Shown here piece after piece: positions 1-64,000 of a stretch of DNA of 64,000 nt. How positions within the stretch are numbered: the first letter of the stretch is position 1; each line of letters opens with the position of its first letter. The notes below the pieces were generated by a model, which made no database searches, had not been told where the DNA came from, and saw nothing but the letters and a program-made list of their open reading frames with translations. Origin of the DNA: Alphaproteobacteria bacterium (lineage in GTDB: Bacteria; Pseudomonadota; Alphaproteobacteria; UBA828); the NCBI GenBank assembly GCA_965200925.1, contig OZ241738.1:1858291-1922290 (forward strand), in the 5' to 3' direction. The translations under genes were made by a program, and so were the position numbers.

Positions 1-323
1 ACGTGATCAAATCGGGCGGCGAATGGATCAGCTCGATCGACCTCGAGAACGCGGCGATGGGCCATCCGGACGTGAAGCAGGCCGCCGTCATCGGCGTCCG
101 CCACCCGAAATGGGAGGAGCGGCCGTTGCTGGTCGTCGTGCCGCGGGAGGGCCGCGCGCCGAGCAGGGAGAGCATCAACGGCCATCTCGCCGGCAAGGTC
201 GCGAAATGGTGGCTGCCGGACGACGTGGTCCTGGTGGCGGAGATGCCGCTGACCGCGACCGGCAAGATCCGGAAGTCGCGCCTGCGCGAGATGTTCCGCG
301 ACCGCCCGCTGCCGGGCGCCTGA
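1..323 (+). CDS. Acyl-CoA synthetase (AMP-binding enzyme), C-terminal fragment; the 5' end lies outside the window
   Basis: The open frame enters from the window edge. The translation ends with ...[22 protein letters not shown], the conserved C-terminal lysine motif of adenylate-forming enzymes. Confidence 0.7.
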
Positions 324-392
324 TCCGGGGCGGCGCGCCGCTCGCCGCCGCTGCCGCGCAGGCGGCGGTTGTGGCATGGTGCGCGCCGCGTC

Positions 393-1307
393 ATGCCCAG
401 GGACCTGAAGGAGCGACCGCCGCCCCGGCCCGGCCGGGGCGCCCTCGAAGGCGTGCTCCTGATGATCTTCAGCTGCGCCTGTTTCGCCGGCATGTCGGCG
501 GCAATCCGCCATCTCTCGGCGGAGCTGTCGGTGTTCCAGATCGCCTTCTTCCGCAACGTCGTCGGCGCCGCGGTGCTGCTGCCGTTCATGGCCCGCGCCG
601 GGTTCGGTGCCTTCGGGGCCGGACGCTTCCGGCTCTTCGCCGTGCGCGCAGGCATCGGCATCTGCGCCATGTGGGCATGGTATTCGGCGCTGCGGATGAC
701 TCCGCTGGCCGAGGCCGTCACCCTCAACTTCACCGTCTCGCTGTGGATGATCCCGGTCGCCATCCTCATGCTCGGCGAGCGGGTCGGGCCGCGGCGCTGG
801 CTCGCCACGCTCGCGGGCTTCGCCGGCGTCCTGATCGTGCTGCGGCCGGGCGCCGACACCTTCACCATCGGCGGCCTGCTGGCGATCTTCGCGGCGCTGT
901 TCTTCTGCGTCTCGATGGCCCTGGTGCGTCTGCTCGCGCGCGCCGAATCGCCGCTCGCGATCGTCTTCTACATGAACGCCATCATGACACCGCTTTCACT
1001 GGGCCCGGCGCTATGGTTCTGGACTTCGCCCACGGCGGCGCAGCTCGGCTGGCTCTGCGGCATCGGCATCGTCCTCACCCTCGCGCATTTCGCCATGGCC
1101 CGCGCCCTCTCGCGCATGGAGGCGACGGCGGTCGTGCCGCTCGACTTCACGCGGCTCCCCTTCGCCGTTCTGATCGGCTGGTTCGCGTTCGACGAGTTCC
1201 CGGCCTTCTGGACCTGGATCGGCGGCGCGGTCATCGTCGCGAGCGCGGTCTACCTCTCCCGGCGGGAGGCGCGCCTCGCCCGCGCCGGCCCGTCCGCGCC
1301 CGCATAA
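393..1307 (+). CDS. DMT/EamA-family membrane transporter
   Basis: 312-aa ORF with about 10 hydrophobic segments and tandem EamA-like halves. The start was chosen at an internal Met (393) just before the first TM segment; it could be 369 or 462. Confidence 0.6.
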   Translation: MPRDLKERPPPRPGRGALEGVLLMIFSCACFAGMSAAIRHLSAELSVFQIAFFRNVVGAAVLLPFMARAGFGAFGAGRFRLFAVRAGIGICAMWAWYSALRMTPLAEAVTLNFTVSLWMIPVAILMLGERVGPRRWLATLAGFAGVLIVLRPGADTFTIGGLLAIFAALFFCVSMALVRLLARAESPLAIVFYMNAIMTPLSLGPALWFWTSPTAAQLGWLCGIGIVLTLAHFAMARALSRMEATAVVPLDFTRLPFAVLIGWFAFDEFPAFWTWIGGAVIVASAVYLSRREARLARAGPSAPA

Positions 1308-1374
1308 GCGCGCCGCGCGTTTGCATCCGGTGCGGGGTTTGCTATGGAGGGGCGAACGGCAGCGGGAGCGGGCC

Positions 1375-2139
1375 ATGGACATCGGCGGACACACGGCGCT
1401 CGTCACCGGCGGCGCCTCCGGCCTCGGGGAAGCGACGGCGCGGCGCCTGGCGGCGGCGGGCGCCAAGGTCGGCGTCCTCGACAGGGACGAGGAGCGGGCG
1501 CGCGCGGTCGCGGGCGAGATCGGCGGCGTCGCCGCGGCCTGCGACGTGGTCGATCCGGCGAGCCACGAGGCCGCCGTCGCCGCTGTCCGCGCGGCGTTGG
1601 GCCCGGCGCGCATCCTGGTCGCCTGCGCCGGCATCGCGCCGGGGGCCAAGCTGGTCGGGCGCGACGGAACCGCCAGCCCGCTCGACAAACTCACCCGCGC
1701 GATCCACGTCAACCTGATCGGCACGATCAATTCCTGCCGGCTGGCCGCGGCGGACATGGCCGCCCTGGCGCCGCTCGACGACGGCGAACGCGGCGTCATC
1801 GTGACGACCGCCTCGGTCGCCGCCTTCGAGGGCCAGATCGGGCAGCTCGATTACGCAGCCTCCAAGGGCGGTGTCGCGGCGATGACCATCCCGCTCGCCC
1901 GCGAACTCGCCCGCGACGGCATCCGCGTGAACGCCATCGCGCCCGGGCTGATGGACACGCCGATGATGGCGAGCCTGCCCGAGCCGGTGCGCCAGTCGCT
2001 GGTGGAAACGACGCTCTATCCCAAGCGCCTGGGGCACGCCGGGGAATACGCGGCGCTCGCGGCCCATATCGTCGAGAACCGCTTCATGAACGGCTCGGTG
2101 ATCCGCTTCGACGGTGCCCTCAGGATGGCCCCGAAATAA
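1375..2139 (+). CDS. Short-chain dehydrogenase/reductase (SDR; 3-hydroxyacyl-CoA dehydrogenase type-2-like)
   Basis: The N-terminal TGGASGLG Rossmann motif and the SDR catalytic core (YAASKGGV) are present; the start was chosen at the Met before the Gly-rich motif. Confidence 0.75.
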   Translation: MDIGGHTALVTGGASGLGEATARRLAAAGAKVGVLDRDEERARAVAGEIGGVAAACDVVDPASHEAAVAAVRAALGPARILVACAGIAPGAKLVGRDGTASPLDKLTRAIHVNLIGTINSCRLAAADMAALAPLDDGERGVIVTTASVAAFEGQIGQLDYAASKGGVAAMTIPLARELARDGIRVNAIAPGLMDTPMMASLPEPVRQSLVETTLYPKRLGHAGEYAALAAHIVENRFMNGSVIRFDGALRMAPK

Positions 2140-2201
2140 CGCGCGCAGAGCGGGCGGCGACGAACCTGGCCGTGGCGACGCCGCCTCCCCATCGAAGCCG
2201 G

Positions 2202-2386
2202 CGGCCGTCTCATCCGTCACCGCGCACGAGCCGGGATTCCTCGGCGGTGAAGGAAGTTCCCGCATCGTAGTCCGCCATCAGTCGATCGTCGAAACTCCTG
2301 GCCAGATATTGCGACCACCGCCTTTCGACGCGCCCCGTGCGGACTGCAACGATTGCGTGGATCGGCGCCAGTCCGCCGCCACGACG
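2202..2386 (-). pseudogene. HEPN-like C-terminal fragment (remnant of the toxin partner of the upstream MNT gene); it has no start codon
   Basis: The minus-strand frame immediately downstream of the MNT stop translates to ...VAVRTGRVERRWSQYLARSFDDRLMADYDAGTSFTAEESRLVRGDG*, resembling the C-terminal ADY...EEA helix of HEPN domains. Only about 62 codons are open, with no ATG/GTG at the 5' end. Confidence 0.3.
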
Positions 2387-2393
2387 TCACGAT

Positions 2394-2729
2394 TCACAGG
2401 ACGGAGACCCCGTCGCGCTCCACGGCCTGCTGAAAGGGGTAGCCGCGTCTTCTCCGGTCTTCCCACTCTCCTTGGGTGTAGGCGAGAATCGACGGCACGG
2501 CGTCGGACGCCGCCGCCAACTCGTATCCGATCTCCCGCAAAGAACGCTTGATGTGGCCGGTGCCGTTCCCAACCACGAGAAGGACATCGAGGTCGCTGTC
2601 TTTCCGGGCTTCACCGCGCGTCTTGGAGCCGTGTATGACCATGCGCAGGACCGCGCCGGGATGCTGTTCGTCGAGTGCCTTTCGGTACTCGTCCAGCCAG
2701 GTTCGTTCCTCAGGGTGAAGAGCCAGCAT
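2394..2729 (-). CDS. Nucleotidyltransferase-domain protein (MNT-type, antitoxin-like)
   Basis: Translation ...GAVLRMVIHGSKTRGEARKDSDLDVLLVV... is the minimal nucleotidyltransferase (GS...DxD) fold. The start was chosen at Met17 (2729), which has a GAAGGG RBS-like stretch upstream; the longer ORF starts at 2777. Confidence 0.65.
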   Translation of the reverse strand: MLALHPEERTWLDEYRKALDEQHPGAVLRMVIHGSKTRGEARKDSDLDVLLVVGNGTGHIKRSLREIGYELAAASDAVPSILAYTQGEWEDRRRRGYPFQQAVERDGVSVL

Positions 2730-2843
2730 CGTTTTACCCTTCGACGGTGCACGCCCGCGCCCGCGGAACCGTTTCACGCCGGGCGCGACGAGGCCCGCGT
2801 GCCGGGATCGGATGGCGTCAGCGGCCTGTTCCGGGACAGCCTT

Positions 2844-3332
2844 TCACGGCTTCCACGGCGGGATCGGCGTCTCCCAGGAGGGCTTCCCGGCCTCGCTCAG
2901 GAGCTTCAGGATCAGCTCGATGTGGGAGAAGAGCCATTCGCCGCCTTCCTTGCGGAAGCGGGATTCGTACCAGCCGCCGATCCAGGTGTCGGCGGCCGGC
3001 CCGCCGCCCTCCGGTGCCACCTTCGCGAGCTCCCAGAGGTAGTATTCGCCGGTGGCGCTCGCGCCGTCGGGCGCGACCTCGATGATCGGCTGGGTCATGT
3101 AGTGGAGCGCCCACGGGATGCTCGTGGTGCAGACCTCGCGCAGGCCCCGGGCGATGCCGTCGCGGGTTTCCCAGCGGCCGATGCCCTCGCAGTTCCACAC
3201 CGCGTCCTCGGTGAAGCACGGCGCCATCATCGCCGGGTCGCCGTTGTGGTCTGCGGCCTTGGCGTAACGCGCGATGAGTTGCTTGATGGCCTCGATGTCC
3301 TCGAGGCGTTGAAGGCGTCGTTCGACGGTCAT
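2844..3332 (-). CDS. SnoaL/NTF2-like fold protein (DUF4440-like)
   Basis: 162-aa protein (MTVERRLQRLEDIEAIKQLIARYAKAADHNGDPAMMAPCFTEDAVW...) with a typical NTF2-like N-terminal helix pattern. Its ATG overlaps the stop of the upstream gene (ATGA). Confidence 0.55.
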   Translation of the reverse strand: MTVERRLQRLEDIEAIKQLIARYAKAADHNGDPAMMAPCFTEDAVWNCEGIGRWETRDGIARGLREVCTTSIPWALHYMTQPIIEVAPDGASATGEYYLWELAKVAPEGGGPAADTWIGGWYESRFRKEGGEWLFSHIELILKLLSEAGKPSWETPIPPWKP

Positions 3333-4894
3333 CCTGCGTCCTCCCCGTTGTCCTGTCGATTCCGCGCGGGCTGCGCCGGCGCTTCCGACGGCGCCCGGCA
3401 GCCGGTCGGGCAGCACCGCCCCGGCTGCCGGCGGTCGCCGCCGGCGGCGCCTTCCGCGAGCACGCCCCGGTCGAGCAGCCTGCCCACCAGCGCCGCCTTC
3501 TCCTCCAGCGGGTAGCTGCGGAAGATCTCCAGCCCCGCGGCCTGGGGCGAACCGCCGCCGTGCAGGCTGATGACCGAGTACCAGCCGGCGGTGCCGGATG
3601 CCGTCAGGTCCTCGATCAGGCGCGCGACCGCCGCCCGCCGCGCGTAGGGCAGGTCGGCGCGGCCGCGGAGCATCTCGGCAAGGGTGGCGGCGGTCGCCGG
3701 GTTGTGGTCCTCGTCCGGCCCCGGCAGCGCCACCACCAGCCCGCCGGAGACCTCGTGGGCGATCCGGTGCATGTCGTAGATCTGGGTGGAGAGCAGCAGC
3801 TTGCCGATGTTGGCGAACACCCGGTCCGGCTCGACGCAGCCCGAGGCGTCGGCCGCGCCGTGGACCGAGGCGGCGACGCCGCAGGCGTAGAAGCCCTCGA
3901 CGATCTTGATCAGCTCGACCATGCGCTCCCGCAGATGGCGCGTCTCGCCCACCGCGACGCCGTTCGCGTCGGCCATCAGCACGCCGGCGCCGATCAGCAG
4001 GTCGCCGAAGCCGGCGCGGGCGCCGATGCAGGAGTGCCGGTGGTGGGTCGCGTAGGCCTGCGTCAGGAACTGCGAATACCGCCACTCGCCGGCCAGGAAC
4101 ACGCGCTCCCACGGCACGAACACGTCTTCGAAGACGACGACTCCGGTGGATTGCCCGTATCTGGCGCTGAACGCCGCCGCGGCCTCCCCCGGCCGCCCCG
4201 CCGGACGGGCGATGACGGTGAGCCCGTCGGCGTCCACCGGCACCGCGCAGCAGACAGCGAAGGCTGCGTCCGCCTCGGTCATGTTGCGGCAGGGCATGAC
4301 GAGGAACTCGTGCATGTAGGGCGCACCGGTGACGATCGCCTTGGCGCCGCGGATGACGATGCCGCCCGGCCGGCGCCCGGCGACGTGCACATAGGAATCC
4401 CGGACCGTCTGCCGGTGGGGGCGGCGCGCGCGGTCGCCCTTGCCATCGGTCATGGCGACGCCCAGGGTGAGGTCTTCCGCCTGGACTCGGTGGAGATAGG
4501 CGAGGAAGCGCCGGTGCAGGTCGCTCCCGGTTTCGGCGTCGATCCGGTGGGTCGTCTGGTGGATGGCGTTGAGGCCGTCCTGCGTCAGATAGCGCTGGGC
4601 ACAGCCCGTGTGCTGGCAGACGAGGCGCACCGCCTCGAGCTTGCGCAGCTGGTCGTCGGTCGAGCGGTTGATGTGGAGGAAGCGGTTGACCGCCGCGCCC
4701 GTGCTCTCCTCGACCGCCGCCATCGTATCCCGGTGGTCTTGCGCGCGCGCGAAGTCGTAGGTCAGCCCGACGGCGGCGACGCCCGGCGCGAAGCGCGACT
4801 CGTCGGCGACCGATTCGACCGCCGCGCCGTCGAGCCAGACCCGCGGCGCCGCGCGCCTGAGCGACTCCCGGTAATCCTCGGCGGACATGAACAT
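3329..4894 (-). CDS. HpaB/AbfD-family enzyme (4-hydroxyphenylacetate 3-hydroxylase / 4-hydroxybutyryl-CoA dehydratase family)
   Basis: A roughly 520-aa protein whose motifs (…HINRSTDDQLRKLEAVRLVCQHTGCAQRY…, …VHVAGRRPGGIVIRGAKAIVTGAPYMHEFLV…) are typical of the HpaB/AbfD acyl-CoA-dehydrogenase-like fold. The start was chosen at MFMSAEDY (4894). Confidence 0.65.
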   Translation of the reverse strand: MFMSAEDYRESLRRAAPRVWLDGAAVESVADESRFAPGVAAVGLTYDFARAQDHRDTMAAVEESTGAAVNRFLHINRSTDDQLRKLEAVRLVCQHTGCAQRYLTQDGLNAIHQTTHRIDAETGSDLHRRFLAYLHRVQAEDLTLGVAMTDGKGDRARRPHRQTVRDSYVHVAGRRPGGIVIRGAKAIVTGAPYMHEFLVMPCRNMTEADAAFAVCCAVPVDADGLTVIARPAGRPGEAAAAFSARYGQSTGVVVFEDVFVPWERVFLAGEWRYSQFLTQAYATHHRHSCIGARAGFGDLLIGAGVLMADANGVAVGETRHLRERMVELIKIVEGFYACGVAASVHGAADASGCVEPDRVFANIGKLLLSTQIYDMHRIAHEVSGGLVVALPGPDEDHNPATAATLAEMLRGRADLPYARRAAVARLIEDLTASGTAGWYSVISLHGGGSPQAAGLEIFRSYPLEEKAALVGRLLDRGVLAEGAAGGDRRQPGRCCPTGCRAPSEAPAQPARNRQDNGEDAG

Positions 4895-4895
4895 C

Positions 4896-5789
4896 CTACG
4901 CCCCTTCGGCCGCCGGCCGTTCCCGGCACCGGATGGCCTCCGTGATCCGCAACAGCCGCTCGGCCTTCTCGACAATCGGGTAATCGATGAAGTAACCGTC
5001 GACCTGGATCGACGCGGAGCCGGCCGCCTCGGCTTCCTTGAAGGCGGCGACGTGCTTCTCCGCCTGGGCGACTTCCGCCGCACTCGGCGTGAAGACTCGG
5101 TTCACCGGCGCCACCTGCTTCGGGTGGATGCAGAGCTTGCCCTGGAAGCCGGCGTTCAGAGCCGTCCGCGCCGAACGCTCCAGGTTTTCCGCGTCGGCCA
5201 GGTCGATGAAGACCGTGTCGATCGGCGGCTCCAGGCCGGCCGCGCGGGAGGCGAGGGCGAGGCGCGCGCGCGCGTGGGCGAGTTCGGCCTCGGCGGCTGT
5301 CCAGACCATCCCCATGTCGCGGGTATAGTCGCCGGCGCCGAAGGAGAGCCGCCTGACCCGCGTGCCCGCCCCGGCGATGGCGTCCACAGCGGCCATCCCG
5401 CGCCCGGTCTCGACGATCGGCAGCAGGTCGATCGCGCCGCGGGCGAGGCCCCGTTCCCGCTCGAGCTGCGCCAGCAGCCAGTCGGCGGTTTCGAGCTGGC
5501 CGGGGCTTTCGACCTTGGGCAGCATGATGCCGTCCACATCGGGCCCTGCGACGGCGTGGAAATCACCGTGGCAGTAGTCGGTATCGAGCGCGTTCACGCG
5601 GACATAGCCCAGGCAGTCCCGGGGCTCCCGGAGCGCCGCCGCGACGGCGGCCCGGGTCGCTCCCTTCTCCGCGGCCGCCACGGCGTCCTCCAGATCGAGG
5701 ACCGCCGCATCCGCCCCGGCGCCGAACACCTTGGCGACCTTGCGCGGATGGTTGCCGGGCGCGAACAGATAGGTGCGGTGCGGAAGCAT
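4896..5789 (-). CDS. HpcH/HpaI aldolase / citrate-lyase beta-subunit-like (CitE family) CoA-ester lyase
   Basis: The N-terminus MLPHRTYLFAPGNHPRKVAKVFGAGADAAVLDLEDAV matches the CitE/HpcH signature (RS.LFvPG...K....aD.vilDLED). It is cotranscribed with the HpaB-like and SnoaL-like genes. Confidence 0.65.
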   Translation of the reverse strand: MLPHRTYLFAPGNHPRKVAKVFGAGADAAVLDLEDAVAAAEKGATRAAVAAALREPRDCLGYVRVNALDTDYCHGDFHAVAGPDVDGIMLPKVESPGQLETADWLLAQLERERGLARGAIDLLPIVETGRGMAAVDAIAGAGTRVRRLSFGAGDYTRDMGMVWTAAEAELAHARARLALASRAAGLEPPIDTVFIDLADAENLERSARTALNAGFQGKLCIHPKQVAPVNRVFTPSAAEVAQAEKHVAAFKEAEAAGSASIQVDGYFIDYPIVEKAERLLRITEAIRCRERPAAEGA

Positions 5790-5952
5790 CGGGCCTCGAC
5801 GGCGGTTCGGGCCAGCCAACCACACCCCGCCACCCCGATCAAGCAGGGGCGGCCCGGCGCGCCGCGTTTCTCCGGTGCGCGGGTCTCCCGGCCCGCTGTC
5901 GTTTTTGTGCTTCGTTCGGGCTGCTCAAACCGAACGAAAGGAACCGCTAGAG

Positions 5953-8190
5953 TCACTCGCGGGCGAGGAAGCGAAGAGGCCGGACGGCATCCGGTGGGCG
6001 CCCGGCGAATAGCCCGCCGCCCTTGTGCGCGCTGCGGCCGATGACGAGCGGCCCAGTCCGCGCTGTAGGGAAGACGAGGCGAAGGCGGCCCGCAAGCCCA
6101 CCGCGTGGCCCGCGTCGCGCCGCGAGAACCTCGATGGCATCCGGCACCAGGATCGGCCAGTCGCAACGCCGGAGCTCGGCGGCGACGTCGGCCTTCAGCG
6201 CCTCTTCGTCGCCGAGGCGGCGGCGGTGGCGGGTTACGTCGTACTCGGTCACGCTTTCCCAGACCCGCGACGGGGCGAACAGCGGGTCGCCATCCTCGTC
6301 GACCAGCGCAGGCGCGAGCCTCAACAGGCCGGCTCGGCCGGCGCGCAGGATGTCCATCCCCTCCAGGGCGCGCGTCATCAGGCGGTGGTCGTCCGCGATT
6401 TCCTGCCACTTCACGCCGTGACGCTGCATGCGGTTGGGCGCAAGGTAGAGGATGCGCTGGCGCGGCAGGTCGGCGAGAACGGCGACATGGCGGTGAACGC
6501 CGCCGCCGGCCGGCGCGCCGCCTGCTGCGTGGCCGCTCACATAGGACGGGAGCTGCTCGCGTGGCGGCAGGCTGTCTTGCACCCGCGCCATCATCGCCCG
6601 GCGCGCGGCGTGCGCGACCGGCACGGGTCCGGTGCCGTCGGCAAGCCCGTCCGTTATGACGAAGGCCGACACGTCGCGCGCCGAATCGCTCGGGCGCATG
6701 AGTCCGAGGCCGAGATAGCGTCCGTCGCCCAACACGAGCGGCCCCGCGACCGGTTCGGCGAAAGCCATCTCGACATGCCAGAGCGCTTCCTTGGGGAAGC
6801 GCGTTCCGGATGCGAACGCTTCGGCGCGCTCGCCGCGTCGGTCGAACGGTTCGCGTTGTACGCGCACTCCATCGGCCGGCGCACGAATCCCGGCGTGGCG
6901 CAACGCCTGGCGAACGGCCGCCGCGGCGCGCGCATCCTCGGCGGCCCGTTCGTGCCCGGCTTTCCTCTCGTCCATCCGGCGGGTCGGTTCGATCCGCCGC
7001 CGGCGCGCCATCGGCAGGGCGAGCGGCGTCACGCTCCGCCAACGCTTCCCCCGCTGTTCGAAACGATCGACCATCCGGTCGTCGCCGGCACGGCGCAACT
7101 CCCTCTCAATCACGCCGTCTCCGTCCGCCCAGGATATTTGTGCAAAAGCCCATGCGAGATCGTCTGCCTTCAGAGGGCATGATTGCGGGACGTAAACGGC
7201 GACACGGCGGATTGCCGGCACGACGTCGGGATGACCGACAGACGGAATCGGCGTGATCCGCACCCGCATCGCCTTGTCCGCGTCGGTTGCACCACGGCCG
7301 ACCAAGTAACGCTCGATGCTGTCCGCGAGGTCTGGCACCGCGTCTCGGAGAAGAACCGCCGCCTTGTCGCGCACCGTTTCGACGAGCACCGCTGCCGCGC
7401 TCAAAGACCACTCGCTCAAAGACCCAAGGGCGAAGGTGTCGGTGCCTTTTCGCAGGTCGAAGACGAGCCGGTGCGGACGGGCGTCGTAGGTGATCTTGGC
7501 CAGCAGCGGTTTGGGCGGTTGCACGAAAACGCGCACCGGCTTGCGATTGGTTCCGCCGACACGGAAGCGGTTTCGCATGTTCTCGAAACGCTCGGTCAGG
7601 CTTGCTCCCGTTCCGGGGCGGGGGCAAAGAAAGCTCCGCTCCGTTCCGCTGCCTCCCGAAGGTCGATGGACGATCCCGCCATGACCGGCTAGCTGTTCCT
7701 CCGCCTCGTCGGCGTCGGTCACCGCTGCTTCGGCCCAAGCCATGTCGATCCCCCGGCCAAGTTGATAGAGATTCTCCGCCATCGCGCAAAGCGTCGTCGC
7801 TCGCGCATCGGGAGCGACGACGGGCCAGCAATAGAGGATCGGCGATTTGGCATCAAACAGGACAGGCTGGATCCGCTTGCCGACGCGGACCGCGGCCACC
7901 GCCTTATCCAGATCGGGCGTCTTCCCCTTCGACAGTTCCGCGTCGAGATCGTTATTGGGCACGAAGCTGGTATAGTCTTTGCTGCGGAGACCATGCGGCG
8001 CCGCGATGACCGGCGGCGGCAGGCGCTCCAGCCAGCCGAGTGCGTCTCGAACATCGGGCGGCACCGTCGCACCGCGGGCCGCCCCGGCCATCAGTGCTTG
8101 GAACAGTCGCGCCGGTGCGGGCGGCCAATCGCCCATTCCGTGGTAGCGGCCCTCGTGGAACCGTACCGCGATGACAAGCGCTTGCATCAT
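5953..8190 (-). CDS. csb2: Type I-U/I-G Cas protein, Csb2-like (putative Cas5-Cas6 fusion; GSU0054 family), 745 aa
   Basis: It is the last gene of the cas3 operon. Its N-terminus MMQALVIAVRFHEGRYHGMGDWPPAPARLFQALMAGA recalls the GSU0054/Csb2 family. At 745 aa it is longer than typical Csb2, so it could be Csx17/Cas8u2 or carry an extra domain. Confidence 0.55.
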   Translation of the reverse strand: MMQALVIAVRFHEGRYHGMGDWPPAPARLFQALMAGAARGATVPPDVRDALGWLERLPPPVIAAPHGLRSKDYTSFVPNNDLDAELSKGKTPDLDKAVAAVRVGKRIQPVLFDAKSPILYCWPVVAPDARATTLCAMAENLYQLGRGIDMAWAEAAVTDADEAEEQLAGHGGIVHRPSGGSGTERSFLCPRPGTGASLTERFENMRNRFRVGGTNRKPVRVFVQPPKPLLAKITYDARPHRLVFDLRKGTDTFALGSLSEWSLSAAAVLVETVRDKAAVLLRDAVPDLADSIERYLVGRGATDADKAMRVRITPIPSVGHPDVVPAIRRVAVYVPQSCPLKADDLAWAFAQISWADGDGVIERELRRAGDDRMVDRFEQRGKRWRSVTPLALPMARRRRIEPTRRMDERKAGHERAAEDARAAAAVRQALRHAGIRAPADGVRVQREPFDRRGERAEAFASGTRFPKEALWHVEMAFAEPVAGPLVLGDGRYLGLGLMRPSDSARDVSAFVITDGLADGTGPVPVAHAARRAMMARVQDSLPPREQLPSYVSGHAAGGAPAGGGVHRHVAVLADLPRQRILYLAPNRMQRHGVKWQEIADDHRLMTRALEGMDILRAGRAGLLRLAPALVDEDGDPLFAPSRVWESVTEYDVTRHRRRLGDEEALKADVAAELRRCDWPILVPDAIEVLAARRGPRGGLAGRLRLVFPTARTGPLVIGRSAHKGGGLFAGRPPDAVRPLRFLARE

Positions 8191-8193
8191 GGC

Positions 8194-10136
<1,943 letters not shown>

Positions 10137-12977
10137 CTAGTGCGTCCCCTCCGCACTGGCCGTAAACAAATCGCGTTGCGCGACCGATTCCGAGGTGGCC
10201 TGTTCCCTCTTCCCCATCGGTTTTCGTGCCGCCTCTTCTTTCAGACGCCTGGACGCCCGTTGATCGGCGGCTCGCAACAGCGCCTCCCACCAAGCGAGAC
10301 CCCACGGCCCCCACTGTCGCTGCAACCGTGCGAAGCGCATGGCGATCTCGCGCGCCTCGCCTGCCGCCGCGCTCGGCGGCAAGGAGTCGCAGCCCCCGAT
10401 CTCGATGGCGGGGCGGGCATTGCCGTGATGCGCCGCGATCAAATGCAATGCCAGCTCGAACCGTGGAGTGCCGCGTTCGATTCCGTCGAGGCCGCGGCGT
10501 TGCGCGTCGAGCATCGATCCGAACTCGTGCCTGTAGCCGTTCAGAACATGGCGGTTGAATGGACCGGTGGTCTTGGCATAGGGGCCTCCATTTCGGTCGG
10601 CGTTGAAAGCACGTTGCCAGCGGGGAGCCGCCTTTCCATCGTCATGGTGGCGGGCGACGGCAGCAAGCATCGTCTGATCTCCCTCCGAAAGACCGATCTC
10701 CTCCGCGATGCGCATCGCCTCGTCCGCGACCCACGCTTGATGCTCGTTCAGGGGCTGCGCCTTCGGAGCCATCGATCGGATTTCTTCATTGTCCTCCGCA
10801 TCGTACCGCTTCTCGACGATCAGCCGGATTTGAGGCTCCCCTTCTGGAGAGACCAGGTACGGCATTTCAAATGTCTTGTTCCAGAGTGCTTCGGGCTCCG
10901 TGGACTCGTTCCCGCGCACCGGCCGGACCCGAATGGCCGACGGATTCTCTCCCCGGACTTTGCCCCAGTTATCTTCGATCGTCGGCACCGGCTCATCACG
11001 GCCGTCGGCCAGCAATCCGTTTTCGACCCCGCCAAGCCGGGCATCCACTACCATCCTCCGTCCGGCAAGCCTTCGATTCAGTTCCTTCACGGGCAGGTCG
11101 TGCACGCTATTCAAATCGAGTTTTGCCTCCTGCTTCCCTCCGTGATCAAGCTTCCCTCCGTAATCAAGCAGGAAAGCGACAGGAATGTCCTGTCGTATCG
11201 GTTGAAGGAGATCGAAACCCGTCGCCCCGTCTGTCGAAGGGGCAGCCTCCGCCCTTTTGTGGAGTGTTCTCAAGAGTTTGCGTGCTCGTTTCCTCAACCA
11301 GTCCACGACCCGCCGCGTCTCGGTTTCGAGCAGTTCCTCGGTTTGCAGCGGGGCGTTCTCGAAGAACGCCTCGATTTCGCTCTTGGGTATCTCGATAGGG
11401 TCATGGCTTCCGTCGCTTTCGAAACGCAGCGGCAAGCAGTGACGCCAAGCGATGGTCATCTGCGGCTCGTCGTCCACCCAACCCCGCAGCCAAGGCGTCA
11501 CTTCCGGCCGGCCCGTGTGTTCGGCCAGCGAGGTCATCGCCCAGGCATCGACCAGGGGTCGGGAAAGCGCCGGATAGAGGGGCATCGGCGTCGAGGCCAT
11601 TTCGATTTCCCCGGCACTCACTTCCTCCCGAAGACGAGAGAGCGCGGCGGGGCTAGCGTCGCGATCGCCTGTTTCCGCCCGCGGCAGGGCTTCAAGCAGC
11701 TTCCGCACGGCCTTGTGGCGGGCGATTCCGTCCTTGCTCGATGCCTTCTCTTCCGGTGGCCCTTGGTCGATCACCAGCACCTGCGCCGCTCCCGCGCCGC
11801 GTCGGTTCACCCGGCCGAGCCGCTGCACCATGCGTTCCCACGCCACCAGATCGCAGACCATGTGATCGGCGTCGAGATCGACACCGACCTCGCCGGCGGA
11901 CGTCGCGACCAGAAACACCGGAGCGGATGGCGCGGCGGCGCTATCGGCAATCAAACCGTGCGTCTTCAAGTCTCCGGCCGCTCCTTCCCGTTCATGCACG
12001 CGCCGCCCACCGACGAACAGGATCGCCTTGGCTTCGGGTTCCTCTTCCTTGATCCGCTTCTTGAGGCTGGTCTCCACTTTCTCCGCCACCGAGCGCCGGT
12101 CGCAGTAGATCACTATGCGCGGCGGCCTGTCTCCCACGGCGGTTTCCTCCTGTGCCAGCCGCCAAGCCCGTTCGGCGAACGCTCCAGCGAGGGCATCGTC
12201 CTGCTTCCCCCCGCTTTCGAGATTCCCTATCGACAGCGCCTTGACCGCATTCAGTCGCTTGCGGACGATCCCGTTCTCCCGATCCTCGTCGTTGAGACGA
12301 AACGACTCCTCTTCGCCGCACAGCGTTGCCGACAGCGGCAGCATCCGGAAGAGGGGTGGCAGTCCCGGGCTGGCCGCCGGGCCGGAGAACACGGAGCGCC
12401 TCTTTTCGATGGTTTGCAGCAGGCGGTGGAACGGGCGGGCGAGATGCGCTTCGTCCAGCACCACCAGAGTGTCACAGCCCATCAGGCCCGCCTCGTAGGG
12501 CCACATACGCCGGGAGACGCCATAGCCCGAGAACAGAAGCCGTGACCCGACCATATCGACGGTGCCGACGACGATTGCGGGCGCGGCCGGATCCTCCAGC
12601 CACTCCCGATTGTCGCGATAGCGGCCGCGCAGGGTGGAGATCGGCAGCGGCCGTCCGTCGAGGCCGAGTGCCCGGCGCACCGGGTCGAGATCGTCGCGGC
12701 AACACAGCGTGTCCCGGATACGCACGGCGAATGCGGTGGCCTGATCGACCACCGCGCGCCGGTCGACGACATAGACCAGTCGCCGGGGCAACTGTGTGCC
12801 GCCGGCCAGCGCCAGCAGCCAGAGCGCCATGACGTCGGTTTTGCCGAGGCCTGTCGGGATATCGACCGCCGACGGCAGGCAGCCCGAGGCGAGCAACCCG
12901 AACAGCCGGCGTTGCCACGGGAAGGGCGGGTACCCAGCCAGCGCCTCGAAGGCGGTATCGAAATCGAACCTCGGCAT
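10137..12977 (-). CDS. cas3: Cas3 helicase-nuclease with a C-terminal HD domain (type I-U/I-G architecture)
   Basis: N-terminal DEAD/DEAH helicase motifs (PWQRRLF..., DIPTGLGKTDVMALW, VLDEAHL). HD-nuclease motifs (ARHHDDGK, HLIAAHHG) lie at the C-terminus, which is diagnostic of the I-U/I-G Cas3 arrangement. The start was chosen at MPRFDFDTAF (12977), preceded by a GGGGAG RBS; the longer ORF starts at 13070. Confidence 0.85.
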   Translation of the reverse strand: MPRFDFDTAFEALAGYPPFPWQRRLFGLLASGCLPSAVDIPTGLGKTDVMALWLLALAGGTQLPRRLVYVVDRRAVVDQATAFAVRIRDTLCCRDDLDPVRRALGLDGRPLPISTLRGRYRDNREWLEDPAAPAIVVGTVDMVGSRLLFSGYGVSRRMWPYEAGLMGCDTLVVLDEAHLARPFHRLLQTIEKRRSVFSGPAASPGLPPLFRMLPLSATLCGEEESFRLNDEDRENGIVRKRLNAVKALSIGNLESGGKQDDALAGAFAERAWRLAQEETAVGDRPPRIVIYCDRRSVAEKVETSLKKRIKEEEPEAKAILFVGGRRVHEREGAAGDLKTHGLIADSAAAPSAPVFLVATSAGEVGVDLDADHMVCDLVAWERMVQRLGRVNRRGAGAAQVLVIDQGPPEEKASSKDGIARHKAVRKLLEALPRAETGDRDASPAALSRLREEVSAGEIEMASTPMPLYPALSRPLVDAWAMTSLAEHTGRPEVTPWLRGWVDDEPQMTIAWRHCLPLRFESDGSHDPIEIPKSEIEAFFENAPLQTEELLETETRRVVDWLRKRARKLLRTLHKRAEAAPSTDGATGFDLLQPIRQDIPVAFLLDYGGKLDHGGKQEAKLDLNSVHDLPVKELNRRLAGRRMVVDARLGGVENGLLADGRDEPVPTIEDNWGKVRGENPSAIRVRPVRGNESTEPEALWNKTFEMPYLVSPEGEPQIRLIVEKRYDAEDNEEIRSMAPKAQPLNEHQAWVADEAMRIAEEIGLSEGDQTMLAAVARHHDDGKAAPRWQRAFNADRNGGPYAKTTGPFNRHVLNGYRHEFGSMLDAQRRGLDGIERGTPRFELALHLIAAHHGNARPAIEIGGCDSLPPSAAAGEAREIAMRFARLQRQWGPWGLAWWEALLRAADQRASRRLKEEAARKPMGKREQATSESVAQRDLFTASAEGTH

Positions 12978-13126
12978 CACGACTCCCCGCCGGAATCTGG
13001 AGGCGGTCCACAGGAAAGGCTTGCGATCCATGATTGCTCCTGTATATCTCGTTTCAGGCGCCCGAGCCAAGACCTAGACCCGTGGCTTCGGCTGCGTGAG
13101 GAGATTTTGGGCACCTCCGGGCGCCG

Positions 13127-13501
13127 CTATCTCCCCCCAGGGCGAATCAGGCGGCCGCGGCGATAGGCGGCGGCGACCTGATTCGGCTTGATCCGGTGGA
13201 ACGTGACGAGAAAGGTCTGGCGCCGATCATCCGTGCATTTGACGACGGCTCGCCACCATTTGCCTTCGTCGAGCTCCGCCGTGAACACCAAGGTGCGGTC
13301 CTTCTCCAAGATTGCCGCCCCTTGGTTGATCACCTTCTGCAAGCGGCTGTAGTCACCAAGTGTGACATCCGGGTGGCGCTCTCTCTGCTTGGCGGCTGTC
13401 TGTCGGGACAGGCGCACGAAACGTGAGTGCCCACCCAGCTGGGCCAGGAGGGAGTCGTCGAGCGCGGCGACTGTCTCGTCTGATGTAGAGGATCGGTTCA
13501 T
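13127..13501 (-). CDS. Hypothetical 124-aa protein directly upstream of cas3 (possible RelE/ParE-like small toxin fold)
   Basis: ORF MNRSSTSDETVAALDDSLLAQLGG...TLVFTAELDEGKWWRAVVKCTDDRRQTFLVTFHRIKPNQV. Alternating beta-strand-like segments followed by an 'HR' motif recall RelE/ParE/HigB-type toxins; there is no confident family assignment. Confidence 0.35.
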   Translation of the reverse strand: MNRSSTSDETVAALDDSLLAQLGGHSRFVRLSRQTAAKQRERHPDVTLGDYSRLQKVINQGAAILEKDRTLVFTAELDEGKWWRAVVKCTDDRRQTFLVTFHRIKPNQVAAAYRRGRLIRPGGR

Positions 13502-13536
13502 CGCTTCATGGTCTGAGGTAGCCGCTCCGATCATCA

Positions 13537-15193
13537 CTACCTCGATCCTGGTCGCTTCGTCAATGGGCACATATGGCGGTACATGAAGCCATTGACGACC
13601 GTGCGAGTAGCATGATAGGGAAGGTGCCGGGCTGCCGAACCAGCAGCCTGGCACCTCATGCCATCGGTATGGAGTCTCATTGAAGCATGTAGCGCCACAG
13701 GTGCTGATGGGCGCGATGCCAAAACTTCCGGGGCCACTGTTGCCCCGGCCTCATTGGAGCGGGGGGAGGGGGGCTCGACAGCCTCGGCTGCATACGGGCT
13801 GGACGGCGACCCCTCCAGCAAACGACTACCCCCAATCTCGGGCGCATCCTCCCGGTCGAGGCGGCCGTGGTTCACCAGCCGTATGCGGATCGTCATCGGC
13901 GAGACGCCGAAATGTTTGGCCACGCTGGTCTGTCTGTCTTCGGAGAGGTCGTCCGCCAGCAGGTCGTCCACGGCGGCGAAGGGGCTCAGCAGTTCGGCGG
14001 CGAAGGCACGCTGCGTCCTCTGACGGTAGCTGATAGGTCCGCGTCGCAGGGAATAGCGTTTCGGCGGGGCAATCGGCCCGGGCGGCGAGCACGCGGTCGC
14101 CGATCAGGCGCGCCAGTTCGAAGCGCCTGCCCGTCTTCCATCTGGACCGCAGCACCAAGCGCGCGCCGCCGCCCGACCCGTCGAGCGCGAAGCACAGGCC
14201 GTCCGAGCGCCGGTGCGTCCGAACGAGCGCGTCGGGCGTCGTTCCCGCCAGGGCCGCGAGCCGCGTGTCGGGGATCGGCTGCCCGTCCAGCCTCTCCCGG
14301 TCGCGGATCTCCCGGGCGACCCCGTATCCCACGCGCCAAGCTTCGGCTTCTCCCGACCGTGGCGTTCCCGCCGCACGGGCTGGTGCCACCGCATCCCTCG
14401 GGTCGGCGTCGAACCCGTGCCGCCGCGCGATGTCCGCGACGCCTTCCGCCGATATCATGTCTTCCAGGGCGCGGCCGCGCAGGGCCGCGTCGGCGGCCAC
14501 TTCACCCCACGCCTCTTCTCCGAATTCCGATGTGCCCGCGAGATGGCGGCGGATCGTGGCTGCGTCGGCCGCATCCGGGTCGCAGCCGAGCTGTGCCTCC
14601 AGCCGTCGGAAGCGCGCCAGTTCCGGGTCCCGTCGCTCCGCCGTCAGGTCGTTCCACAGGCGGTGAAGGTTCGTCGCCCGCACTCCCCGCTCGTCGAGAC
14701 GGGCCAGGACGTCCGTCGCGAAGTCGTCGATGGCGGCCTCGAGGCCGGCGGCCGGGATCGCTTCCGGGTGCGCCGCGCCGACATAGGGAAACAGCACCGA
14801 ATCCGGTTCCGGAGACGGCTCGGAGGCGAGGAACGACAGCAGCCCGTCCGAAAAGATCGTGACGTTGGGCCAAGCATAGCCGCCGCCGATGGCCGCCATG
14901 CGGTGGGCGAAATCCCAGTCGTGCGCGGCCTTTTCCTCGGAGGGCCGCCCGAGCTCCCATCGCAACCGCCACCAGTTCCAAACGAGCCACTCGGCGATGG
15001 GATAGGCGGCAAGGCGAGGTCCGTGGCGAAACTCCCGGCGGTCGGTGTCTTCGATCATGGTGAGATGTCGGCTGTTCACCGTCATCGTGAACAGGCCGAG
15101 CGTCGCCCGTTCCTCCGCCGAGTCGGGCGAGGCTTCCTCATCGGTGAGGGCAGATAGGGCGATCGTCAGCACGTGGGGCATCTCTCGCGCCAT
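13537..15193 (-). pseudogene. Large uncharacterised protein (about 500 aa) whose C-terminus is ImmA/IrrE (COG2856/M78)-like; an apparent +1/-1 frameshift lies near 14020-14035
   Basis: Frame 1 (15193 to about 14030) reads MAREMPHVL...YPIAEWLVWNWWRLRWE...GRRFELARLIGDRVLAARADCPAETLFPATRTYQ. An adjacent frame continues ...QRAFAAELLSPFAAVDDLLADDLSEDRQTSVAKHFGVSPMTIRIRLVNHGRL. The latter matches the E..AN.FAAELLmP and 'fgVS..a...Rl' motifs of ImmA/IrrE peptidases. The position where HEXXH is expected reads RLIGD, an apparently inactive catalytic site. The frame-1 tail after the shift is low-complexity Arg/Pro. Confidence 0.4.
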
Positions 15194-15588
15194 TCCTCGA
15201 TCACGCCGCGCCGGCCCGGGTCTTCGCGACCCAGCATGTAACCGTGATAGTCTCCGCCGCTTCCCAATACGGCTTCGTAAGCACGGCCATTGGAATCGAC
15301 CGCCCAGACGTATTTCGGCAGCCCGTTCTTGCGGAAGCCGCTGACCATCCCCCGCCCGATGCCTTCCCGGAAAAGAGCCTGTGCCTGAGCCTTCTCGATG
15401 GCACCGCACATCGACTTGTTCCTGCGCGGATTCACCGGCGGATGGAAGCCGTAATCGGCGGGCTGGCGCTTGTGGTGGGCGCTGCCGACGTAACGCATTT
15501 CGCCCGCCAAGTGTTCCAGGATGCCCGGGGCGATCGTGCCCTTTCGGGCGATCAGGCGTTTGGGGTCGTTTCCCTGGCGTTTGGACAT
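15166..15588 (-). CDS. Hypothetical 140-aa protein (weak microbial-RNase-like motifs), first gene of the three-gene cassette
   Basis: ORF MSKRQGNDPK...FRKNGLPKYVWAVDSNGRAYEAVLGSGGDYHGYMLGREDPGRRGVIEEWRERCPTC. The Y-H-x-Y...G-R-R-G-V-I segment loosely resembles the barnase/RNase Sa core (YHEYTV...RGTRRII), but the acidic catalytic residue is not evident. The start at 15588 was verified (ATG TCC AAA CGC...). Confidence 0.4.
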   Translation of the reverse strand: MSKRQGNDPKRLIARKGTIAPGILEHLAGEMRYVGSAHHKRQPADYGFHPPVNPRRNKSMCGAIEKAQAQALFREGIGRGMVSGFRKNGLPKYVWAVDSNGRAYEAVLGSGGDYHGYMLGREDPGRRGVIEEWRERCPTC

Positions 15589-15692
15589 GGCGGCATGTCT
15601 TCCCGATACTCCACGGTGTCTACCCGGCCTCGCCACCCAAGGCAAGGCGACCGCAAGCCCACCGAAACACGGTGGGCACCGGGAGCCGCTCC
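15589..15692. promoter_or_regulatory. Divergent intergenic region between the minus-strand three-gene cassette/cas3 operon and the plus-strand cas4-cas1-cas2-array
   Basis: A 104-bp gap between divergent start codons, with a GGGAG RBS at 15681-15685 before cas4-cas1. It is the obvious location for divergent promoters, though none was mapped. Confidence 0.3.
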
Positions 15693-17444
15693 ATGACCTC
15701 CCAGCAATTGGAACTCCACCTCCCCGCGCCGCCGGCGATCGGCGACTCACCGCTGGTTCCGGCGCGGATGGTGAACGAATTCGTCTATTGCCCGCGTCTG
15801 GCCTATCTGATGTGGGGGCAGGCCGAATGGGCGGAAAGCGCCGATACCGTGGACGGGCGGCGCGTCCACACCCGGGTCGACCGGGCGGGCAAGCCGCTGC
15901 CCGCGCCCGCAGCGCTGGAGGGCGAAGGTGGTGACGAGAAGATCGTCAGCCGCTCTCTCACGCTGTCCTCCGAAAGGCTCGGCGTGATCGCGAAGATCGA
16001 CATCGCCGAGGCCGCGGACGGGGCCGTCACGCCTGTCGACTACAAGCGGGGGAAGCGGCCGCACGTCGCCCGCGGGGCCTACGAGCCCGAGCGCGTCCAG
16101 GTATGCCTCCAGGCGCTGCTGCTGGAGGAGCATGGCTACCGGGTGGAGGAAGGCGCGATCTGGTACGCGGAGGGCCGCGAGCGGGTCCGTGTCGCGCTCG
16201 ACGACGACTTGCGCGCGGCCGCACGCGACGCGGTGAGCCGGCTGCGGCTCACGGTCTCCAACGGCCGCATCCCGCCGCCGCTTCGCGACAGCCCCAAATG
16301 CCCGCGCTGCGCCCTGGTCTCGATCTGTCTTCCCGACGAGGTGCGCGCGCTCGGCGGCTCGGATCTCGCGCCGCGGCCGATCGCCGTCCCCGCCGACGAG
16401 GCATTGCCGCTCGTGATCCAGTCCCAGCGGGCGCGCGTCACCAAGGAGGGTGACACCCTCAAGGTCGCCGACGACGAACAGGAAGAGACCACGGTGCGCC
16501 TGAACGAGGTGTCCGACGTCGCGCTGTTCGGCAACGTTTCGATCACCGCGCCCGCGCTGGCGGCCTGCATGGAGCGCGAAATCCCCGTCGCCTTCCATAG
16601 CCACGGCGGTTGGTTCCGCGGGGTCGCTCACGGCGTCGGCCACCGCAACGTCGAGGTCCGCATCGCGCAATACCGGTCAAGCTTCGACGACGGTTTCCGC
16701 CTCCGCTTCACGCGCGATCTGGTCGCCGCCAAGATCGTCAACCAGAGGACCATTCTGCGGCGCAACTGGCGGGGCGAGAAGGACGCCCGCGGCGCGGTGC
16801 TCGCCCGGCTCGACGCGGCGCGCAAGTCGGCCGCCGGCGCCGGTTCCCTGGACGCACTGTTGGGCCTCGAAGGCGACGCCGCCGCGACCTATTTTCGCGC
16901 CTTCGCCGGCCTGCTGGCGCCGCCCGAGGCGGGTGGGGCGGCCGGCGACTCCGGCGGGCCGGGCGGAGTCACATCGTTCCGTTTCGAAGCCCGAAACCGC
17001 CGCCCGCCGACCGATCCGGTGAACGCCATGTTGTCCCTGGCCTATGCCATGCTGACCCGGCATATGACGGTCGCCGCCGCCACAGTCGGGCTCGACCCCT
17101 ACCGTGGCTTCTTCCACGCGCCGCGCTACGGCCGGCCCTCCCTGGCGCTGGACATCATGGAACCGTTTCGCCCGCTCGTCGCCGATTCGGTCGTGCTCTC
17201 GGCCGTCAACACGGGCGAGGTCTCGTCGGGCGATTTCATCGTCGCCGCCACCGGGACGGCGCTGACCACCGCGGGGCGTCGTCGCTTCGTTGCCGCGTTC
17301 GAACGGCGCTTGTCGCAGGAGACCACCCATCCCGTCTTCGGCTACCGGCTCAGCATGCGCCGGCTGTTGACGATGCAGGCTCGGCTGCTGACCCGGCATC
17401 TCCTGGGGGAGCTCCCGCACTATCCCCACTACCTGCCGCGGTGA
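15693..17444 (+). CDS. cas4-cas1: Cas4-Cas1 fusion protein
   Basis: The N-terminal Cas4 RecB-like nuclease (EFVYCPRLAYLMW, four Cys including CPRCALVSIC) is fused to Cas1 (…VALFGNVSITAPALAACMEREIPVAFHSHGGWFRG…, …DPVNAMLSLAYAML…). Cas4-Cas1 fusion is a hallmark of type I-U/I-G. Confidence 0.85.
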   Translation: MTSQQLELHLPAPPAIGDSPLVPARMVNEFVYCPRLAYLMWGQAEWAESADTVDGRRVHTRVDRAGKPLPAPAALEGEGGDEKIVSRSLTLSSERLGVIAKIDIAEAADGAVTPVDYKRGKRPHVARGAYEPERVQVCLQALLLEEHGYRVEEGAIWYAEGRERVRVALDDDLRAAARDAVSRLRLTVSNGRIPPPLRDSPKCPRCALVSICLPDEVRALGGSDLAPRPIAVPADEALPLVIQSQRARVTKEGDTLKVADDEQEETTVRLNEVSDVALFGNVSITAPALAACMEREIPVAFHSHGGWFRGVAHGVGHRNVEVRIAQYRSSFDDGFRLRFTRDLVAAKIVNQRTILRRNWRGEKDARGAVLARLDAARKSAAGAGSLDALLGLEGDAAATYFRAFAGLLAPPEAGGAAGDSGGPGGVTSFRFEARNRRPPTDPVNAMLSLAYAMLTRHMTVAAATVGLDPYRGFFHAPRYGRPSLALDIMEPFRPLVADSVVLSAVNTGEVSSGDFIVAATGTALTTAGRRRFVAAFERRLSQETTHPVFGYRLSMRRLLTMQARLLTRHLLGELPHYPHYLPR

Positions 17445-17455
17445 GGCGCGCCACC

Positions 17456-17749
17456 ATGAACGACGAACGGACCTACATCGTGGCCTACGACATCGCCGAT
17501 GCCCGGCGGTGGCGCCGCGTCTTCAAGACCATGAACGGCTTCGGCGAATGGCTGCAACTCTCGGTGTTCCAGTGCCGCCTGTCGCGCCGTCGCCGCGCGG
17601 AGCTGGAGACGCGCCTGCGCGAGATCGTCAAGACGGGCGAGGACCACGTCCTGCTGATCGACGTCGGTCCCGCGGAGAAGACGGAGCTGGCCGTCGCGAG
17701 CATCGGCAAGACGTTCGCTGCTATTGAAAGGCAAGCGATCGTGATATGA
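17456..17749 (+). CDS. cas2: Cas2
   Basis: 97-aa protein MNDERTYIVAYDIADARRWRRVFKTMNGFGEWLQLSVFQCRLS... (the canonical Cas2 N-terminal beta-strand with YD). It lies 11 nt downstream of cas4-cas1 and about 230 nt upstream of the array. Confidence 0.85.
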   Translation: MNDERTYIVAYDIADARRWRRVFKTMNGFGEWLQLSVFQCRLSRRRRAELETRLREIVKTGEDHVLLIDVGPAEKTELAVASIGKTFAAIERQAIVI

Positions 17750-17979
17750 TGCGCTCGATCGAAACGCGCCGGGGCGGTCCTGCCGCGCGGATTCGAGCGG
17801 TCCACAGGCGCAGCGCGACCGGGGAGCGTTCGAAAACGCCAAGGCCCTTGCTCCCGTTGGGGTTATTGACATCGTGAAGATCGCCACCACACTGATCCGG
17901 GCACCTACCGGACATGAAACGAGACGCGCTCGACAATGCGCAAAATCCGCTATGGGCTACAATGGGTTATAAGGTGGCC
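17750..17979 (+). promoter_or_regulatory. CRISPR leader
   Basis: 230-bp non-coding stretch between cas2 and the first repeat. It contains a TTGACA hexamer (17867-17872) and an A/T-rich segment (…TATGGGCTACAATGGGTTATAAGG…) immediately before repeat 1. Confidence 0.5.
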
Positions 17980-20900
17980 GTTTCCGGGGCTCTATTGCCC
18001 CGGCCTCATTGAAGCTGGTTCCGGTGCGCCTCAGCTGAACAATCCCCTGTGCGTTTCCGGGGCTCTATTGCCCCGGCCTCATTGAAGCAGCTCCCAATGC
18101 GGCATGTCGACGATGCTTTGCCAGTCGCGTTTCCGGGGCTCTATTGCCCCGGCCTCATTGAAGCGATGTCCGCGTCGCTGTCGATGTAGGTCTCGCGGTG
18201 TTTCCGGGGCTCTATTGCCCCGGCCTCATTGAAGCCGCGCCGACACGAACATGCAGATCACGGCCGCACGGTGTTTCCGGGGCTCTATTGCCCCGGCCTC
18301 ATTGAAGCGATACCTTGACGGTTGTTGATGAGCGCAAAGTATTCGGTTTCCGGGGCTCTATTGCCCCGGCCTCATTGAAGCCGAGATGTATGGCTATCAG
18401 ATGGGAGCGTTTGATGGGTTTCCGGGGCTCTATTGCCCCGGCCTCATTGAAGCGCTGCCAGTGACGAGACCATGTCTCCCGAGCCCGTGTTTCCGGGGCT
18501 CTATTGCCCCGGCCTCATTGAAGCGCACGGTCGAACAGGTTCGCGCCCGTCTCAAGACGGAGGTTTCCGGGGCTCTATTGCCCCGGCCTCATTGAAGCAC
18601 CATCTGCAGGCCGAAGCCTCTGCTCATCCTGGTGGTTTCCGGGGCTCTATTGCCCCGGCCTCATTGAAGCGTTCCAGGAAACAACTTATCCATCCGGGCG
18701 GCATCGTTTCCGGGGCTCTATTGCCCCGGCCTCATTGAAGCGAGCCTGCTGGTCGTACTGATCCTCCGTCTCCTCGTGGTTTCCGGGGCTCTATTGCCCC
18801 GGCCTCATTGAAGCGTCTCGAGCAGGAGAGAAGATCAAAAATCTTTCCTGGTTTCCGGGGCTCTATTGCCCCGGCCTCATTGAAGCGCGTGTGCGTCGAG
18901 GGCCCTGGCGCCGAGGCCGGTGTGTTTCCGGGGCTCTATTGCCCCGGCCTCATTGAAGCTTAAGGAACACTCACCTCACTAGGTACGACGAGGGTCGTTT
19001 CCGGGGCTCTATTGCCCCGGCCTCATTGAAGCCCGTATATTGCCTGCCGGCTGTAATGATCCCAATCGGTTTCCGGGGCTCTATTGCCCCGGCCTCATTG
19101 AAGCGGTGTCTTCGATACCCTCACCGTTGTCTCTGAACGCGTTTCCGGGGCTCTATTGCCCCGGCCTCATTGAAGCGTCAGCGCCCGCAATGTCCAGCGT
19201 GCGTGTGTCTACGTTTCCGGGGCTCTATTGCCCCGGCCTCATTGAAGCCACGGCTTCGGACATCCGCAGTCCAGTCACCCATCTCGTTTCCGGGGCTCTA
19301 TTGCCCCGGCCTCATTGAAGCCGGCGGCAGCGCGAGACGAAGGTACCAGTGAGCGTCCTCGTTTCCGGGGCTCTATTGCCCCGGCCTCATTGAAGCCTCG
19401 CCCGCGTCTACCCTCCTGCCCTGCTCTTCCGTCGTTTCCGGGGCTCTATTGCCCCGGCCTCATTGAAGCGATCCGCGTCGTACCTGATGTCTAGTCCATT
19501 TGATTGGTTTCCGGGGCTCTATTGCCCCGGCCTCATTGAAGCCTGAAGCCGATAGCGCCCATAGCCTCTCTCGCTGCTCCGTTTCCGGGGCTCTATTGCC
19601 CCGGCCTCATTGAAGCCTTTTGTTGGTGACCCTTCTCAGGTTGAGGTCCAGGTTTCCGGGGCTCTATTGCCCCGGCCTCATTGAAGCCCCGGAGCATGGC
19701 GTCGTGCAGCTTCTCGGCTGCATCGTTTCCGGGGCTCTATTGCCCCGGCCTCATTGAAGCGAAGGTGAATGGGAAGGTGTCATTCGCCTCGCGTCTGTTT
19801 CCGGGGCTCTATTGCCCCGGCCTCATTGAAGCTCGTAGGCATCCTCGATGTCGATACGCGCCTCCGTCGTTTCCGGGGCTCTATTGCCCCGGCCTCATTG
19901 AAGCATCAAGGCACTCTTGCTCGCTTGGCTAAGCTGCTCCCTGTTTCCGGGGCTCTATTGCCCCGGCCTCATTGAAGCGAGTCTGGCGAGGCCTCTAAGG
20001 CGCGTGATCACGCCGTTTCCGGGGCTCTATTGCCCCGGCCTCATTGAAGCGCATAGTCGATTCGGAGGTGCATCATGGCAAAGCGTCGTTTCCGGGGCTC
20101 TATTGCCCCGGCCTCATTGAAGCGAATGCCCCAGGCGGAACATCCCGCCCTTGACGCGGGTTTCCGGGGCTCTATTGCCCCGGCCTCATTGAAGCGCTTC
20201 GCTGAATATCGCTGGGTGTTTGGGAAACAGAAAGTTTCCGGGGCTCTATTGCCCCGGCCTCATTGAAGCAGACGGCGTGTGTCTATATGGAAGGCGCCCG
20301 TCCTGCGTTTCCGGGGCTCTATTGCCCCGGCCTCATTGAAGCGTATCAGGTCTCCCTCGAGGTGGATCCGCCACTCTGGGTTTCCGGGGCTCTATTGCCC
20401 CGGCCTCATTGAAGCCGGACGAGCTCCAGGACGATCTCCGCTTCACGATAGGTTTCCGGGGCTCTATTGCCCCGGCCTCATTGAAGCCTGGCGAACTGGA
20501 TCTCCAGGCGTTGGACATTGACACTGTTTCCGGGGCTCTATTGCCCCGGCCTCATTGAAGCGATGTCGGCATCGCTGTCGATGTAGGTCTCGCGGTTGTT
20601 TCCGGGGCTCTATTGCCCCGGCCTCATTGAAGCACCCCCGTCGTACTTAGTGAGGTGAGTGTTCCTTAAGTTTCCGGGGCTCTATTGCCCCGGCCTCATT
20701 GAAGCGCCACGGCATGGCGTCGACTGCGAGGGACGGCAATGCGTTTCCGGGGCTCTATTGCCCCGGCCTCATTGAAGCGTACTCGTCCGCGTCCCACGTC
20801 CACTTGTCTCCGAAGGTTTCCGGGGCTCTATTGCCCCGGCCTCATTGAAGCTCCCCCGCCTCGAAGCCCACGGTCGCAATGTCGCAGTTTCCGGGGCTCT

Positions 20901-23900
20901 ATTGCCCCGGCCTCATTGAAGCTTCGTTCCGGAGCGTCTCGATCCACCTGAGCGCCTGCGTTTCCGGGGCTCTATTGCCCCGGCCTCATTGAAGCCGATA
21001 GTGTCGCGTGGCAGGAAGTTGCGGCGAGGGCGGTTTCCGGGGCTCTATTGCCCCGGCCTCATTGAAGCCGGGCAACGATGACAACCGTCACCGACGCCCC
21101 CGGCGTTTCCGGGGCTCTATTGCCCCGGCCTCATTGAAGCGCCAGCTTCCGCCGCACGGTCGAGGCGGCGCTCGCCGAGTTTCCGGGGCTCTATTGCCCC
21201 GGCCTCATTGAAGCGCGACGGCCGCCTGTACGGCGTCGGGCTTGCGTGCGTCGTTTCCGGGGCTCTATTGCCCCGGCCTCATTGAAGCGTCCACGTCCCC
21301 GCAGATGTTGATGCGCCAGCACGCCGTTTCCGGGGCTCTATTGCCCCGGCCTCATTGAAGCGACAGCGACGGCGTGTCGGTGACGGGACGAGCTTCCGCG
21401 TTTCCGGGGCTCTATTGCCCCGGCCTCATTGAAGCCCCTATCGCCCGAGCCAGGCGCCGTCACGCCGGCGGGCGGCGTTTCCGGGGCTCTATTGCCCCGG
21501 CCTCATTGAAGCCAGCCATGGTACGACGTGACGGCCGCAGCGGGCGGCGTTTCCGGGGCTCTATTGCCCCGGCCTCATTGAAGCCGCGGGGCTTCGCCTT
21601 AACGTCGTCGGCGGGAAGCTCGGTTTCCGGGGCTCTATTGCCCCGGCCTCATTGAAGCGAGGAATTCTCCCTAACCGTGGAGGACGTGACGGCGCAGTTT
21701 CCGGGGCTCTATTGCCCCGGCCTCATTGAAGCGGGCGCGGGAGGAGGTGGAGGGAGACGCCGTGCGGCTGGGTTTCCGGGGCTCTATTGCCCCGGCCTCA
21801 TTGAAGCGCGGCCTTCGCTTCCGATTGCAGCGTCGCGCGAAGGGTTTCCGGGGCTCTATTGCCCCGGCCTCATTGAAGCGACGCGATGTCCGAAGCGGCA
21901 AGGGCGGCCCACTCCGTTTCCGGGGCTCTATTGCCCCGGCCTCATTGAAGCGTATAGGCGGCGTACAGGTCCCTGTAGATTTCCATCGTTTCCGGGGCTC
22001 TATTGCCCCGGCCTCATTGAAGCCACTGGGGTGCTCATCGGAACGCCCCCCTGCGGAACGGTTTCCGGGGCTCTATTGCCCCGGCCTCATTGAAGCGGAC
22101 CAGGCACGGGCGAGAAGCGCCGAACACGAGAACCCGTTTCCGGGGCTCTATTGCCCCGGCCTCATTGAAGCCGCCGCTCCTGGCTGTGGGGTTCCGTCGC
22201 CGCGACTGTTTCCGGGGCTCTATTGCCCCGGCCTCATTGAAGCTGTGGGCGGCGGGGGGTGGACACATGCGAGCCGATCTGTTTCCGGGGCTCTATTGCC
22301 CCGGCCTCATTGAAGCCGCACCGCGCGCCGCTTCCGGTTCCGCTCCCGCTGCTGTTTCCGGGGCTCTATTGCCCCGGCCTCATTGAAGCGGGGGGCGGGC
22401 GGCCTCACCGCCCGCCCCCGACACGAAGTTTCCGGGGCTCTATTGCCCCGGCCTCATTGAAGCTCAACCTTGCGTGCATGGCTCTCTCCTAGGTCAGGTC
22501 GTTTCCGGGGCTCTATTGCCCCGGCCTCATTGAAGCCTGAGGCGCCCCCGGAACCCCCGGCCCTACGGGCGGCGTTTCCGGGGCTCTATTGCCCCGGCCT
22601 CATTGAAGCAAGCCGATCCGTCGCGATCCCGGTCTTGAGAGATAGCGTTTCCGGGGCTCTATTGCCCCGGCCTCATTGAAGCTGAGATTGCAACCAGGCG
22701 GGGAACCGCGAAGGTGCTGTTTCCGGGGCTCTATTGCCCCGGCCTCATTGAAGCGCTTGCAGACGGCGTGCGAGTTGGCGGCGAGGGCGCGGCGTTTCCG
22801 GGGCTCTATTGCCCCGGCCTCATTGAAGCGCGGGCGGGGGTATCAGCTCCGCCAGGTCGCGCTCGGCGTTTCCGGGGCTCTATTGCCCCGGCCTCATTGA
22901 AGCCGGGATGATTGAAGGAAAGATGGTCGCAACGGATCCCGTTTCCGGGGCTCTATTGCCCCGGCCTCATTGAAGCCGGTGGCCAGCGGCGCAAGGGAAG
23001 CCGGCGGGCCGGGGTTTCCGGGGCTCTATTGCCCCGGCCTCATTGAAGCGCGATGCCGGATTCGCCACGTGGGACGCCTGGTCGCGCACGTTTCCGGGGC
23101 TCTATTGCCCCGGCCTCATTGAAGCCCCTTTGCTGTCAGCACGCAGCATCAGGATCAGCTGCGTTTCCGGGGCTCTATTGCCCCGGCCTCATTGAAGCAC
23201 GTCTATCCCGACAATGCCCATGATGGCGATGTTGTGTTGTTTCCGGGGCTCTATTGCCCCGGCCTCATTGAAGCGCCACCATGGACTCCCAGCGGGTGGG
23301 AATCAGGTGGGTTTCCGGGGCTCTATTGCCCCGGCCTCATTGAAGCCACACCCGCACGCCCGAAGCCCCGCCGCCCGTCCCAGTTTCCGGGGCTCTATTG
23401 CCCCGGCCTCATTGAAGCATTTCTGGTCCCCCCCCGGCCCGGCCTTCCGGTGCCGGCGCGTTTCCGGGGCTCTATTGCCCCGGCCTCATTGAAGCTCGAC
23501 GGGTTCGGGAAGGCGCGGGTTCACCATGTGATAGTTTCCGGGGCTCTATTGCCCCGGCCTCATTGAAGCAGGTCGATCATGTGAAGCCCTTGCGCGATGG
23601 CGGGGCGGTTTCCGGGGCTCTATTGCCCCGGCCTCATTGAAGCTCCCCAGCGGTTTTCGCGAAGTGACAGCCCCGGCAAGTTTCCGGGGCTCTATTGCCC
23701 CGGCCTCATTGAAGCGGAATGGTGCTCCTGCGTGACCGCCCGAACGTCAGCTTCGTTTCCGGGGCTCTATTGCCCCGGCCTCATTGAAGCCTGGGCATGA
23801 AGCGGCATGACGAGACCGCCCAGACCTAGTTTCCGGGGCTCTATTGCCCCGGCCTCATTGAAGCTATCACATGGTGAATCCGCGCCTTCCCGAACCCGTC

Positions 23901-26900
23901 GAGTTTCCGGGGCTCTATTGCCCCGGCCTCATTGAAGCGAGGTTCGAAGGTCTGATTCCGCATGCGGGCGGGGCGTTTCCGGGGCTCTATTGCCCCGGCC
24001 TCATTGAAGCGGCTTGTCCGAATACGGATCACGCAGCACCCGCACGCCGTTTCCGGGGCTCTATTGCCCCGGCCTCATTGAAGCCCAGACGGGAGCCAGC
24101 GCCGCCATTCCCAACGCGCCTTGTTTCCGGGGCTCTATTGCCCCGGCCTCATTGAAGCGGGGAAGGCGCCGCCGCATGGGAGCGGATGGCGCGAGCGGTT
24201 TCCGGGGCTCTATTGCCCCGGCCTCATTGAAGCAAAATCCGCACCCCCGAGCCGACAGACGGACAGATAGGTTTCCGGGGCTCTATTGCCCCGGCCTCAT
24301 TGAAGCCTCCGGCAGGGACGGCTTCCGACGCAGCTTCTCCCCGATGTTTCCGGGGCTCTATTGCCCCGGCCTCATTGAAGCGCACCCTCCGAGGATGCCT
24401 CACACCCGACGGGCGGAAGTTTCCGGGGCTCTATTGCCCCGGCCTCATTGAAGCAAAGCCGTGGGGCGGGTGGCCCTGCTCGATACGGTGAGTTTCCGGG
24501 GCTCTATTGCCCCGGCCTCATTGAAGCATCTGGGCGGCCGTCACGGCAAGGCGGTCGATGTGCAACGTTTCCGGGGCTCTATTGCCCCGGCCTCATTGAA
24601 GCGCAATCGGTGGCGGCGTCGTAAAGGGCCGGCTGCGGCGTTTCCGGGGCTCTATTGCCCCGGCCTCATTGAAGCGCTTCGCTTTCACCCGCCCTTCAAG
24701 GCAAGCCCGACGGTTTCCGGGGCTCTATTGCCCCGGCCTCATTGAAGCAAGACAAGCGCACCGGGGCAAGGCTTCGCGTTCTTGGTTTCCGGGGCTCTAT
24801 TGCCCCGGCCTCATTGAAGCAAATCCATGCGGGCAAGAGTCTCGCGGCTTCCGACGGCGTTTCCGGGGCTCTATTGCCCCGGCCTCATTGAAGCAAAGCC
24901 GTGGGGCGGGTGGCCCTGCTCGATACGGTGAGTTTCCGGGGCTCTATTGCCCCGGCCTCATTGAAGCATCTGGGCGGCCGTCACGGCAAGGCGGTCGATG
25001 TGCAACGTTTCCGGGGCTCTATTGCCCCGGCCTCATTGAAGCGCAATCGGTGGCGGCGTCGTAAAGGGCCGGCTGCGGCGTTTCCGGGGCTCTATTGCCC
25101 CGGCCTCATTGAAGCGCTTCGCTTTCACCCGCCCTTCAAGGCAAGCCCGACGGTTTCCGGGGCTCTATTGCCCCGGCCTCATTGAAGCAAGACAAGCGCA
25201 CCGGGGCAAGGCTTCGCGTTCTTGGTTTCCGGGGCTCTATTGCCCCGGCCTCATTGAAGCGACGACGCCCTGGAATGCGTCGAGCATCACGGACGCAGTT
25301 TCCGGGGCTCTATTGCCCCGGCCTCATTGAAGCATGTGCCAGCGTCCGTTCTGCTTCCAGATTTCGCCCTGTTTCCGGGGCTCTATTGCCCCGGCCTCAT
25401 TGAAGCATGGGGTCGGGTTCCTCAGCGGCGGACTCCAGAAAACGTTTCCGGGGCTCTATTGCCCCGGCCTCATTGAAGCCAATAATACTGGTGTTGTTCA
25501 TGTCTCTGCTCTTGGTGGTTTCCGGGGCTCTATTGCCCCGGCCTCATTGAAGCCCTCTTGAAGGAGAGGTCCTGCTGGCGAGGCACAAGCGTTTCCGGGG
25601 CTCTATTGCCCCGGCCTCATTGAAGCGACCTATAGTAGCCTGATCTGCTTGGAAAAGACGACCGTTTCCGGGGCTCTATTGCCCCGGCCTCATTGAAGCG
25701 CCGTCACCGATCGGGTAGGTGTCGTCCTTCCCGACGTTTCCGGGGCTCTATTGCCCCGGCCTCATTGAAGCTGTGTGACCGGCCACGACTTGCCGTCACA
25801 CTTCTTGGGTTTCCGGGGCTCTATTGCCCCGGCCTCATTGAAGCATCGCACGCTCCAGGAGCGACAGATGTGCCCATCCGATTGTTTCCGGGGCTCTATT
25901 GCCCCGGCCTCATTGAAGCGCGCTGCTGATTGTCAACCGTGCGTGCATGGCTCTCTCGTTTCCGGGGCTCTATTGCCCCGGCCTCATTGAAGCGCGGCCA
26001 TGGGCGTTTCGGGGAGGCGGTCGCCGCCCGGCGTTTCCGGGGCTCTATTGCCCCGGCCTCATTGAAGCCATCGACCATGACGCCGACACCACGATCACGA
26101 ACAACCCGAGGTTTCCGGGGCTCTATTGCCCCGGCCTCATTGAAGCCAGCGTCCGTTCTGCTTCCAGATTTCGCCGTCACCGAGTTTCCGGGGCTCTATT
26201 GCCCCGGCCTCATTGAAGCGTCGAGGATGGCGCCTCAGTCGCCTTGGTAGCCTCGGTTTCCGGGGCTCTATTGCCCCGGCCTCATTGAAGCCCGCTTCTC
26301 CGCGTCGGCAATCTCGACGTCCAGGGCCGTTTCCGGGGCTCTATTGCCCCGGCCTCATTGAAGCGACGCCGGCATGACGTGGGCCGGAAGCCCCGACAAC
26401 CGTTTCCGGGGCTCTATTGCCCCGGCCTCATTGAAGCGTACGACGCTTTCGTTGGGTCCGCTGGCGATCTTGCCGGGTTTCCGGGGCTCTATTGCCCCGG
26501 CCTCATTGAAGCGCACAGTTCCCGGTATCGCTCGTCGGGCAGCCCTTCGTTTCCGGGGCTCTATTGCCCCGGCCTCATTGAAGCTCCGAGCAGACGCTGA
26601 GGGTCGCCTAGCCCCGTGTGAGTTTCCGGGGCTCTATTGCCCCGGCCTCATTGAAGCGGCGTGTGGGACGGGCGGCGGGGCTTCGGGCGTGCGTTTCCGG
26701 GGCTCTATTGCCCCGGCCTCATTGAAGCGCACGCTTGCGCCGGCGGAGCGGGGTTGGTGGTACGGTTTCCGGGGCTCTATTGCCCCGGCCTCATTGAAGC
26801 AGCTTGGACGCCAGGGCCTCGGCCTTTTCACGGGCCTGTTTCCGGGGCTCTATTGCCCCGGCCTCATTGAAGCGCCAGATGGCGACTCCGCCGCCGCTGG

Positions 26901-29900
26901 CGCGCGCGCTGTTTCCGGGGCTCTATTGCCCCGGCCTCATTGAAGCATCTCGTCCGCGCCCGGCGGATCGGCGCCGAGCAGCGTTTCCGGGGCTCTATTG
27001 CCCCGGCCTCATTGAAGCCCGCCCATGGAGGAAGCACACGGCGGGGGTGGTCGGATGAGTTTCCGGGGCTCTATTGCCCCGGCCTCATTGAAGCCTGGAT
27101 CGTGACCCGGCCTTCACGACTCACCGGTTGGGCCGTTTCCGGGGCTCTATTGCCCCGGCCTCATTGAAGCGGGTGCTGTAGAGCGTTCCGTCCATCACAG
27201 CACCTTTGTTTCCGGGGCTCTATTGCCCCGGCCTCATTGAAGCACGAACTCGCTCGATCTCGACGACGATTCACACGGTGTTTCCGGGGCTCTATTGCCC
27301 CGGCCTCATTGAAGCCATCAAGCCCGCGAGCCCGGCAGCACGAGCCGGTTCGTTTCCGGGGCTCTATTGCCCCGGCCTCATTGAAGCCAAGAAGGGACTC
27401 AAGACTGTCGGCAATTTCCTCAAGGTTTCCGGGGCTCTATTGCCCCGGCCTCATTGAAGCACCGGCTCGAACACGGCCTGCCTCCGCTGGCGCCGCCGTT
27501 TCCGGGGCTCTATTGCCCCGGCCTCATTGAAGCTGCCGCCTCAATTGAAGCGTGAGTTCCAGCAGTCTGCGTTTCCGGGGCTCTATTGCCCCGGCCTCAT
27601 TGAAGCTCGGTTTCGTGCCATAAGTTTGTCTCCGATGGTCGGGTTTCCGGGGCTCTATTGCCCCGGCCTCATTGAAGCCGCAACCAGCAATGGAGCGTCG
27701 CCGCTCATGAGGCGGTTTCCGGGGCTCTATTGCCCCGGCCTCATTGAAGCACGGGGCCGACGCCAAGCCCGACGCGAGCGAGTGAGTTTCCGGGGCTCTA
27801 TTGCCCCGGCCTCATTGAAGCCTGTGCCTTCCGGGCCGCGTCCTTGGCGCGCCGGGCCGCGTTTCCGGGGCTCTATTGCCCCGGCCTCATTGAAGCCGGC
27901 CCAGGATTTTGTAGACGCCCCACGGTGACAACCGTTTCCGGGGCTCTATTGCCCCGGCCTCATTGAAGCCGCCGTCGGCATGTCAACATAGGAGCGTATC
28001 AGGGTCGGTTTCCGGGGCTCTATTGCCCCGGCCTCATTGAAGCGGGATCGTCGGGCACGGGGATCACGTGGCCCCGTGGCGTTTCCGGGGCTCTATTGCC
28101 CCGGCCTCATTGAAGCGTGTACCTGGCCATGCTAGATGTCCTTGGCCAGTGCCGTTTCCGGGGCTCTATTGCCCCGGCCTCATTGAAGCGATGCAGGCTG
28201 TCGGCGCGGGCCCCGGTCCCATGGGGGTTTCCGGGGCTCTATTGCCCCGGCCTCATTGAAGCGGTGTATGATCTACTCTGTGAGTGCGAGCGAACTATCG
28301 TTTCCGGGGCTCTATTGCCCCGGCCTCATTGAAGCCTCCTGTGCTGTATGAGGAGGCTTCCTATCTCGACACCGTTTCCGGGGCTCTATTGCCCCGGCCT
28401 CATTGAAGCTGATGATGCACGCTGCCCGGCGGATCTGCTCGCCGTCGTTTCCGGGGCTCTATTGCCCCGGCCTCATTGAAGCGATCTTCGCGGGTGTCTG
28501 AATGTCTTATCGTCCCTCTCGTTTCCGGGGCTCTATTGCCCCGGCCTCATTGAAGCTTTGGGCCGGGGGGGGGGGTGGACATATGCGATCCGATCTGTTT
28601 CCGGGGCTCTATTGCCCCGGCCTCATTGAAGCGGGGATGTGGGCGCTCCTCGCCTGCGGAGTCGCGTTGTTTCCGGGGCTCTATTGCCCCGGCCTCATTG
28701 AAGCGCGCGCCGGCGACGGTCATCAACGGCCCCGCCAGCATGCGGTTTCCGGGGCTCTATTGCCCCGGCCTCATTGAAGCGTGTCGGGGGCGGGCGGTGA
28801 GGCCGCCCGCCCCCGAAGGTTTCCGGGGCTCTATTGCCCCGGCCTCATTGAAGCTTGGTCTGTGTGGCATTCCTGCCACACCTGTGTCCTTGTTTCCGGG
28901 GCTCTATTGCCCCGGCCTCATTGAAGCGTGCGCGAGGGCGCCGCGTGACCTGCCTGGACTCCTCGTTTCCGGGGCTCTATTGCCCCGGCCTCATTGAAGC
29001 CGACGACATCGTCGACGACCACCGCGCGATCCGCATCGTTTCCGGGGCTCTATTGCCCCGGCCTCATTGAAGCTCCGGGGTGCTCGCCACGCGGCGGCGC
29101 TCGGTCGCCGGTTTCCGGGGCTCTATTGCCCCGGCCTCATTGAAGCCACAAGGCGGGCGTGCAGGCTCGGGGTCATGACGAAGTTTCCGGGGCTCTATTG
29201 CCCCGGCCTCATTGAAGCCCCCCCACCACGACGCCCCCACGCCATCGCCCGCCGGTTTCCGGGGCTCTATTGCCCCGGCCTCATTGAAGCCGTGTCAGTC
29301 ACCATCTTCGCCCGTGCCTCGCGCGCGTTTCCGGGGCTCTATTGCCCCGGCCTCATTGAAGCGCCTTGCCCCCGCCCAGGCAGTCTCGCTGTTGATGCGT
29401 TTCCGGGGCTCTATTGCCCCGGCCTCATTGAAGCCCGCTCGCCTCGCCCCCCTCTACCAGGCGCTGGCGGATGTTTCCGGGGCTCTATTGCCCCGGCCTC
29501 ATTGAAGCAAGCAAGCAACCAGCGGATCGATCTTGCCCGAAGCCCCGTTTCCGGGGCTCTATTGCCCCGGCCTCATTGAAGCCATCACGAGTTCGTGTGC
29601 GGCTCTGGCAACCAGACGTTTCCGGGGCTCTATTGCCCCGGCCTCATTGAAGCGTAGTACTTCGACTCGGTGTCGGACGGCTTGAGAATGTGTTTCCGGG
29701 GCTCTATTGCCCCGGCCTCATTGAAGCTCGTCATAGTCGTAGACCCCCCGGCCTTGAAGGCGGGTTTCCGGGGCTCTATTGCCCCGGCCTCATTGAAGCG
29801 CGTGACGGCGCACCCGCCCGGACTTCAAGCCGCGCCGTTTCCGGGGCTCTATTGCCCCGGCCTCATTGAAGCCTGTGGGGTGACGATGCCGACGGCGCCG

Positions 29901-32900
29901 CGTGGCCTTGTTTCCGGGGCTCTATTGCCCCGGCCTCATTGAAGCGCCAGCGACCTGTCGGGCCGTGCGCGGGCGTTCCAAGGTTTCCGGGGCTCTATTG
30001 CCCCGGCCTCATTGAAGCCATTTCGCCTTGTGTGTGGTGGCTGCCGTCGAGTCAGTTTCCGGGGCTCTATTGCCCCGGCCTCATTGAAGCCCGTTACGGA
30101 CAGCCCTGCCACCGGCCCGTTATGCAGCGTTTCCGGGGCTCTATTGCCCCGGCCTCATTGAAGCAAGTGATCCAGCTGGCCAGTTTGAAACACATCGTCG
30201 TAGTTTCCGGGGCTCTATTGCCCCGGCCTCATTGAAGCCCCTGCATGTATGCCCTGTTCTGCGCGGCTGCGTTCCGTTTCCGGGGCTCTATTGCCCCGGC
30301 CTCATTGAAGCTACTTGGCATTTTGGCACAACCGCCCGGTGTGTCAAGTTTCCGGGGCTCTATTGCCCCGGCCTCATTGAAGCGAGCGTGACCCGTCCTT
30401 CACGACTCACCGGTTGGGAGTTTCCGGGGCTCTATTGCCCCGGCCTCATTGAAGCCGCCGCCGGCGCGCCCTTCGTCGCCATCATTCGCCCCGTTTCCGG
30501 GGCTCTATTGCCCCGGCCTCATTGAAGCCTCTCTACTGGCAGATCGTGGAAGCGGGCGAACGGGGTTTCCGGGGCTCTATTGCCCCGGCCTCATTGAAGC
30601 GGCGGGCCGCACTCACGGCCGCGAGGGAACGCGAGATGTTTCCGGGGCTCTATTGCCCCGGCCTCATTGAAGCTCCGCAGCGGCATACTCCGCCTCCACG
30701 CCCGTGGCATGTTTCCGGGGCTCTATTGCCCCGGCCTCATTGAAGCGCCAGGTTCTTGAGTGTCTCCAACCCGTCGAAGGCGTCGTTTCCGGGGCTCTAT
30801 TGCCCCGGCCTCATTGAAGCGCCTCGTGCCAGCCGGGGGTGCGCGCGGGGCGCGCGGGTTTCCGGGGCTCTATTGCCCCGGCCTCATTGAAGCGGCCTGT
30901 TCGAAGCGGACCCTCGCGCAGCAAACCCCGTTTCCGGGGCTCTATTGCCCCGGCCTCATTGAAGCCCGGTGGTCAGTCGCCGGTCGGCGGCACCACCTAC
31001 GCCGTTTCCGGGGCTCTATTGCCCCGGCCTCATTGAAGCAGATCCACTTAATTGGCACTGCCCAATTGGGCAGAGAGTTTCCGGGGCTCTATTGCCCCGG
31101 CCTCATTGAAGCATCAGGGACCTCCGGGACGCGGGCGGCGGCCTCATCGTTTCCGGGGCTCTATTGCCCCGGCCTCATTGAAGCTAGTCCATCGCCGTCC
31201 CGGGCGCCGGGACGAGCGGCGTTTCCGGGGCTCTATTGCCCCGGCCTCATTGAAGCACGGCCGCGCAGCGCGACCTGATCATCGCCCTCTCGGAGTTTCC
31301 GGGGCTCTATTGCCCCGGCCTCATTGAAGCACCGTTCGTCGCCGGCGATCGCCCCGGCGCTGGCGAGTTTCCGGGGCTCTATTGCCCCGGCCTCATTGAA
31401 GCCGCGAGATCGGGCAGCTGGGGCCGCGCGAATTCGAGGTTTCCGGGGCTCTATTGCCCCGGCCTCATTGAAGCACGCGAGATTGCCGTTTCCCCATATT
31501 GGCAATGTGCAACGTTTCCGGGGCTCTATTGCCCCGGCCTCATTGAAGCCCGCCGCGCTCGCCGGTGCGGGGCACGACGAGGCGCGTTTCCGGGGCTCTA
31601 TTGCCCCGGCCTCATTGAAGCCCGGTGCTGCCAACTACAATGCCGCCGATGGTGCCGAGGGTTTCCGGGGCTCTATTGCCCCGGCCTCATTGAAGCTTCG
31701 TGACACTCATCGCGCCGCCGTCAGGTCGTGGCGTTTCCGGGGCTCTATTGCCCCGGCCTCATTGAAGCTTCGTATCGGAGGAAGGTATCGAGGTCGGTGA
31801 CCGCGTTTCCGGGGCTCTATTGCCCCGGCCTCATTGAAGCATGTCGAGCGCCTGGCGCTCCTCGAGCGAGCGTCGGTTTCCGGGGCTCTATTGCCCCGGC
31901 CTCATTGAAGCGCTTTGTGCTGCATCATGTGGAGTGATCCGCGCCTGGGTTTCCGGGGCTCTATTGCCCCGGCCTCATTGAAGCAAGGGCGGCCTCGGTG
32001 GCCTCCTGCAGACTGGTCTGGTTTCCGGGGCTCTATTGCCCCGGCCTCATTGAAGCTCTTCCGCCGCAGTACAAGCGTGAATTTCGCCAGTGTTTCCGGG
32101 GCTCTATTGCCCCGGCCTCATTGAAGCCCCATGGCCACCTCCCTAGGCCGCTTGCACGGGCTTGGTTTCCGGGGCTCTATTGCCCCGGCCTCATTGAAGC
32201 CGGGGCCGCAAGTATGGGACGCTCTACGAGGTGGACGTTTCCGGGGCTCTATTGCCCCGGCCTCATTGAAGCAAGATCAAGCTGCACCCGGAGCGCTTCG
32301 ACGAACCGGTTTCCGGGGCTCTATTGCCCCGGCCTCATTGAAGCATCAACGACCTGGACGGGCGGGCGATCAACTTCCTGGTTTCCGGGGCTCTATTGCC
32401 CCGGCCTCATTGAAGCAAGCCAGGCCACTTGCCGGAATACCAGTTGGGGTCCGTTTCCGGGGCTCTATTGCCCCGGCCTCATTGAAGCACACGCCGAGGG
32501 CGCGGAAGACACGGGCGTATTCCTCGTTTCCGGGGCTCTATTGCCCCGGCCTCATTGAAGCGTCGGCAACTACGACGCGACGGTGGGGGCGAACGCCGTT
32601 TCCGGGGCTCTATTGCCCCGGCCTCATTGAAGCATGTCGAGCGCCTGGCGCTCCTCGAGCGAGCGTCGGTTTCCGGGGCTCTATTGCCCCGGCCTCATTG
32701 AAGCGCCAGAGGGACGCCGGACGCGACCTAGGCGGTATCGTTTCCGGGGCTCTATTGCCCCGGCCTCATTGAAGCGTGTTGTCGCAGGAGCCGTTCCAGA
32801 GGACCGTCGCGTTTCCGGGGCTCTATTGCCCCGGCCTCATTGAAGCCGCTCTTGCATGGCGTGTGCGGTCGCGCCGCACGCGTTTCCGGGGCTCTATTGC

Positions 32901-34746
32901 CCCGGCCTCATTGAAGCACCTTGTCGTTGACTGCCGGGATAGCCGCTGCAACTGGTTTCCGGGGCTCTATTGCCCCGGCCTCATTGAAGCCTGTGGCGAA
33001 ACCCGCCGAGTCGTGAATGGATGGCCCGGGTTTCCGGGGCTCTATTGCCCCGGCCTCATTGAAGCCCGTCGCTTTGGCCTTGGGGATTGGCCAGCGCCGG
33101 CAAGTTTCCGGGGCTCTATTGCCCCGGCCTCATTGAAGCATGGCTTGCTCCTAGGGGTTGGGGTTGGGGGCTAACGGCGTTTCCGGGGCTCTATTGCCCC
33201 GGCCTCATTGAAGCGGCGCCGTGACCCTTGCGTGGGCGATCGCCCTACCCGTTTCCGGGGCTCTATTGCCCCGGCCTCATTGAAGCCCGGTGCTGCCAAC
33301 TACAATGCCGCCGATGGTGCCGAGGGTTTCCGGGGCTCTATTGCCCCGGCCTCATTGAAGCTTCGTGACACTCATCGCGCCGCCGTCAGGTCGTGGCGTT
33401 TCCGGGGCTCTATTGCCCCGGCCTCATTGAAGCTAGCGCCCGGTATGGGCGACGTGGTGGCCCCTGTCGGTTTCCGGGGCTCTATTGCCCCGGCCTCATT
33501 GAAGCTTCCTTGTCGGTCGTGCCAGGTCTCTGGAGCGACAGGTTTCCGGGGCTCTATTGCCCCGGCCTCATTGAAGCCCCGTCAAGTCGTTGGGCGCGCA
33601 AGCCCAACCACCCGGGTTTCCGGGGCTCTATTGCCCCGGCCTCATTGAAGCGAGGGTCAAGCCGTCGTCGAGCAGGCGGTCTGCCTCGTTTCCGGGGCTC
33701 TATTGCCCCGGCCTCATTGAAGCACTGCCGGTCGACGACGTCCGCGCCGAGCGAGGAGTGTTTCCGGGGCTCTATTGCCCCGGCCTCATTGAAGCGAGAT
33801 AGCGTTCGATATTGCCGGCCGGGTCTTCGGTCGTTTCCGGGGCTCTATTGCCCCGGCCTCATTGAAGCGTTCGAGACCGCCATGTATTCATCGCGGTCTT
33901 GGTGTGTTTCCGGGGCTCTATTGCCCCGGCCTCATTGAAGCTGGTTGTTTTTTGCTATGGCTAGGTATGCCTATGATCTGTTTCCGGGGCTCTATTGCCC
34001 CGGCCTCATTGAAGCCAGCGATACCATAATGCCTGGCGCTATGCCGTCGGGTTTCCGGGGCTCTATTGCCCCGGCCTCATTGAAGCTACTACTTCCCCCT
34101 TGAAGGTTCCGCGTCCGCCGGTGTTTCCGGGGCTCTATTGCCCCGGCCTCATTGAAGCCAGTCTGAGCAAGCTGCTCTCGGTCGTGATTTTCAGGGTTTC
34201 CGGGGCTCTATTGCCCCGGCCTCATTGAAGCCCGACCCAGGTTTCGGGTTCTCCTGATCCGCCATCGCCAGGTTTCCGGGGCTCTATTGCCCCGGCCTCA
34301 TTGAAGCTCGCGCGAAGCGTAGGCATCGCGTCATAGGACGGGTTGTTTCCGGGGCTCTATTGCCCCGGCCTCATTGAAGCCCGGTGCGGGGCCGGCGGCC
34401 GACTGGAGTTGCATCGTTTCCGGGGCTCTATTGCCCCGGCCTCATTGAAGCTCGACGAGCTGTGCCCTCGCCGTCGCGGCGGCCGCCGTTTCCGGGGCTC
34501 TATTGCCCCGGCCTCATTGAAGCGGCGCGCTGCCGGAGCCGGCGCGTGCCGCCGAGATGCGTTTCCGGGGCTCTATTGCCCCGGCCTCATTGAAGCGATT
34601 GCTGCCGCTGTCGAGGCTACTAAGGCCGAGGCGGGTTTCCGGGGCTCTATTGCCCCGGCCTCATTGAAGCCCAGTGGGCGCGGTCAGTCAGGTTGCGGAA
34701 GTAGGCGCCGGTTTCCGGGGCTCTATTGCTCCGGCTTCGTCGAAGG
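17980..34746 (+). CRISPR. CRISPR array, about 230 copies of the 36-nt repeat GTTTCCGGGGCTCTATTGCCCCGGCCTCATTGAAGC; spacers are 35-40 nt; the terminal repeat is degenerate
   Basis: A perfectly periodic 72-74-nt unit runs from 17980 to 34670. The repeat contains the palindrome CCGGGGC-TCTATT-GCCCCGG and ends in ATTGAAGC, the end typical of type I-C/E/U-like repeats. The last unit (34711-34746) is mutated (…TTGCTCCGGCTTCGTCGAAGGGC). The repeat count was estimated from length divided by period, not counted exactly. Confidence 0.95.
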
Positions 34747-34883
34747 GCCTTGCGCGGCTTGCTTCGGCGCGGCTACCCGTGGCTTGCGAGGCGCGCCGCT
34801 GCCTGTCCCTTCCGGCCACAATGCGGGCTACCGGTGGGCTGTCCCGGCGGAGGCGCGGCGAGCGGGGAGAAAGGAGGCGGACG

Positions 34884-36065
34884 ATGAAGCTCGACGGCAT
34901 CAGGGTGCTGGATCTCTCGCGGTTCCTGCCGGGGCCGTATCTGGCCGGGGCGATGGCCGATCACGGCGCCGACGTGATCAAGATCGAGGACCCGCGGGGC
35001 GGCGACCCGGCGCGCGAAATCGGGCCGCGCGAAGCCGGGATCACGGTCTATTTCCGCAACGCCAACCGCGGCAAGCGAAGCCTCGCCATCGACCTCAAAA
35101 GCGACACCGGGCGCGAGGCCTTCCTGCGTCTCGCCGAGACCGCCGACGTGATCGTCGAGAGCTTCCGCCCCGGCGTGGTGAACCGCCTGGGGATCGGGTA
35201 TAGGGCCGTCCGCGCCCGTGCGCCCCGCATCGTCTACGCCTCGATCTCGGCGTTCGGCCAGTCAGGGCCCTATCGCGACCGCCCGGCCCACGATCTCGGC
35301 GTCAACGCCCTCGCCGGCGTCGCCAGCCTCGGCGTGGGGCGCGACGGCGCGCCGGCCATCCCTTGCCCACCGCCCTCCGACATGGCGGGTGCGCTCACGG
35401 CCCTCGCCGGCATCCTCATGGCGTTGCTGCGTCGCGAAGTCAGCGGGCGGGGCGACCATATCGACCTCGCGATGTTCGATGCGGTCCTCCCGTGGACGAC
35501 GCCTCTCGCCGGCACGGTATTCGCCGAGGGCCGGGCGCCGGACCCCCGAGCCGAGCGCACCCTGGGCGGAGCGGCGTTCTACCGCCCCTACCGCACCAGG
35601 GACGGCCGCTACGTCGCCCTCGCCGGCAGCGAGACCAAATTCGTGACCAGCTTCCTGGAGGCGGTGGGGCGCCCGGACCTGATCCCGCTCGGGCGGGCGC
35701 CCGCCGGCCCGGCACAGGCGCCGCTTCACGCTTTCCTCGAGGAAACCTTCGCCGGGCGAACCCAGGCCGAATGGATCGCGTGGTTCGCCGGCCGCGACAT
35801 CTGCTTCGCGCCGGTCCTTACCCTCGACGAGACGTTCGAAGACCCCCACCTCGCCGCGCGCGGCATGGTGCAACGCGGCGACGAGGACGGCGCCGCCCAT
35901 CTCGGCATCCCCATCAAGTTCGCGGACGAGCCCGGCCGGGTCGTGCCCGGCGTGCCGGCCTTGGGCGAGCACAGCACCGACATCCTCCGGGAGCTGGGCT
36001 ACGAAGCGAACGAATGCGCGGCCATGGCGCGCGCCGGAATCGTCACGCAGGCGCAGCGCCCCTGA
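34884..36065 (+). CDS. CoA-transferase family III (CaiB/BaiF-like)
   Basis: MKLDGIRVLDLSRFLPGPYLAGAMADHGADVIKIE... is the classic family-III CoA-transferase N-terminus. An AAGGAGG RBS lies at 34871-34877. Confidence 0.75.
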   Translation: MKLDGIRVLDLSRFLPGPYLAGAMADHGADVIKIEDPRGGDPAREIGPREAGITVYFRNANRGKRSLAIDLKSDTGREAFLRLAETADVIVESFRPGVVNRLGIGYRAVRARAPRIVYASISAFGQSGPYRDRPAHDLGVNALAGVASLGVGRDGAPAIPCPPPSDMAGALTALAGILMALLRREVSGRGDHIDLAMFDAVLPWTTPLAGTVFAEGRAPDPRAERTLGGAAFYRPYRTRDGRYVALAGSETKFVTSFLEAVGRPDLIPLGRAPAGPAQAPLHAFLEETFAGRTQAEWIAWFAGRDICFAPVLTLDETFEDPHLAARGMVQRGDEDGAAHLGIPIKFADEPGRVVPGVPALGEHSTDILRELGYEANECAAMARAGIVTQAQRP

Positions 36066-36284
36066 GAGCACCGGCGCATCCGGGTGCACAGGAGGGTGTC
36101 CGGCCTTGCGCGGCACTGCCCGGGAACCGCCACCGCGCGCGACCGTGGCCACTGGATCCGGCATCTTGTGGTTCCACCGCAATTTCATCACAAAATATGG
36201 TTGACAGGGGGCGCACCCCTGGGGTCCTATGCTACCAGTTGTGGTCGTGCCCCCTGAAGCACCCAAGATTTCGAGGGCGAGGAC
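36066..36284 (+). promoter_or_regulatory. nrdJ upstream region with candidate NrdR-box-like palindromic elements, a TTGACA hexamer and a 6-bp stem-loop (CAGGGG-N5-CCCCTG)
   Basis: Segments CTTGTGGTTCCACC and TCACAAAATATGGTTGA loosely resemble NrdR boxes (acaCwAtATaTwGtgt) about 30 bp apart. nrdR itself is encoded at 51076-51534. This is a sequence impression only. Confidence 0.25.
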
Positions 36285-39200
36285 ATGCGCATCGCGCGCC
36301 ATTTCACGGTGGAAGGCGAATCGCCCTATGACGGAATCGCGTTCCGGGAAACCACCTGCGAGATCCGCAACCCCGACGGGTCCGTGGTGTTCCGGCAGGA
36401 GGGCGTGGAAGTCCCCGCCGGCTGGTCGCAGGTCGCCTCCGACGTCCTCGCCCAGAAATATTTCCGCAAGGCCGGCATCGCCAAGCGGCGCAAGCCCATG
36501 CCCGAAGGCGACGTCCCCGCTTGGCTCTGGCGGAGCGTGCCGGACGGCGGCGACTGCGGCGCGGGGGTAGACGAACCCGCCCAGGGCGAGCGCTCGGCCA
36601 GGCAGGTGTTCCACCGCATGGCCGGCACCTGGACCTATTGGGGTTGGAAGGCCGGCTATTTCGACCGCGAGGCCGACGCCCGCGCCTTCTACGACGAGCT
36701 CACGGCCATGCTGGCGCTCCAGGTCGCCGCACCCAACTCGCCGCAATGGTTCAACACCGGGCTGCACTGGGCTTACGGCATCGACGGGCCGGCGCAGGGG
36801 CACTACTTCGTCGACTTCGAGAGCGGTGCGTTGAAGGAGGCCGAGTCGGCCTACGAGCACCCCCAGCCGCACGCCTGCTTCATCCAGAGCATCGACGACG
36901 ACCTCGTGAGCGAGGGCGGGATCATGGACCTCTGGGTGCGCGAGGCCCGCCTCTTCAAATACGGCTCCGGCACGGGGACGAATTTCTCCACTTTGCGCGG
37001 CGAGAGCGAGCCGCTCTCGGGCGGCGGCCAGTCCTCCGGCCTGATGAGCTTCCTCAAGATCGGCGACCGGGCGGCAGGCGCCATCAAATCCGGCGGCACC
37101 ACGCGGCGCGCCGCCAAGATGGTCATCGTCGACGTGGACCACCCCGACATCGAGGCCTACGTCGACTGGAAGGTCGCCGAAGAGCAGAAGGTCGCCGCGC
37201 TGGTGGCCGGGTCGCGGCTCCTGCATACCCACTTGAACCGCATCGTCGCCGCCTGCCGCGCGGGCGAAGGGGAACGGCGGTTCGACGCCCGCGCGAACCC
37301 GGCGCTCCGCAGGGCCGTCCGCGCGGCGCGCAAGGCGCCGGTGCCGGAGGCCTGCATCCGCCGTGCCATCCAATGGGCCGAGCAGGGCTTCACCGAAATC
37401 GATTTTCGCGTCTACGACGCCGACTGGCAGTCGGAAGCCTATCTCACGGTGTCGGGGCAGAACTCCAACAACTCGATCCGGGTGACCGATGCGTTCCTCG
37501 AGCGGGTAGCGTCCGGCGGCACCTGGGACCTGATCCGGCGCACCGACGGCAAGGTGGCCAGAACCGTCGACGCGCGTGCGCTCTGGGACAGGATCGCCGA
37601 GGCGGCCTGGGCGTCGGCCGATCCGGGGATCCAGTTCGATACCACGATCAACGCCTGGCACACCTGCCCGGCGGAGGGGCGCATCAACGCCTCGAATCCC
37701 TGTTCCGAGTACATGTTCCTCGACGACACCGCGTGCAATCTCGCGTCGCTCAACCTGGCGGCGTTCCAGCGCGGCGACGGCGGCTTCGACGTCGCGCGCT
37801 TCGAGCATGCAGTGCGCCTGTGGACGGTCGTGCTCGAGATATCGGTCCTGATGGCCCAGTACCCGTCCCGCGAGATCGCCCGGCGCTCCTTCCGCTACCG
37901 GACCCTGGGCTTGGGCTTCGCCAACCTCGGCGGCTTCCTGATGTCGCGCGGCCTGCCCTACGACAGCCCCGAAGGCCGGGCGTTCGCTGGCGCCGTCAGC
38001 TCCCTGATGACGGGCGCCGCCTACGCCGCCTCCGCCGAAATGGCCAGCGAGCTCGGCCCCTTCCCGGCGTTCGCCGATAACCGGGAGGCCATGCTGCGGG
38101 TCATGCGTAATCACCGGGCCGCCGCCCGCGGCGAGGTCGACGCCTTCGAGGGGCTCGCCATCCCGCCCGTGACGCTGGACCGCGCCGCTCTTCTCGACCG
38201 CGCCCTGGGCGAGGCTGCCCTGCGGGTGTGGGACCACGCGCTGGCGTTGGGGGAGCGGTATGGCTACCGCAACGCGCAGGCCACGGTGGTCGCGCCGACC
38301 GGCACCATCGGCTTGGTCATGGATTGCGACACCACCGGCATTGAGCCCGATTTCGCGCTGGTGAAGTTCAAGAAGCTGGCCGGCGGCGGCTACTTCAAGA
38401 TCATCAACGGCAGCGTCCCCAAGGCCCTGAAGGCGCTCGGCTACGCCGAGCCGGAGATCGACGCGATCGTGCGGTACGCCGTGGGCCACGGCACCCTTGC
38501 CGGCGCGCCGGCGATCGACCACGAGGCGCTGGCGCGGAAGGGCCTTCCGCCCGAAGCCATCGCGCGTATCGAGGAGGCACTCGGATCGGCCTTCGACGTG
38601 AGCCTCGCCTTCAACAAATGGACCCTCGGCGAGGAGTTCTGCACCGGCGCGCTCGGTCTCGACGAAACGGCGCTGGCCGCGCCGGGCTTCGACTTCCTCG
38701 GCGCCCTCGGCTTCGACGCCCGCGCGATCGAGGCCGCCAACGTCCATTGCTGCGGCGCGATGACGCTGGAGGGCGCGCCATATCTCGACCCGGCGCATCT
38801 GCCGGTCTTCGATTGTGCCAACCCCTGCGGACGCACCGGGTCCGGGCGCTGCCTCTCCACGGAAAGCCACGTGCGCATGATGGCGGCGGCTCAGCCCTTC
38901 ATTTCCGGCGCCATCTCCAAGACCATCAACCTGCCCGCGAACGCGACGGTCGAGGATTGCCGGAACGCCTACGCGCTTTCGTGGCGCCTGGGGCTCAAGG
39001 CCAACGCCCTCTATCGGGACGGCTCCAAGCTCTCCCAGCCGCTCAACGGGCTGGCCCTGGGCGAGGACGAGGCGGACGATTCCGCAGACGAGCCGGAAGC
39101 GCCGGCCCGGCCGGTGGACCAGCGCGACCCGTTGCGCGCGGCCGAGCGCATCGTCCGGCAGGTCGTGCACCAAGGCGAGCGGCGGCGCCTGCCTCACCGC

Positions 39201-39941
39201 CGGCGCGGCTACACCCAGAAGGCCACCATCGGCGGCCACAAGGTCTACCTGCGGACCGGCGAATTCCGGGACGGCTCGCTCGGCGAGATCTTCGTCGACA
39301 TGCACAAGGAGGGCGCGTCCTTCCGCAGCCTCATGAACAACTTCGCGATCGCGATCTCGATCGGTCTGCAATACGGCGTCCCCCTCGACGAATACGTCGA
39401 TGCCTTCACCTTCACCCGGTTCGAGCCGGCAGGCACGGTGCAGAACAACGACGCAATCAAGATGAGCACCTCCATCCTCGACTATATCTTCCGCGAGCTC
39501 GCGATTTCCTATCTCGGTCGCAGCGACCTCTCCCACGCCGAGGCGGAAGACCTGCTGCCGGACACCATCGGCGGCGGCGAGGAGGAAGCGACGCGCGCCC
39601 CGCGGACGGAGGGCGGCGGCGCAGCGAAGAGCCTCTCCGGCGGCCCCGTGAGCGCCGGCTACGTTCGCTCCAACCTCCTGGTCCTCACCGGCGGCGCCAA
39701 CGACGACGGCGCGCGCGCGGCCGCCGCTCCGCGGGAGCGCGCGCATGGCGGGGCGACGGTCGCGCTCCACCCGGCCGTGGCGGCCGCGCCGGCACGCGCC
39801 GGCGGCCTCGGCGCCGCCCGCAGGGCGCGCGGCGCCGGTTACGAAGGCGAGGCCTGCGACGATTGCGGCAACTTCACGCTGGTCCGCAACGGGACCTGCA
39901 TGAAGTGTGTGACTTGTGGCACCACCAGTGGCTGTTCCTGA
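36285..39941 (+). CDS. nrdJ: Ribonucleotide reductase class II, adenosylcobalamin-dependent (NrdJ), 1218 aa
   Basis: The long alphaproteobacterial-type NrdJ has conserved RNR segments (…[21 protein letters not shown]…, …[16 protein letters not shown]…) and a C-terminal Cys-rich tail ([22 protein letters not shown]). Confidence 0.85.
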
Positions 39942-40093
39942 CGACCGTCCATCTCCCGCGGTCATAAGCCACTGGAACTTGGGGGTGCGCGCAACACGCA
40001 CCCCCTTTTCTTTCCTGCTTGTCCGTGAGAGTCCTCTGATGGAGGCCGCATTTTCCCGGCGCCTCCAGGCGAACGGAGCCTTTTCACCCGAGG

Positions 40094-40900
40094 ATGACTG
40101 TCACGGATATGCAGGTTTTCTTCTTCTGCCTCCGCCCGCGATGGCGGCTTCGCGCCGTCTGTTCCCTGGCCGCGGTCCTCGCGCTCGGCCTCGCCGCCTG
40201 CCAGCCGCAAGGAGCGAGCGCGCCGGGCGCGGACCTCGCGGCGTGGCTCGCCAAACCGGAGAGCAACGGGCCGTTCCCCGCCGTCGTCCTGCTGCACGGC
40301 TGCACGGGGCTGGAGAGAAACACCTCCCATCGGACGGTGTGGCGCGGCCTCACCCGGCACGCCGCGCTGCTCAACGACAACGGCTACGTCACGCTCATCG
40401 TGGACAGCTTCGGCCCGCGCGGTATCGCCGACGCCTGCGCGCGGCCGCGCCTTTCGGAGCAGATGAGCGACTCGCTCGCCGCTTTCGACCATCTGGCCTC
40501 CCTGCCCTTCGTGGATGCCGCGCGGATCGGCGTCGTCGGCTTCTCCCACGGCGGCACGACCGCCTTGTCCCTGGCGGGCAGCACGAGCGGCTATGCCGCC
40601 GCCGTCGCCTATTATCCCTATTGCCGAATGGGCTTCATCGATCGGCCGGTCCTGATCCTGATCGGCGCCAGGGACGACTGGACACCGGTGTCCCTGTGCC
40701 ATGACGTCCACCGGCAATACGCGGATGTGGTCACGCTGAAGATCTACCCGGACGCCTACCACTCCTTCGACCTGCCCATCGGCGGGTCGTTCGTCTTCAA
40801 AGGTCACAGGGTGGAGGAGAACGTCGCCGCGCGGCGGGACTCGCAGGCGCGGATGCTCGCCTTCCTCGGGGCGCATCTGGGCCCCGCACGACCGGAGTGA
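40094..40900 (+). CDS. Dienelactone-hydrolase-family protein with a lipoprotein-type signal
   Basis: N-terminal hydrophobic signal with LALGLAAC; …VVLLHGCTGL… and GFSHGG nucleophile-elbow motifs of alpha/beta hydrolases (DLH family). Confidence 0.6.
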   Translation: MTVTDMQVFFFCLRPRWRLRAVCSLAAVLALGLAACQPQGASAPGADLAAWLAKPESNGPFPAVVLLHGCTGLERNTSHRTVWRGLTRHAALLNDNGYVTLIVDSFGPRGIADACARPRLSEQMSDSLAAFDHLASLPFVDAARIGVVGFSHGGTTALSLAGSTSGYAAAVAYYPYCRMGFIDRPVLILIGARDDWTPVSLCHDVHRQYADVVTLKIYPDAYHSFDLPIGGSFVFKGHRVEENVAARRDSQARMLAFLGAHLGPARPE

Positions 40901-40904
40901 AGAG

Positions 40905-41603
40905 ATGGAGCCCGATGCCTTCCGCGCCTTCACCTTCGACTGCTACGGCACGCTCATCGACTGGGAGAGCGGCATCCTCCGGGCCTTGCACGCGGGCGGG
41001 CTGGACGCGGAGGACGACGCGCTGCTCGCCGCCTTCGCCCGCCACGAGCACCGCCTGGAGGCGCTGCGTCCGGCGCTTCCCTATCCCGACGTGCTGCGCC
41101 GCACCTTCGCGGCCATCGCCGGCGATTTCGGAGTCCCGGCCGCAGCCGAGGCCGCCCGCGCCTTCGCCGCATCGATCGCCGACTGGCCGCCCTTCCCGGA
41201 TTCCGTGGCAGCGCTGACGTCCCTTCGGGAGCGGGCGGTGCTCATGGTGCTGTCGAACGTCGACCGCGCGTCCTTCGCCCACAGCGCCCGGCGTCTGGGG
41301 GAGCCGTTCCATGCCGTCGTCACCGCCGACGACGTGGGCAGCTACAAGCCGGCGCCGGCCCATTTCGCGCGCGCCGCGGCGCTGCTGGCGGAACGCGGCA
41401 TCGCACCGGGGCAGGTTCTCCACGTGGCCCAGAGCCTCTTCCACGACATCGGCCCCGCCCAGGCGGCCGGCTTCGCCACCTGCTGGATCGACCGCCGCGC
41501 CGGCCGTGGCGGCGGCGCCACGCCCGCCGTCGCCGCCGCACCGGACATGACCCTTCCCGGCCTCGCGGCGCTCGCGGCCTGGCGCCGCGGCGGTGCCGGC
41601 TGA
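40905..41603 (+). CDS. HAD-superfamily hydrolase (haloacid-dehalogenase type II-like)
   Basis: FTFDCYGTLIDWE (the HAD motif I DxYGTL), …VLSNVD… and later motifs. Its start is 5 nt after the stop of the upstream gene. Confidence 0.65.
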   Translation: MEPDAFRAFTFDCYGTLIDWESGILRALHAGGLDAEDDALLAAFARHEHRLEALRPALPYPDVLRRTFAAIAGDFGVPAAAEAARAFAASIADWPPFPDSVAALTSLRERAVLMVLSNVDRASFAHSARRLGEPFHAVVTADDVGSYKPAPAHFARAAALLAERGIAPGQVLHVAQSLFHDIGPAQAAGFATCWIDRRAGRGGGATPAVAAAPDMTLPGLAALAAWRRGGAG

Positions 41604-41605
41604 GC

Positions 41606-41980
41606 CTATTCGTGGGTCTCGAAGCGGAAGGACTTGGAGACGATCTGCCAAGCGCCGCCGACCTTGACCAAGGTGAGGAAGTCGGTGAAGTAGCGCGGCG
41701 GGATCGCGCATTCACAGGTCACGGCGGCGGTGTTCGCGTCCGCCATCTCGATGGAGACGATCCGGTCGTGCCGCGCCAGCCCTCGCGCCGCCGGCGATTC
41801 GCGCCCGTTCACGACCTCGAACCAGTGCGTGCGCGACCAGTCGAGAAGCGCGCCGTCTTCATGGGCGAAGAGATGGCAGGCCGGGTGGAACACCGAGCCG
41901 AGCTTCTCCGTGTCGCCCTCGTGGAGCCCGTCGAAGTAGGTTTGCACCGCCCGCGTGATCTCATCGTAGCCCTCGACCAT
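41606..41980 (-). CDS. NTF2/SnoaL-like small protein
   Basis: 124-aa protein MVEGYDEITRAVQTYFDGLHEGDTEKLGSVFHP... with a typical NTF2-like profile. Confidence 0.5.
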   Translation of the reverse strand: MVEGYDEITRAVQTYFDGLHEGDTEKLGSVFHPACHLFAHEDGALLDWSRTHWFEVVNGRESPAARGLARHDRIVSIEMADANTAAVTCECAIPPRYFTDFLTLVKVGGAWQIVSKSFRFETHE

Positions 41981-41997
41981 GCCTGGCCTCCCTCGTT

Positions 41998-43806
41998 CTA
42001 CCCTTCCCGCCCCGGTGGCAGCGCCTCCCGGCGGGGCGGACGCGCCGGCACGAGGCCGAGTTCCTTCAGATGCCGGGGCGGCACCGGCCCCGGCGCGCCC
42101 ATCATCAGGTCCTGCGCCGTCTGGTTCAGCGGGAACATGATGACCTCGCGGATGCTGGGCTCGTCTGCGAGCAGCATGACGATCCGGTCGATCCCGGGCG
42201 CGATGCCGCCATGGGGCGGCGCGCCGTAGCGGAAGGCGTTGTAAAGCGCGCCGAACCGCCGCTTCACCTCGTCCTCGCCGTAGCCGGCGATTTCGAACGC
42301 CTTGACCATGACGTCGAGCCGGTGGTTCCTGATCGCGCCGCTGGAGAGCTCCACGCCGTTGCAGACGATGTCGTATTGGTGGGCGCGCACGGCGAGCGGG
42401 TCGCCGCCCTCCAGGGCCTCCAGCCCGCCCTGCGGCATCGAGAACGGGTTGTGGCTGAAGCCGATGGCACCGGTCTGCGGGTCGTGCTCGAACATCGGGT
42501 AGTCGACGATCCAGCAGAAGCGGTAGGCGTTGGACGCGACCAGATCGAGCCGCTTGCCGAGCTCGGCGCGCACCGCGCCCGCGTAGGCCGCGGCGGCGTC
42601 CGGGCTGTCGCAGCTCAGGAACAGCGCGTCGCCGTCGCCCAGGCCGGCGATGGCGCGAAGCTCGCGCTGGACGGCGTCGGGGACGAACTTCGCGATCGGC
42701 CCCTTGCCGGTACCGTCGGCGAAGACGACGTAGCCCAGGCCCGGCGCGCCGAGGCCCTGGGCGAAGCTGATCATCTGGTCGAAGAAACTGCGCGGCCGGT
42801 CGGCGACGTCCTTGACGGGAATGCCGCGCACCACCCCGCCTTTCGCGATGGTGCCCTTGAACGCCTTGAACGCCACTTCCTCGCGCGCGAACGGCGCGGT
42901 CACGTCGACGATCTCGATCGGGATGCGCAGATCCGGCTTGTCCGTGCCGTAGCGCAGCATCGCCTCGGCGTGAGGAATGCGCGGGAAGGGCGGCGGCGTG
43001 ACGGTGCGGTCGGAAAACTCCGCGAAGACCCCATGCATGACCGGCTCGACCGCCTGGAACACGTCCTCCTGCTCGACGAAGGCCATTTCGACGTCGAGCT
43101 GGTAGAACTCGCCCGGGGAGCGGTCGGCGCGGGCGTCCTCGTCGCGGAAGCAGGGCGCGATCTGGAAGTAGCGGTCGAAGCCCGAGGCCATGACCAGCTG
43201 CTTGAACTGCTGGGGCGCCTGCGGCAGCGCGTAGAAGGAGCCGGGATGGAGCCGGCTCGGCACCAGGAAGTCCCGCGCGCCCTCGGGCGAGCTCGCCGTC
43301 AGGATCGGGGTCTGCACTTCAAGGAACCCTTGCTCGATCATGCGCCGGCGGATGCTGGCTATGATCGCGCTGCGCAGCACCATGTTACGGTGCATGCGCT
43401 CGCGCCGGAGGTCCAGGAAGCGGTAGCGGAGCCGGGTCTCCTCGCCGTAGTCGTGTTCGCCGTGGACCGGCAGCGGCAGGGTTTCCGCGGCATTCTGCAC
43501 GACAAGGTCGGCGATGCGGATCTCGACCTGCCCGGTTTCGATCTTCGGGTTCACCGTCTCGGCGTCGCGGGCCGCGACGGCACCGGTCACCGTCACCACC
43601 GTCTCCGGCTTGAGCGCGGCCACCGCGTCGAACATCGGCGCGCCGGCCTCCGCCACGCACTGGGTCACGCCGTAATGGTCACGAACGTCCACGAACACGA
43701 GATGGCCGTGGTCGCGCACCCGGTGCACCCAGCCGGAAATGCGCGCCGCCCGGCCCGTGTCCGAGGGCCGGAGCGCGTCGCAGGTATGGGTTCTGTATCG
43801 GTGCAT
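41998..43806 (-). CDS. aspS: Aspartyl-tRNA synthetase
   Basis: [51 protein letters not shown] (the anticodon-binding OB fold), class-II motifs (…[10 protein letters not shown]…, …[14 protein letters not shown]…). The start was chosen at MHRYRTH. Confidence 0.9.
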
Positions 43807-44028
43807 GAGGGGGCCTCGTGGAGCGCGACCCACACTCGGACCGCGCCGGAAAGGCGCATGGAACCGGCCGCTTTGTCAAGCACCGGAGGCCGCGACGACG
43901 TCAAGCGCCGGAGACCGCGACGACTCTTCGTTGGCCCGCGGCGGCCGTTTGGCGTAAACTAGAGGGAGCGCCCATGCCCTCGATTCCCGCGATCGCTTTC
44001 GTTCCGCCTCCGGTCGTGCCCGCGCGCC

Positions 44029-45234
44029 ATGGGTGAGCCATCGGTAATCACCGAGAGCGCGGCGCTCGCTTCGCGCTGCGCGGCGTGGCGCGGCGCAGAC
44101 TTCATCGCGGTCGACACCGAGTTCATGCGGGAGCGCACCTACCGGGCCGAATTGTGCTTGGTGCAGATCGGCGCGCCCGGCGGCGAAACGGTGGCCGTGG
44201 ATCCGCTGGCGGCGGGAATCGACTTGGCGCCCCTTTACGCGCTCCTGGCGGAGGCGCCGGTCGTCAAGGTCTTTCATGCGGCGCGCCAGGACGTGGAAGT
44301 GCTGCTACCGCTCGCCGGTGGCATGCCGCGGCCGCTTTTCGATACCCAGATCGCCGCCATGGTCTGCGGCTTCGGCGATTCCGTCGGCTACGAAACGCTG
44401 GCCACGAAACTGGCGGGGGCGCGCATCGACAAGACGCAGCGGTTCACCGACTGGTCGCGCCGCCCGCTCACCGAGCGGCAGGTCCGCTATGCGCTCTCGG
44501 ACGTGAGCCATCTCAGGACGATCTACGAAAAGCTCGCGGCCGAGCTGGAGCGGACGGGGCGGCGCCCGTGGCTCGACGAGGAGTTCGCCGTCCTGACCGA
44601 CCCGGCGACCTATCGGAGCGACCCGGACGAGGCGTGGCGGCGGATCAAGGTGCGCGGCGGCGACCGGCGGTTCTTCGCCGTCCTGCACGCGCTCGCGTCC
44701 TGGCGCGAGAGGGAGGCCCAGCGCCGCAATCTGCCGCGCCCGTGGGTGCTGCGCGACAACGCCTTGACCGAGATCGCGGCGCAGCGCCCGGCCACGGCCG
44801 AAGCGCTGGCCAAGCTCCGCTCGGTGAGCGAACGCACTGCTCGCGGTGCCACCGGGCGGGCGCTTCTGGAGGCGGTCGCGCAGGGCTTGGCGCTCCCGGA
44901 CGAACAATGCCCGGAGCCGCCGCAACGCCGCCGGGTGCCGAAAGGCCACGAGGCGACGACGGCCCTCCTCAAGGTGCTGCTGGCGCTCGAGAGCGAGCGG
45001 TCGGGCGTCGCCGGGCGGCTGATCGCGAGCACCGAGGACCTGGAGCGGATCTCGGGCGGGGAAGAGGAGGGCATCCCTGCCCTGCGGGGCTGGCGCCGCG
45101 ACCTCTTCGGCGCCGCCGCGCTCAACCTCGTAAACGGCCGCTTGGCGCTCGCGGTGGAACGCGGCCGCCTCTGCCTCATGCCCCGCGCACCGGAAGGCGC
45201 CCCGCCGCAGTCCGACCCGAACGGGCGACCTTAG
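44029..45234 (+). CDS. rnd: Ribonuclease D
   Basis: …FIAVDTEFMRERTYRAELCLVQI… DEDDy 3'-5' exonuclease motifs followed by an HRDC-like region. Confidence 0.8.
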   Translation: MGEPSVITESAALASRCAAWRGADFIAVDTEFMRERTYRAELCLVQIGAPGGETVAVDPLAAGIDLAPLYALLAEAPVVKVFHAARQDVEVLLPLAGGMPRPLFDTQIAAMVCGFGDSVGYETLATKLAGARIDKTQRFTDWSRRPLTERQVRYALSDVSHLRTIYEKLAAELERTGRRPWLDEEFAVLTDPATYRSDPDEAWRRIKVRGGDRRFFAVLHALASWREREAQRRNLPRPWVLRDNALTEIAAQRPATAEALAKLRSVSERTARGATGRALLEAVAQGLALPDEQCPEPPQRRRVPKGHEATTALLKVLLALESERSGVAGRLIASTEDLERISGGEEEGIPALRGWRRDLFGAAALNLVNGRLALAVERGRLCLMPRAPEGAPPQSDPNGRP

Positions 45235-45749
45235 ACGCATCAAGTGGACGGCGGCGACCTGCTCTGCTAGTCTCCACCAAGTCCGACAGGAGATCATCAA
45301 TGGAATGCTTACTGGAGGAATTGGGGAGATTCGACGCATTGCGCGACGGCGATTCCGGAAACGATGTGGTTGCCGATAAGGGCTTTGGACGCTATTTCCC
45401 CGACCTATGCCGACAAGAAAGTATTTGATCGTCTGCCTTCAACGTTGACCGATGCTTTAATTCTTTCTGAGCACGGCGACTTGCGTGAATGCTGGGGAAT
45501 ACGCACACAATCTCATCGGATTGTCGTTCGACGAAATTAGCGCGAGCAACAGTATCCGACCATTGAAAATTTTTACTTCACACAGCCGGATATTTTCGAC
45601 CATCAACTTCAGCTGCGAACGGTCAAAGCGGGGCTCGCTTGTCTACAGAGAAGAAAGTCTGCATTGGCCTTTTGTCCGACACGAAGGTTTGCAGAAAATT
45701 GTCACCTAATTACAATTCGGAAAATCAACACACTCCGCCAATCGGGCGC

Positions 45750-46270
45750 GGTTCATGTCCACTCTGAAGAGGCCAAGGTGTCTCGGGCGGGTTTTACACG
45801 GATGAACGTCACGATACTCAGGCCGGCCTCAAGAACGGTTCGGTACGTTTGGTGTTTACCACTAATGCGCTCGAACTCGGAATCGACATCGGCGACTTTG
45901 GTGGAATCATCCTCGCGAACTTCCCCGATAGAAAGATGTCCGCATGGCAGCGTATCGGGCGCGCCGGGCGCAACTGGGAATCCGAAGCATTGATTATTAT
46001 GCCCGCAACAACCCTCTTGATCGATTCTACGCATCCAACCTTAACTTGTTCCTGAACAAGCCTCTCGACGATCTTGTCGTCAACCCGGGGAACGAGGATT
46101 TTATCAAGAAGAACGTGCCGTCCCTTCTGTGTGAAACATGTGATCTCGCCGGAGGGCAAGATATTCTGGGCAAAGCCCTGTACGATACTGCCGTCAGCAC
46201 AGTTTGGGGACCATTGCGATGCTGCGTCCGAAAGGCGGTCGTGAGTGGCGGCCGCGGATATTACGACCAC
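45750..46270 (+). pseudogene. Remnant of a DEAD/DEAH-box helicase (C-terminal RecA-like domain; YprA/MrfA/DUF1998-associated helicase type), multiply frameshifted and 3'-truncated
   Basis: One frame reads …YHAGLKNGSVRLVFTTNALELGIDIGDFGGIILANFPDRKMSAWQRIGRAGRNWESEALIIMPA (helicase motifs V-VI). A second frame continues …RNNPLDRFYASNLNLFLNKPLDDLVVNPGNEDFIKKNVPSLLCETCDL…, which matches the post-motif-VI region of YprA-like helicases. Local GC is about 48%, against about 68% in the flanks. Further junk-like fragments extend back to about 45300. Confidence 0.55.
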
Positions 46271-47256
46271 ACGTGCCGATAGCCGGTGCGTTCGAGGGAG
46301 AGCGGGCGGCCGGCGGCGTCGAGGACTCTGACGCCGCGGCCGGGGACCAAGGCGCCGATGCGGGCGAGAGGCAGGCCCAAGGCCCGGCCCAGGGCTTCCA
46401 CCGCCCCGCGCCGAGCGAGGGGCACTGCGAACAGGAGCTCGTAATCGTCGCCGCCCGCCAGCAGGTCTGCGATCCCAGCCTCGGGCGAGGCGAGGGCGCG
46501 GGCGGCGGCGGCGGAAAGAGGCACCGCCTCCGCCGAAACGTGGGCCGCCACGCCCGATTCTTCGCAGAGATGGGCGAGATCGGCGATCAACCCGTCGGAG
46601 ACGTCGAGGGCGGCGGAGGCCACCCCGCGCAACGCTTGGCCCAGCGCGAGCCGGGGAGAGGGCAGGCGGAAGCGCTCGGCGAGGAAGGCACGGTCCGCCG
46701 GCGCGAGCGTCCGCAGTCCGCCGCGCGCCACCCGGAGGCCGAGGGCTGCGTCGCCGATCGTGCCCGAAACATAGAGGTCGTCGCCGGCAGCACCGCCGGC
46801 GCGCATGAGCACCGCGCCTTGGGGCACGGCGCCGAAGGCGGTCAGGGACAGCACCGCCGGGCCGGCACCTGCCACCATGTCGCCGCCGATCAACGCCACG
46901 CCGAAGTGCGCCTGGTCGAGGGCGAGACCGCCGGCGAAACCCTCGATCCACGACGCCGGGAGGTCGCGGGGCAGGGCGAGGCCGAGCGCGTAGGAAAGCG
47001 CGTCCGCGCCCATCGCCGCCAGATCGGAAAGGTTCACGCGCAGGAGCCGCCGGGCGACGACCGCCGGCTCCTCGTCCGGCGGGTAGTGCACGCCGGCCAC
47101 CATCAGATCCTTGGTGACGACGAGCGTCGCACCGGCGGGCGGTGCCACCGTCGCGCCGTCGTTGCGCAACCCGAAGGCGCCCGGCCCGGCGCGGCTCAAC
47201 GGCGCGAACAGGCGGCGGACGAGGTCGAACTCACTTTCCTCGAGGCGGCTCGTCAT
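46261..47256 (-). CDS. thiL: Thiamine-monophosphate kinase
   Basis: AIR-synthase-related fold motifs (…NDGATVAPPAGATLVVTKDLMVAGVHY…, …LSDLAAMGA…). The start was chosen at MTSRLEESEFDLV (47256). Confidence 0.8.
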   Translation of the reverse strand: MTSRLEESEFDLVRRLFAPLSRAGPGAFGLRNDGATVAPPAGATLVVTKDLMVAGVHYPPDEEPAVVARRLLRVNLSDLAAMGADALSYALGLALPRDLPASWIEGFAGGLALDQAHFGVALIGGDMVAGAGPAVLSLTAFGAVPQGAVLMRAGGAAGDDLYVSGTIGDAALGLRVARGGLRTLAPADRAFLAERFRLPSPRLALGQALRGVASAALDVSDGLIADLAHLCEESGVAAHVSAEAVPLSAAAARALASPEAGIADLLAGGDDYELLFAVPLARRGAVEALGRALGLPLARIGALVPGRGVRVLDAAGRPLSLERTGYRHVWS

Positions 47257-47755
47257 CCTCCGTCGCCTCCGCCATCTCGACCGCGCGCAGGCGCCGCGCC
47301 AGGGTGTCGAGCGCGCCGTTGACGAAGGCGGGCTCGCGGCCGGAGAAGAAGGCACGGGCGAGTTCGACATATTCGTCGATGACCACGCGGGCCGGCACCT
47401 CGGGGCAGGTGAAGAGCTCGCAGGCCGCAGCCCGCATCAGGGCGCGCAGGACTGCCCCCAGCCGGTCCAGGCTCCAGCTCTCCGCGAGGCTGTCCGCCAC
47501 CAGGGCGTCGATCTCCTGGGCCCTCGCCGCGGCTTCGCGCACGGTGTGCTCGAAATGGCGGCGGTGGGGCTTGGCGAAGCGGGTGCCGTCGAGGTCGCAG
47601 CCCACGCGGTGCCGCAGAAACTCCTCGATCACCGAGTCTGCCGGCCGGCCGGACAGCTCGATCTGATAAAGCGCCTGGACGCTGGCGAGCCGCGCGCCGC
47701 TGCGCCGCTGGCGGGCGGGCGCTCCGTCCCGGTCGGTGGCGGCCCCGGCCGACAC
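47231..47755 (-). CDS. nusB: Transcription antitermination factor NusB
   Basis: …ARLASVQALYQIELSGR… is the NusB N-terminal signature. No in-frame ATG lies near the expected start; a GTG at 47753-47755 was chosen and is uncertain (the longer ORF starts at 47839). Confidence 0.7.
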   Translation of the reverse strand: MSAGAATDRDGAPARQRRSGARLASVQALYQIELSGRPADSVIEEFLRHRVGCDLDGTRFAKPHRRHFEHTVREAAARAQEIDALVADSLAESWSLDRLGAVLRALMRAAACELFTCPEVPARVVIDEYVELARAFFSGREPAFVNGALDTLARRLRAVEMAEATEDDEPPRGK

Positions 47756-47760
47756 CGCGG

Positions 47761-48207
47761 CTACTCCCGCGTCCGCGTCGCAAGGGCGCGGCGCACCGCC
47801 ATCATCGCGAGGCAGGCCCGCGCCGCGGCGGCGCCGCAATTCCGCCGCTCGACCGACGCCCGCTCCCAGGCCTGATCGCGGGTCCCGGCGGTGATCACGC
47901 CGAAGCCGAGGGCAATGCCGTGGCGCGCGGAGAGGGTGGCGAGGCCGCCAGCGCAGGCGGTGCAGACGTGCTCGTAATGGCTGGTCTCCCCGCGGATCAC
48001 GCAGCCGAGCGCAACGAAGCCGTCGTAACGGCCACTCTGGATCGCCATGGCAAGCGCTGCCGGGAGCTCGAAAGCCCCCGGAACGCTGATCCGCTCGTGG
48101 CGCGGCGCCTCCGGGGCGGCGTCCAGCGCGGCGGCGGCGCCGGCGACCAGTTGATCGGCGATGTCGCCGTAGAAACGCGAATCGAGGACGAGGACACGCT
48201 CAACCAT
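47761..48207 (-). CDS. ribH: 6,7-dimethyl-8-ribityllumazine synthase
   Basis: MVERVLVLDSRFYGDIADQLVAGA…ISVPGAFELP… is canonical RibH. Confidence 0.85.
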   Translation of the reverse strand: MVERVLVLDSRFYGDIADQLVAGAAAALDAAPEAPRHERISVPGAFELPAALAMAIQSGRYDGFVALGCVIRGETSHYEHVCTACAGGLATLSARHGIALGFGVITAGTRDQAWERASVERRNCGAAAARACLAMMAVRRALATRTRE

Positions 48208-49357
48208 GGCGCGCGTCCGACCCGGCGCGTCGCGCCCCGTCCGGGAGTGGCCGCCGGCCCACGACTTTGAGGCCGTAGCCGTCGAGGCCGACGATGGTCC
48301 ACTGGGTGTTGTGCAGCAGGATCAGGTCGCGGACGCCGAGATCGATAAGGATCTGCGCCCCGACTCCGTAGTCCCGCAGGCCGCCGGCGTCCTGGCCGTC
48401 GCGCCGGGCGGGAACGGGATCCGGGATAGGCGATCCGTGCCGCTCGCGGATGACAATCACGACTCCGCGGCCCTCCTCGCCGACGGTCCGCAACGCGGCC
48501 TGGAGCTTGCCGGTGTGCTCGCTCGCGGCGGCGCCGAGCCCGTCGTCGAGCAGGTTGAACGCATGCACCCGCACGGGCACCGGCCCGCCATCCGCCACGT
48601 TCCCCTTCACAAGCGCGACATGCTCGATCTTCTCGACGGTGTCGGCATAGACGAGCATACGGAAGGGGCCGCCGTGGTGGGAATCGAACGCGGTCTCCCG
48701 CACCCGCTCGACGATCGCGTCATGGCGCAGCCGGTACGCGATCAGGTCCGCGATGGTCGCGATCTTCACGTCGTGGCGTTGCGCGAAGGCCACGAGATCC
48801 GGCATCCGCGCCATGCTCCCGTCGTCGTTCATGATCTCGCAGATCACCGCGGACGGGTTGAGGCCGGCCAAGCGCGCGATGTCGACGCTCGCTTCCGTAT
48901 GCCCGGTGCGGACCAGCACGCCGCCGTCGCGGGCGGCGAGCGGAAAGATGTGCCCCGGCGAGGTCAGGTCGTCCGGCCCGCGGTTGGGGTCGATGGCGAC
49001 GGAAATCGTCCGCGCGCGGTCCGAGGCGGAGATCCCGGTCGTGATCCCCTCGCGCGCCTCGATGGAAACGGTGAAGGCCGTGTCGTGGCGGGATTCGTTG
49101 CGCTTCGGCATCAGTTCCAGGCCGAGAGCGCACACCCGCTCGGCGCTGAGGGCGAGGCAGATCAGGCCGCGCCCGTATCTGGCCATGAAGTTGATGGCCT
49201 CGGGCGTGGCCATCTGGGCGGGGATCACCAGATCGCCTTCGTTCTCCCGCTCCTCGTCGTCGGCGAGGATGATCATCCGCCCGTTGCGGAATTCCTCAAC
49301 CGCCTCCTCGACCGACGCGAGGGCGTACGCCGGCGCGATTCGCGGCATCTGGACCAT
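48200..49357 (-). CDS. ribBA: Bifunctional 3,4-dihydroxy-2-butanone-4-phosphate synthase / GTP cyclohydrolase II
   Basis: RibB motif …ILADDEERENEGDLVIPAQ… followed by a GTP-cyclohydrolase II domain. Confidence 0.85.
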   Translation of the reverse strand: MVQMPRIAPAYALASVEEAVEEFRNGRMIILADDEERENEGDLVIPAQMATPEAINFMARYGRGLICLALSAERVCALGLELMPKRNESRHDTAFTVSIEAREGITTGISASDRARTISVAIDPNRGPDDLTSPGHIFPLAARDGGVLVRTGHTEASVDIARLAGLNPSAVICEIMNDDGSMARMPDLVAFAQRHDVKIATIADLIAYRLRHDAIVERVRETAFDSHHGGPFRMLVYADTVEKIEHVALVKGNVADGGPVPVRVHAFNLLDDGLGAAASEHTGKLQAALRTVGEEGRGVVIVIRERHGSPIPDPVPARRDGQDAGGLRDYGVGAQILIDLGVRDLILLHNTQWTIVGLDGYGLKVVGRRPLPDGARRAGSDARHG

Positions 49358-49950
49358 CAGCTCCGTGCGTGCAGGCGCGCAACGTAGCGCGCGATCAGGT
49401 CGATCTCAAGATTGAGCCGGTCGCCCGGCGCGAGGGCATCCAAGGTGGTCGCCGCCCGGGTATGGGGGATGAGATTGACTCCGAACGCCCCGCCGTCCAC
49501 CTCGTTCACCGTGAGCGACACCCCGTCGAGGGCGATCGCGCCCTTGGCCGCGATCAGCTTCTCCAACCCCGTCGGGGCGCACACCGAGAGGCGCAGCGAG
49601 CCGCCGTCCGGCATCACGGCCTCGACGACCCCGAGGCCGTCGACATGGCCCGTGACCAGATGCCCGCCGACCTCCTCGCCCAGCCGGAGGGCGCGCTCCA
49701 GGTTGACCCGCGTACCCGCCTGCCAGCCGCCGACGGTGGTCCGGCCCGCCGTCTCGCCCGAAACGTCGACGGCGAACCATCCCGGTCCCTTGTCCACCAC
49801 CGTGAGGCACGGCCCGGAACAGGCGATGGACGCGCCGATGGCGATGGTTTCGGTGTCGTAGGCGGTTTCGATCTCAAGCCGCCGGTCACCGCCTTCTACC
49901 CCGGTCACCGCGCGCACCGAGCCGACGTCGGTGACGATCCCCGTGAACAT
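49357..49950 (-). CDS. ribE: Riboflavin synthase alpha chain
   Basis: MFTGIVTDVGSVRAV…GASIACSGPCLTV… has tandem lumazine-binding repeats. The start (49950) was verified and overlaps the ribD stop (ATGA). Confidence 0.85.
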   Translation of the reverse strand: MFTGIVTDVGSVRAVTGVEGGDRRLEIETAYDTETIAIGASIACSGPCLTVVDKGPGWFAVDVSGETAGRTTVGGWQAGTRVNLERALRLGEEVGGHLVTGHVDGLGVVEAVMPDGGSLRLSVCAPTGLEKLIAAKGAIALDGVSLTVNEVDGGAFGVNLIPHTRAATTLDALAPGDRLNLEIDLIARYVARLHARS

Positions 49951-51071
49951 CACCCGGACGCCGGAACCAGAATTTCCACCAGGTCGGGGCCGACGAGCAC
50001 CGCCGAAGCGCGCGCGAAGCGTGGCGCCCCTGCGACGCGATCTACCTCCAACCCGGCGAGCGCCGGGACGCCGTCGCCGCCAATCAAGGCGGGCGCGCGG
50101 AACCAGGCGATCCGATCGACCAAGCCGGCCCGGAGCAGCGCCGCCGCGAGACGCCCGCCACCCTCGACCAGGACGCGGGTGAGGCCGCGCGCGGCCAGCG
50201 CCTCGAGCGCGGCCCGCAGATCGGTGCGCCCGTCCGCGCTCGTCGCCACTTCCACGACGCAGGCGCCGGTGCGCGCGTAGGCGGCGCGGCGTTCCCGGCC
50301 CAGGAGCGCGGGCGTGGACAGGATCCACGTCGGCTGCGCAGCGGCGTTGGCCAGCAGCCGGTGACCCGCGGGCAGGCGGGCCGCGCCGTCGATCACGACG
50401 CGCACCGGGCTGCGATCCGCCATGCCGGGGAGGCGGCAGGTCAGCGCCGGGTCGTCGGCCACGGCGGTGGCGCCGCCCACGACCGCCGCGTCGTGGGTGG
50501 CGCGCAGCAGATGCCCGCGGGCGCGCGCCAGCGCCGCGGTGATCCAGCGGCTGTCGCCGGTGCGCGCGGCGATCCGGCCGTCGAGGCTGGTCGCCGTCTT
50601 GAGGGTCACGAGCGGGCGCCCGCGCTCCACCCGCGACAGGAAGCCCGCGTTCGCGGCCCGCGCCTCGTCGATCATGCAATCGCGCGTCACCGTGACCCCG
50701 GCCGCCTCCAGCGCGGTGATGCCGCGGCCGTCGACTCGCGAGTCCGGGTCTGCGAGCGCGACCACGGCGCGGGCGATCCCCGCCCGGATCAGCGCCTCCG
50801 CGCAAGGGCCCGTCTCGCCGCGGTGGGCGCAGGGCTCCAGGGTGACGTAGCAGGTGGCGCCGCGGGCGGCTTCCCCAGCGCGGGCGAGCGCCTCGGTCTC
50901 CGCGTGGGGCCGGCCGCCGGGCTGGGTCCAGCCGCGGCCCACGATTCGCCCGCCGCGCACGATCACGCAGCCGACCGCCGGGTTGGGCCACACCGAGCCC
51001 AGACCGCGCCGCGCCAGCGCGAGCGCCGCCGCCATGAAGCGGCGGTCAAGGGCCGAGGCGGCCTGCGTCAT
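49950..51071 (-). CDS. ribD: Bifunctional riboflavin-biosynthesis deaminase/reductase
   Basis: N-terminal cytidine-deaminase zinc motif (HAETEAL…TLEPCAHRGETGPC) and a C-terminal reductase domain. Confidence 0.85.
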   Translation of the reverse strand: MTQAASALDRRFMAAALALARRGLGSVWPNPAVGCVIVRGGRIVGRGWTQPGGRPHAETEALARAGEAARGATCYVTLEPCAHRGETGPCAEALIRAGIARAVVALADPDSRVDGRGITALEAAGVTVTRDCMIDEARAANAGFLSRVERGRPLVTLKTATSLDGRIAARTGDSRWITAALARARGHLLRATHDAAVVGGATAVADDPALTCRLPGMADRSPVRVVIDGAARLPAGHRLLANAAAQPTWILSTPALLGRERRAAYARTGACVVEVATSADGRTDLRAALEALAARGLTRVLVEGGGRLAAALLRAGLVDRIAWFRAPALIGGDGVPALAGLEVDRVAGAPRFARASAVLVGPDLVEILVPASG

Positions 51072-51075
51072 CGGC

Positions 51076-51534
51076 TCACGCCCGCTCGTCGCTCAGGCCG
51101 CCGATGAACTCCTCGAAGTCCTTCTTCTCACGGAAATTCCGGTAAACGGAGGCGAAGCGGACATAGGCGACCTGATCGAGGCTCGCGAGCGCGTCCATCA
51201 CCATCTCTCCGATCACGGTGCTCGGGACCTCGGCCTCGCCCAGGCTCTCGAGCCGGCGCACGATGCCGGTGACGATCTGGTCGACCCGCTCGGGCTCGAC
51301 CGGCCGCTTGCGCAGGGCAATCCGCATCGACCGCGCCATCTTCTCGCGTTCGAACAGCACCCGCCGGCCGCCGCTCTTGATCACCGTGAGCTCGCGGAGC
51401 TGGATTCGTTCGAAGGTCGTGAAGCGCCCGGCGCAATTGACGCATTGGCGCCGCCGCCTGATCGCCGTGCTGTCCTCCGTCGGCCGCGAATCCTTCACCT
51501 GCGTGTCGTCGTTTCCGCAAAACGGACAGCGCAT
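51076..51534 (-). CDS. nrdR: Transcriptional repressor NrdR
   Basis: [42 protein letters not shown]… is the zinc ribbon plus ATP-cone domain of NrdR. Confidence 0.9.
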
Positions 51535-51549
51535 GACGCTCCTCCCCGC

Positions 51550-52866
51550 TCAGGCGTGGCCCGGATAGACCGGGAAGGCGTCGCACAACGCCCGCACCCG
51601 ATCCCGGATCTCCAGCGTGGCGGTTGCGCTCCCGCCCGGCGCGTCGGCTTCCCGGTCCAGCAGGTCGGCGATCCAGCCGGCGATACGGCGAAATTCGACC
51701 GGGCCGAAGCCGCGGCTGGTGGCCGCCGGCGAGCCCAGCCTGATGCCGGAGGTCACCCAGGGCTTCTCCGGATCGAAGGGCACGCCGTTCTTGTTGCAGG
51801 TGATGCCGGCCCGTTCCAGCACCGCTTCGGCGCGCTTTCCCGCCACCCCCCTGGAGCGGAGATCGACGAGCAGGAGGTGGGTATCCGTTCCGTCCGAGAC
51901 GATGTCGTAGCCGCGGGCGGCGAGCGCCAAGGCCAGGGTCCGCGCGTTGTTCACGACGCGCCCGGCGTAGTCCCTGAAGGCGGGAGTCGCCGCCTCGCCC
52001 AGCGCCACCGCCTTGGCGGCGACGACGTGCTCCAGTGGCCCTCCCTGGAGCCCGGGGAAAACCGCGGCGTCCACCCGTTTCGCCAGCGCCTCGTCGTCGG
52101 TCAGGATCATGCCGCCGCGGGGACCGCGTAGCGTCTTGTGCGTGGTCGTCGTGACGATGTGAGCGTGGGGAAAGGGGCTCGGATAGACCCCGGCCGCGAC
52201 GAGCCCTGCGAAATGGGCCATATCGACCATGAAGAGCGCCCCGGCCGCGTCGGCGATCGCGCGAAAGCGCGCGAAATCGATGATGCGCGGATAGGCCGAG
52301 CCGCCGGCCAGGATGAGCTTGGGTCTTTCCGCCTGGGCGAGGGCGGCGATCTCGTCGAAATCGATGCGGGCGTCCGCGCGGCGGACGCCGTATTGCACTG
52401 CCTTGAACCATTTGCCCGAAAGGTTCGGCGCAGCACCATGGGTCAAGTGCCCGCCGGCGGCGAGCGACATGCCGAGGAACGTATCGCCCGGCTCCATGGC
52501 GGCAAAGAAGGCCGCTTGGTTGGCCTGCGCTCCGGAGTGGGGCTGCACGTTCGCGAAACCGCAGCCGAAGAGCCGGGTCGCGCGCTCGATGGCAAGGCGC
52601 TCGCCGATATCGACGTTTTCGCAACCGCCGTAGTAGCGCCGTCCGGGATAGCCTTCGGCGTATTTGTTGGTGAGCACCGAGCCCTGGGCTTCAAGGACCG
52701 CCCGGCTTACGATGTTCTCGGAGGCGATCAGCTCGATGGTCGTTCGCAGCCGTTCGATCTCGCCCGCGACGGCCGCATGCACCGCCGCGTCGGCCTCCCG
52801 CAACGAGCGGGAAAAGAAAGAGTCCGTCTCCGCCGCCCGGTCCCCCGCGAGGGGCGAGACTGCCAT
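51550..52866 (-). CDS. glyA: Serine hydroxymethyltransferase
   Basis: …[38 protein letters not shown]…; the PLP-lysine region …[16 protein letters not shown]…. The start was chosen at MAVSPLAG (52866) and verified. Confidence 0.9.
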
Positions 52867-52894
52867 GACCGGCCGATCCCCCGCGGCGCCCGGT

Positions 52895-53329
52895 TCAGGA
52901 GAGTTTGGCGACGCGCCGGCCGTGGCGCCCGCCTTCGAAAGCCGTGTCGAGAAAGGTCCGCAGGCATTTGCGGGCGGTGTCTTCCGGGATGCGGCGCGCG
53001 CCGAGGGCGAGGACGTTCGCGTCATTGTGGGCGCGTGCCAGCCGCGCCGCCTCCTCGTCATGGCAGAGCGCGCCGCGCACCGCCGGGCTGCGATTGACGG
53101 CGATGCTCATGCCGATGCCGCTCCCGCAGATCAGGACGCCGCGCCCCGCGCGGCCGGTTTCGATCGCCCGCGCCAGTGCGCGCGCGTAGTCAGGATAATC
53201 GACCGCGCCGCCGTCGTCCGGGCCGAGGTCGAGGACGGCGTGGCCAAGCGCCTCCAGGTCGGCGCGCAACACCGCCTTGAGCCCGACCCCTGCGTGATCG
53301 GAAGCGATCGCGATTCTCTCGTCCGGCAT
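52895..53329 (-). CDS. rpiB: Ribose-5-phosphate isomerase B
   Basis: [21 protein letters not shown]…[15 protein letters not shown]… is the RpiB/LacAB family. The start at 53329 was verified. Confidence 0.8.
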
Positions 53330-53441
53330 GGGCGCGTCGCGACGGCACTCGACAGACGATCCCGCACGAGCCGGCGGCCGTCCAGTTTGATGTTTGACAA
53401 TCTTTCCGACACCGTCAATATGACTGCTGCTCACGAGTCCA

Positions 53442-53912
53442 GTGAACGACAGTAAAACACCGGGTATGAGCGATCAAACCGAAAATCCCGGCCGGAACCA
53501 GGACCTGCTGCGGATGACGGTGGACGTGGTGACCGCCTATGTGAGCAACAACGCGGTCTCCTCGGCCGAGCTCCCGGACCTCATCCGCGACGTCCACGCC
53601 TCCCTGCGGCAGACCCAGGGCGGCACGGCGGCGCCCGCCGAAAAGCCGAAGCCCGCCATCGCGATCAAGAAGTCGGTGACGCCCGATTTCGTGATCTGCC
53701 TGGAGGACGGCCGGAAACTGAAAATGCTGAAGCGCCACCTGCGCACGACCTACGGCATGACACCCGATCAATATCGGGCGCGATGGGGGCTCGATCCTGA
53801 CTACCCGATGGTCGCGCCCAATTACGCCAAGCGGCGCTCCGATTTCGCAAAGGAGATCGGCCTCGGGCAGAAGCGGACGCCGCAGCGGCAGCGCAAGCGC
53901 GCGACCAAGTAG
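53442..53912 (+). CDS. Ros/MucR-family zinc-finger transcriptional regulator
   Basis: …LLRMTVDVVTAYVSNNAVSSAELPDLIRDVHASL… and the C-terminal …ICLEDGRKLKMLKRHLRTTYGMTPDQYRARWGL… match the Ros/MucR C2H2-like DNA-binding region. The start may be the internal Met at 53466. Confidence 0.7.
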   Translation: MNDSKTPGMSDQTENPGRNQDLLRMTVDVVTAYVSNNAVSSAELPDLIRDVHASLRQTQGGTAAPAEKPKPAIAIKKSVTPDFVICLEDGRKLKMLKRHLRTTYGMTPDQYRARWGLDPDYPMVAPNYAKRRSDFAKEIGLGQKRTPQRQRKRATK

Positions 53913-53921
53913 AAGCGCGAG

Positions 53922-54857
53922 TCAACCGGTTCGCCCGCAGCCGGTGGTCGTCACGAGGAAAAGGCCGGCGAACATCAGCACCACCGCACCCCATATCCAG
54001 GCGCTCGGCGCGTCGCCGAAGAACCAGATGCCGAAGCCCATGCCGGCGAGCGTGGCGATGTAGTTGACGGTCGAGAATATCACCGGCCCGGCCCGACGGA
54101 TCACTTCGAGGACCAGGTAGAAGGAGACGCAGTTGTTGGCCATGGCGCCGATCGTCGCCCCGTGGCCGACGCCGAACGCCCCGTCGAAGGCCCACCACTC
54201 CCCGCCCGCCGCCATCACCAGGAACGCATACCCGGCCGAGGCCAGCATGAGCCCGCCGGCCAGCGGCAGGGAGTCGGTCTTCCGTGGCCGCCACCGGGCG
54301 ATCAGCACGGCGTTAACGGCATAGGAGAGCGACGGGACGAGGCCGAGTGCCACCCAGCCGGCCATGCCCGGCGCCGGAAGACTCGCCCGAGGCACGAGCA
54401 CCAGCAGGATACCGGCGAACCCGAGCAGGATCCCGCCGAAACGGAACGGGTGGAAGCGATCGAGACGGAGCGCCAGCGCCAGCGCGTAGACCATGATCGG
54501 CACCAGGGCCATGCCCAGCGCGAGCAGGCTCGCGGGCACCTTCGGCCCGAGCCAGGCGAGGAGCAGGTAGGGGAAGGCGAGGTTCAGCGCACCGGTGGCG
54601 AGAAAGAGGCGGATATGGGGGAGGTCGAGCGGCGGCAGCCGCCGCAGCGCGGCCGCCATGACCATGAGTGCCGCACCCCCGCCGAGCGACTGCCAGAAGA
54701 CGTAAGGCGCAAAGGGCACGCCGCCGGTCGTCGCGAAGCGGTTAAGCGACACCGCCAGCGCGAAGGAAACGCCGAGGACGAACAACATGCCGAGCATGAC
54801 GGGGCTGGCGCGGGCGGCGGCTCCGGACTCTCCGGCGGAGCGAGAGTCGGCAGGCAT
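53922..54857 (-). CDS. DMT/EamA-family membrane transporter
   Basis: About 10 TM segments in two EamA-like halves. The start is uncertain (54857 or the internal Met at about 54797). Confidence 0.55.
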
Positions 54858-54943
54858 CGGCGGAACCCCCCGGAGATCGCGGCGCGGCAGGCTTGGTGCG
54901 CCCCCGCGCGAATGCTACAACGGCGCCTCTCCGGGAGAGAACC

Positions 54944-56158
54944 ATGAGCCAGACCGCAGCTGTCGCCAAGGCCGCGCCGCCCCCCGCAAAGCCGGTCTTC
55001 CGGTGGGACGATCCGTTCCTGTTCGACGACCAGCTCCGCGAAGACGAAAGGTTGGTGCGGGACGCGGCGCGCGACTACGCCCGGGAAAAGCTGATGCCGC
55101 GCATTCTCGAGGCCAACCGCCGCGAGCGTTTCGACCGCGAGATCATGCGCGAGATGGGCACGTTGGGGCTCCTGGGTGCCACCGTCAAGGGCCATGGCTG
55201 CGCCGGAGTCGGCTATGTCGCCTACGGCCTCGCGGCGCGGGAGGTGGAAGCGGTCGATTCCGGCTACCGCTCGGCCATGAGCGTACAGTCGAGTCTCGTG
55301 ATGTATCCCATCGACGCCTACGGCACCCAGGCGCAGAAGACGCGCTGGCTGCCCCGCTTGGCGGCCGGTGAGGCGGTCGGCTGTTTCGGCCTGACCGAAC
55401 CCGATTTCGGCTCCGACCCGGGCGGCATGGCCGCCCGCGCGCGCGCCGCGGACGGAGGCTTTCGCCTCTCCGGTACGAAGACCTGGATCACCCATTCTCC
55501 GATCGCCGACGTTTTCGTGGTCTGGGCGAAGAACGACCGGGGCACGATCCGGGGCTACCTGTTGGAGCGGGGCATGGCGGGGCTGTCGGCGCCGAAGATC
55601 GAGGGCAAATTCGCGTTGCGCGCCTCGCCTACCGGCATGATCCAGATGGACGACGTGTTCGTCCCGGCGGAGAACGAGCTGCCCGGCGCGAGCGGCCTCG
55701 CCGGCCCGTTCCGCTGCCTCAACCGGGCGCGGCTCGGCATCGCCTGGGGCGCGCTGGGCGCTGCCGAGTTCTGCTGGCACGCCGCCCGCGATTACACCCT
55801 CGAACGCAGGCAGTTCGGCAAGCCGCTGGCGGCCAACCAGCTCGTCCAGAAGAAGCTCGCCGACATGCAGACAGAGATCGCCATCGGCCTGCAAGCCTGC
55901 CTCCGAGTCGCCCGGCTCTTCGACGCAGGTCGGGCTACGCCGGAGATGATCTCCCTGGTCAAGCGCAATTCGTGCGGCAAGGCGCTGGAGATCGCCCGCG
56001 CCGCCCGCGACATGCATGGCGGCAACGGGATCAGCGACGAATATCATGTGATCCGCCACGTCATGAACCTTGAAGCCGTCAACACCTACGAAGGCACGCA
56101 CGACATCCATGCCCTGATCCTGGGCCGGGCACAGACCAGCATCCAGGCCTTCGCCTGA
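54944..56158 (+). CDS. gcdH: Glutaryl-CoA dehydrogenase-type acyl-CoA dehydrogenase
   Basis: …[17 protein letters not shown]…, …[19 protein letters not shown]… are ACAD motifs with GCDH-like features. The start at 54944 was verified. Confidence 0.75.
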
Positions 56159-56160
56159 CC

Positions 56161-57447
56161 ATGGCGGGCCGACGCGCCGCGGGGCTCCTGCTCGGCGCCG
56201 TCGCCGACGACCTGACGGGCGCGACCGACCTCTGTAACACGCTGGTCGCGCAAGGGATGCGCACCGTGCAGGCGATTGGCGTTCCCGCTCCCGAGGCCGC
56301 GGTGCCGGATGCCGACGCCGTGGTGGTGGCGCTCAAATCGCGCACCGTTGCGCCGGCCAGGGCGGTGCGCGATTCCCGGGCGGCGCTCGGCTGGCTCAGA
56401 CGTGGCGGCGCCCGACAGATATTCTTCAAATACTGCTCGACCTTCGATTCGACGAGTCGCGGCAATATCGGGCCGGTCGGCGATGCCCTGCTCGACGCTC
56501 TCGACGGCGGGCTGACCATCGCCTGCCCGGCCTTCCCGGCCAACGGGCGGACCGTCTACAAGGGCCACCTGTTCGTCGGCGACGTGCTGCTCGAGAGATC
56601 GGGGATGCGCAACCACCCGCTCACGCCGATGCGGGAGTCCGATCTCGTCAAGGTGCTGGGCGCGCAGACACGGCGCCCCGTGGGGCTCGTCGGATACGAA
56701 ACCGTCCGCGAGGGGGCGGAAGCCATCCGCGGCGCGCTCGATGCGTTGCGGGAGGCCGGATTCGGGTACGCGGTGGTCGATGCCGTCGCGGACGAGGACT
56801 TGGCCGCGACCGGCGCGGCTTGCGCCGGGCTGCCGTTGGTCACCGGCGGCTCCGGCGTCGCCATGGGATTGCCGGCGAACTACAGGAAGAACGGGCTTCT
56901 CGCGTCGGGCGGAGAGGCCGCCGCCCTGCCCGCGGCCTCGGGCCACGCGGCGGTGATCGCCGGAAGTTGCTCGGAAGCGACTCTCTGCCAGATCGAACGT
57001 ATGCGGGCGCGGCGCCCGGCGTTCTTCGTCGATGCGGAGGCCCTCGCCGCGCGCAAGCGGGTCACCGATGCCGCGCTCGCCTGGGCCAAGCCGCTCCTCG
57101 CCGGCGGGCCCGTCCTGATCTACGCCAGCGCCGCGCCGCGCCGTGTCAAGCGCATTCAGCGGCGGTTAGGCGTCGCGCGTTCCGGTGCCATGGTCGAACG
57201 TTGCCTGGCGCGCGTCGCGGCGGGCTTGGTCGCGGCCGGCGTCGGGCGGTTGGTGGTGGCGGGCGGGGAGACGGCAGGCGCCGTGGTCGGCGCGCTCGGC
57301 ATCCGGGCGCTGCGCATCGGACCGGAGATCGACCCGGGCGTGCCCTGGACGATGAGCGTCGGCGTCCCCAGGCTCCATCTGGCACTCAAGTCCGGCAATT
57401 TCGGCGGCCCGGACTTCTTCGCCAGGGCGTTCGAGGTCCTGCCGTGA
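56161..57447 (+). CDS. Four-carbon acid sugar kinase family protein (OtnK/YgbK-like)
   Basis: The N-terminal …LGAVADDLTGATD… signature of the DUF1537 kinase family; it is adjacent to a class II aldolase, as in otnK-otnC pairs. Confidence 0.65.
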   Translation: MAGRRAAGLLLGAVADDLTGATDLCNTLVAQGMRTVQAIGVPAPEAAVPDADAVVVALKSRTVAPARAVRDSRAALGWLRRGGARQIFFKYCSTFDSTSRGNIGPVGDALLDALDGGLTIACPAFPANGRTVYKGHLFVGDVLLERSGMRNHPLTPMRESDLVKVLGAQTRRPVGLVGYETVREGAEAIRGALDALREAGFGYAVVDAVADEDLAATGAACAGLPLVTGGSGVAMGLPANYRKNGLLASGGEAAALPAASGHAAVIAGSCSEATLCQIERMRARRPAFFVDAEALAARKRVTDAALAWAKPLLAGGPVLIYASAAPRRVKRIQRRLGVARSGAMVERCLARVAAGLVAAGVGRLVVAGGETAGAVVGALGIRALRIGPEIDPGVPWTMSVGVPRLHLALKSGNFGGPDFFARAFEVLP

Positions 57448-58076
57448 GGGAGGCGGTGCTGCGCGAGCGGATCGCGCAGCACGGCAAATCCCTGTTCGCC
57501 CGAGGTTTCGGCTGCGGCGCCTCGGGCAACATCAGCGCGATGCTCGACGACGGCTTGCTCGTCACCCCGACCAATTCCTGCCTCGGACGGCTCGATCCGG
57601 CGCGGCTCGCGAAGCTCGGGCCGGACGGCGGCCATCTCTCCGGCGACCCGCCTTCCAAGGAGGCGTTCCTGCACCACGCGATGTATCGGGAAAGGCCCGA
57701 AGCGCGCGCCATCGTGCATCTGCACAGCACCCATGCGGTCGCCGTTTCCTGTCTGGCCGACGTCGACCCGGCGGACGTGCTGCCGCCGATCACCGCCTAT
57801 TACGTGATGCGGGTCGGACGGCTGCCGCTGGTTCCCTACTACCGGCCCGGCGACCGCGCACTGGCGGAGGCGGTGCGCGGCTTCGCCCGTGCGCATCATG
57901 CCGTCCTGCTCGCCAATCACGGCCCCGTGGTGGCCGGGAACGCGCTCGACGAGGCGGTTTACGCCGCCGAGGAGCTCGAAGAGACGGCGAAGCTGCATCT
58001 GCTGCTGCGCGGCGCACCGGTGCGCACGCTTACCGATGGCCAAGTCGCCGAACTGAAGCAGGCGTTCCCTACCTGA
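57444..58076 (+). CDS. Class II aldolase/adducin-family protein (OtnC/YgbL-like decarboxylase/aldolase)
   Basis: …GNISAMLDDGLLVTPTNSCLGRL…, …AIVHLHSTHAVAVS… are metal-binding His of class II aldolases. The start is a GTG at 57444 overlapping the stop of the upstream gene. Confidence 0.65.
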   Translation: MREAVLRERIAQHGKSLFARGFGCGASGNISAMLDDGLLVTPTNSCLGRLDPARLAKLGPDGGHLSGDPPSKEAFLHHAMYRERPEARAIVHLHSTHAVAVSCLADVDPADVLPPITAYYVMRVGRLPLVPYYRPGDRALAEAVRGFARAHHAVLLANHGPVVAGNALDEAVYAAEELEETAKLHLLLRGAPVRTLTDGQVAELKQAFPT

Positions 58077-58540
58077 GCGCGAATCCAGAAGATGACGATG
58101 GCAGCGATGCATATGGCGCTGAAGAAAGTGTGCGCGACTGTCGTATCGGGCGGCAATGCGCCGCCAGCCCCTGCGCCTTCAGAACATGCGTTCGATCAGG
58201 TCGCGCCGTTTGTAGAGGTTGACATTGAAGGCGAATGGAAATATGCTCGCTGTAGGATTTTCTCGATCGAACGGCTCGACGACTCCACTGCCAATCAGCC
58301 CTCGATAGTAATTCGACCCTCGGCAACACACGAATCGAAATCAGCCCTGCCGAATCCTTTGCGGCTTTTATCGAAATTCCTAATGTAGAAATTATATTTC
58401 TCCCTAAGAATGCCCCGTAGTCTTTTCTGTTGCTGCCGTCCTGAACGCCTTATTTCGTCGAGCAGCTCACGAATTTCACTCGCCTCTCTAACAGAAAACA
58501 AGCGGCCACATAAACGGGAGAGGCGTTGAGGGTGTGGGCA

Positions 58541-58984
58541 TTAAGCCTGAGCCGCCTCGGGTTCCGCAGCCTCTTCCGCGTCTTCGTCGGCCGGAACCGG
58601 GCCGGAATCCTTGCCCTTCTCCGCCTCGTCCCGATCGACCAGCTCGATGACGGCCATCGGTGCCGAATCGCCGTAACGGAAGCCGGCCTTCAGCACGCGG
58701 GTGTAGCCGCCCGGCCGCTCCGTGTAGCGGAGGCCCAGGGTGTCGAACAGCTTGCGCACCACCGTTTCGTCGTTGAGATAGCCGAGCGCTTGGCGTCGCG
58801 CGTGAAGATCGCCGCGCTTGCCGAGCGTGATCATCCGCTCGACGACGCCGCGCAGGGCCTTCGCCTTGGGAAGCGTGGTCCGGATCTGCTCGTGCTTGAG
58901 CAGCGAGGTCGCCATGTTGTGGAACATCGCGCGGCGATGGCTCGACGTCCGATTCAGCTTGCGTCCGCCGTGGCGGTGGCGCAT
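58541..58984 (-). CDS. rplQ: 50S ribosomal protein L17
   Basis: [45 protein letters not shown]… Start 58984 was verified, with a GGAGGAGA RBS upstream. Confidence 0.9.
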
Positions 58985-59024
58985 GACCGGTCTCCTCCGA
59001 AGGCCCGCGACTCCGCGCCCCCGG

Positions 59025-60038
59025 TCAGTAGGGCTCGTCGATCTTCCTGGCCAGCTCCTCGATGTTCTCGGGCGGCCAGTCACCAATTTCCATGCCGAGC
59101 TGGAGTCCCATGTCGGCGAGCACTTCCTTGATTTCGTTGAGGGACTTGCGTCCGAAATTGGGCGTCCGCAGCATCTTGGACTCGGAGTGCTGCACGAGGT
59201 CGCCGATATAGATGATGTTGTCGTTCTTGAGGCAGTTGGCGGAGCGGACCGACAGTTCCAGCTCGTCGACCTTGCGCAGCAAGTTGGGATTGAACCCCGG
59301 CTCGCCCGCGCTCTCGTGGCTCGGCAGCGCGTGCGGCTCCTCGAAGTTGACGAAGAGCTGGGCCTGATCCTGAAGGATGCGTGCCGCGAGCGCCACGGCG
59401 TCGTCCGGCGCGACGGTTCCGTTGGTCTCGACCCGCATCGTGAGCTTGTCGTAGTCGGTGACCTGGCCTACGCGGGTGTTCTCCACCTTGTAGGCGACCT
59501 GCTTGACCGGGCTGTAGAGCGCATCGACCGGGATCAGCCCGATCGGTGCGTCCTCGGGCCGGTTCTGCGGGGCGGGGACGTAGCCCTTGCCGGTCTGGAC
59601 CGTGAATTCCATGTCGATCCCGGCGTTCTCGTCGAGCGTGCAGATGACGACGTCCGGATCGACGATCTCGATGCCGTGGCCGGCCTCGATCCGCGCCGCG
59701 GTGATTTCACCGGGCCCGGAGGCCTTGAGCGTCATCCGCTTCGGCCCCTCGCCGTGCATGCGGAGCACGAGCTGCTTCACGTTGAGGACGATATCGGTGA
59801 TGTCCTCGCGCACCCCCGGCAGCGACGAGAATTCGTGCAGCACGCCGTTGATCTGCAACGACGTGACCGACGCGCCCTGCAACGACGACAGCAGGACGCG
59901 GCGCAGCGCGTTGCCGAGCGTCATGCCGAAGCCGCGCTCGAGCGGCTCGGCCACGATGCGGGCGCGGTGCTTCCCGTCGCCCTCCGGCGTCACCTCGAGT
60001 TTGGACGGCTTGATGAGTTCCTGCCAGTTCTTCTGCAT
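59025..60038 (-). CDS. rpoA: DNA-directed RNA polymerase alpha subunit
   Basis: [16 protein letters not shown]…[26 protein letters not shown]… is canonical RpoA. Confidence 0.9.
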
Positions 60039-60122
60039 GGCGCTGAAACACCCCGTATGATTCGGCGTCGTTCGCCCGTTCGCGAGCGCGGCGGACGAGC
60101 GCCGCGCGGCGGGAAACGAAGG

Positions 60123-60509
60123 TCAGACGCGCCGCCTCTTGGGCGGACGGCATCCGTTGTGCGGGATCGGCGTGACGTCGCGGATCGCCGTGATCGTGAA
60201 ACCCGCGCTTTGCAGCGCCCGCAGCGCCGATTCGCGCCCCGAGCCCGGTCCCTTGACCTCGACTTCGAGGGATTTGACGCCGTGCTCGGTCGCCTTGCGC
60301 CCCGCTTCCTCGGCCGCCATCTGGGCGGCGTAGGGAGTCGACTTGCGCGAGCCGCGGAAGCCCATGCTTCCGGCCGACGACCAGGCGATGGCGTTGCCCT
60401 GCACGTCGGTGATGGTGATCATGGTGCTGTTGAACGTGGCGCTGACGTGGGCGATGCCCGAGGAGATGTTCTTGCGTTCGCGGCGCCGCGTTCGCGTCGG
60501 CTTGGCCAT
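60123..60509 (-). CDS. rpsK: 30S ribosomal protein S11
   Basis: …[30 protein letters not shown]…. Confidence 0.9.
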
Positions 60510-60522
60510 CGTAGGCGACCCT

Positions 60523-60891
60523 CTATTTCTTCTTGCCGGCGATCGGGCGGGCGGGGCCCTTCCGCGTTCGCGCGTTGGTATGGGTCCGCTGCCCGCGCAC
60601 CGGCAGGCCGCGGCGGTGCCGGAGGCCGCGGTAGGTCCCGAGATCCATCAGGCGCTTGACGTTCATCGCGACCTCACGACGCAGGTCGCCCTCGACCATG
60701 TATTCCCGGTCGATCACTTCGCGGATGCGAATGACCTCGGCATCGCTGAGCTGGCTCACGCGCTTCTCGCCCGGCAACCCGACCGTCTCGCGGATCTGCC
60801 GAGCCTTGGTGCGCCCGATCCCATGGATATAGGTGAGCGCGATCTCCACCCGCTTGTTCGTCGGGATGTTCACGCCGGCGATACGAGCCAC
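60523..60891 (-). CDS. rpsM: 30S ribosomal protein S13
   Basis: …[32 protein letters not shown]… A GTG start at 60889-60891 gives the canonical MARIAGV N-terminus; an upstream ATG at 60906 is the alternative. Confidence 0.85.
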
Positions 60892-61096
60892 CCTCGAGCC
60901 TCCCATGGCACGAAGGGCGCACGACGGCAGGTCCGCCGCGCGCCCCGAACGGCGAGCGGATTATCGTCGTCCCCGCAGCCCGAGTCAACGCCGGTTTCGG
61001 TGCCCCGGTGCGCGGGCTTTCCGGGGCCGTGGTCGCGCGGAACGCGAACGAAAACAGCGGGCCTGGAAAGCCGCGCACCGGGAAAATCTCGGTGGA

Positions 61097-62089
61097 TCAT
61101 CGGGCCCGGGCGATGTTCTCGGGGACGAGGGCCAGGGCGTCCTCGATGACCTCGGCGCCGGCGCCCGGGCGGTGAGTCCGCTGGGCGAGATGGCGGCGCC
61201 AGGCGCGGGCGCCGGGCAGGCCCGCGAAGAGCCCGTGCATGTGCCGGACGATGGCGTGCAGCGGGGCGCCACCGGCCGTCATGCGTCGGATGTAGGGCAG
61301 CATGGCGCGGGCGATGTCGTGGCGGCTCGGCTGCGGGCGGGAAGCGTCTCCGAAGATGAGCCGGTCAGCGGCGAGAAGCATCGTCGGGTCGCTATAGGCG
61401 GCGCGGCCGATCATGACGCCGTCGACCCGGTCGAAGTGGCTCTCGGCGGCGCGGAGGCTGGTGACGCCGCCGTTGAGAACGATCTCCAGGGCCGGGAAAT
61501 CCGCCTTCAGGCGGTGGACGTCGCCGTGACGGAGCGGCGGGATTTCGCGGTTCTCCGCCGGGCTCAGCCCCTCGAGAACGGCGATGCGCGCGTGCACGGC
61601 GAAGCTGCGGACGCCCACCTGGGCGACGCGCCCGACGAACGCCTTCAAGTCCTCGTAGGTGCCGCGGCCGTCGATGCCGATGCGGCATTTGATGGTGACC
61701 GGGAGGTCGACCGCCCGCATCATCGCCGCGACACAGTCCGCCACCAGAGCGGGCCGCGCCATCAGGGCGGCGCCGAAGCCGCCACGCCGCACGCGGGGGC
61801 TGGGGCAGCCGACATTGAGGTTGATCTCGTCGTAGCCGAAGGCTTGGCCGATCTCGGCCGCGCGGGCGAGCACGCCCGGCTCCGAGCCGCCGAGTTGCAG
61901 GGCGAGCGGACGTTCCGCCTCGTCGAAGCCGAGCAGCCGGGAACGGTCGCCGTGCAGCACCGCCTCCGCTCCGACCATCTCGCTGTAGAGAAGCGTCCGG
62001 GCGGTAACCAGGCGCAGGAAGTAGCGCCCATGCCGGTCGGTGCACGCCATCATCGGCGCGACGCTCAGCCGGCGGTCCAGCCCGTTCAT
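61097..62089 (-). CDS. dusA: tRNA-dihydrouridine synthase A
   Basis: MNGLDRRLSVAPMMACTDRHGRYFLRLV…INLNVGCPSPRV… is the DusA family. The start at 62089 was verified. Confidence 0.8.
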   Translation of the reverse strand: MNGLDRRLSVAPMMACTDRHGRYFLRLVTARTLLYSEMVGAEAVLHGDRSRLLGFDEAERPLALQLGGSEPGVLARAAEIGQAFGYDEINLNVGCPSPRVRRGGFGAALMARPALVADCVAAMMRAVDLPVTIKCRIGIDGRGTYEDLKAFVGRVAQVGVRSFAVHARIAVLEGLSPAENREIPPLRHGDVHRLKADFPALEIVLNGGVTSLRAAESHFDRVDGVMIGRAAYSDPTMLLAADRLIFGDASRPQPSRHDIARAMLPYIRRMTAGGAPLHAIVRHMHGLFAGLPGARAWRRHLAQRTHRPGAGAEVIEDALALVPENIARAR

Positions 62090-62332
62090 CGCGACCCTCG
62101 ACGGGCGCTTGCGCGCAACGGCTCCTTGACACCGCGCGGCGCCTGCCCTATTGAATCCGTCCCAGCGCCGATTTGAAGCGACAGCTTGCGGGCGCTCAAG
62201 AAATGCGGCTAAAGCGTTGGGACCCGCCCGGCAAAGCCGCGGCGGGTATTTTGATTCGGTGAAACCATCGGAGCAAGGCGCGGTGGCGGAGCGAAACGGC
62301 GCCAAGCGGGCGCCGGTCGGGAAACGAACCGG

Positions 62333-63298
62333 GTGCCGGCAAGCACGGACCTGCGGACGCGGAGGCGCTCGGTGAGCGCCGTTGCGCCCCGTTTCGTCGA
62401 AGAGCCGGCACCGGCCGCCACACCGCCGGCGCTCGCGGTTTCCTTCGAGTTCTTCCCGCCGAGCACGGAACGGCTGGCGGAACGGCTCTGGGCCGCCGTC
62501 GAACGGCTCGGGCCGCTGGCACCGCGTTTCGTCTCGGTGACCTACGGCGCCGGCGGTTCGACCCGGCGGCGCACGTTCGAGACGATCGCCCGCATCGCCG
62601 CCGAGACGCGCCTGACGCCGGCCGCACATCTCACCTGCGTCGGCGACACGCGGGACGGGATCGCCGAGACGGCGCGCGGATACTGGGACGCCGGCATCAG
62701 GCACCTAGTCGCCCTGCGCGGAGACCCGCCGCGGGGAGCCGCCCGTTTCGCGGCCCACCCCGCGGGCTACCACAATGCGGCGGCACTGGTCGCCGGCCTC
62801 AAGCGCGTCGCTGATTTCGAGATCAGCGTCGCGGCCTATCCAGAGGGCCACCCGGAGGCGCGGAGCGCGGCGGCCGACCTCGAAAACCTGAAGCGCAAGC
62901 TCGACGCCGGCGCCAACCGGGCGATCACCCAGTTCTTCTTCGGCACGGAGCGCTATCTGCGCTTTCGCGACGCGGCGGCGGCGGCAGGGATTCGCGCCCC
63001 GATCGTGCCGGGCATTCTCCCGGTGACCAACGTCGCCCGCCTGATGGATTTCGCGGCTCGCTGCGGCATCACCGTCCCCGACTGGCTCGCGTCCCAGTTC
63101 GGGGGGCTCGACGACGACCCGGACACGCGGCGGCTGATCGCCGGATGGATCGCGATCGAACAATGCCGCGCGCTGGTGAGGCACGGCGTCCGTGAATTCC
63201 ATTTCTACACGTTGAACCGCGCCGAGCTGACCCGCGCGATCTGCCACGCGCTCGGGGTCCGCGCGCGGCCCGCACGCCGGGCGGGAGGCGCCCCGTGA
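62333..63298 (+). CDS. metF: 5,10-methylenetetrahydrofolate reductase
   Basis: …[15 protein letters not shown]…[16 protein letters not shown]… is canonical MetF. The N-terminal start is uncertain. Confidence 0.8.
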
Positions 63299-64000
63299 GC
63301 AGCGCCCGCGCACGGCGCCTCGCCGCCCTCGAACGGGCCGCGGCGGAGCGCGTGCTGGTGCTGGACGGGGCCATGGGCACCATGATCCAGAGCCTCGGTC
63401 TGGGCGAAGCCGATTTTCGCGGCGAACGGTACGCGGCCCACGACGGTGAGCTCGCCGGGAACAACGACCTCCTGTCGCTGACCCGCCCGGCGGCGATCCG
63501 CGACATCCACGCCGCTTTCCTCGACGCCGGTGCGGACATCGTCACCACCAACACCTTCAACGCGAACCATATCTCCCAGGAAGACTACGGCTTGGGCTGC
63601 GCGGTGCCGGCGCTCAACCGGGCCGGCGCCGCGCTCGCGCGCCAAGCCGCCGACGCAGCGGCCAGCACCGGGCACCCGCGTTTCGTCGCCGGCGTCCTGG
63701 GGCCGACCAACAAGACGCTCTCCGTCTCCCCCGACGTGAACGATCCGGGCAAGCGGGCGATCGACTTCGACACCTTGAGCGCCGCCTACCGCGAAGCAGC
63801 AGTGGCGCTCATCGAAGGCGGAGTCGACCTCCTCCTCATCGAGACGATTTTCGATTCGCTGAACGCCAAGGCGGCGCTGATCGCTCTCGAGGACGTCTTC
63901 GACGCCATCGGCGAGCGCCTGCCGATCCTCGTCTCCGGCACGCTGACCGATCGCGCCGGGCGGATGCTCAACGGGCAGACGGTCGAGGCTTTCTGGCTCA
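63297..64000 (+). CDS. metH: Methionine synthase (cobalamin-dependent), N-terminal homocysteine-S-methyltransferase domain; it runs off the window
   Basis: …[17 protein letters not shown]…[33 protein letters not shown]… The open frame has a GTG at 63297 that overlaps the metF stop and continues to the window end. Confidence 0.75.

Follow-up and report, generated by a model that had tools for sequence, protein, structure and literature searches.

A predicted autorepression element, a candidate phage-derived toxin and a decaying gene pair share the interval between cas3 and cas4/cas1 of a type I-G CRISPR-Cas locus

The CRISPR-Cas locus in the window (the whole stretch of 64 000 nucleotides analysed here) raises the question of what occupies the interval between cas3 and the cas4/cas1 gene, where three open reading frames, termed A, B and C below, had been annotated as a single cassette. 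That the surroundings are a type I-U/I-G locus was borne out by NCBIfam matches: cas3g (10137-13070, minus strand; TIGR02621, E 1e-192) lies immediately downstream of gene C and is followed by cas8g2, cas7g and csb2, and cas4g/cas1g (about 15690-17444, plus strand; NF049935, E 7e-228) diverges from gene A. A cas2 gene is also present, and the CRISPR array extends over 17980-34672. As first proposed, Pfam and NCBIfam searches placed none of them among the canonical I-G genes; all three have many homologues and are therefore far from chance reading frames. We consider that the interval holds three independent elements, namely a mini-CRISPR of the CreR/CreA kind, gene C and an A-B module, and that these are best read as a CreR/CreA-type autorepression circuit, with C as a possible CreP-like toxin and A-B as a decaying hitchhiker; we give this reading a probability of roughly 60%.

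Genes A and C were present as annotated. The middle protein, drawn from 15193 to about 13537, proved to be split over two frames. Gene B (13826-15193, minus strand) starts at an ATG at 15193, overlapping A by 28 nt, and one frame (ORF 13826-15409), which stops at 13826, covers its 387 N-terminal codons; the QRAFAAELLSP and VAKHFGVSPMTIRIRL motifs lie in another (ORF 13537-13971). DNA alignment with the related loci L069 and L070 places the frame break at 14033, where the window has an extra T (ACCTA[T]CAGCTACCG, compared with ACCTACAGCTACCG in relatives), as supported by an intact homologue (P0121; 460 aa, 93% identical). Homologues of B, which number more than 1293, end in ...REDAPDIAGRGGGV, equivalent to about 13830 in the window, where conserved coding ceases. 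The in-frame stop that they have near this position is absent from the window, and the gene called here in the source genome (P0122, 451 aa) runs into an out-of-frame tail. We rejected the stretch from 13826 to 13537 as B coding sequence: it has no conservation as protein and carries a CRISPR-repeat-like element on the plus strand.

With its frameshift and lost stop in B, the A-B pair is decaying in the window. The strongest competing account is that assembly errors produced the B frameshift and the odd 3' ends and that the organism has all three genes intact, and we give it a substantial minority chance. Two of the three anomalies fall at G runs, one (G5, 13832-13836) preceding the missing stop of B and the other (G6, 13133-13138) preceding the missing tail of C; one added G mends each, restoring a homologue-like reading of B and extending the C frame to 13074 with the tail seen in its relatives. 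Many of the related records are long-read metagenome assemblies, and A has no such lesion. The frame-breaking T at 14033, however, lies outside any homopolymer, and independent B relics surviving in loci L071 and L078 show that B decays in this lineage. A toxic A with B as its antidote would make a genuinely broken B lethal; it follows that the frameshift is a sequencing error, that the first 387 residues of B suffice, or that A is non-toxic.

In place of the supposed tail of B we found a previously overlooked mini-CRISPR (13676-13760, plus strand), through which the CRISPR machinery apparently represses its own promoter. The initial annotation saw a possible regulator of the operon in the proteins of the cassette; the actual candidate is this element, which it took for protein, a caution that reading by open reading frames only can make a protein tail out of a regulatory RNA gene. 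The remnant of pseudo-repeat 1 (13676-13686) consists of CTC followed by ATTGAAGC, corresponding to the Csb2 cleavage context and the 8-nt 5' handle of a crRNA. Next come a 38-nt pseudo-spacer (13687-13724, ATGTAGCGCCACAGGTGCTGATGGGCGCGATGCCAAAA) and pseudo-repeat 2 (13725-13760, CTTCCGGGGCCACTGTTGCCCCGGCCTCATTGGAGC), which keeps the hairpin, matches Rfam CRISPR-DR16 (32.3 bits, E 4.4e-5) and agrees with the array repeat at 29/36 positions, compared with at most 21/36 anywhere in 29 kb of control sequence. In type I-G systems, the handle is 8 nt long, crRNA is processed by Csb2 with cleavage 4 nt 3' of the hairpin, and the PAM is TTN (10.1101/2022.08.08.503147).

This layout of handle remnant, spacer and hairpin recurs in 8/8 related loci. 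In all eight loci examined, the remnant CATTGAAG[C/G/T] precedes the hairpin pseudo-repeat by 33-40 nt, with ATTGAAG[C/G/T] of pseudo-repeat 1 kept in every case. Conservation of pseudo-repeat 2, except for a variable loop, extends to L069, L071, L074, L076 and L077, and also to L070 and L072; the hairpin stem is kept, and in L070 it carries a compensatory change. The 5' part of the pseudo-spacer is likewise conserved among loci (ATGTAGCGCCACAGG, GTGTGGCGCCACAGG or ATGTGATGCCACAGG). In relatives without A-B (the L076 and L077 layouts), cas4/cas1 begins 30-38 nt after pseudo-repeat 2.

The predicted target of the pseudo-spacer (13547-13587, minus strand) has a TTC PAM at 13587-13585 and a protospacer running from 13584 to 13547. 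Pairing occurs at positions 1-5, 7-11, 13 and 15-18 (site 13584-13567), positions 6 and 12 being mismatched. Across the related loci the target is found 83-104 nt away on the other strand, and in 8/8 the pseudo-spacer matches it at 13-15 of 15 scored positions beside a TTN PAM, a score reached by 0/2000 shuffles in every one of the eight. Position 12 is mismatched in all eight loci and position 6 in seven. Type I Cascade flips out every sixth base of the guide, which stays unpaired. A -35-like TTGACG (13558-13563, minus strand) lies in the PAM-distal part of the target, adjoining the paired site, and TTGACA, TTGATG and TTGACT are found at the equivalent offset in L071, L076 and L077. The start codon of C follows 50-160 nt downstream of the TTGACN box, which is a sequence motif belonging to a presumed promoter of C and cas3; a consensus promoter scan called neither this promoter nor a creR promoter in the window.

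From these features we infer that the mini-CRISPR is transcribed away from C and that Csb2 would cut the transcript to a crRNA-like RNA made up of the 8-nt handle, the 38-nt pseudo-spacer and the 3' hairpin, which would load into I-G Cascade and guide it to the TTC-flanked site. With pairing confined to the first 16-18 nt, Cascade would bind but not license cutting by Cas3, and because it would be bound against the -35 box of the presumed C-cas3-cas8g2-cas7g-csb2 promoter, the effector would repress its own operon. C would then be the first gene under a Cascade-repressed promoter, acting either as a CreP-like toxin or as an accessory that works on RNA and is not toxic; in the former case it would be released, along with more Cas protein, upon loss or titration of Cascade or its block by an anti-CRISPR. 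The convergent mini-CRISPR and a presumed dedicated, apparently Cascade-targeted promoter separate B from C, so that read-through from A-B into cas3, as originally suggested, is unlikely to be the main route of expression.

Gene C (13127-13501, minus strand; alternative start at 13534) encodes 124 aa that resemble a stand-alone MuF-C/PBECR domain, and it heads the presumed transcription unit of the interference genes. C has 14 close homologues, and a profile search gave about 1060 distant ones. The match of C to Pfam MuF_C (PF18819) has an E of 0.005 and 17.3 bits, under the gathering cut-off of 27.6, and among 15 family members MuF_C matched two and PBECR3 one, all weakly. The homology to the C-terminal domain of MuF head proteins shows in the relatives found by profile (E 1e-31 to 1e-19), of which 6/10 sampled are Phage_Mu_F fusions; L075 is the Phage_Mu_F protein of a Mu-like prophage, encoded beside Portal_Mu, with a C-terminal domain 30% identical to C. 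The residues conserved over 146 relatives (S43, T46, K49, Q50, H54, Y62, K99, T101, H113 and R114) are all retained in C. These include putative active-site residues, H54 (conserved in 133/146) and T101 (124/146) along with K99, H113 and R114, and this combination of His, Lys, Thr and Arg agrees with the PBECR active site of a His within the N-terminal helix together with a C-terminal Thr/Ser (PMC5512222). C is predicted to be a phage-derived RNase domain. The RelE/ParE-like look first ascribed to it had no counterpart in the RelE/ParE models of Pfam or NCBIfam; in a broad sense, the MuF-C/PBECR assignment supports membership of the BECR (barnase-EndoU-colicin-RelE) superfamily.

Close relatives of C were found only in type I-G loci, as shown by all 8 further loci looked up, which represent two I-G gene orders, and C is the first interference gene in each. 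The suggestion that homologues would co-occur with such loci was therefore upheld for C; it failed for A-B, which lies near cas genes in 1/68 other loci. C is absent from all of these 68, and A-B is absent from most C loci, so the three genes do not form one cassette.

Is C needed for the circuit at all? Loci L069 and L070, which lack C, keep the mini-CRISPR and its target; the circuit can therefore do without C, and toxicity of C is not required. On a strictly autoregulatory account, the mini-CRISPR would be a CreR tuning Cas levels only, and C would be a non-toxic I-G accessory, for example a helper that binds or trims RNA for crRNA or CreR, lying first in the operon by chance. C indeed looks like an operon member, co-oriented with cas3 and 50-150 nt upstream of it, and the MuF-C of phage Mu itself is described as a PBECR that is inactive and probably binds RNA (PMC5512222). 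Distant solo relatives of C also occur in ordinary chromosomal contexts, among housekeeping genes and with no obvious immunity gene, which argues against strong toxicity of the fold. Set against this are the retention in C of every conserved residue, the occurrence of one relative in toxin position, at the C-terminus after the PT-TG domain of a polymorphic toxin, and of another in a toxin-antitoxin island, and the fact that, because Csb2 processes crRNA, no known I-G function needs an extra RNase. We consider this account possible, if on balance unlikely, and prefer the circuit with C as a candidate toxin.

Turning to the remaining genes, A (15166-15588, minus strand; 140 aa) is the first of the A-B pair and belongs to a strongly conserved, unnamed family. 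Its 173 homologues (identity 49-99%) have no Pfam domain, and the residues invariant in the family alignment include H39, K40, Y46, R55, C61, K92, W95, E105 and Y114-H115-G116-Y117. In the AlphaFold model (pLDDT 78) the C-terminal half is alpha-beta3-alpha, with resemblance to MqsR, RelE and CdiA-CT; the matches to these small RNase toxins are weak, and, as all structural scores fall below the usual significance level, none is confident. Like all the motifs quoted in the initial annotation, the letters of the barnase/RNase Sa-like stretch previously pointed out (Y-H-x-Y...G-R-R-G-V-I) are present, although G-R-R-G-V-I is not conserved across the family, and A was rejected as a barnase or RNase Sa with the corresponding fold and catalytic Glu/Arg/His. 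This small, highly conserved protein is possibly a toxin. The gene is intact in the window.

A and B occur together in 66/68 other loci, overlapping and co-directional, and these loci are drawn from at least 8 bacterial groups. The pair often lies within restriction-like or BREX operons: it is found between an SNF2 helicase and DUF1156 methylase/DUF499, between ResIII and a methylase, and adjoining BrxL, SNF2-PLD, a TrwC relaxase and the end of a type I-C array; about half of the sampled neighbours are housekeeping genes. Type II toxin-antitoxin pairs characteristically consist of neighbouring co-directional genes that are passed on together in unrelated contexts, and we accordingly regard A-B as a probable mobile two-gene module, a toxin/antitoxin-like hitchhiker unrelated to CRISPR function. 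It would have been inserted, in opposite orientation, between the mini-CRISPR and cas4/cas1, and modules of this type may lodge inside defence operons more generally. The proposal of a toxin/regulator module riding on the locus hence keeps its toxin/antitoxin part and loses its CRISPR-specific one.

B has the CapP/IrrE (ImmA) or M78 fold, and its N-terminal part resembles CdiI in fold. HExxH is found in the M78-fold domain of 0/53 B sequences; judged by positional equivalence in sequence, its place is taken by an invariant R-F-x-L-A-R-L-x-G-D. The same 53 sequences have no downstream Glu ligand, the segment Y-R-Q-K-M-Q-R-A-F-A-A-E having no Glu at the expected position. Since it has no HExxH, B is not a peptidase, and of the ImmA/IrrE-type regulator or peptidase that had been envisaged, the fold and the two C-terminal motifs remain. 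The large partner would combine an immunity-like N-terminal domain with a catalytically dead ImmA/IrrE/CapP-fold domain, and may neutralize A or sense on its behalf.

These properties make it improbable that A-B responds to damage or infection and switches on the defence operon beside it, in the manner of ImmA/ImmR, IrrE/DdrO or CapP/CapH. Besides the missing zinc ligands, no HTH repressor partner (ImmR, DdrO or CapH) occurs beside B, whose constant partner is A, other neighbours varying; A itself has no HTH match in Pfam or NCBIfam; and the neighbours are too varied for one cognate operator. Least probable is the view first put forward, in which A, B and C would form an accessory module dedicated to CRISPR, co-transcribed with cas3 and working with the I-G effector: all three genes are on the cas3 strand and A-B takes an equivalent place in I-G loci of two gene orders (L070 and L074) despite B proteins only 59-70% identical, but 67/68 A-B loci have no cas gene within 10 kb, C and A-B seldom meet, B is broken or a relic in three loci, and the mini-CRISPR and a separate presumed promoter intervene between B and C.

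At its most far-reaching, our reading would make C a Cascade-repressed PBECR ribonuclease, the second and a mechanistically different class of CRISPR-repressed protein toxin after the KilAC protein CreP, rendering type I-G Cascade addictive and punishing anti-CRISPR attack, and would make A-B a new, very widespread two-gene abortive-infection or toxin-antitoxin system whose sensor is a zinc-less ImmA/CapP-fold domain, preferentially lodging inside other defence operons. This joint proposal is tentative. In any event, the locus offers a clear case, seen across several genomes, of what would be crRNA-like self-regulation in the type I subtype that has been studied least, and the mismatches at positions 6 and 12 of the predicted target are a directly testable prediction of Cascade binding without cleavage. 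C is a new candidate CRISPR-guarding gene, a phage MuF-C/PBECR domain apparently captured by a cas operon; if toxic, it would carry the CrePA concept over to a further subtype and toxin chemistry and could serve in screens for type I-G anti-CRISPRs. A-B, an unnamed pair that has more than a thousand members and occurs inside restriction-like, BREX and CRISPR operons, may represent a new conflict module that includes a dead-protease version of the CapP/IrrE fold.

Among known systems, A-B is closest to MqsRA and HigBA, in which the toxin gene comes first, and to CdiA-CT/CdiI, these also being overlapping co-directional pairs that move as a unit across genomes; A weakly recalls the MqsR, RelE and CdiA-CT folds and the N-terminal part of B that of CdiI. 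Unlike the partners in type II toxin-antitoxin or CdiA-CT/CdiI pairs, B is of great length (455 aa) and lacks a DNA-binding antitoxin domain. Compared with ImmA/IrrE/CapP proteins (Peptidase_M78, COG2856), B lacks the zinc site, RLxGD replacing HExxH, and the HTH repressor partner; it has a 330-residue N-terminal extension and is paired with a 140-aa protein of unnamed family. C shares with the MuF-C/PBECR domains of phage head and polyvalent proteins (Iyer et al. 2017, PMC5512222; PF18819, PF18812) homology to the C-terminal domains of Phage_Mu_F and a conserved His in the N-terminal helix region followed by downstream Lys/Thr and His/Arg, but it stands alone on a chromosome inside a cas operon and scores under the Pfam gathering threshold.

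The mini-CRISPR has the make-up of CreR/CreA (10.1101/2023.03.10.532045, PMC9458426): two repeat-like sequences around a spacer-length one, outside the array in a cas intergenic region; pseudo-repeat 1 keeping the 5'-handle bases and pseudo-repeat 2 the hairpin and 3' handle, as the CreR/CreA design rule has it (10.1101/2023.03.10.532045); and a pseudo-spacer with partial, PAM-proximal complementarity to a site with the cognate PAM, in the window beside the presumed -35 box of the effector operon. It differs in that the subtype is I-G (I-U), for which CreR/CreA examples are mentioned only in a supplementary figure of the preprint (10.1101/2023.03.10.532045), and in that a foreign gene pair parts it from cas4/cas1 in the window. 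The counterpart of C is CrePA, the CRISPR-repressed protein toxin of Acinetobacter type I-F, in which CreP, a single phage-derived domain, is repressed by CreA (10.1101/2024.01.05.574328). Both are small single-domain proteins of phage families, encoded directly downstream of a CreA or predicted CreA-like target and confined to one CRISPR subtype (CreP in 50/50; C in 8/8 further loci and the window). C is a MuF-C/PBECR domain, a predicted RNase and candidate toxin, in contrast to the KilAC domain of CreP. Moreover, because C lies directly upstream of cas3 in the same orientation, unlike the arrangement in CrePA, the same promoter probably also drives the cas genes.

The window holds a complete type I-G (formerly I-U) CRISPR–Cas locus, as identified with NCBIfam, in DNA of 60–75% GC. 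On the minus strand lie csb2 (5953–8190), cas7g (8194–9255), cas8g2 (9252–10136) and cas3g (10137–13070), and on the plus strand cas4g/cas1g (about 15690–17444) and cas2 (17450–17749), with an array of approximately 230 repeats of GTTTCCGGGGCTCTATTGCCCCGGCCTCATTGAAGC (36 nt, period near 73 nt) at 17980–34672. This array is unusually long and occupies one quarter of the window; in L069, the locus of the closest relative, about 98 repeats are found in the 7.2 kb of array within that locus. In type I-G systems, Csb2 cleaves 4 nt 3' of the repeat hairpin to give an 8-nt handle (10.1101/2022.08.08.503147), and the layout of the repeat, in which the hairpin CCGGGGC...GCCCCGG is followed by CCTC and then by ATTGAAGC, is consistent with this arrangement. 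Local G+C drops to 0.57 at 45001–46000 and to 0.60 at 58001–59000, against a background of 0.68–0.72, and these stretches could be foreign insertions.

The initial annotation placed a single cassette of three minus-strand ORFs, here termed A, B and C, between cas3g and the adaptation genes. When the cas region was scanned with the array repeat, we observed a pseudo-repeat (CTTCCGGGGCCACTGTTGCCCCGGCCTCATTGGAGC) on the plus strand at 13725–13760, within what had been taken for the C-terminal tail of B. It matches the repeat at 29 of 36 positions, as against no more than 21 in a 29 kb control, and the same bases are matched by the Rfam family CRISPR-DR16 (E 4.4e-5). A further repeat candidate at 13764 (21/36) was rejected, being too near this pseudo-repeat and at about background level. 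The sequence CTCATTGAAGC, located 38 bases upstream at 13676–13686, corresponds to the last 11 bases of the repeat, namely the 8-nt 5' handle and the bases preceding the cleavage site. In published CreA and CreR elements, which encode regulatory crRNA-like RNAs, the handle persists in pseudo-repeat 1 and the hairpin in pseudo-repeat 2 (10.1101/2023.03.10.532045); the element in the window has the same layout, with a pseudo-spacer at 13687–13724. The handle–spacer–hairpin arrangement is found in all eight related loci (the window, L069, L070, L071, L072/L073, L074, L076 and L077), among which the loops of pseudo-repeat 2 are variable and the stem in L070 carries a compensatory change. Judged from these comparisons, the ‘tail’ of B is a putative CreR/CreA-type mini-CRISPR on the opposite strand that had been read as protein.

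Each of the eight loci has, 83–104 nt away on the opposite strand, a site that is matched by the first 16–18 nt of the pseudo-spacer. Six of these predicted targets have the PAM TTC, one has TTT and one has TTG, and the type I-G PAM has been reported as TTN (10.1101/2022.08.08.503147). Between 13 and 15 of the 15 scored positions are matched, and the observed score was reached by none of 2000 shuffles in each locus. Mismatches occur at position 12 in all eight loci and at position 6 in seven. In type I Cascade, guide positions 6 and 12 are flipped out and unpaired. Without selection for Cascade binding, this pattern of mismatches is difficult to account for. On the minus strand of the window, the predicted PAM (13587–13585) and the paired stretch of the target (13584–13567) are followed by a TTGACG −35-like box (13563–13558), and C may start at 13534 or at 13501, respectively 50 nt and 83 nt downstream from where the target begins. 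Boxes at the same offset are present in L071 (TTGACA), L076 (TTGATG) and L077 (TTGACT). No second target was found near the promoter of A or of cas4/cas1; within ±4 kb, the site upstream of C is the only place outside the pseudo-spacer itself where the seed matches. A consensus promoter and terminator scan detected neither a sigma-70-type promoter for C or the mini-CRISPR nor a terminator after B, and the promoter assignments for C and the mini-CRISPR are made on the −35-like boxes alone. CreR-type autorepression is defined by partial PAM-proximal pairing beside the −35 box of the effector operon, and pairing of this form is predicted here; such elements have been noted for type I-U too (10.1101/2023.03.10.532045). 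We envisage that the mini-CRISPR RNA would be expressed and processed, and that Cascade would then repress the promoter of the effector operon. As a prediction from sequence, an autorepression circuit at this locus is well supported. The TTGACG boxes at 13593–13598 (plus strand) and 13558–13563 (minus strand) are divergent and 30 bp apart, with the predicted target between and over both, so that Cascade binding could repress the mini-CRISPR's own promoter besides that of C.

ORF A (15588–15166, 140 aa) and ORF C (13501–13127, 124 aa) are as originally described. A mechanical ORF list begins A at a GTG at 15750 (194 aa) and C at a GTG at 13654 (175 aa), and family alignments place the true starts at 15588 for A and at 13501 (or 13534) for C. 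The 175-aa version of C (13654–13127) would cross both the predicted target and the promoter. What had been described as one large middle protein is not a single ORF; it is divided between two frames, 13826–15409 (the first 387 codons) and 13537–13971. Its motifs QRAFAAELLSP and VAKHFGVSPMTIRIRL are indeed present, but in the frame of the second ORF and not in the N-terminal frame of B. Intact relatives of B read ...LFPATRTYSYRQRAQ.AFAAELLSP... in a continuous frame, and DNA alignment with them reveals a single extra T at 14033 of the window, ACCTA[T]CAGCTACCG, which is outside any homopolymer. The source genome's own gene call for B (P0122, 451 aa, 100% identical) continues out of frame, and the stop codon of the relatives falls about 95 codons before the end of the second frame. 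With one more G in the G5 run at 13832–13836, the stop of B would fall at the relatives' position; with one more in the G6 run at 13133–13138, C would have the tail ...EIAAPGGAQNLLTQPKPRV common to most relatives, ending at 13074. These anomalies in G runs look like homopolymer errors of long-read assembly or true slippage. The frameshift in B may itself be a sequencing error; a frameshifted B also fits the repeated loss of A–B in this lineage described below. The DNA between C and the next gene (13074–13126) is conserved in the window, L071 and L074, even with a different downstream gene, and is read in different frames by different gene callers (APGGAQSLLAQPKPRV versus RRPEVPKVSSRSRSHGSRS); this stretch may be non-coding and serve as a regulatory or RNA element.

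A belongs to a tightly conserved family of 140–145 aa (173 matches at 49–99% identity) that has no Pfam domain and in which H39, K40, Y46, R55, C61, K92, W95, E105, YHGY114–117 and W133 are invariant. Scanning one genome per species gave 68 loci, which span Alphaproteobacteria, Binatia, Dehalococcoidia, Spirochaetia, Rhodothermales, Nitrospirales, Frankia and others. A B homologue directly follows A in 66 of these, mostly overlapping it, and these homologues align unbroken over the position of the window's frameshift. C was present in none of the 68 loci, and cas genes lie within 10 kb of A–B in L027 only. In that locus (10001–13249) the pair abuts the distal end of a type I-C array with the repeat GTTTCAATCCTCACCGGCCCGTTAAGGCCGGTGCTTC, an independent second case of A–B beside a CRISPR. 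Defence or mobile genes also recur as neighbours. In six loci (for example L030, L043, L052 and L059, at about 6400–18900) A–B is flanked on one side by an SNF2/NOV_C helicase and on the other by a DUF1156 methyltransferase and then HEPN_Swt1-DUF499; in another six, including L049, L050 and L055, its flanking genes encode a ResIII protein and an N6_N4 methylase. BrxL, an SNF2-PLD protein and a TrwC relaxase were each seen once, and further neighbours are BipA, PPK2 and CobT.

Within the window's lineage, A–B also lies between cas4/cas1 and the interference genes in L069 (B 93% identical to that of the window), L070 (70% identical, with different flanking genes) and L074 (59% identical, with the other I-G gene order, cas7-csb2-cas3), and L071 and L078 contain B relics only. 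From this shared slot and the relics, this I-G lineage gained A–B once, has carried it since and is losing it repeatedly. No transposon-like ends or target duplications were found around the pair. In L076 and L077, which lack A–B, pseudo-repeat 2 is just 30–38 nt upstream of the cas4/cas1 start codon, which argues that A–B was inserted between the mini-CRISPR and the adaptation genes. Relics in related I-G loci (L071, 5285–5629 and 6438–6730; L072, 5381–5723; L078, 1163–1516) comprise a B fragment, cas4/cas1 fragments, a remnant of the B C-terminus fused before C, and a cas3g N-terminal fragment ahead of a replaced interference module; the place where the adaptation module meets the interference module has the look of a recombination hot spot. 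Because A–B in the window is convergent with the mini-CRISPR, the read-through from the cassette into cas3 that had been suggested is unlikely to be the main expression route. We conclude that A–B is a free-standing gene pair of an unnamed, widespread family, hitchhiking in the locus and not a CRISPR accessory. Of the initial annotation, both the observation and its interpretation hold in part. The supposed cassette is instead a composite of this pair, the putative mini-CRISPR and a CRISPR-confined C.

Searches of A, B and C against NCBIfam, PADLOC and PHROGs gave no usable matches, PADLOC having no model for A or B, and PDB sequence searches with profiles of the three found nothing significant. 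The barnase/RNase Sa-like identity proposed for A was rejected, since the motif is not conserved in the family and a structural match is absent; Foldseek against the PDB found nothing for A at E 0.001 or better. An alignment of A with the dsRBD is at chance level (E 1.1) and, although compatible with the alpha-beta3-alpha topology of the A model, is unsupported. B has roughly 1300 homologues, and Pfam matches only its C-terminal half, below threshold. An active metallopeptidase was likewise rejected for B: HExxH is found in none of 53 family members, the invariant TGRRF[ED]LARLxGDR occupying its expected place, and the downstream motif ...YRQKMQRAFAAELLSP lacks the ligand Glu. B is therefore a zinc-less and presumably non-catalytic version of the ImmA/CapP fold. 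In our working model A would be the effector, the N-terminal domain of B would neutralise it and the dead-protease domain would act as sensor, so that A–B may behave as a selfish or abortive-infection-type module lodging in defence operons.

C has 14 close relatives. All eight further loci looked up (L071, L072/L073, L074, L076, L077, L078 and L079) are type I-G, cover both I-G gene orders and include one locus with decayed adaptation genes; in each of them the gene that directly follows the predicted target is C. Pfam gives weak matches to MuF_C and PBECR3, below threshold. A metagenome scan for relatives of C found one locus only, L075, in a Mu-like prophage; here the relative (30% identity) is the C-terminal domain of a Phage_Mu_F protein encoded between Portal_Mu and the Mu protease/scaffold genes. 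A search with the C-family profile recovered 1060 relatives among 1.84 billion representative proteins. In six of ten sampled, all Phage_Mu_F proteins, the MuF domain is followed by the C-like domain, and in one of the six an ADP-ribosyltransferase is appended after that. In another of the ten the C-like domain comes after a PT-TG pre-toxin domain, where a polymorphic toxin has its toxin. Ten polar residues conserved over 146 relatives (S43, T46, K49, Q50, H54, Y62, K99, T101, H113 and R114) are all retained in the window. The RelE/ParE-like look ascribed to C holds at the level of the BECR superfamily (Iyer et al., PMC5512222) and not below it. More distant solo relatives lack a fixed association with CRISPR, with one amid housekeeping genes, one in a TacAT/HigBA island and one beside cas7g. 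C is, in sum, a CRISPR-confined MuF-C/PBECR gene under the predicted control of the mini-CRISPR.

The closest precedent is CrePA of Acinetobacter type I-F systems, in which the gene next after the CreA target encodes CreP, a lone KilAC domain of phage origin that has 50 homologues, all in I-F loci (10.1101/2024.01.05.574328). CreP is toxic and is released when anti-CRISPRs disable the effector (10.1101/2024.01.05.574328; review PMC12737573). C resembles CreP in where it lies and how large it is, in coming from phage and in being restricted to a single subtype. That C is the toxin of the autorepression circuit is plausible but unproven, and we put its chances at somewhat less than even. The chief alternative is a non-toxic role for C, as an accessory acting on RNA. 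C also differs from CrePA: it has a predicted RNase domain where CreP has KilAC, the circuit is present without C in L069 and L070, and C lies immediately upstream of cas3 in the same orientation, which makes co-transcription with cas3 probable. Both C, as a PBECR candidate toxin, and the dead-ImmA gene pair A–B deserve experiments. None of A–B, the mini-CRISPR and C is categorically new; each adds a member or variant to a kind already known.

Follow-up and report, generated by a model that had tools for sequence, protein, structure and literature searches.

The type I-G locus, its two-gene module and the mini-array

The window, i.e., the whole 64,000-nucleotide stretch analyzed here, contains a CRISPR-cas locus and, within it, two overlapping genes on the minus strand, together with their neighbors:

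5953-8190, minus strand: effector operon gene downstream of cas3, Cas_GSU0054 (Pfam)
8194-9255, minus strand: effector operon gene downstream of cas3, Cas_GSU0053 (Pfam)
9252-10136, minus strand: further gene of the effector operon downstream of cas3 (Pfam)
10137-13070, minus strand: cas3 of the type I-G effector operon (Pfam)
15166-15588, minus strand: small partner gene, intact, encoding 140 aa (MSKRQGND…WRERCPTC), found as an ORF and 99% identical to P0121
15693-17749, plus strand: cas4-cas1 fusion (15693-17444) and cas2 (17450-17749), divergent from the two-gene module (Pfam)
17980-34671, plus strand: main CRISPR array, with 229 perfect 36-nt repeats (GTTTCCGGGGCTCTATTGCCCCGGCCTCATTGAAGC) and one degenerate terminal repeat

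The Pfam matches to Cas_GSU0053, Cas_GSU0054, a Cas4-Cas1 fusion and a Cas3 with a C-terminal HD domain assign the locus to type I-G (formerly I-U).

The stop codon of the small gene overlaps the start of the large gene, which comes second in a conserved, mobile operon of two genes, for a partner of about 140 aa and a protein of about 455 aa. In 79 of 84 loci (94% co-occurrence) the large gene is preceded by the partner, as it is in distant relatives too. The gene, termed a "cassette" in the original prediction, is not of the integron type but belongs to an operon that is carried as cargo in the type I-G locus. The genomic contexts of the module are mutually unrelated, some copies residing beside defense, toxin-antitoxin (TA) or mobile genes. 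The module was found in 502 species genomes from many phyla, many of them metagenome-assembled genomes of the sponge-symbiont type. Of 80 genomes, about 15 lack an intact small gene and only one lacks an intact large gene, though the latter is a three-fold bigger target; this asymmetric decay speaks indirectly for a TA-like pair but agrees equally well with the large protein being the core and the small one an accessory.

For the small protein, 173 homologs were found, with the invariant residues H39, K40, D45, Y46, G47, F48, R55, S59, C61, K92, E105, Y114, H115, G116 and Y117. Pfam yielded no HTH or Xre match for 28 members of the family, and no Xre gene was adjacent in the loci examined. The module proteins had no significant match to toxin or antitoxin families in Pfam, NCBIfam, PADLOC and PHROGs; fold searches of PDB and BFVD with the small protein were without match; and a literature search yielded no description of the pair. 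A similarity of the small protein to barnase/RNase T1-like nucleases was considered and dropped, as it consisted of a motif resemblance unsupported by any tool.

Downstream of the large gene lie the following elements:

13724-13760, plus strand: psiR2, a degenerate CRISPR repeat (ACTTCCGGGGCCACTGTTGCCCCGGCCTCATTGGAGC) that keeps the hairpin stem (Rfam CRISPR-DR16)
13687-13723, plus strand: psiS, a spacer-like sequence (ATGTAGCGCCACAGGTGCTGATGGGCGCGATGCCAAA; repeat/spacer comparison)
13651-13686, plus strand: psiR1, the remnant of an upstream repeat, reduced to its 3' handle part (CTCATTGAAGC; repeat comparison)
13548-13587, minus strand: TTC PAM and partial protospacer (ATGTAcCGCCAtAtGTGC…) for psiS, with mismatches at positions 6, 12 and 14
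13127-13534, minus strand: ORF135, a CRISPR-associated 135-aa protein, the candidate target of mini-array repression (ORF and homologs)

Judged by its sequence, the 13651-13760 region is a degenerate, CreA-like mini-CRISPR of the adjacent type I-G system and not a part of the large gene. CRISPR-DR16 scores 32.3 bits on psiR2 (E 9.5e-5) and 42.8-44.1 bits on the main-array repeats, and the repeat spacing of 74 nt equals the period of the main array. No site in the 64-kb window is a better partial match for psiS than its putative target (13 nt, positions 6 and 12 mismatched), and the partial protospacer stops 14 nt before the start codon of ORF135; in a shuffle control that required neither PAM nor proximity, six of 200 shuffled spacers equaled this match anywhere. 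The PAM of type I-G systems is TTN (PMC9638904), and five other loci have the same arrangement with TTC or TTT PAMs and co-varying sequences: spacer and target differ in concert at positions 1 and 5 between the window and L088, and at position 11 between L001 and L092. The element itself is conserved in L001, L088, L089, L091 and L092. ORF135 has 14 homologs, and in all four contexts examined it directly precedes the type I-G effector genes; Pfam gave a weak MuF_C match (E 0.005), while scans of NCBIfam, PADLOC and PHROGs gave nothing usable. A scan of 13050-13900 for sigma-70 consensus promoters and terminators found none. The co-variation of spacer and target in six loci, upstream of a new protein family, suggests a candidate for CreA/CrePA-like control, and a concrete one in type I-G, the least studied type I subtype.

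Does the two-gene module itself have a functional link to the type I-G system, be it as an accessory or as cargo under the control of the mini-array? This seems quite improbable. In the window, L001, L092/L093 and L091 the module does have cas4-cas1 on one side and the mini-array on the other, with a remnant in L088, and type I-D mini-arrays regulating cargo TA genes have been described (PMC10120712). However, the loci sharing this arrangement have closely related cas4-cas1 (80-98% identity) and therefore point to a single ancestral insertion of the module. Moreover, psiS has no match near the promoter region of the module, its sole good match being upstream of ORF135; regulation of the module by the mini-array was rejected because no partial match to psiS exists in the upstream region of the module. 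A general association with CRISPR was rejected, as a cas gene lies within 4 kb of the module in only one of 80 species-level loci. The module is cargo in the type I-G locus of this lineage and is not generally CRISPR-linked.

A frameshift in the large gene

The large gene of the window is divided between two reading frames:

14034-15193, minus strand: in-frame 5' part, residues 1-386 (translation and homolog alignment)
14033, minus strand: inserted T, the +1 frameshift lesion (pairwise DNA alignment to L001; blastn to L092, L093 and L001)
13829-14032, minus strand: 3' part in the +1 frame, SYRQRTQRAFAAELLSP…VSPMTIRIRLVNHGRLDREDAPEIGG (translation, homolog alignment, hhalign)
13826-13828, minus strand: TAG closing the frameshifted ORF as called in the deposited genome (P0002; translation)

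Starting from the ATG at 15193, the minus-strand translation (MAREMPHVLT…GRRFELARLIGDRVLAARADCPAETLFPATRTY) follows the conserved protein through residue 386. Past this residue the called frame turns Arg/Pro-rich (QLPSEDAACLRRRTAEPLRRRGRPAGGRPLRRQ…PRPPRPGGCARDWG*) up to the stop at 13826-13828, and the homologous sequence continues in the +1 frame instead (…SYRQRTQRAFAAELLSPFAAVDDLLADDLSEDRQTSVAKHFGVSPMTIRIRLVNHGRLDREDAPEIGG…), so that the Arg/Pro tail is an out-of-frame translation, as had been proposed in the original prediction. The homologs read …PATRTYSYRQ(R/K)xQRAFAAELLSP… within a single frame. Comparison of the translations with the homologs shows that the two frames of the window gene together make one homologous protein, the last 69 codons of which are out of frame in the window copy. 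The 1-nt indel expected near 14020-14035 was located by DNA alignment to relatives: the inserted T at 14033 falls within this bracket (ACCTA[T]CAGC in the window, ACCTACAGC in the relative). It lies outside any homopolymer run (context CCTA[T]CAG) and produces exactly one gap, of 1 nt, in blastn alignments of 15800-13838 to L092, L093 and L001, three independent relatives that are 96.5-97.6% identical to the window at the nucleotide level.

The +1 frame is open until 13537, down to which the original prediction had drawn one gene. This ORF end is not the gene end: homology with relatives ceases at about 13829-13838, the region downstream of about 13829 comprises the non-coding mini-CRISPR and a promoter region, and the last ~290 nt of the interval belong to this separate mini-CRISPR element.

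A recent pseudogene, a programmed shift and an assembly frameshift had all been offered as explanations, and the second of these falls away. A programmed +1 ribosomal frameshift yielding the full-length protein has in its favor that a one-base skip at TAT-C restores the exact homologous protein, but it is effectively refuted by the relatives, since each of the three close ones (96.5-97.6% identity) has one intact ORF of about 455 aa and a single intact ORF of this length is also present in 79 of 80 species representatives. In addition, the 0-frame codon past the site is an ordinary CAG, a stop or hungry codon being absent, and no upstream Shine-Dalgarno-like stimulator is seen in the window sequence. 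From these one-frame ORFs we conclude that the frameshift is, as far as sequence comparison goes, a lesion or an assembly error and not a programmed shift.

Between these two, a very recent real mutation, in which the inserted T at 14033 would have inactivated the gene, is the most likely. The less favored explanation, albeit one of substantial weight, is that the gene is truly intact and functional and that the T entered this long-read metagenome-assembled genome through an error of assembly or consensus. It is consistent with the state of the repaired protein, which retains 63 of 63 strongly conserved positions (47 of 47 upstream and 16 of 16 downstream of the shift) and hence shows no sign of decay; with the intact partner gene; with the intact gene copies of close relatives assembled from other samples; and, if the pair is a toxin-antitoxin module, with the rarity of losing the large gene alone (one of 80 genomes). 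On the other hand, long-read consensus errors are uncommon at non-homopolymer sites such as CCTA[T]CAG, the frameshift is present in the deposited gene call P0002, the window copy has no in-frame stop at the usual position, and the sister locus L088 demonstrates real decay of the module at the same position.

Codons diverge at 13 of 69 positions downstream of the shift vs. 27 of 386 upstream, mostly by synonymous changes and beside a recombination breakpoint; the test for relaxed selection after the frameshift found no substitutions at conserved positions. If the large protein is an essential antitoxin, its loss with the small gene intact should be harmful, which favors the frameshift being an artefact or the N-terminal 386 residues being sufficient. 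The 23-mer with the inserted T had no match in JGI metagenomes. The 22-mer of the intact allele matched one contig there (L094), which proved unrelated and was discarded as a chance match, and an exact-sequence look-up of the large and the small protein encoded in the window gave no record. Either as a lesion or as an assembly error, the frameshift is ordinary; the gene affected is less so, as it belongs to a large unnamed family.

The C-terminal domain of the large protein

The N-terminal ~280 aa of the large protein have no recognized fold. The in-frame part then covers the first half of a domain that, by profile comparison and structural modeling, is ImmA/IrrE (M78)-like, and the 3' part (13829-14032) supplies the HTH-like helices of the M78 fold as well as the counterpart of the helix that bears the third metal ligand. 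Two sites in this domain matter most:

14096-14110, minus strand: R362-L363-I364-G365-D366, at the position of the HEXXH zinc-binding/catalytic motif (hhalign, member alignment)
14020-14022, minus strand: Gln codon (Q391 equivalent) at the third zinc ligand, a Glu (IrrE E113; hhalign)

The C-terminus of the family aligned by hhalign with fragments of IrrE, PprI, CapP and 9vzy over 82 columns (Prob 93.1%, E 3.2e-7), and the best PDB matches in Foldseek were CapP 7t5t (prob 1.00), IrrE 3dte/3dti and PprI 8slm. The AF2 model of P0001, a protein 94% identical to that of the window, has a pLDDT of 81 and a pTM of 0.83. These results bear out the ImmA/IrrE-like C-terminal domain of the original prediction, along with its replacement of the His/Glu ligands by R/L/D: hhalign pairs RRFELARLIGD with QRFTLAHEISH, and GRRFELARLIGD (codons 14131-14096) occupies the place of RFTLAHExxH in M78 peptidases.

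Homology to M78 is visible at the profile-profile level only, with M78 fragments fetched by a consensus query. Against all PDB sequences, HMMER profiles built from the full-length family or from the C-terminal domain gave zero matches, and Pfam PF06114 gave sub-threshold matches in ten of 30 members (E<=1), the best with E 1.2e-4. The motif position and the loss of HEXXH were established by hhalign; PF06114 scored the repaired window protein at 14.9 bits and P0001 at 14.0 bits, both below the gathering threshold of 22 bits.

In the large protein H-E-x-x-H…E has become R-L-x-x-D…Q. HExxH occurs in none of 122 diverse full-length members, R362 being present in 121, D366 in 116 and Q391 in 120 of them; plasmid relatives (24-31% identity) likewise have no HExxH and carry the same replacement. 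Because the replacement is near-invariant, the loss of the metal site is a family trait and not decay of the window copy. The zinc-binding/catalytic HEXXH motif is essential to M78/COG2856 activity (PMC7907104, PMC2701414), and with the zinc ligands and the catalytic base replaced family-wide the large protein can presumably not be an ordinary zinc peptidase. The remodeled groove would instead serve binding or sensing.

The near-invariance of the substituted residues means that the site is under selection rather than losing its function, and this could be taken to indicate that the domain is still an enzyme, with a metal-independent chemistry of a different kind at R362/D366/Q391. We regard this as very improbable. 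Known COG2856 proteins require HEXXH for activity (PMC7907104, PMC2701414), a literature search found no precedent for such chemistry, and at least one COG2856 protein, Rir, works by binding without cleavage (PMC7907104).

Possible roles of the pair and known systems

ImmA/IrrE proteases are recurring switches in prophages, ICEs, CBASS and DNA-damage responses. In the family described here, an ImmA/IrrE fold has its entire zinc site exchanged for other near-invariant residues, and a non-catalytic branch with a new partner would extend the switch theme. Our overall explanation, to which we assign a probability of about 0.55, is that the locus contains the frameshifted large gene of a TA-like pair with a pseudo-peptidase domain, followed downstream by a mini-CRISPR. 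The genes are co-oriented, overlap and move jointly through unrelated contexts, which is a TA-like behavior. The pair would act as a toxin-antitoxin or abortive-infection module, in which the small protein with its invariant H, K, D, R, S, C, K, E and H would be the active, potentially harmful component, while the large pseudo-peptidase would bind, restrain or sense it.

More specifically, and only tentatively, the pair might represent a new widespread TA/abortive-infection family in which the peptidase fold is now a non-catalytic receptor for a small effector. The receptor, with R362/D366/Q391 in place of the zinc site, would hold or sense a conserved loop of the effector, GSxHHK…DYGF…NPR…KSxCD, which is predicted with low confidence. 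If true, this would be a pseudo-protease "substrate trap" employed as an antitoxin or sensor.

Alternatively, the pair may not be TA-like at all: the large protein could be the core of a stand-alone sensor or defense system and the small one a dispensable accessory or regulator, a possibility that we consider rather doubtful. It would account for the large gene being intact in about 14 genomes with the small gene lost or broken, which argues for selection on the large protein alone; the neighbors of some copies (Dnd/DptH, patatin, HigB, MazE and IS elements) and the size of the family, at least 2,799 clusters at 50% identity, are also in line with it. Yet the PADLOC defense models had no match, the start/stop overlap and the co-occurrence of 94% suggest that the two genes form a close functional unit, and the invariant polar residues of the small protein look enzyme-like or catalytic rather than regulatory.

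Whether TA-like or not, the large protein resembles the M78 proteins of the IrrE/PprI-DdrO, ImmA-ImmR and CapP-CapH systems in its fold and in the succession of RRF-x-L-A-…, …FAAELLxP and a G-V-S HTH-like helix pair, and, like them, it is encoded beside a small partner in mobile or defense contexts. Unlike the M78 metallopeptidases, it has other residues in place of every zinc ligand and of the catalytic Glu (H→R, E→L, H→D, E→Q); its domain is C-terminal in a 455-aa protein, behind a region of about 280 aa, with the GAF domain absent; it scores below the Pfam gathering threshold; and its partner is not an Xre-type HTH repressor.

The COG2856-Xre TA-like modules (Makarova et al. 2009, PMC2701414) are similar in being small mobile operons of patchy distribution, often near other TA or defense genes. 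They have an intact HEXXH, an Xre HTH partner or fusion and often RelE or PIN toxin as a third gene, whereas the pair described here has neither HEXXH nor Xre, and its partner is from a novel family. A precedent for binding a partner without cleaving it is Rir, the COG2856 anti-repressor of a Streptococcus thermophilus prophage, as summarized in PMC7907104; Rir, unlike the large protein, retains a predicted HEXXH, and its comparison with the large protein covers the domain.

The element at 13548-13760, in turn, is comparable to the regulatory mini-arrays CreTA, CrePA and CreR (Li et al. 2021 via PMC10120712; bioRxiv 10.1101/2024.01.05.574328; bioRxiv 10.1101/2023.03.10.532045). For type I-G, the literature search found no described mini-array case but a statistic alone (4% of 235 loci, PMC10120712). 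As in those systems, a spacer enclosed by two degenerate repeats lies within a cas locus and has partial complementarity to a site that is flanked by a PAM and located immediately 5' of the adjacent gene, with mismatches at every sixth position. The element differs from them in the subtype, I-G, and in the candidate repressed gene, which belongs to a new 135-aa family or, in sister loci, is an unrelated 72-aa ORF.

One extra nucleotide in the large gene

The minus-strand ORF with an ATG at 15193 yields a plausible protein (MAREMPHVLT…GRRFELARLIGDRVLAARADCPAETLFPATRTY) up to the lesion at 14033. Past this point it continues as an Arg/Pro-rich tail with a stop at 13826-13828, and the +1 frame, open as far as 13537, encodes SYRQRTQRAFAAELLSPFAAVDDLLADDLSEDRQTSVAKHFGVSPMTIRIRLVNHGRLDREDAPEIGG. 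A protein search with the conceptually joined product identified over 1,263 homologues, roughly 450-460 aa long, all of which contain …PATR(T/A)YSYRQ(K/R)xQRAFAAE(L/F)LSP… in a single frame. In the deposited gene call of the window genome (P0002, 451 aa), the frameshift and the junk tail are retained.

14033, minus strand: lesion, one extra T, ACCTA[T]CAGC versus ACCTACAGC in the intact close relative L001 (DNA alignment)
15166-15588, minus strand: small partner gene, ~140 aa, overlapping the start of the large gene

The interval 15800-13838 is 97.6% identical to the intact loci L092/L093 and 96.5% identical to L001, and the alignment to each of these three independent relatives contains exactly one gap, the T at 14033. 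The original prediction of a 1-nt indel near 14020-14035 was thus correct. It had proposed a recent pseudogene, a programmed frameshift or an assembly frameshift; the second is excluded, since 79 of 80 species-representative genomes carry the large gene as one intact ORF. We consider a real lesion the best reading (probability roughly 60%), as the inserted T lies outside a homopolymer, an in-frame stop is missing from the usual position in the window copy, and only a decayed remnant of the module is left at this place in the sister locus L088. An assembly or consensus error is the less probable but still substantial alternative. This, or a very recent event, agrees with the intact partner gene and with the retention in the repaired protein of all strongly conserved residues, 47 of 47 upstream of the shift and 16 of 16 downstream; the artefact is further kept in play because a broken large gene beside an intact small one is an unusual state. 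Whichever holds, the frameshift itself is mundane. The earlier interpretation was largely right, but the interest lies in an undescribed two-gene family and a putative type I-G mini-CRISPR regulator.

A remodelled ImmA/IrrE-like domain

The repaired large protein matches Pfam Peptidase_M78 with 14.9 bits, below the cut-off of 22, and matches of 30 family members are likewise sub-threshold (ten reach E<=1; best E 1.2e-4). Plain HMMER profiles of the family found nothing in the PDB, and therefore profile-profile comparison by hhalign was used. M78 reference fragments (IrrE, PprI, CapP, 9vzy), which were retrieved with a consensus query and then aligned, matched a 21-sequence alignment of the family C-termini over 82 columns (probability 93.1%, E 3.2e-7). 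RRFELARLIGD is paired with QRFTLAHEISH and YRQRAQHAFAAELLSP with I-ETLCNVGAAALLMP, so that the first His is replaced by R362, Glu by L363, the second His by D366, and the Glu that serves as third ligand (IrrE E113) by Q391. The AlphaFold2 model of P0001, a 94%-identical intact homologue (pLDDT 81, pTM 0.83), has as its best PDB matches in Foldseek CapP (7t5t, prob 1.00), IrrE (3dte/3dti), PprI (8slm/8sln) and M. tuberculosis 6cyy/6cz6, described in the PDB only as "transcriptional regulator", which we take to be PrpR.

Homology of the C-terminus to M78 in fold and scaffold is therefore supported, as is the predicted replacement of the His/Glu ligands by R/L/D; the expected similarity to M78, together with the loss of HEXXH, was recovered by hhalign with the family C-termini, and in Pfam the similarity stayed below the cut-off. 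COG2856/M78 is defined by HEXXH, which is essential for activity (PMC2701414, PMC7907104), and membership as a peptidase fails on this motif.

A full HMMER search across 1.84 billion representatives yielded 2,799 clusters with E<=1e-3 and 918 with E<=1e-30. HExxH occurs in none of 122 diverse full-length family representatives, while R357 and P404 are present in all 122, R362 and F397 in 121, Q391 in 120, Q394 in 119, and D366 and R390 in 116 each. Plasmid relatives (24-31% identity), one of them bearing the NCBI annotation "ImmA/IrrE family metallo-endopeptidase", have the same A-R-x-x-G-D. The near-invariance of the replacement residues shows strong purifying selection. The zinc site is remodelled and not rotting, its "degenerate" state being a family trait.

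The two-gene family

An overlapping ~140-aa partner precedes the large gene in 79 of 84 loci and also in the distant plasmid relatives. The partner family has at least 173 members, with invariant H39, K40, D45, Y46, G47, F48, R55, S59, C61, K92, E105, Y114, H115, G116 and Y117; it belongs to no Pfam family, its fold has no match in the PDB or BFVD, and prediction confidence is low over the stretch that is most conserved. In the distant relative on the Tistrella mobilis plasmid pTM2 (L085, 3451-3978) the partner, left unannotated in the record, has YKGWP for YHGYP and Q for the invariant Glu, and may be an inactivated variant.

The pair constitutes a very large, undescribed family around an ImmA/IrrE fold predicted to be non-catalytic family-wide, present in 502 GTDB species. 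Many carriers are MAGs (Alphaproteobacteria, Binatia, Dehalococcoidia, Spirochaetia, Nitrospirales, Poriferihabitaceae); cultured ones include Mesorhizobium, Methylosinus and Thauera. Neighbourhoods vary between genomes, some adjoining DptH, patatin, HigB, MazE or IS elements. Long-read MAGs of sponge-microbiome-type taxa (Binatia, Poriferihabitaceae, Dehalococcoidia, Nitrospirales, Spirochaetia, Latescibacterota) carry the family strikingly often, which suggests horizontal spread within such a community.

About 15 of the 80 species-representative genomes lack the small gene or have it truncated or frameshifted, and one has a broken large gene, despite the three-fold greater length of the latter. 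The proposed reading of the pair is a mobile toxin-antitoxin-like or abortive-infection module. Its activity would reside in the small protein, to be bound, restrained or sensed by the large pseudo-peptidase via the remodelled groove. A precedent for such a non-cleaving role is the COG2856 protein Rir, which binds without cleavage (PMC7907104). The same asymmetry of decay is compatible with a rival reading, in which the large protein forms the core of a sensor to which the small protein is an accessory.

Type I-G surroundings and the mini-CRISPR

The module is flanked by a divergent cas4-cas1/cas2 pair and an effector operon of a type I-G system.

15693-17749, divergent from the module: cas4-cas1/cas2 pair
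13070-5953: effector operon (cas3, a 294-aa gene, Cas_GSU0053, Cas_GSU0054)
17980-34671, plus strand: very long CRISPR array of 230 repeats (229 perfect 36-nt, one degenerate terminal), about 16.7 kb, matching Rfam CRISPR-DR16
13651-13760, read on plus: degenerate mini-array of the resident repeat, with psiR1 (repeat keeping CTCATTGAAGC only), psiS (37-nt spacer) and psiR2 (repeat with hairpin kept; Rfam CRISPR-DR16 32.3 bits, E 9.5e-5)
13127-13534, minus strand: ORF135, 135 aa

The arrangement recurs in L001, L092/L093 and L091. A cas gene lies within 4 kb in only one of 80 species-level loci, and therefore the module is carried as cargo by one lineage rather than being a CRISPR accessory. 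In L088, between cas4-cas1 and the mini-array as in the window, a decayed large-gene remnant (5056-5760) has recognisable …CFALE…RR.ELA…NHGRLGREDASDIAGRG codons, and no small-partner gene is called beside it. Because the adaptation genes of the window and L088/L091 are similar (cas4-cas1 80-81%, cas2 85-87% identity) but Cas3 is only ~33% identical and the effector genes stand in another order (cas3 first or last), a swap of the effector module (window 5953-13070; L088 6888-12480; L091 6542-12255) around a conserved junction of cas4-cas1, module and mini-array is suggested.

The original prediction had extended the large gene to 13537. Homology to close relatives stops about 13829-13838 and picks up again near 13125, upstream of cas3, and the supposed tail contains the mini-array. 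Across the whole window, psiS finds its best partial match about 100 nt away (13584-13548, minus strand). This site ends 14 nt upstream of the ORF135 start and has a TTC PAM, with mismatches at positions 6, 12 and 14; positions 6 and 12 are flipped out in type I effectors. A match of this length is attained in 64 kb by only six of 200 shuffled spacers, with no PAM or proximity requirement. Five other loci repeat the design in sequences that differ and co-vary. In the window and these loci the targets are TTN-flanked (the type I-G PAM; PMC9638904), lie 28-47 nt upstream of the following ORF and are mismatched at every sixth position.

Mini-arrays and targets in the other loci
L001, 9436-9569: run of 19 nt, mismatched at positions 6, 12 and 18; PAM TTC
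L092: spacer and target both differ from those of L001 at position 11
L088: PAM TTT; co-variation with the window at positions 1 and 5
L089, 5836-6009: 14/15 non-flipped positions match; PAM TTC
L091, 5825-6002: 13/15 non-flipped positions match; PAM TTC

ORF135 has only 14 homologues and matches Pfam MuF_C weakly (E 0.005); in all four contexts examined it follows a mini-array and immediately precedes type I-G effector genes, and L001, L092 and L093 have an unrelated 72-aa ORF in its slot. Its 3' end contains a 24-nt imperfect inverted repeat (13138-13190; 79% complementary, 5-nt loop), just upstream of the cas3 promoter region.

Assignment of the element as a putative type I-G mini-CRISPR regulator is well supported by these sequence comparisons, and ORF135 is a candidate CRISPR-repressed protein. 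The design resembles that of the CRISPR-derived regulators CreA/CreR/CrePA (PMC10120712; bioRxiv 10.1101/2024.01.05.574328; bioRxiv 10.1101/2023.03.10.532045). ORF135 could be a toxin under repression (CrePA-like), or it could simply open an effector operon that represses itself (CreR-like).
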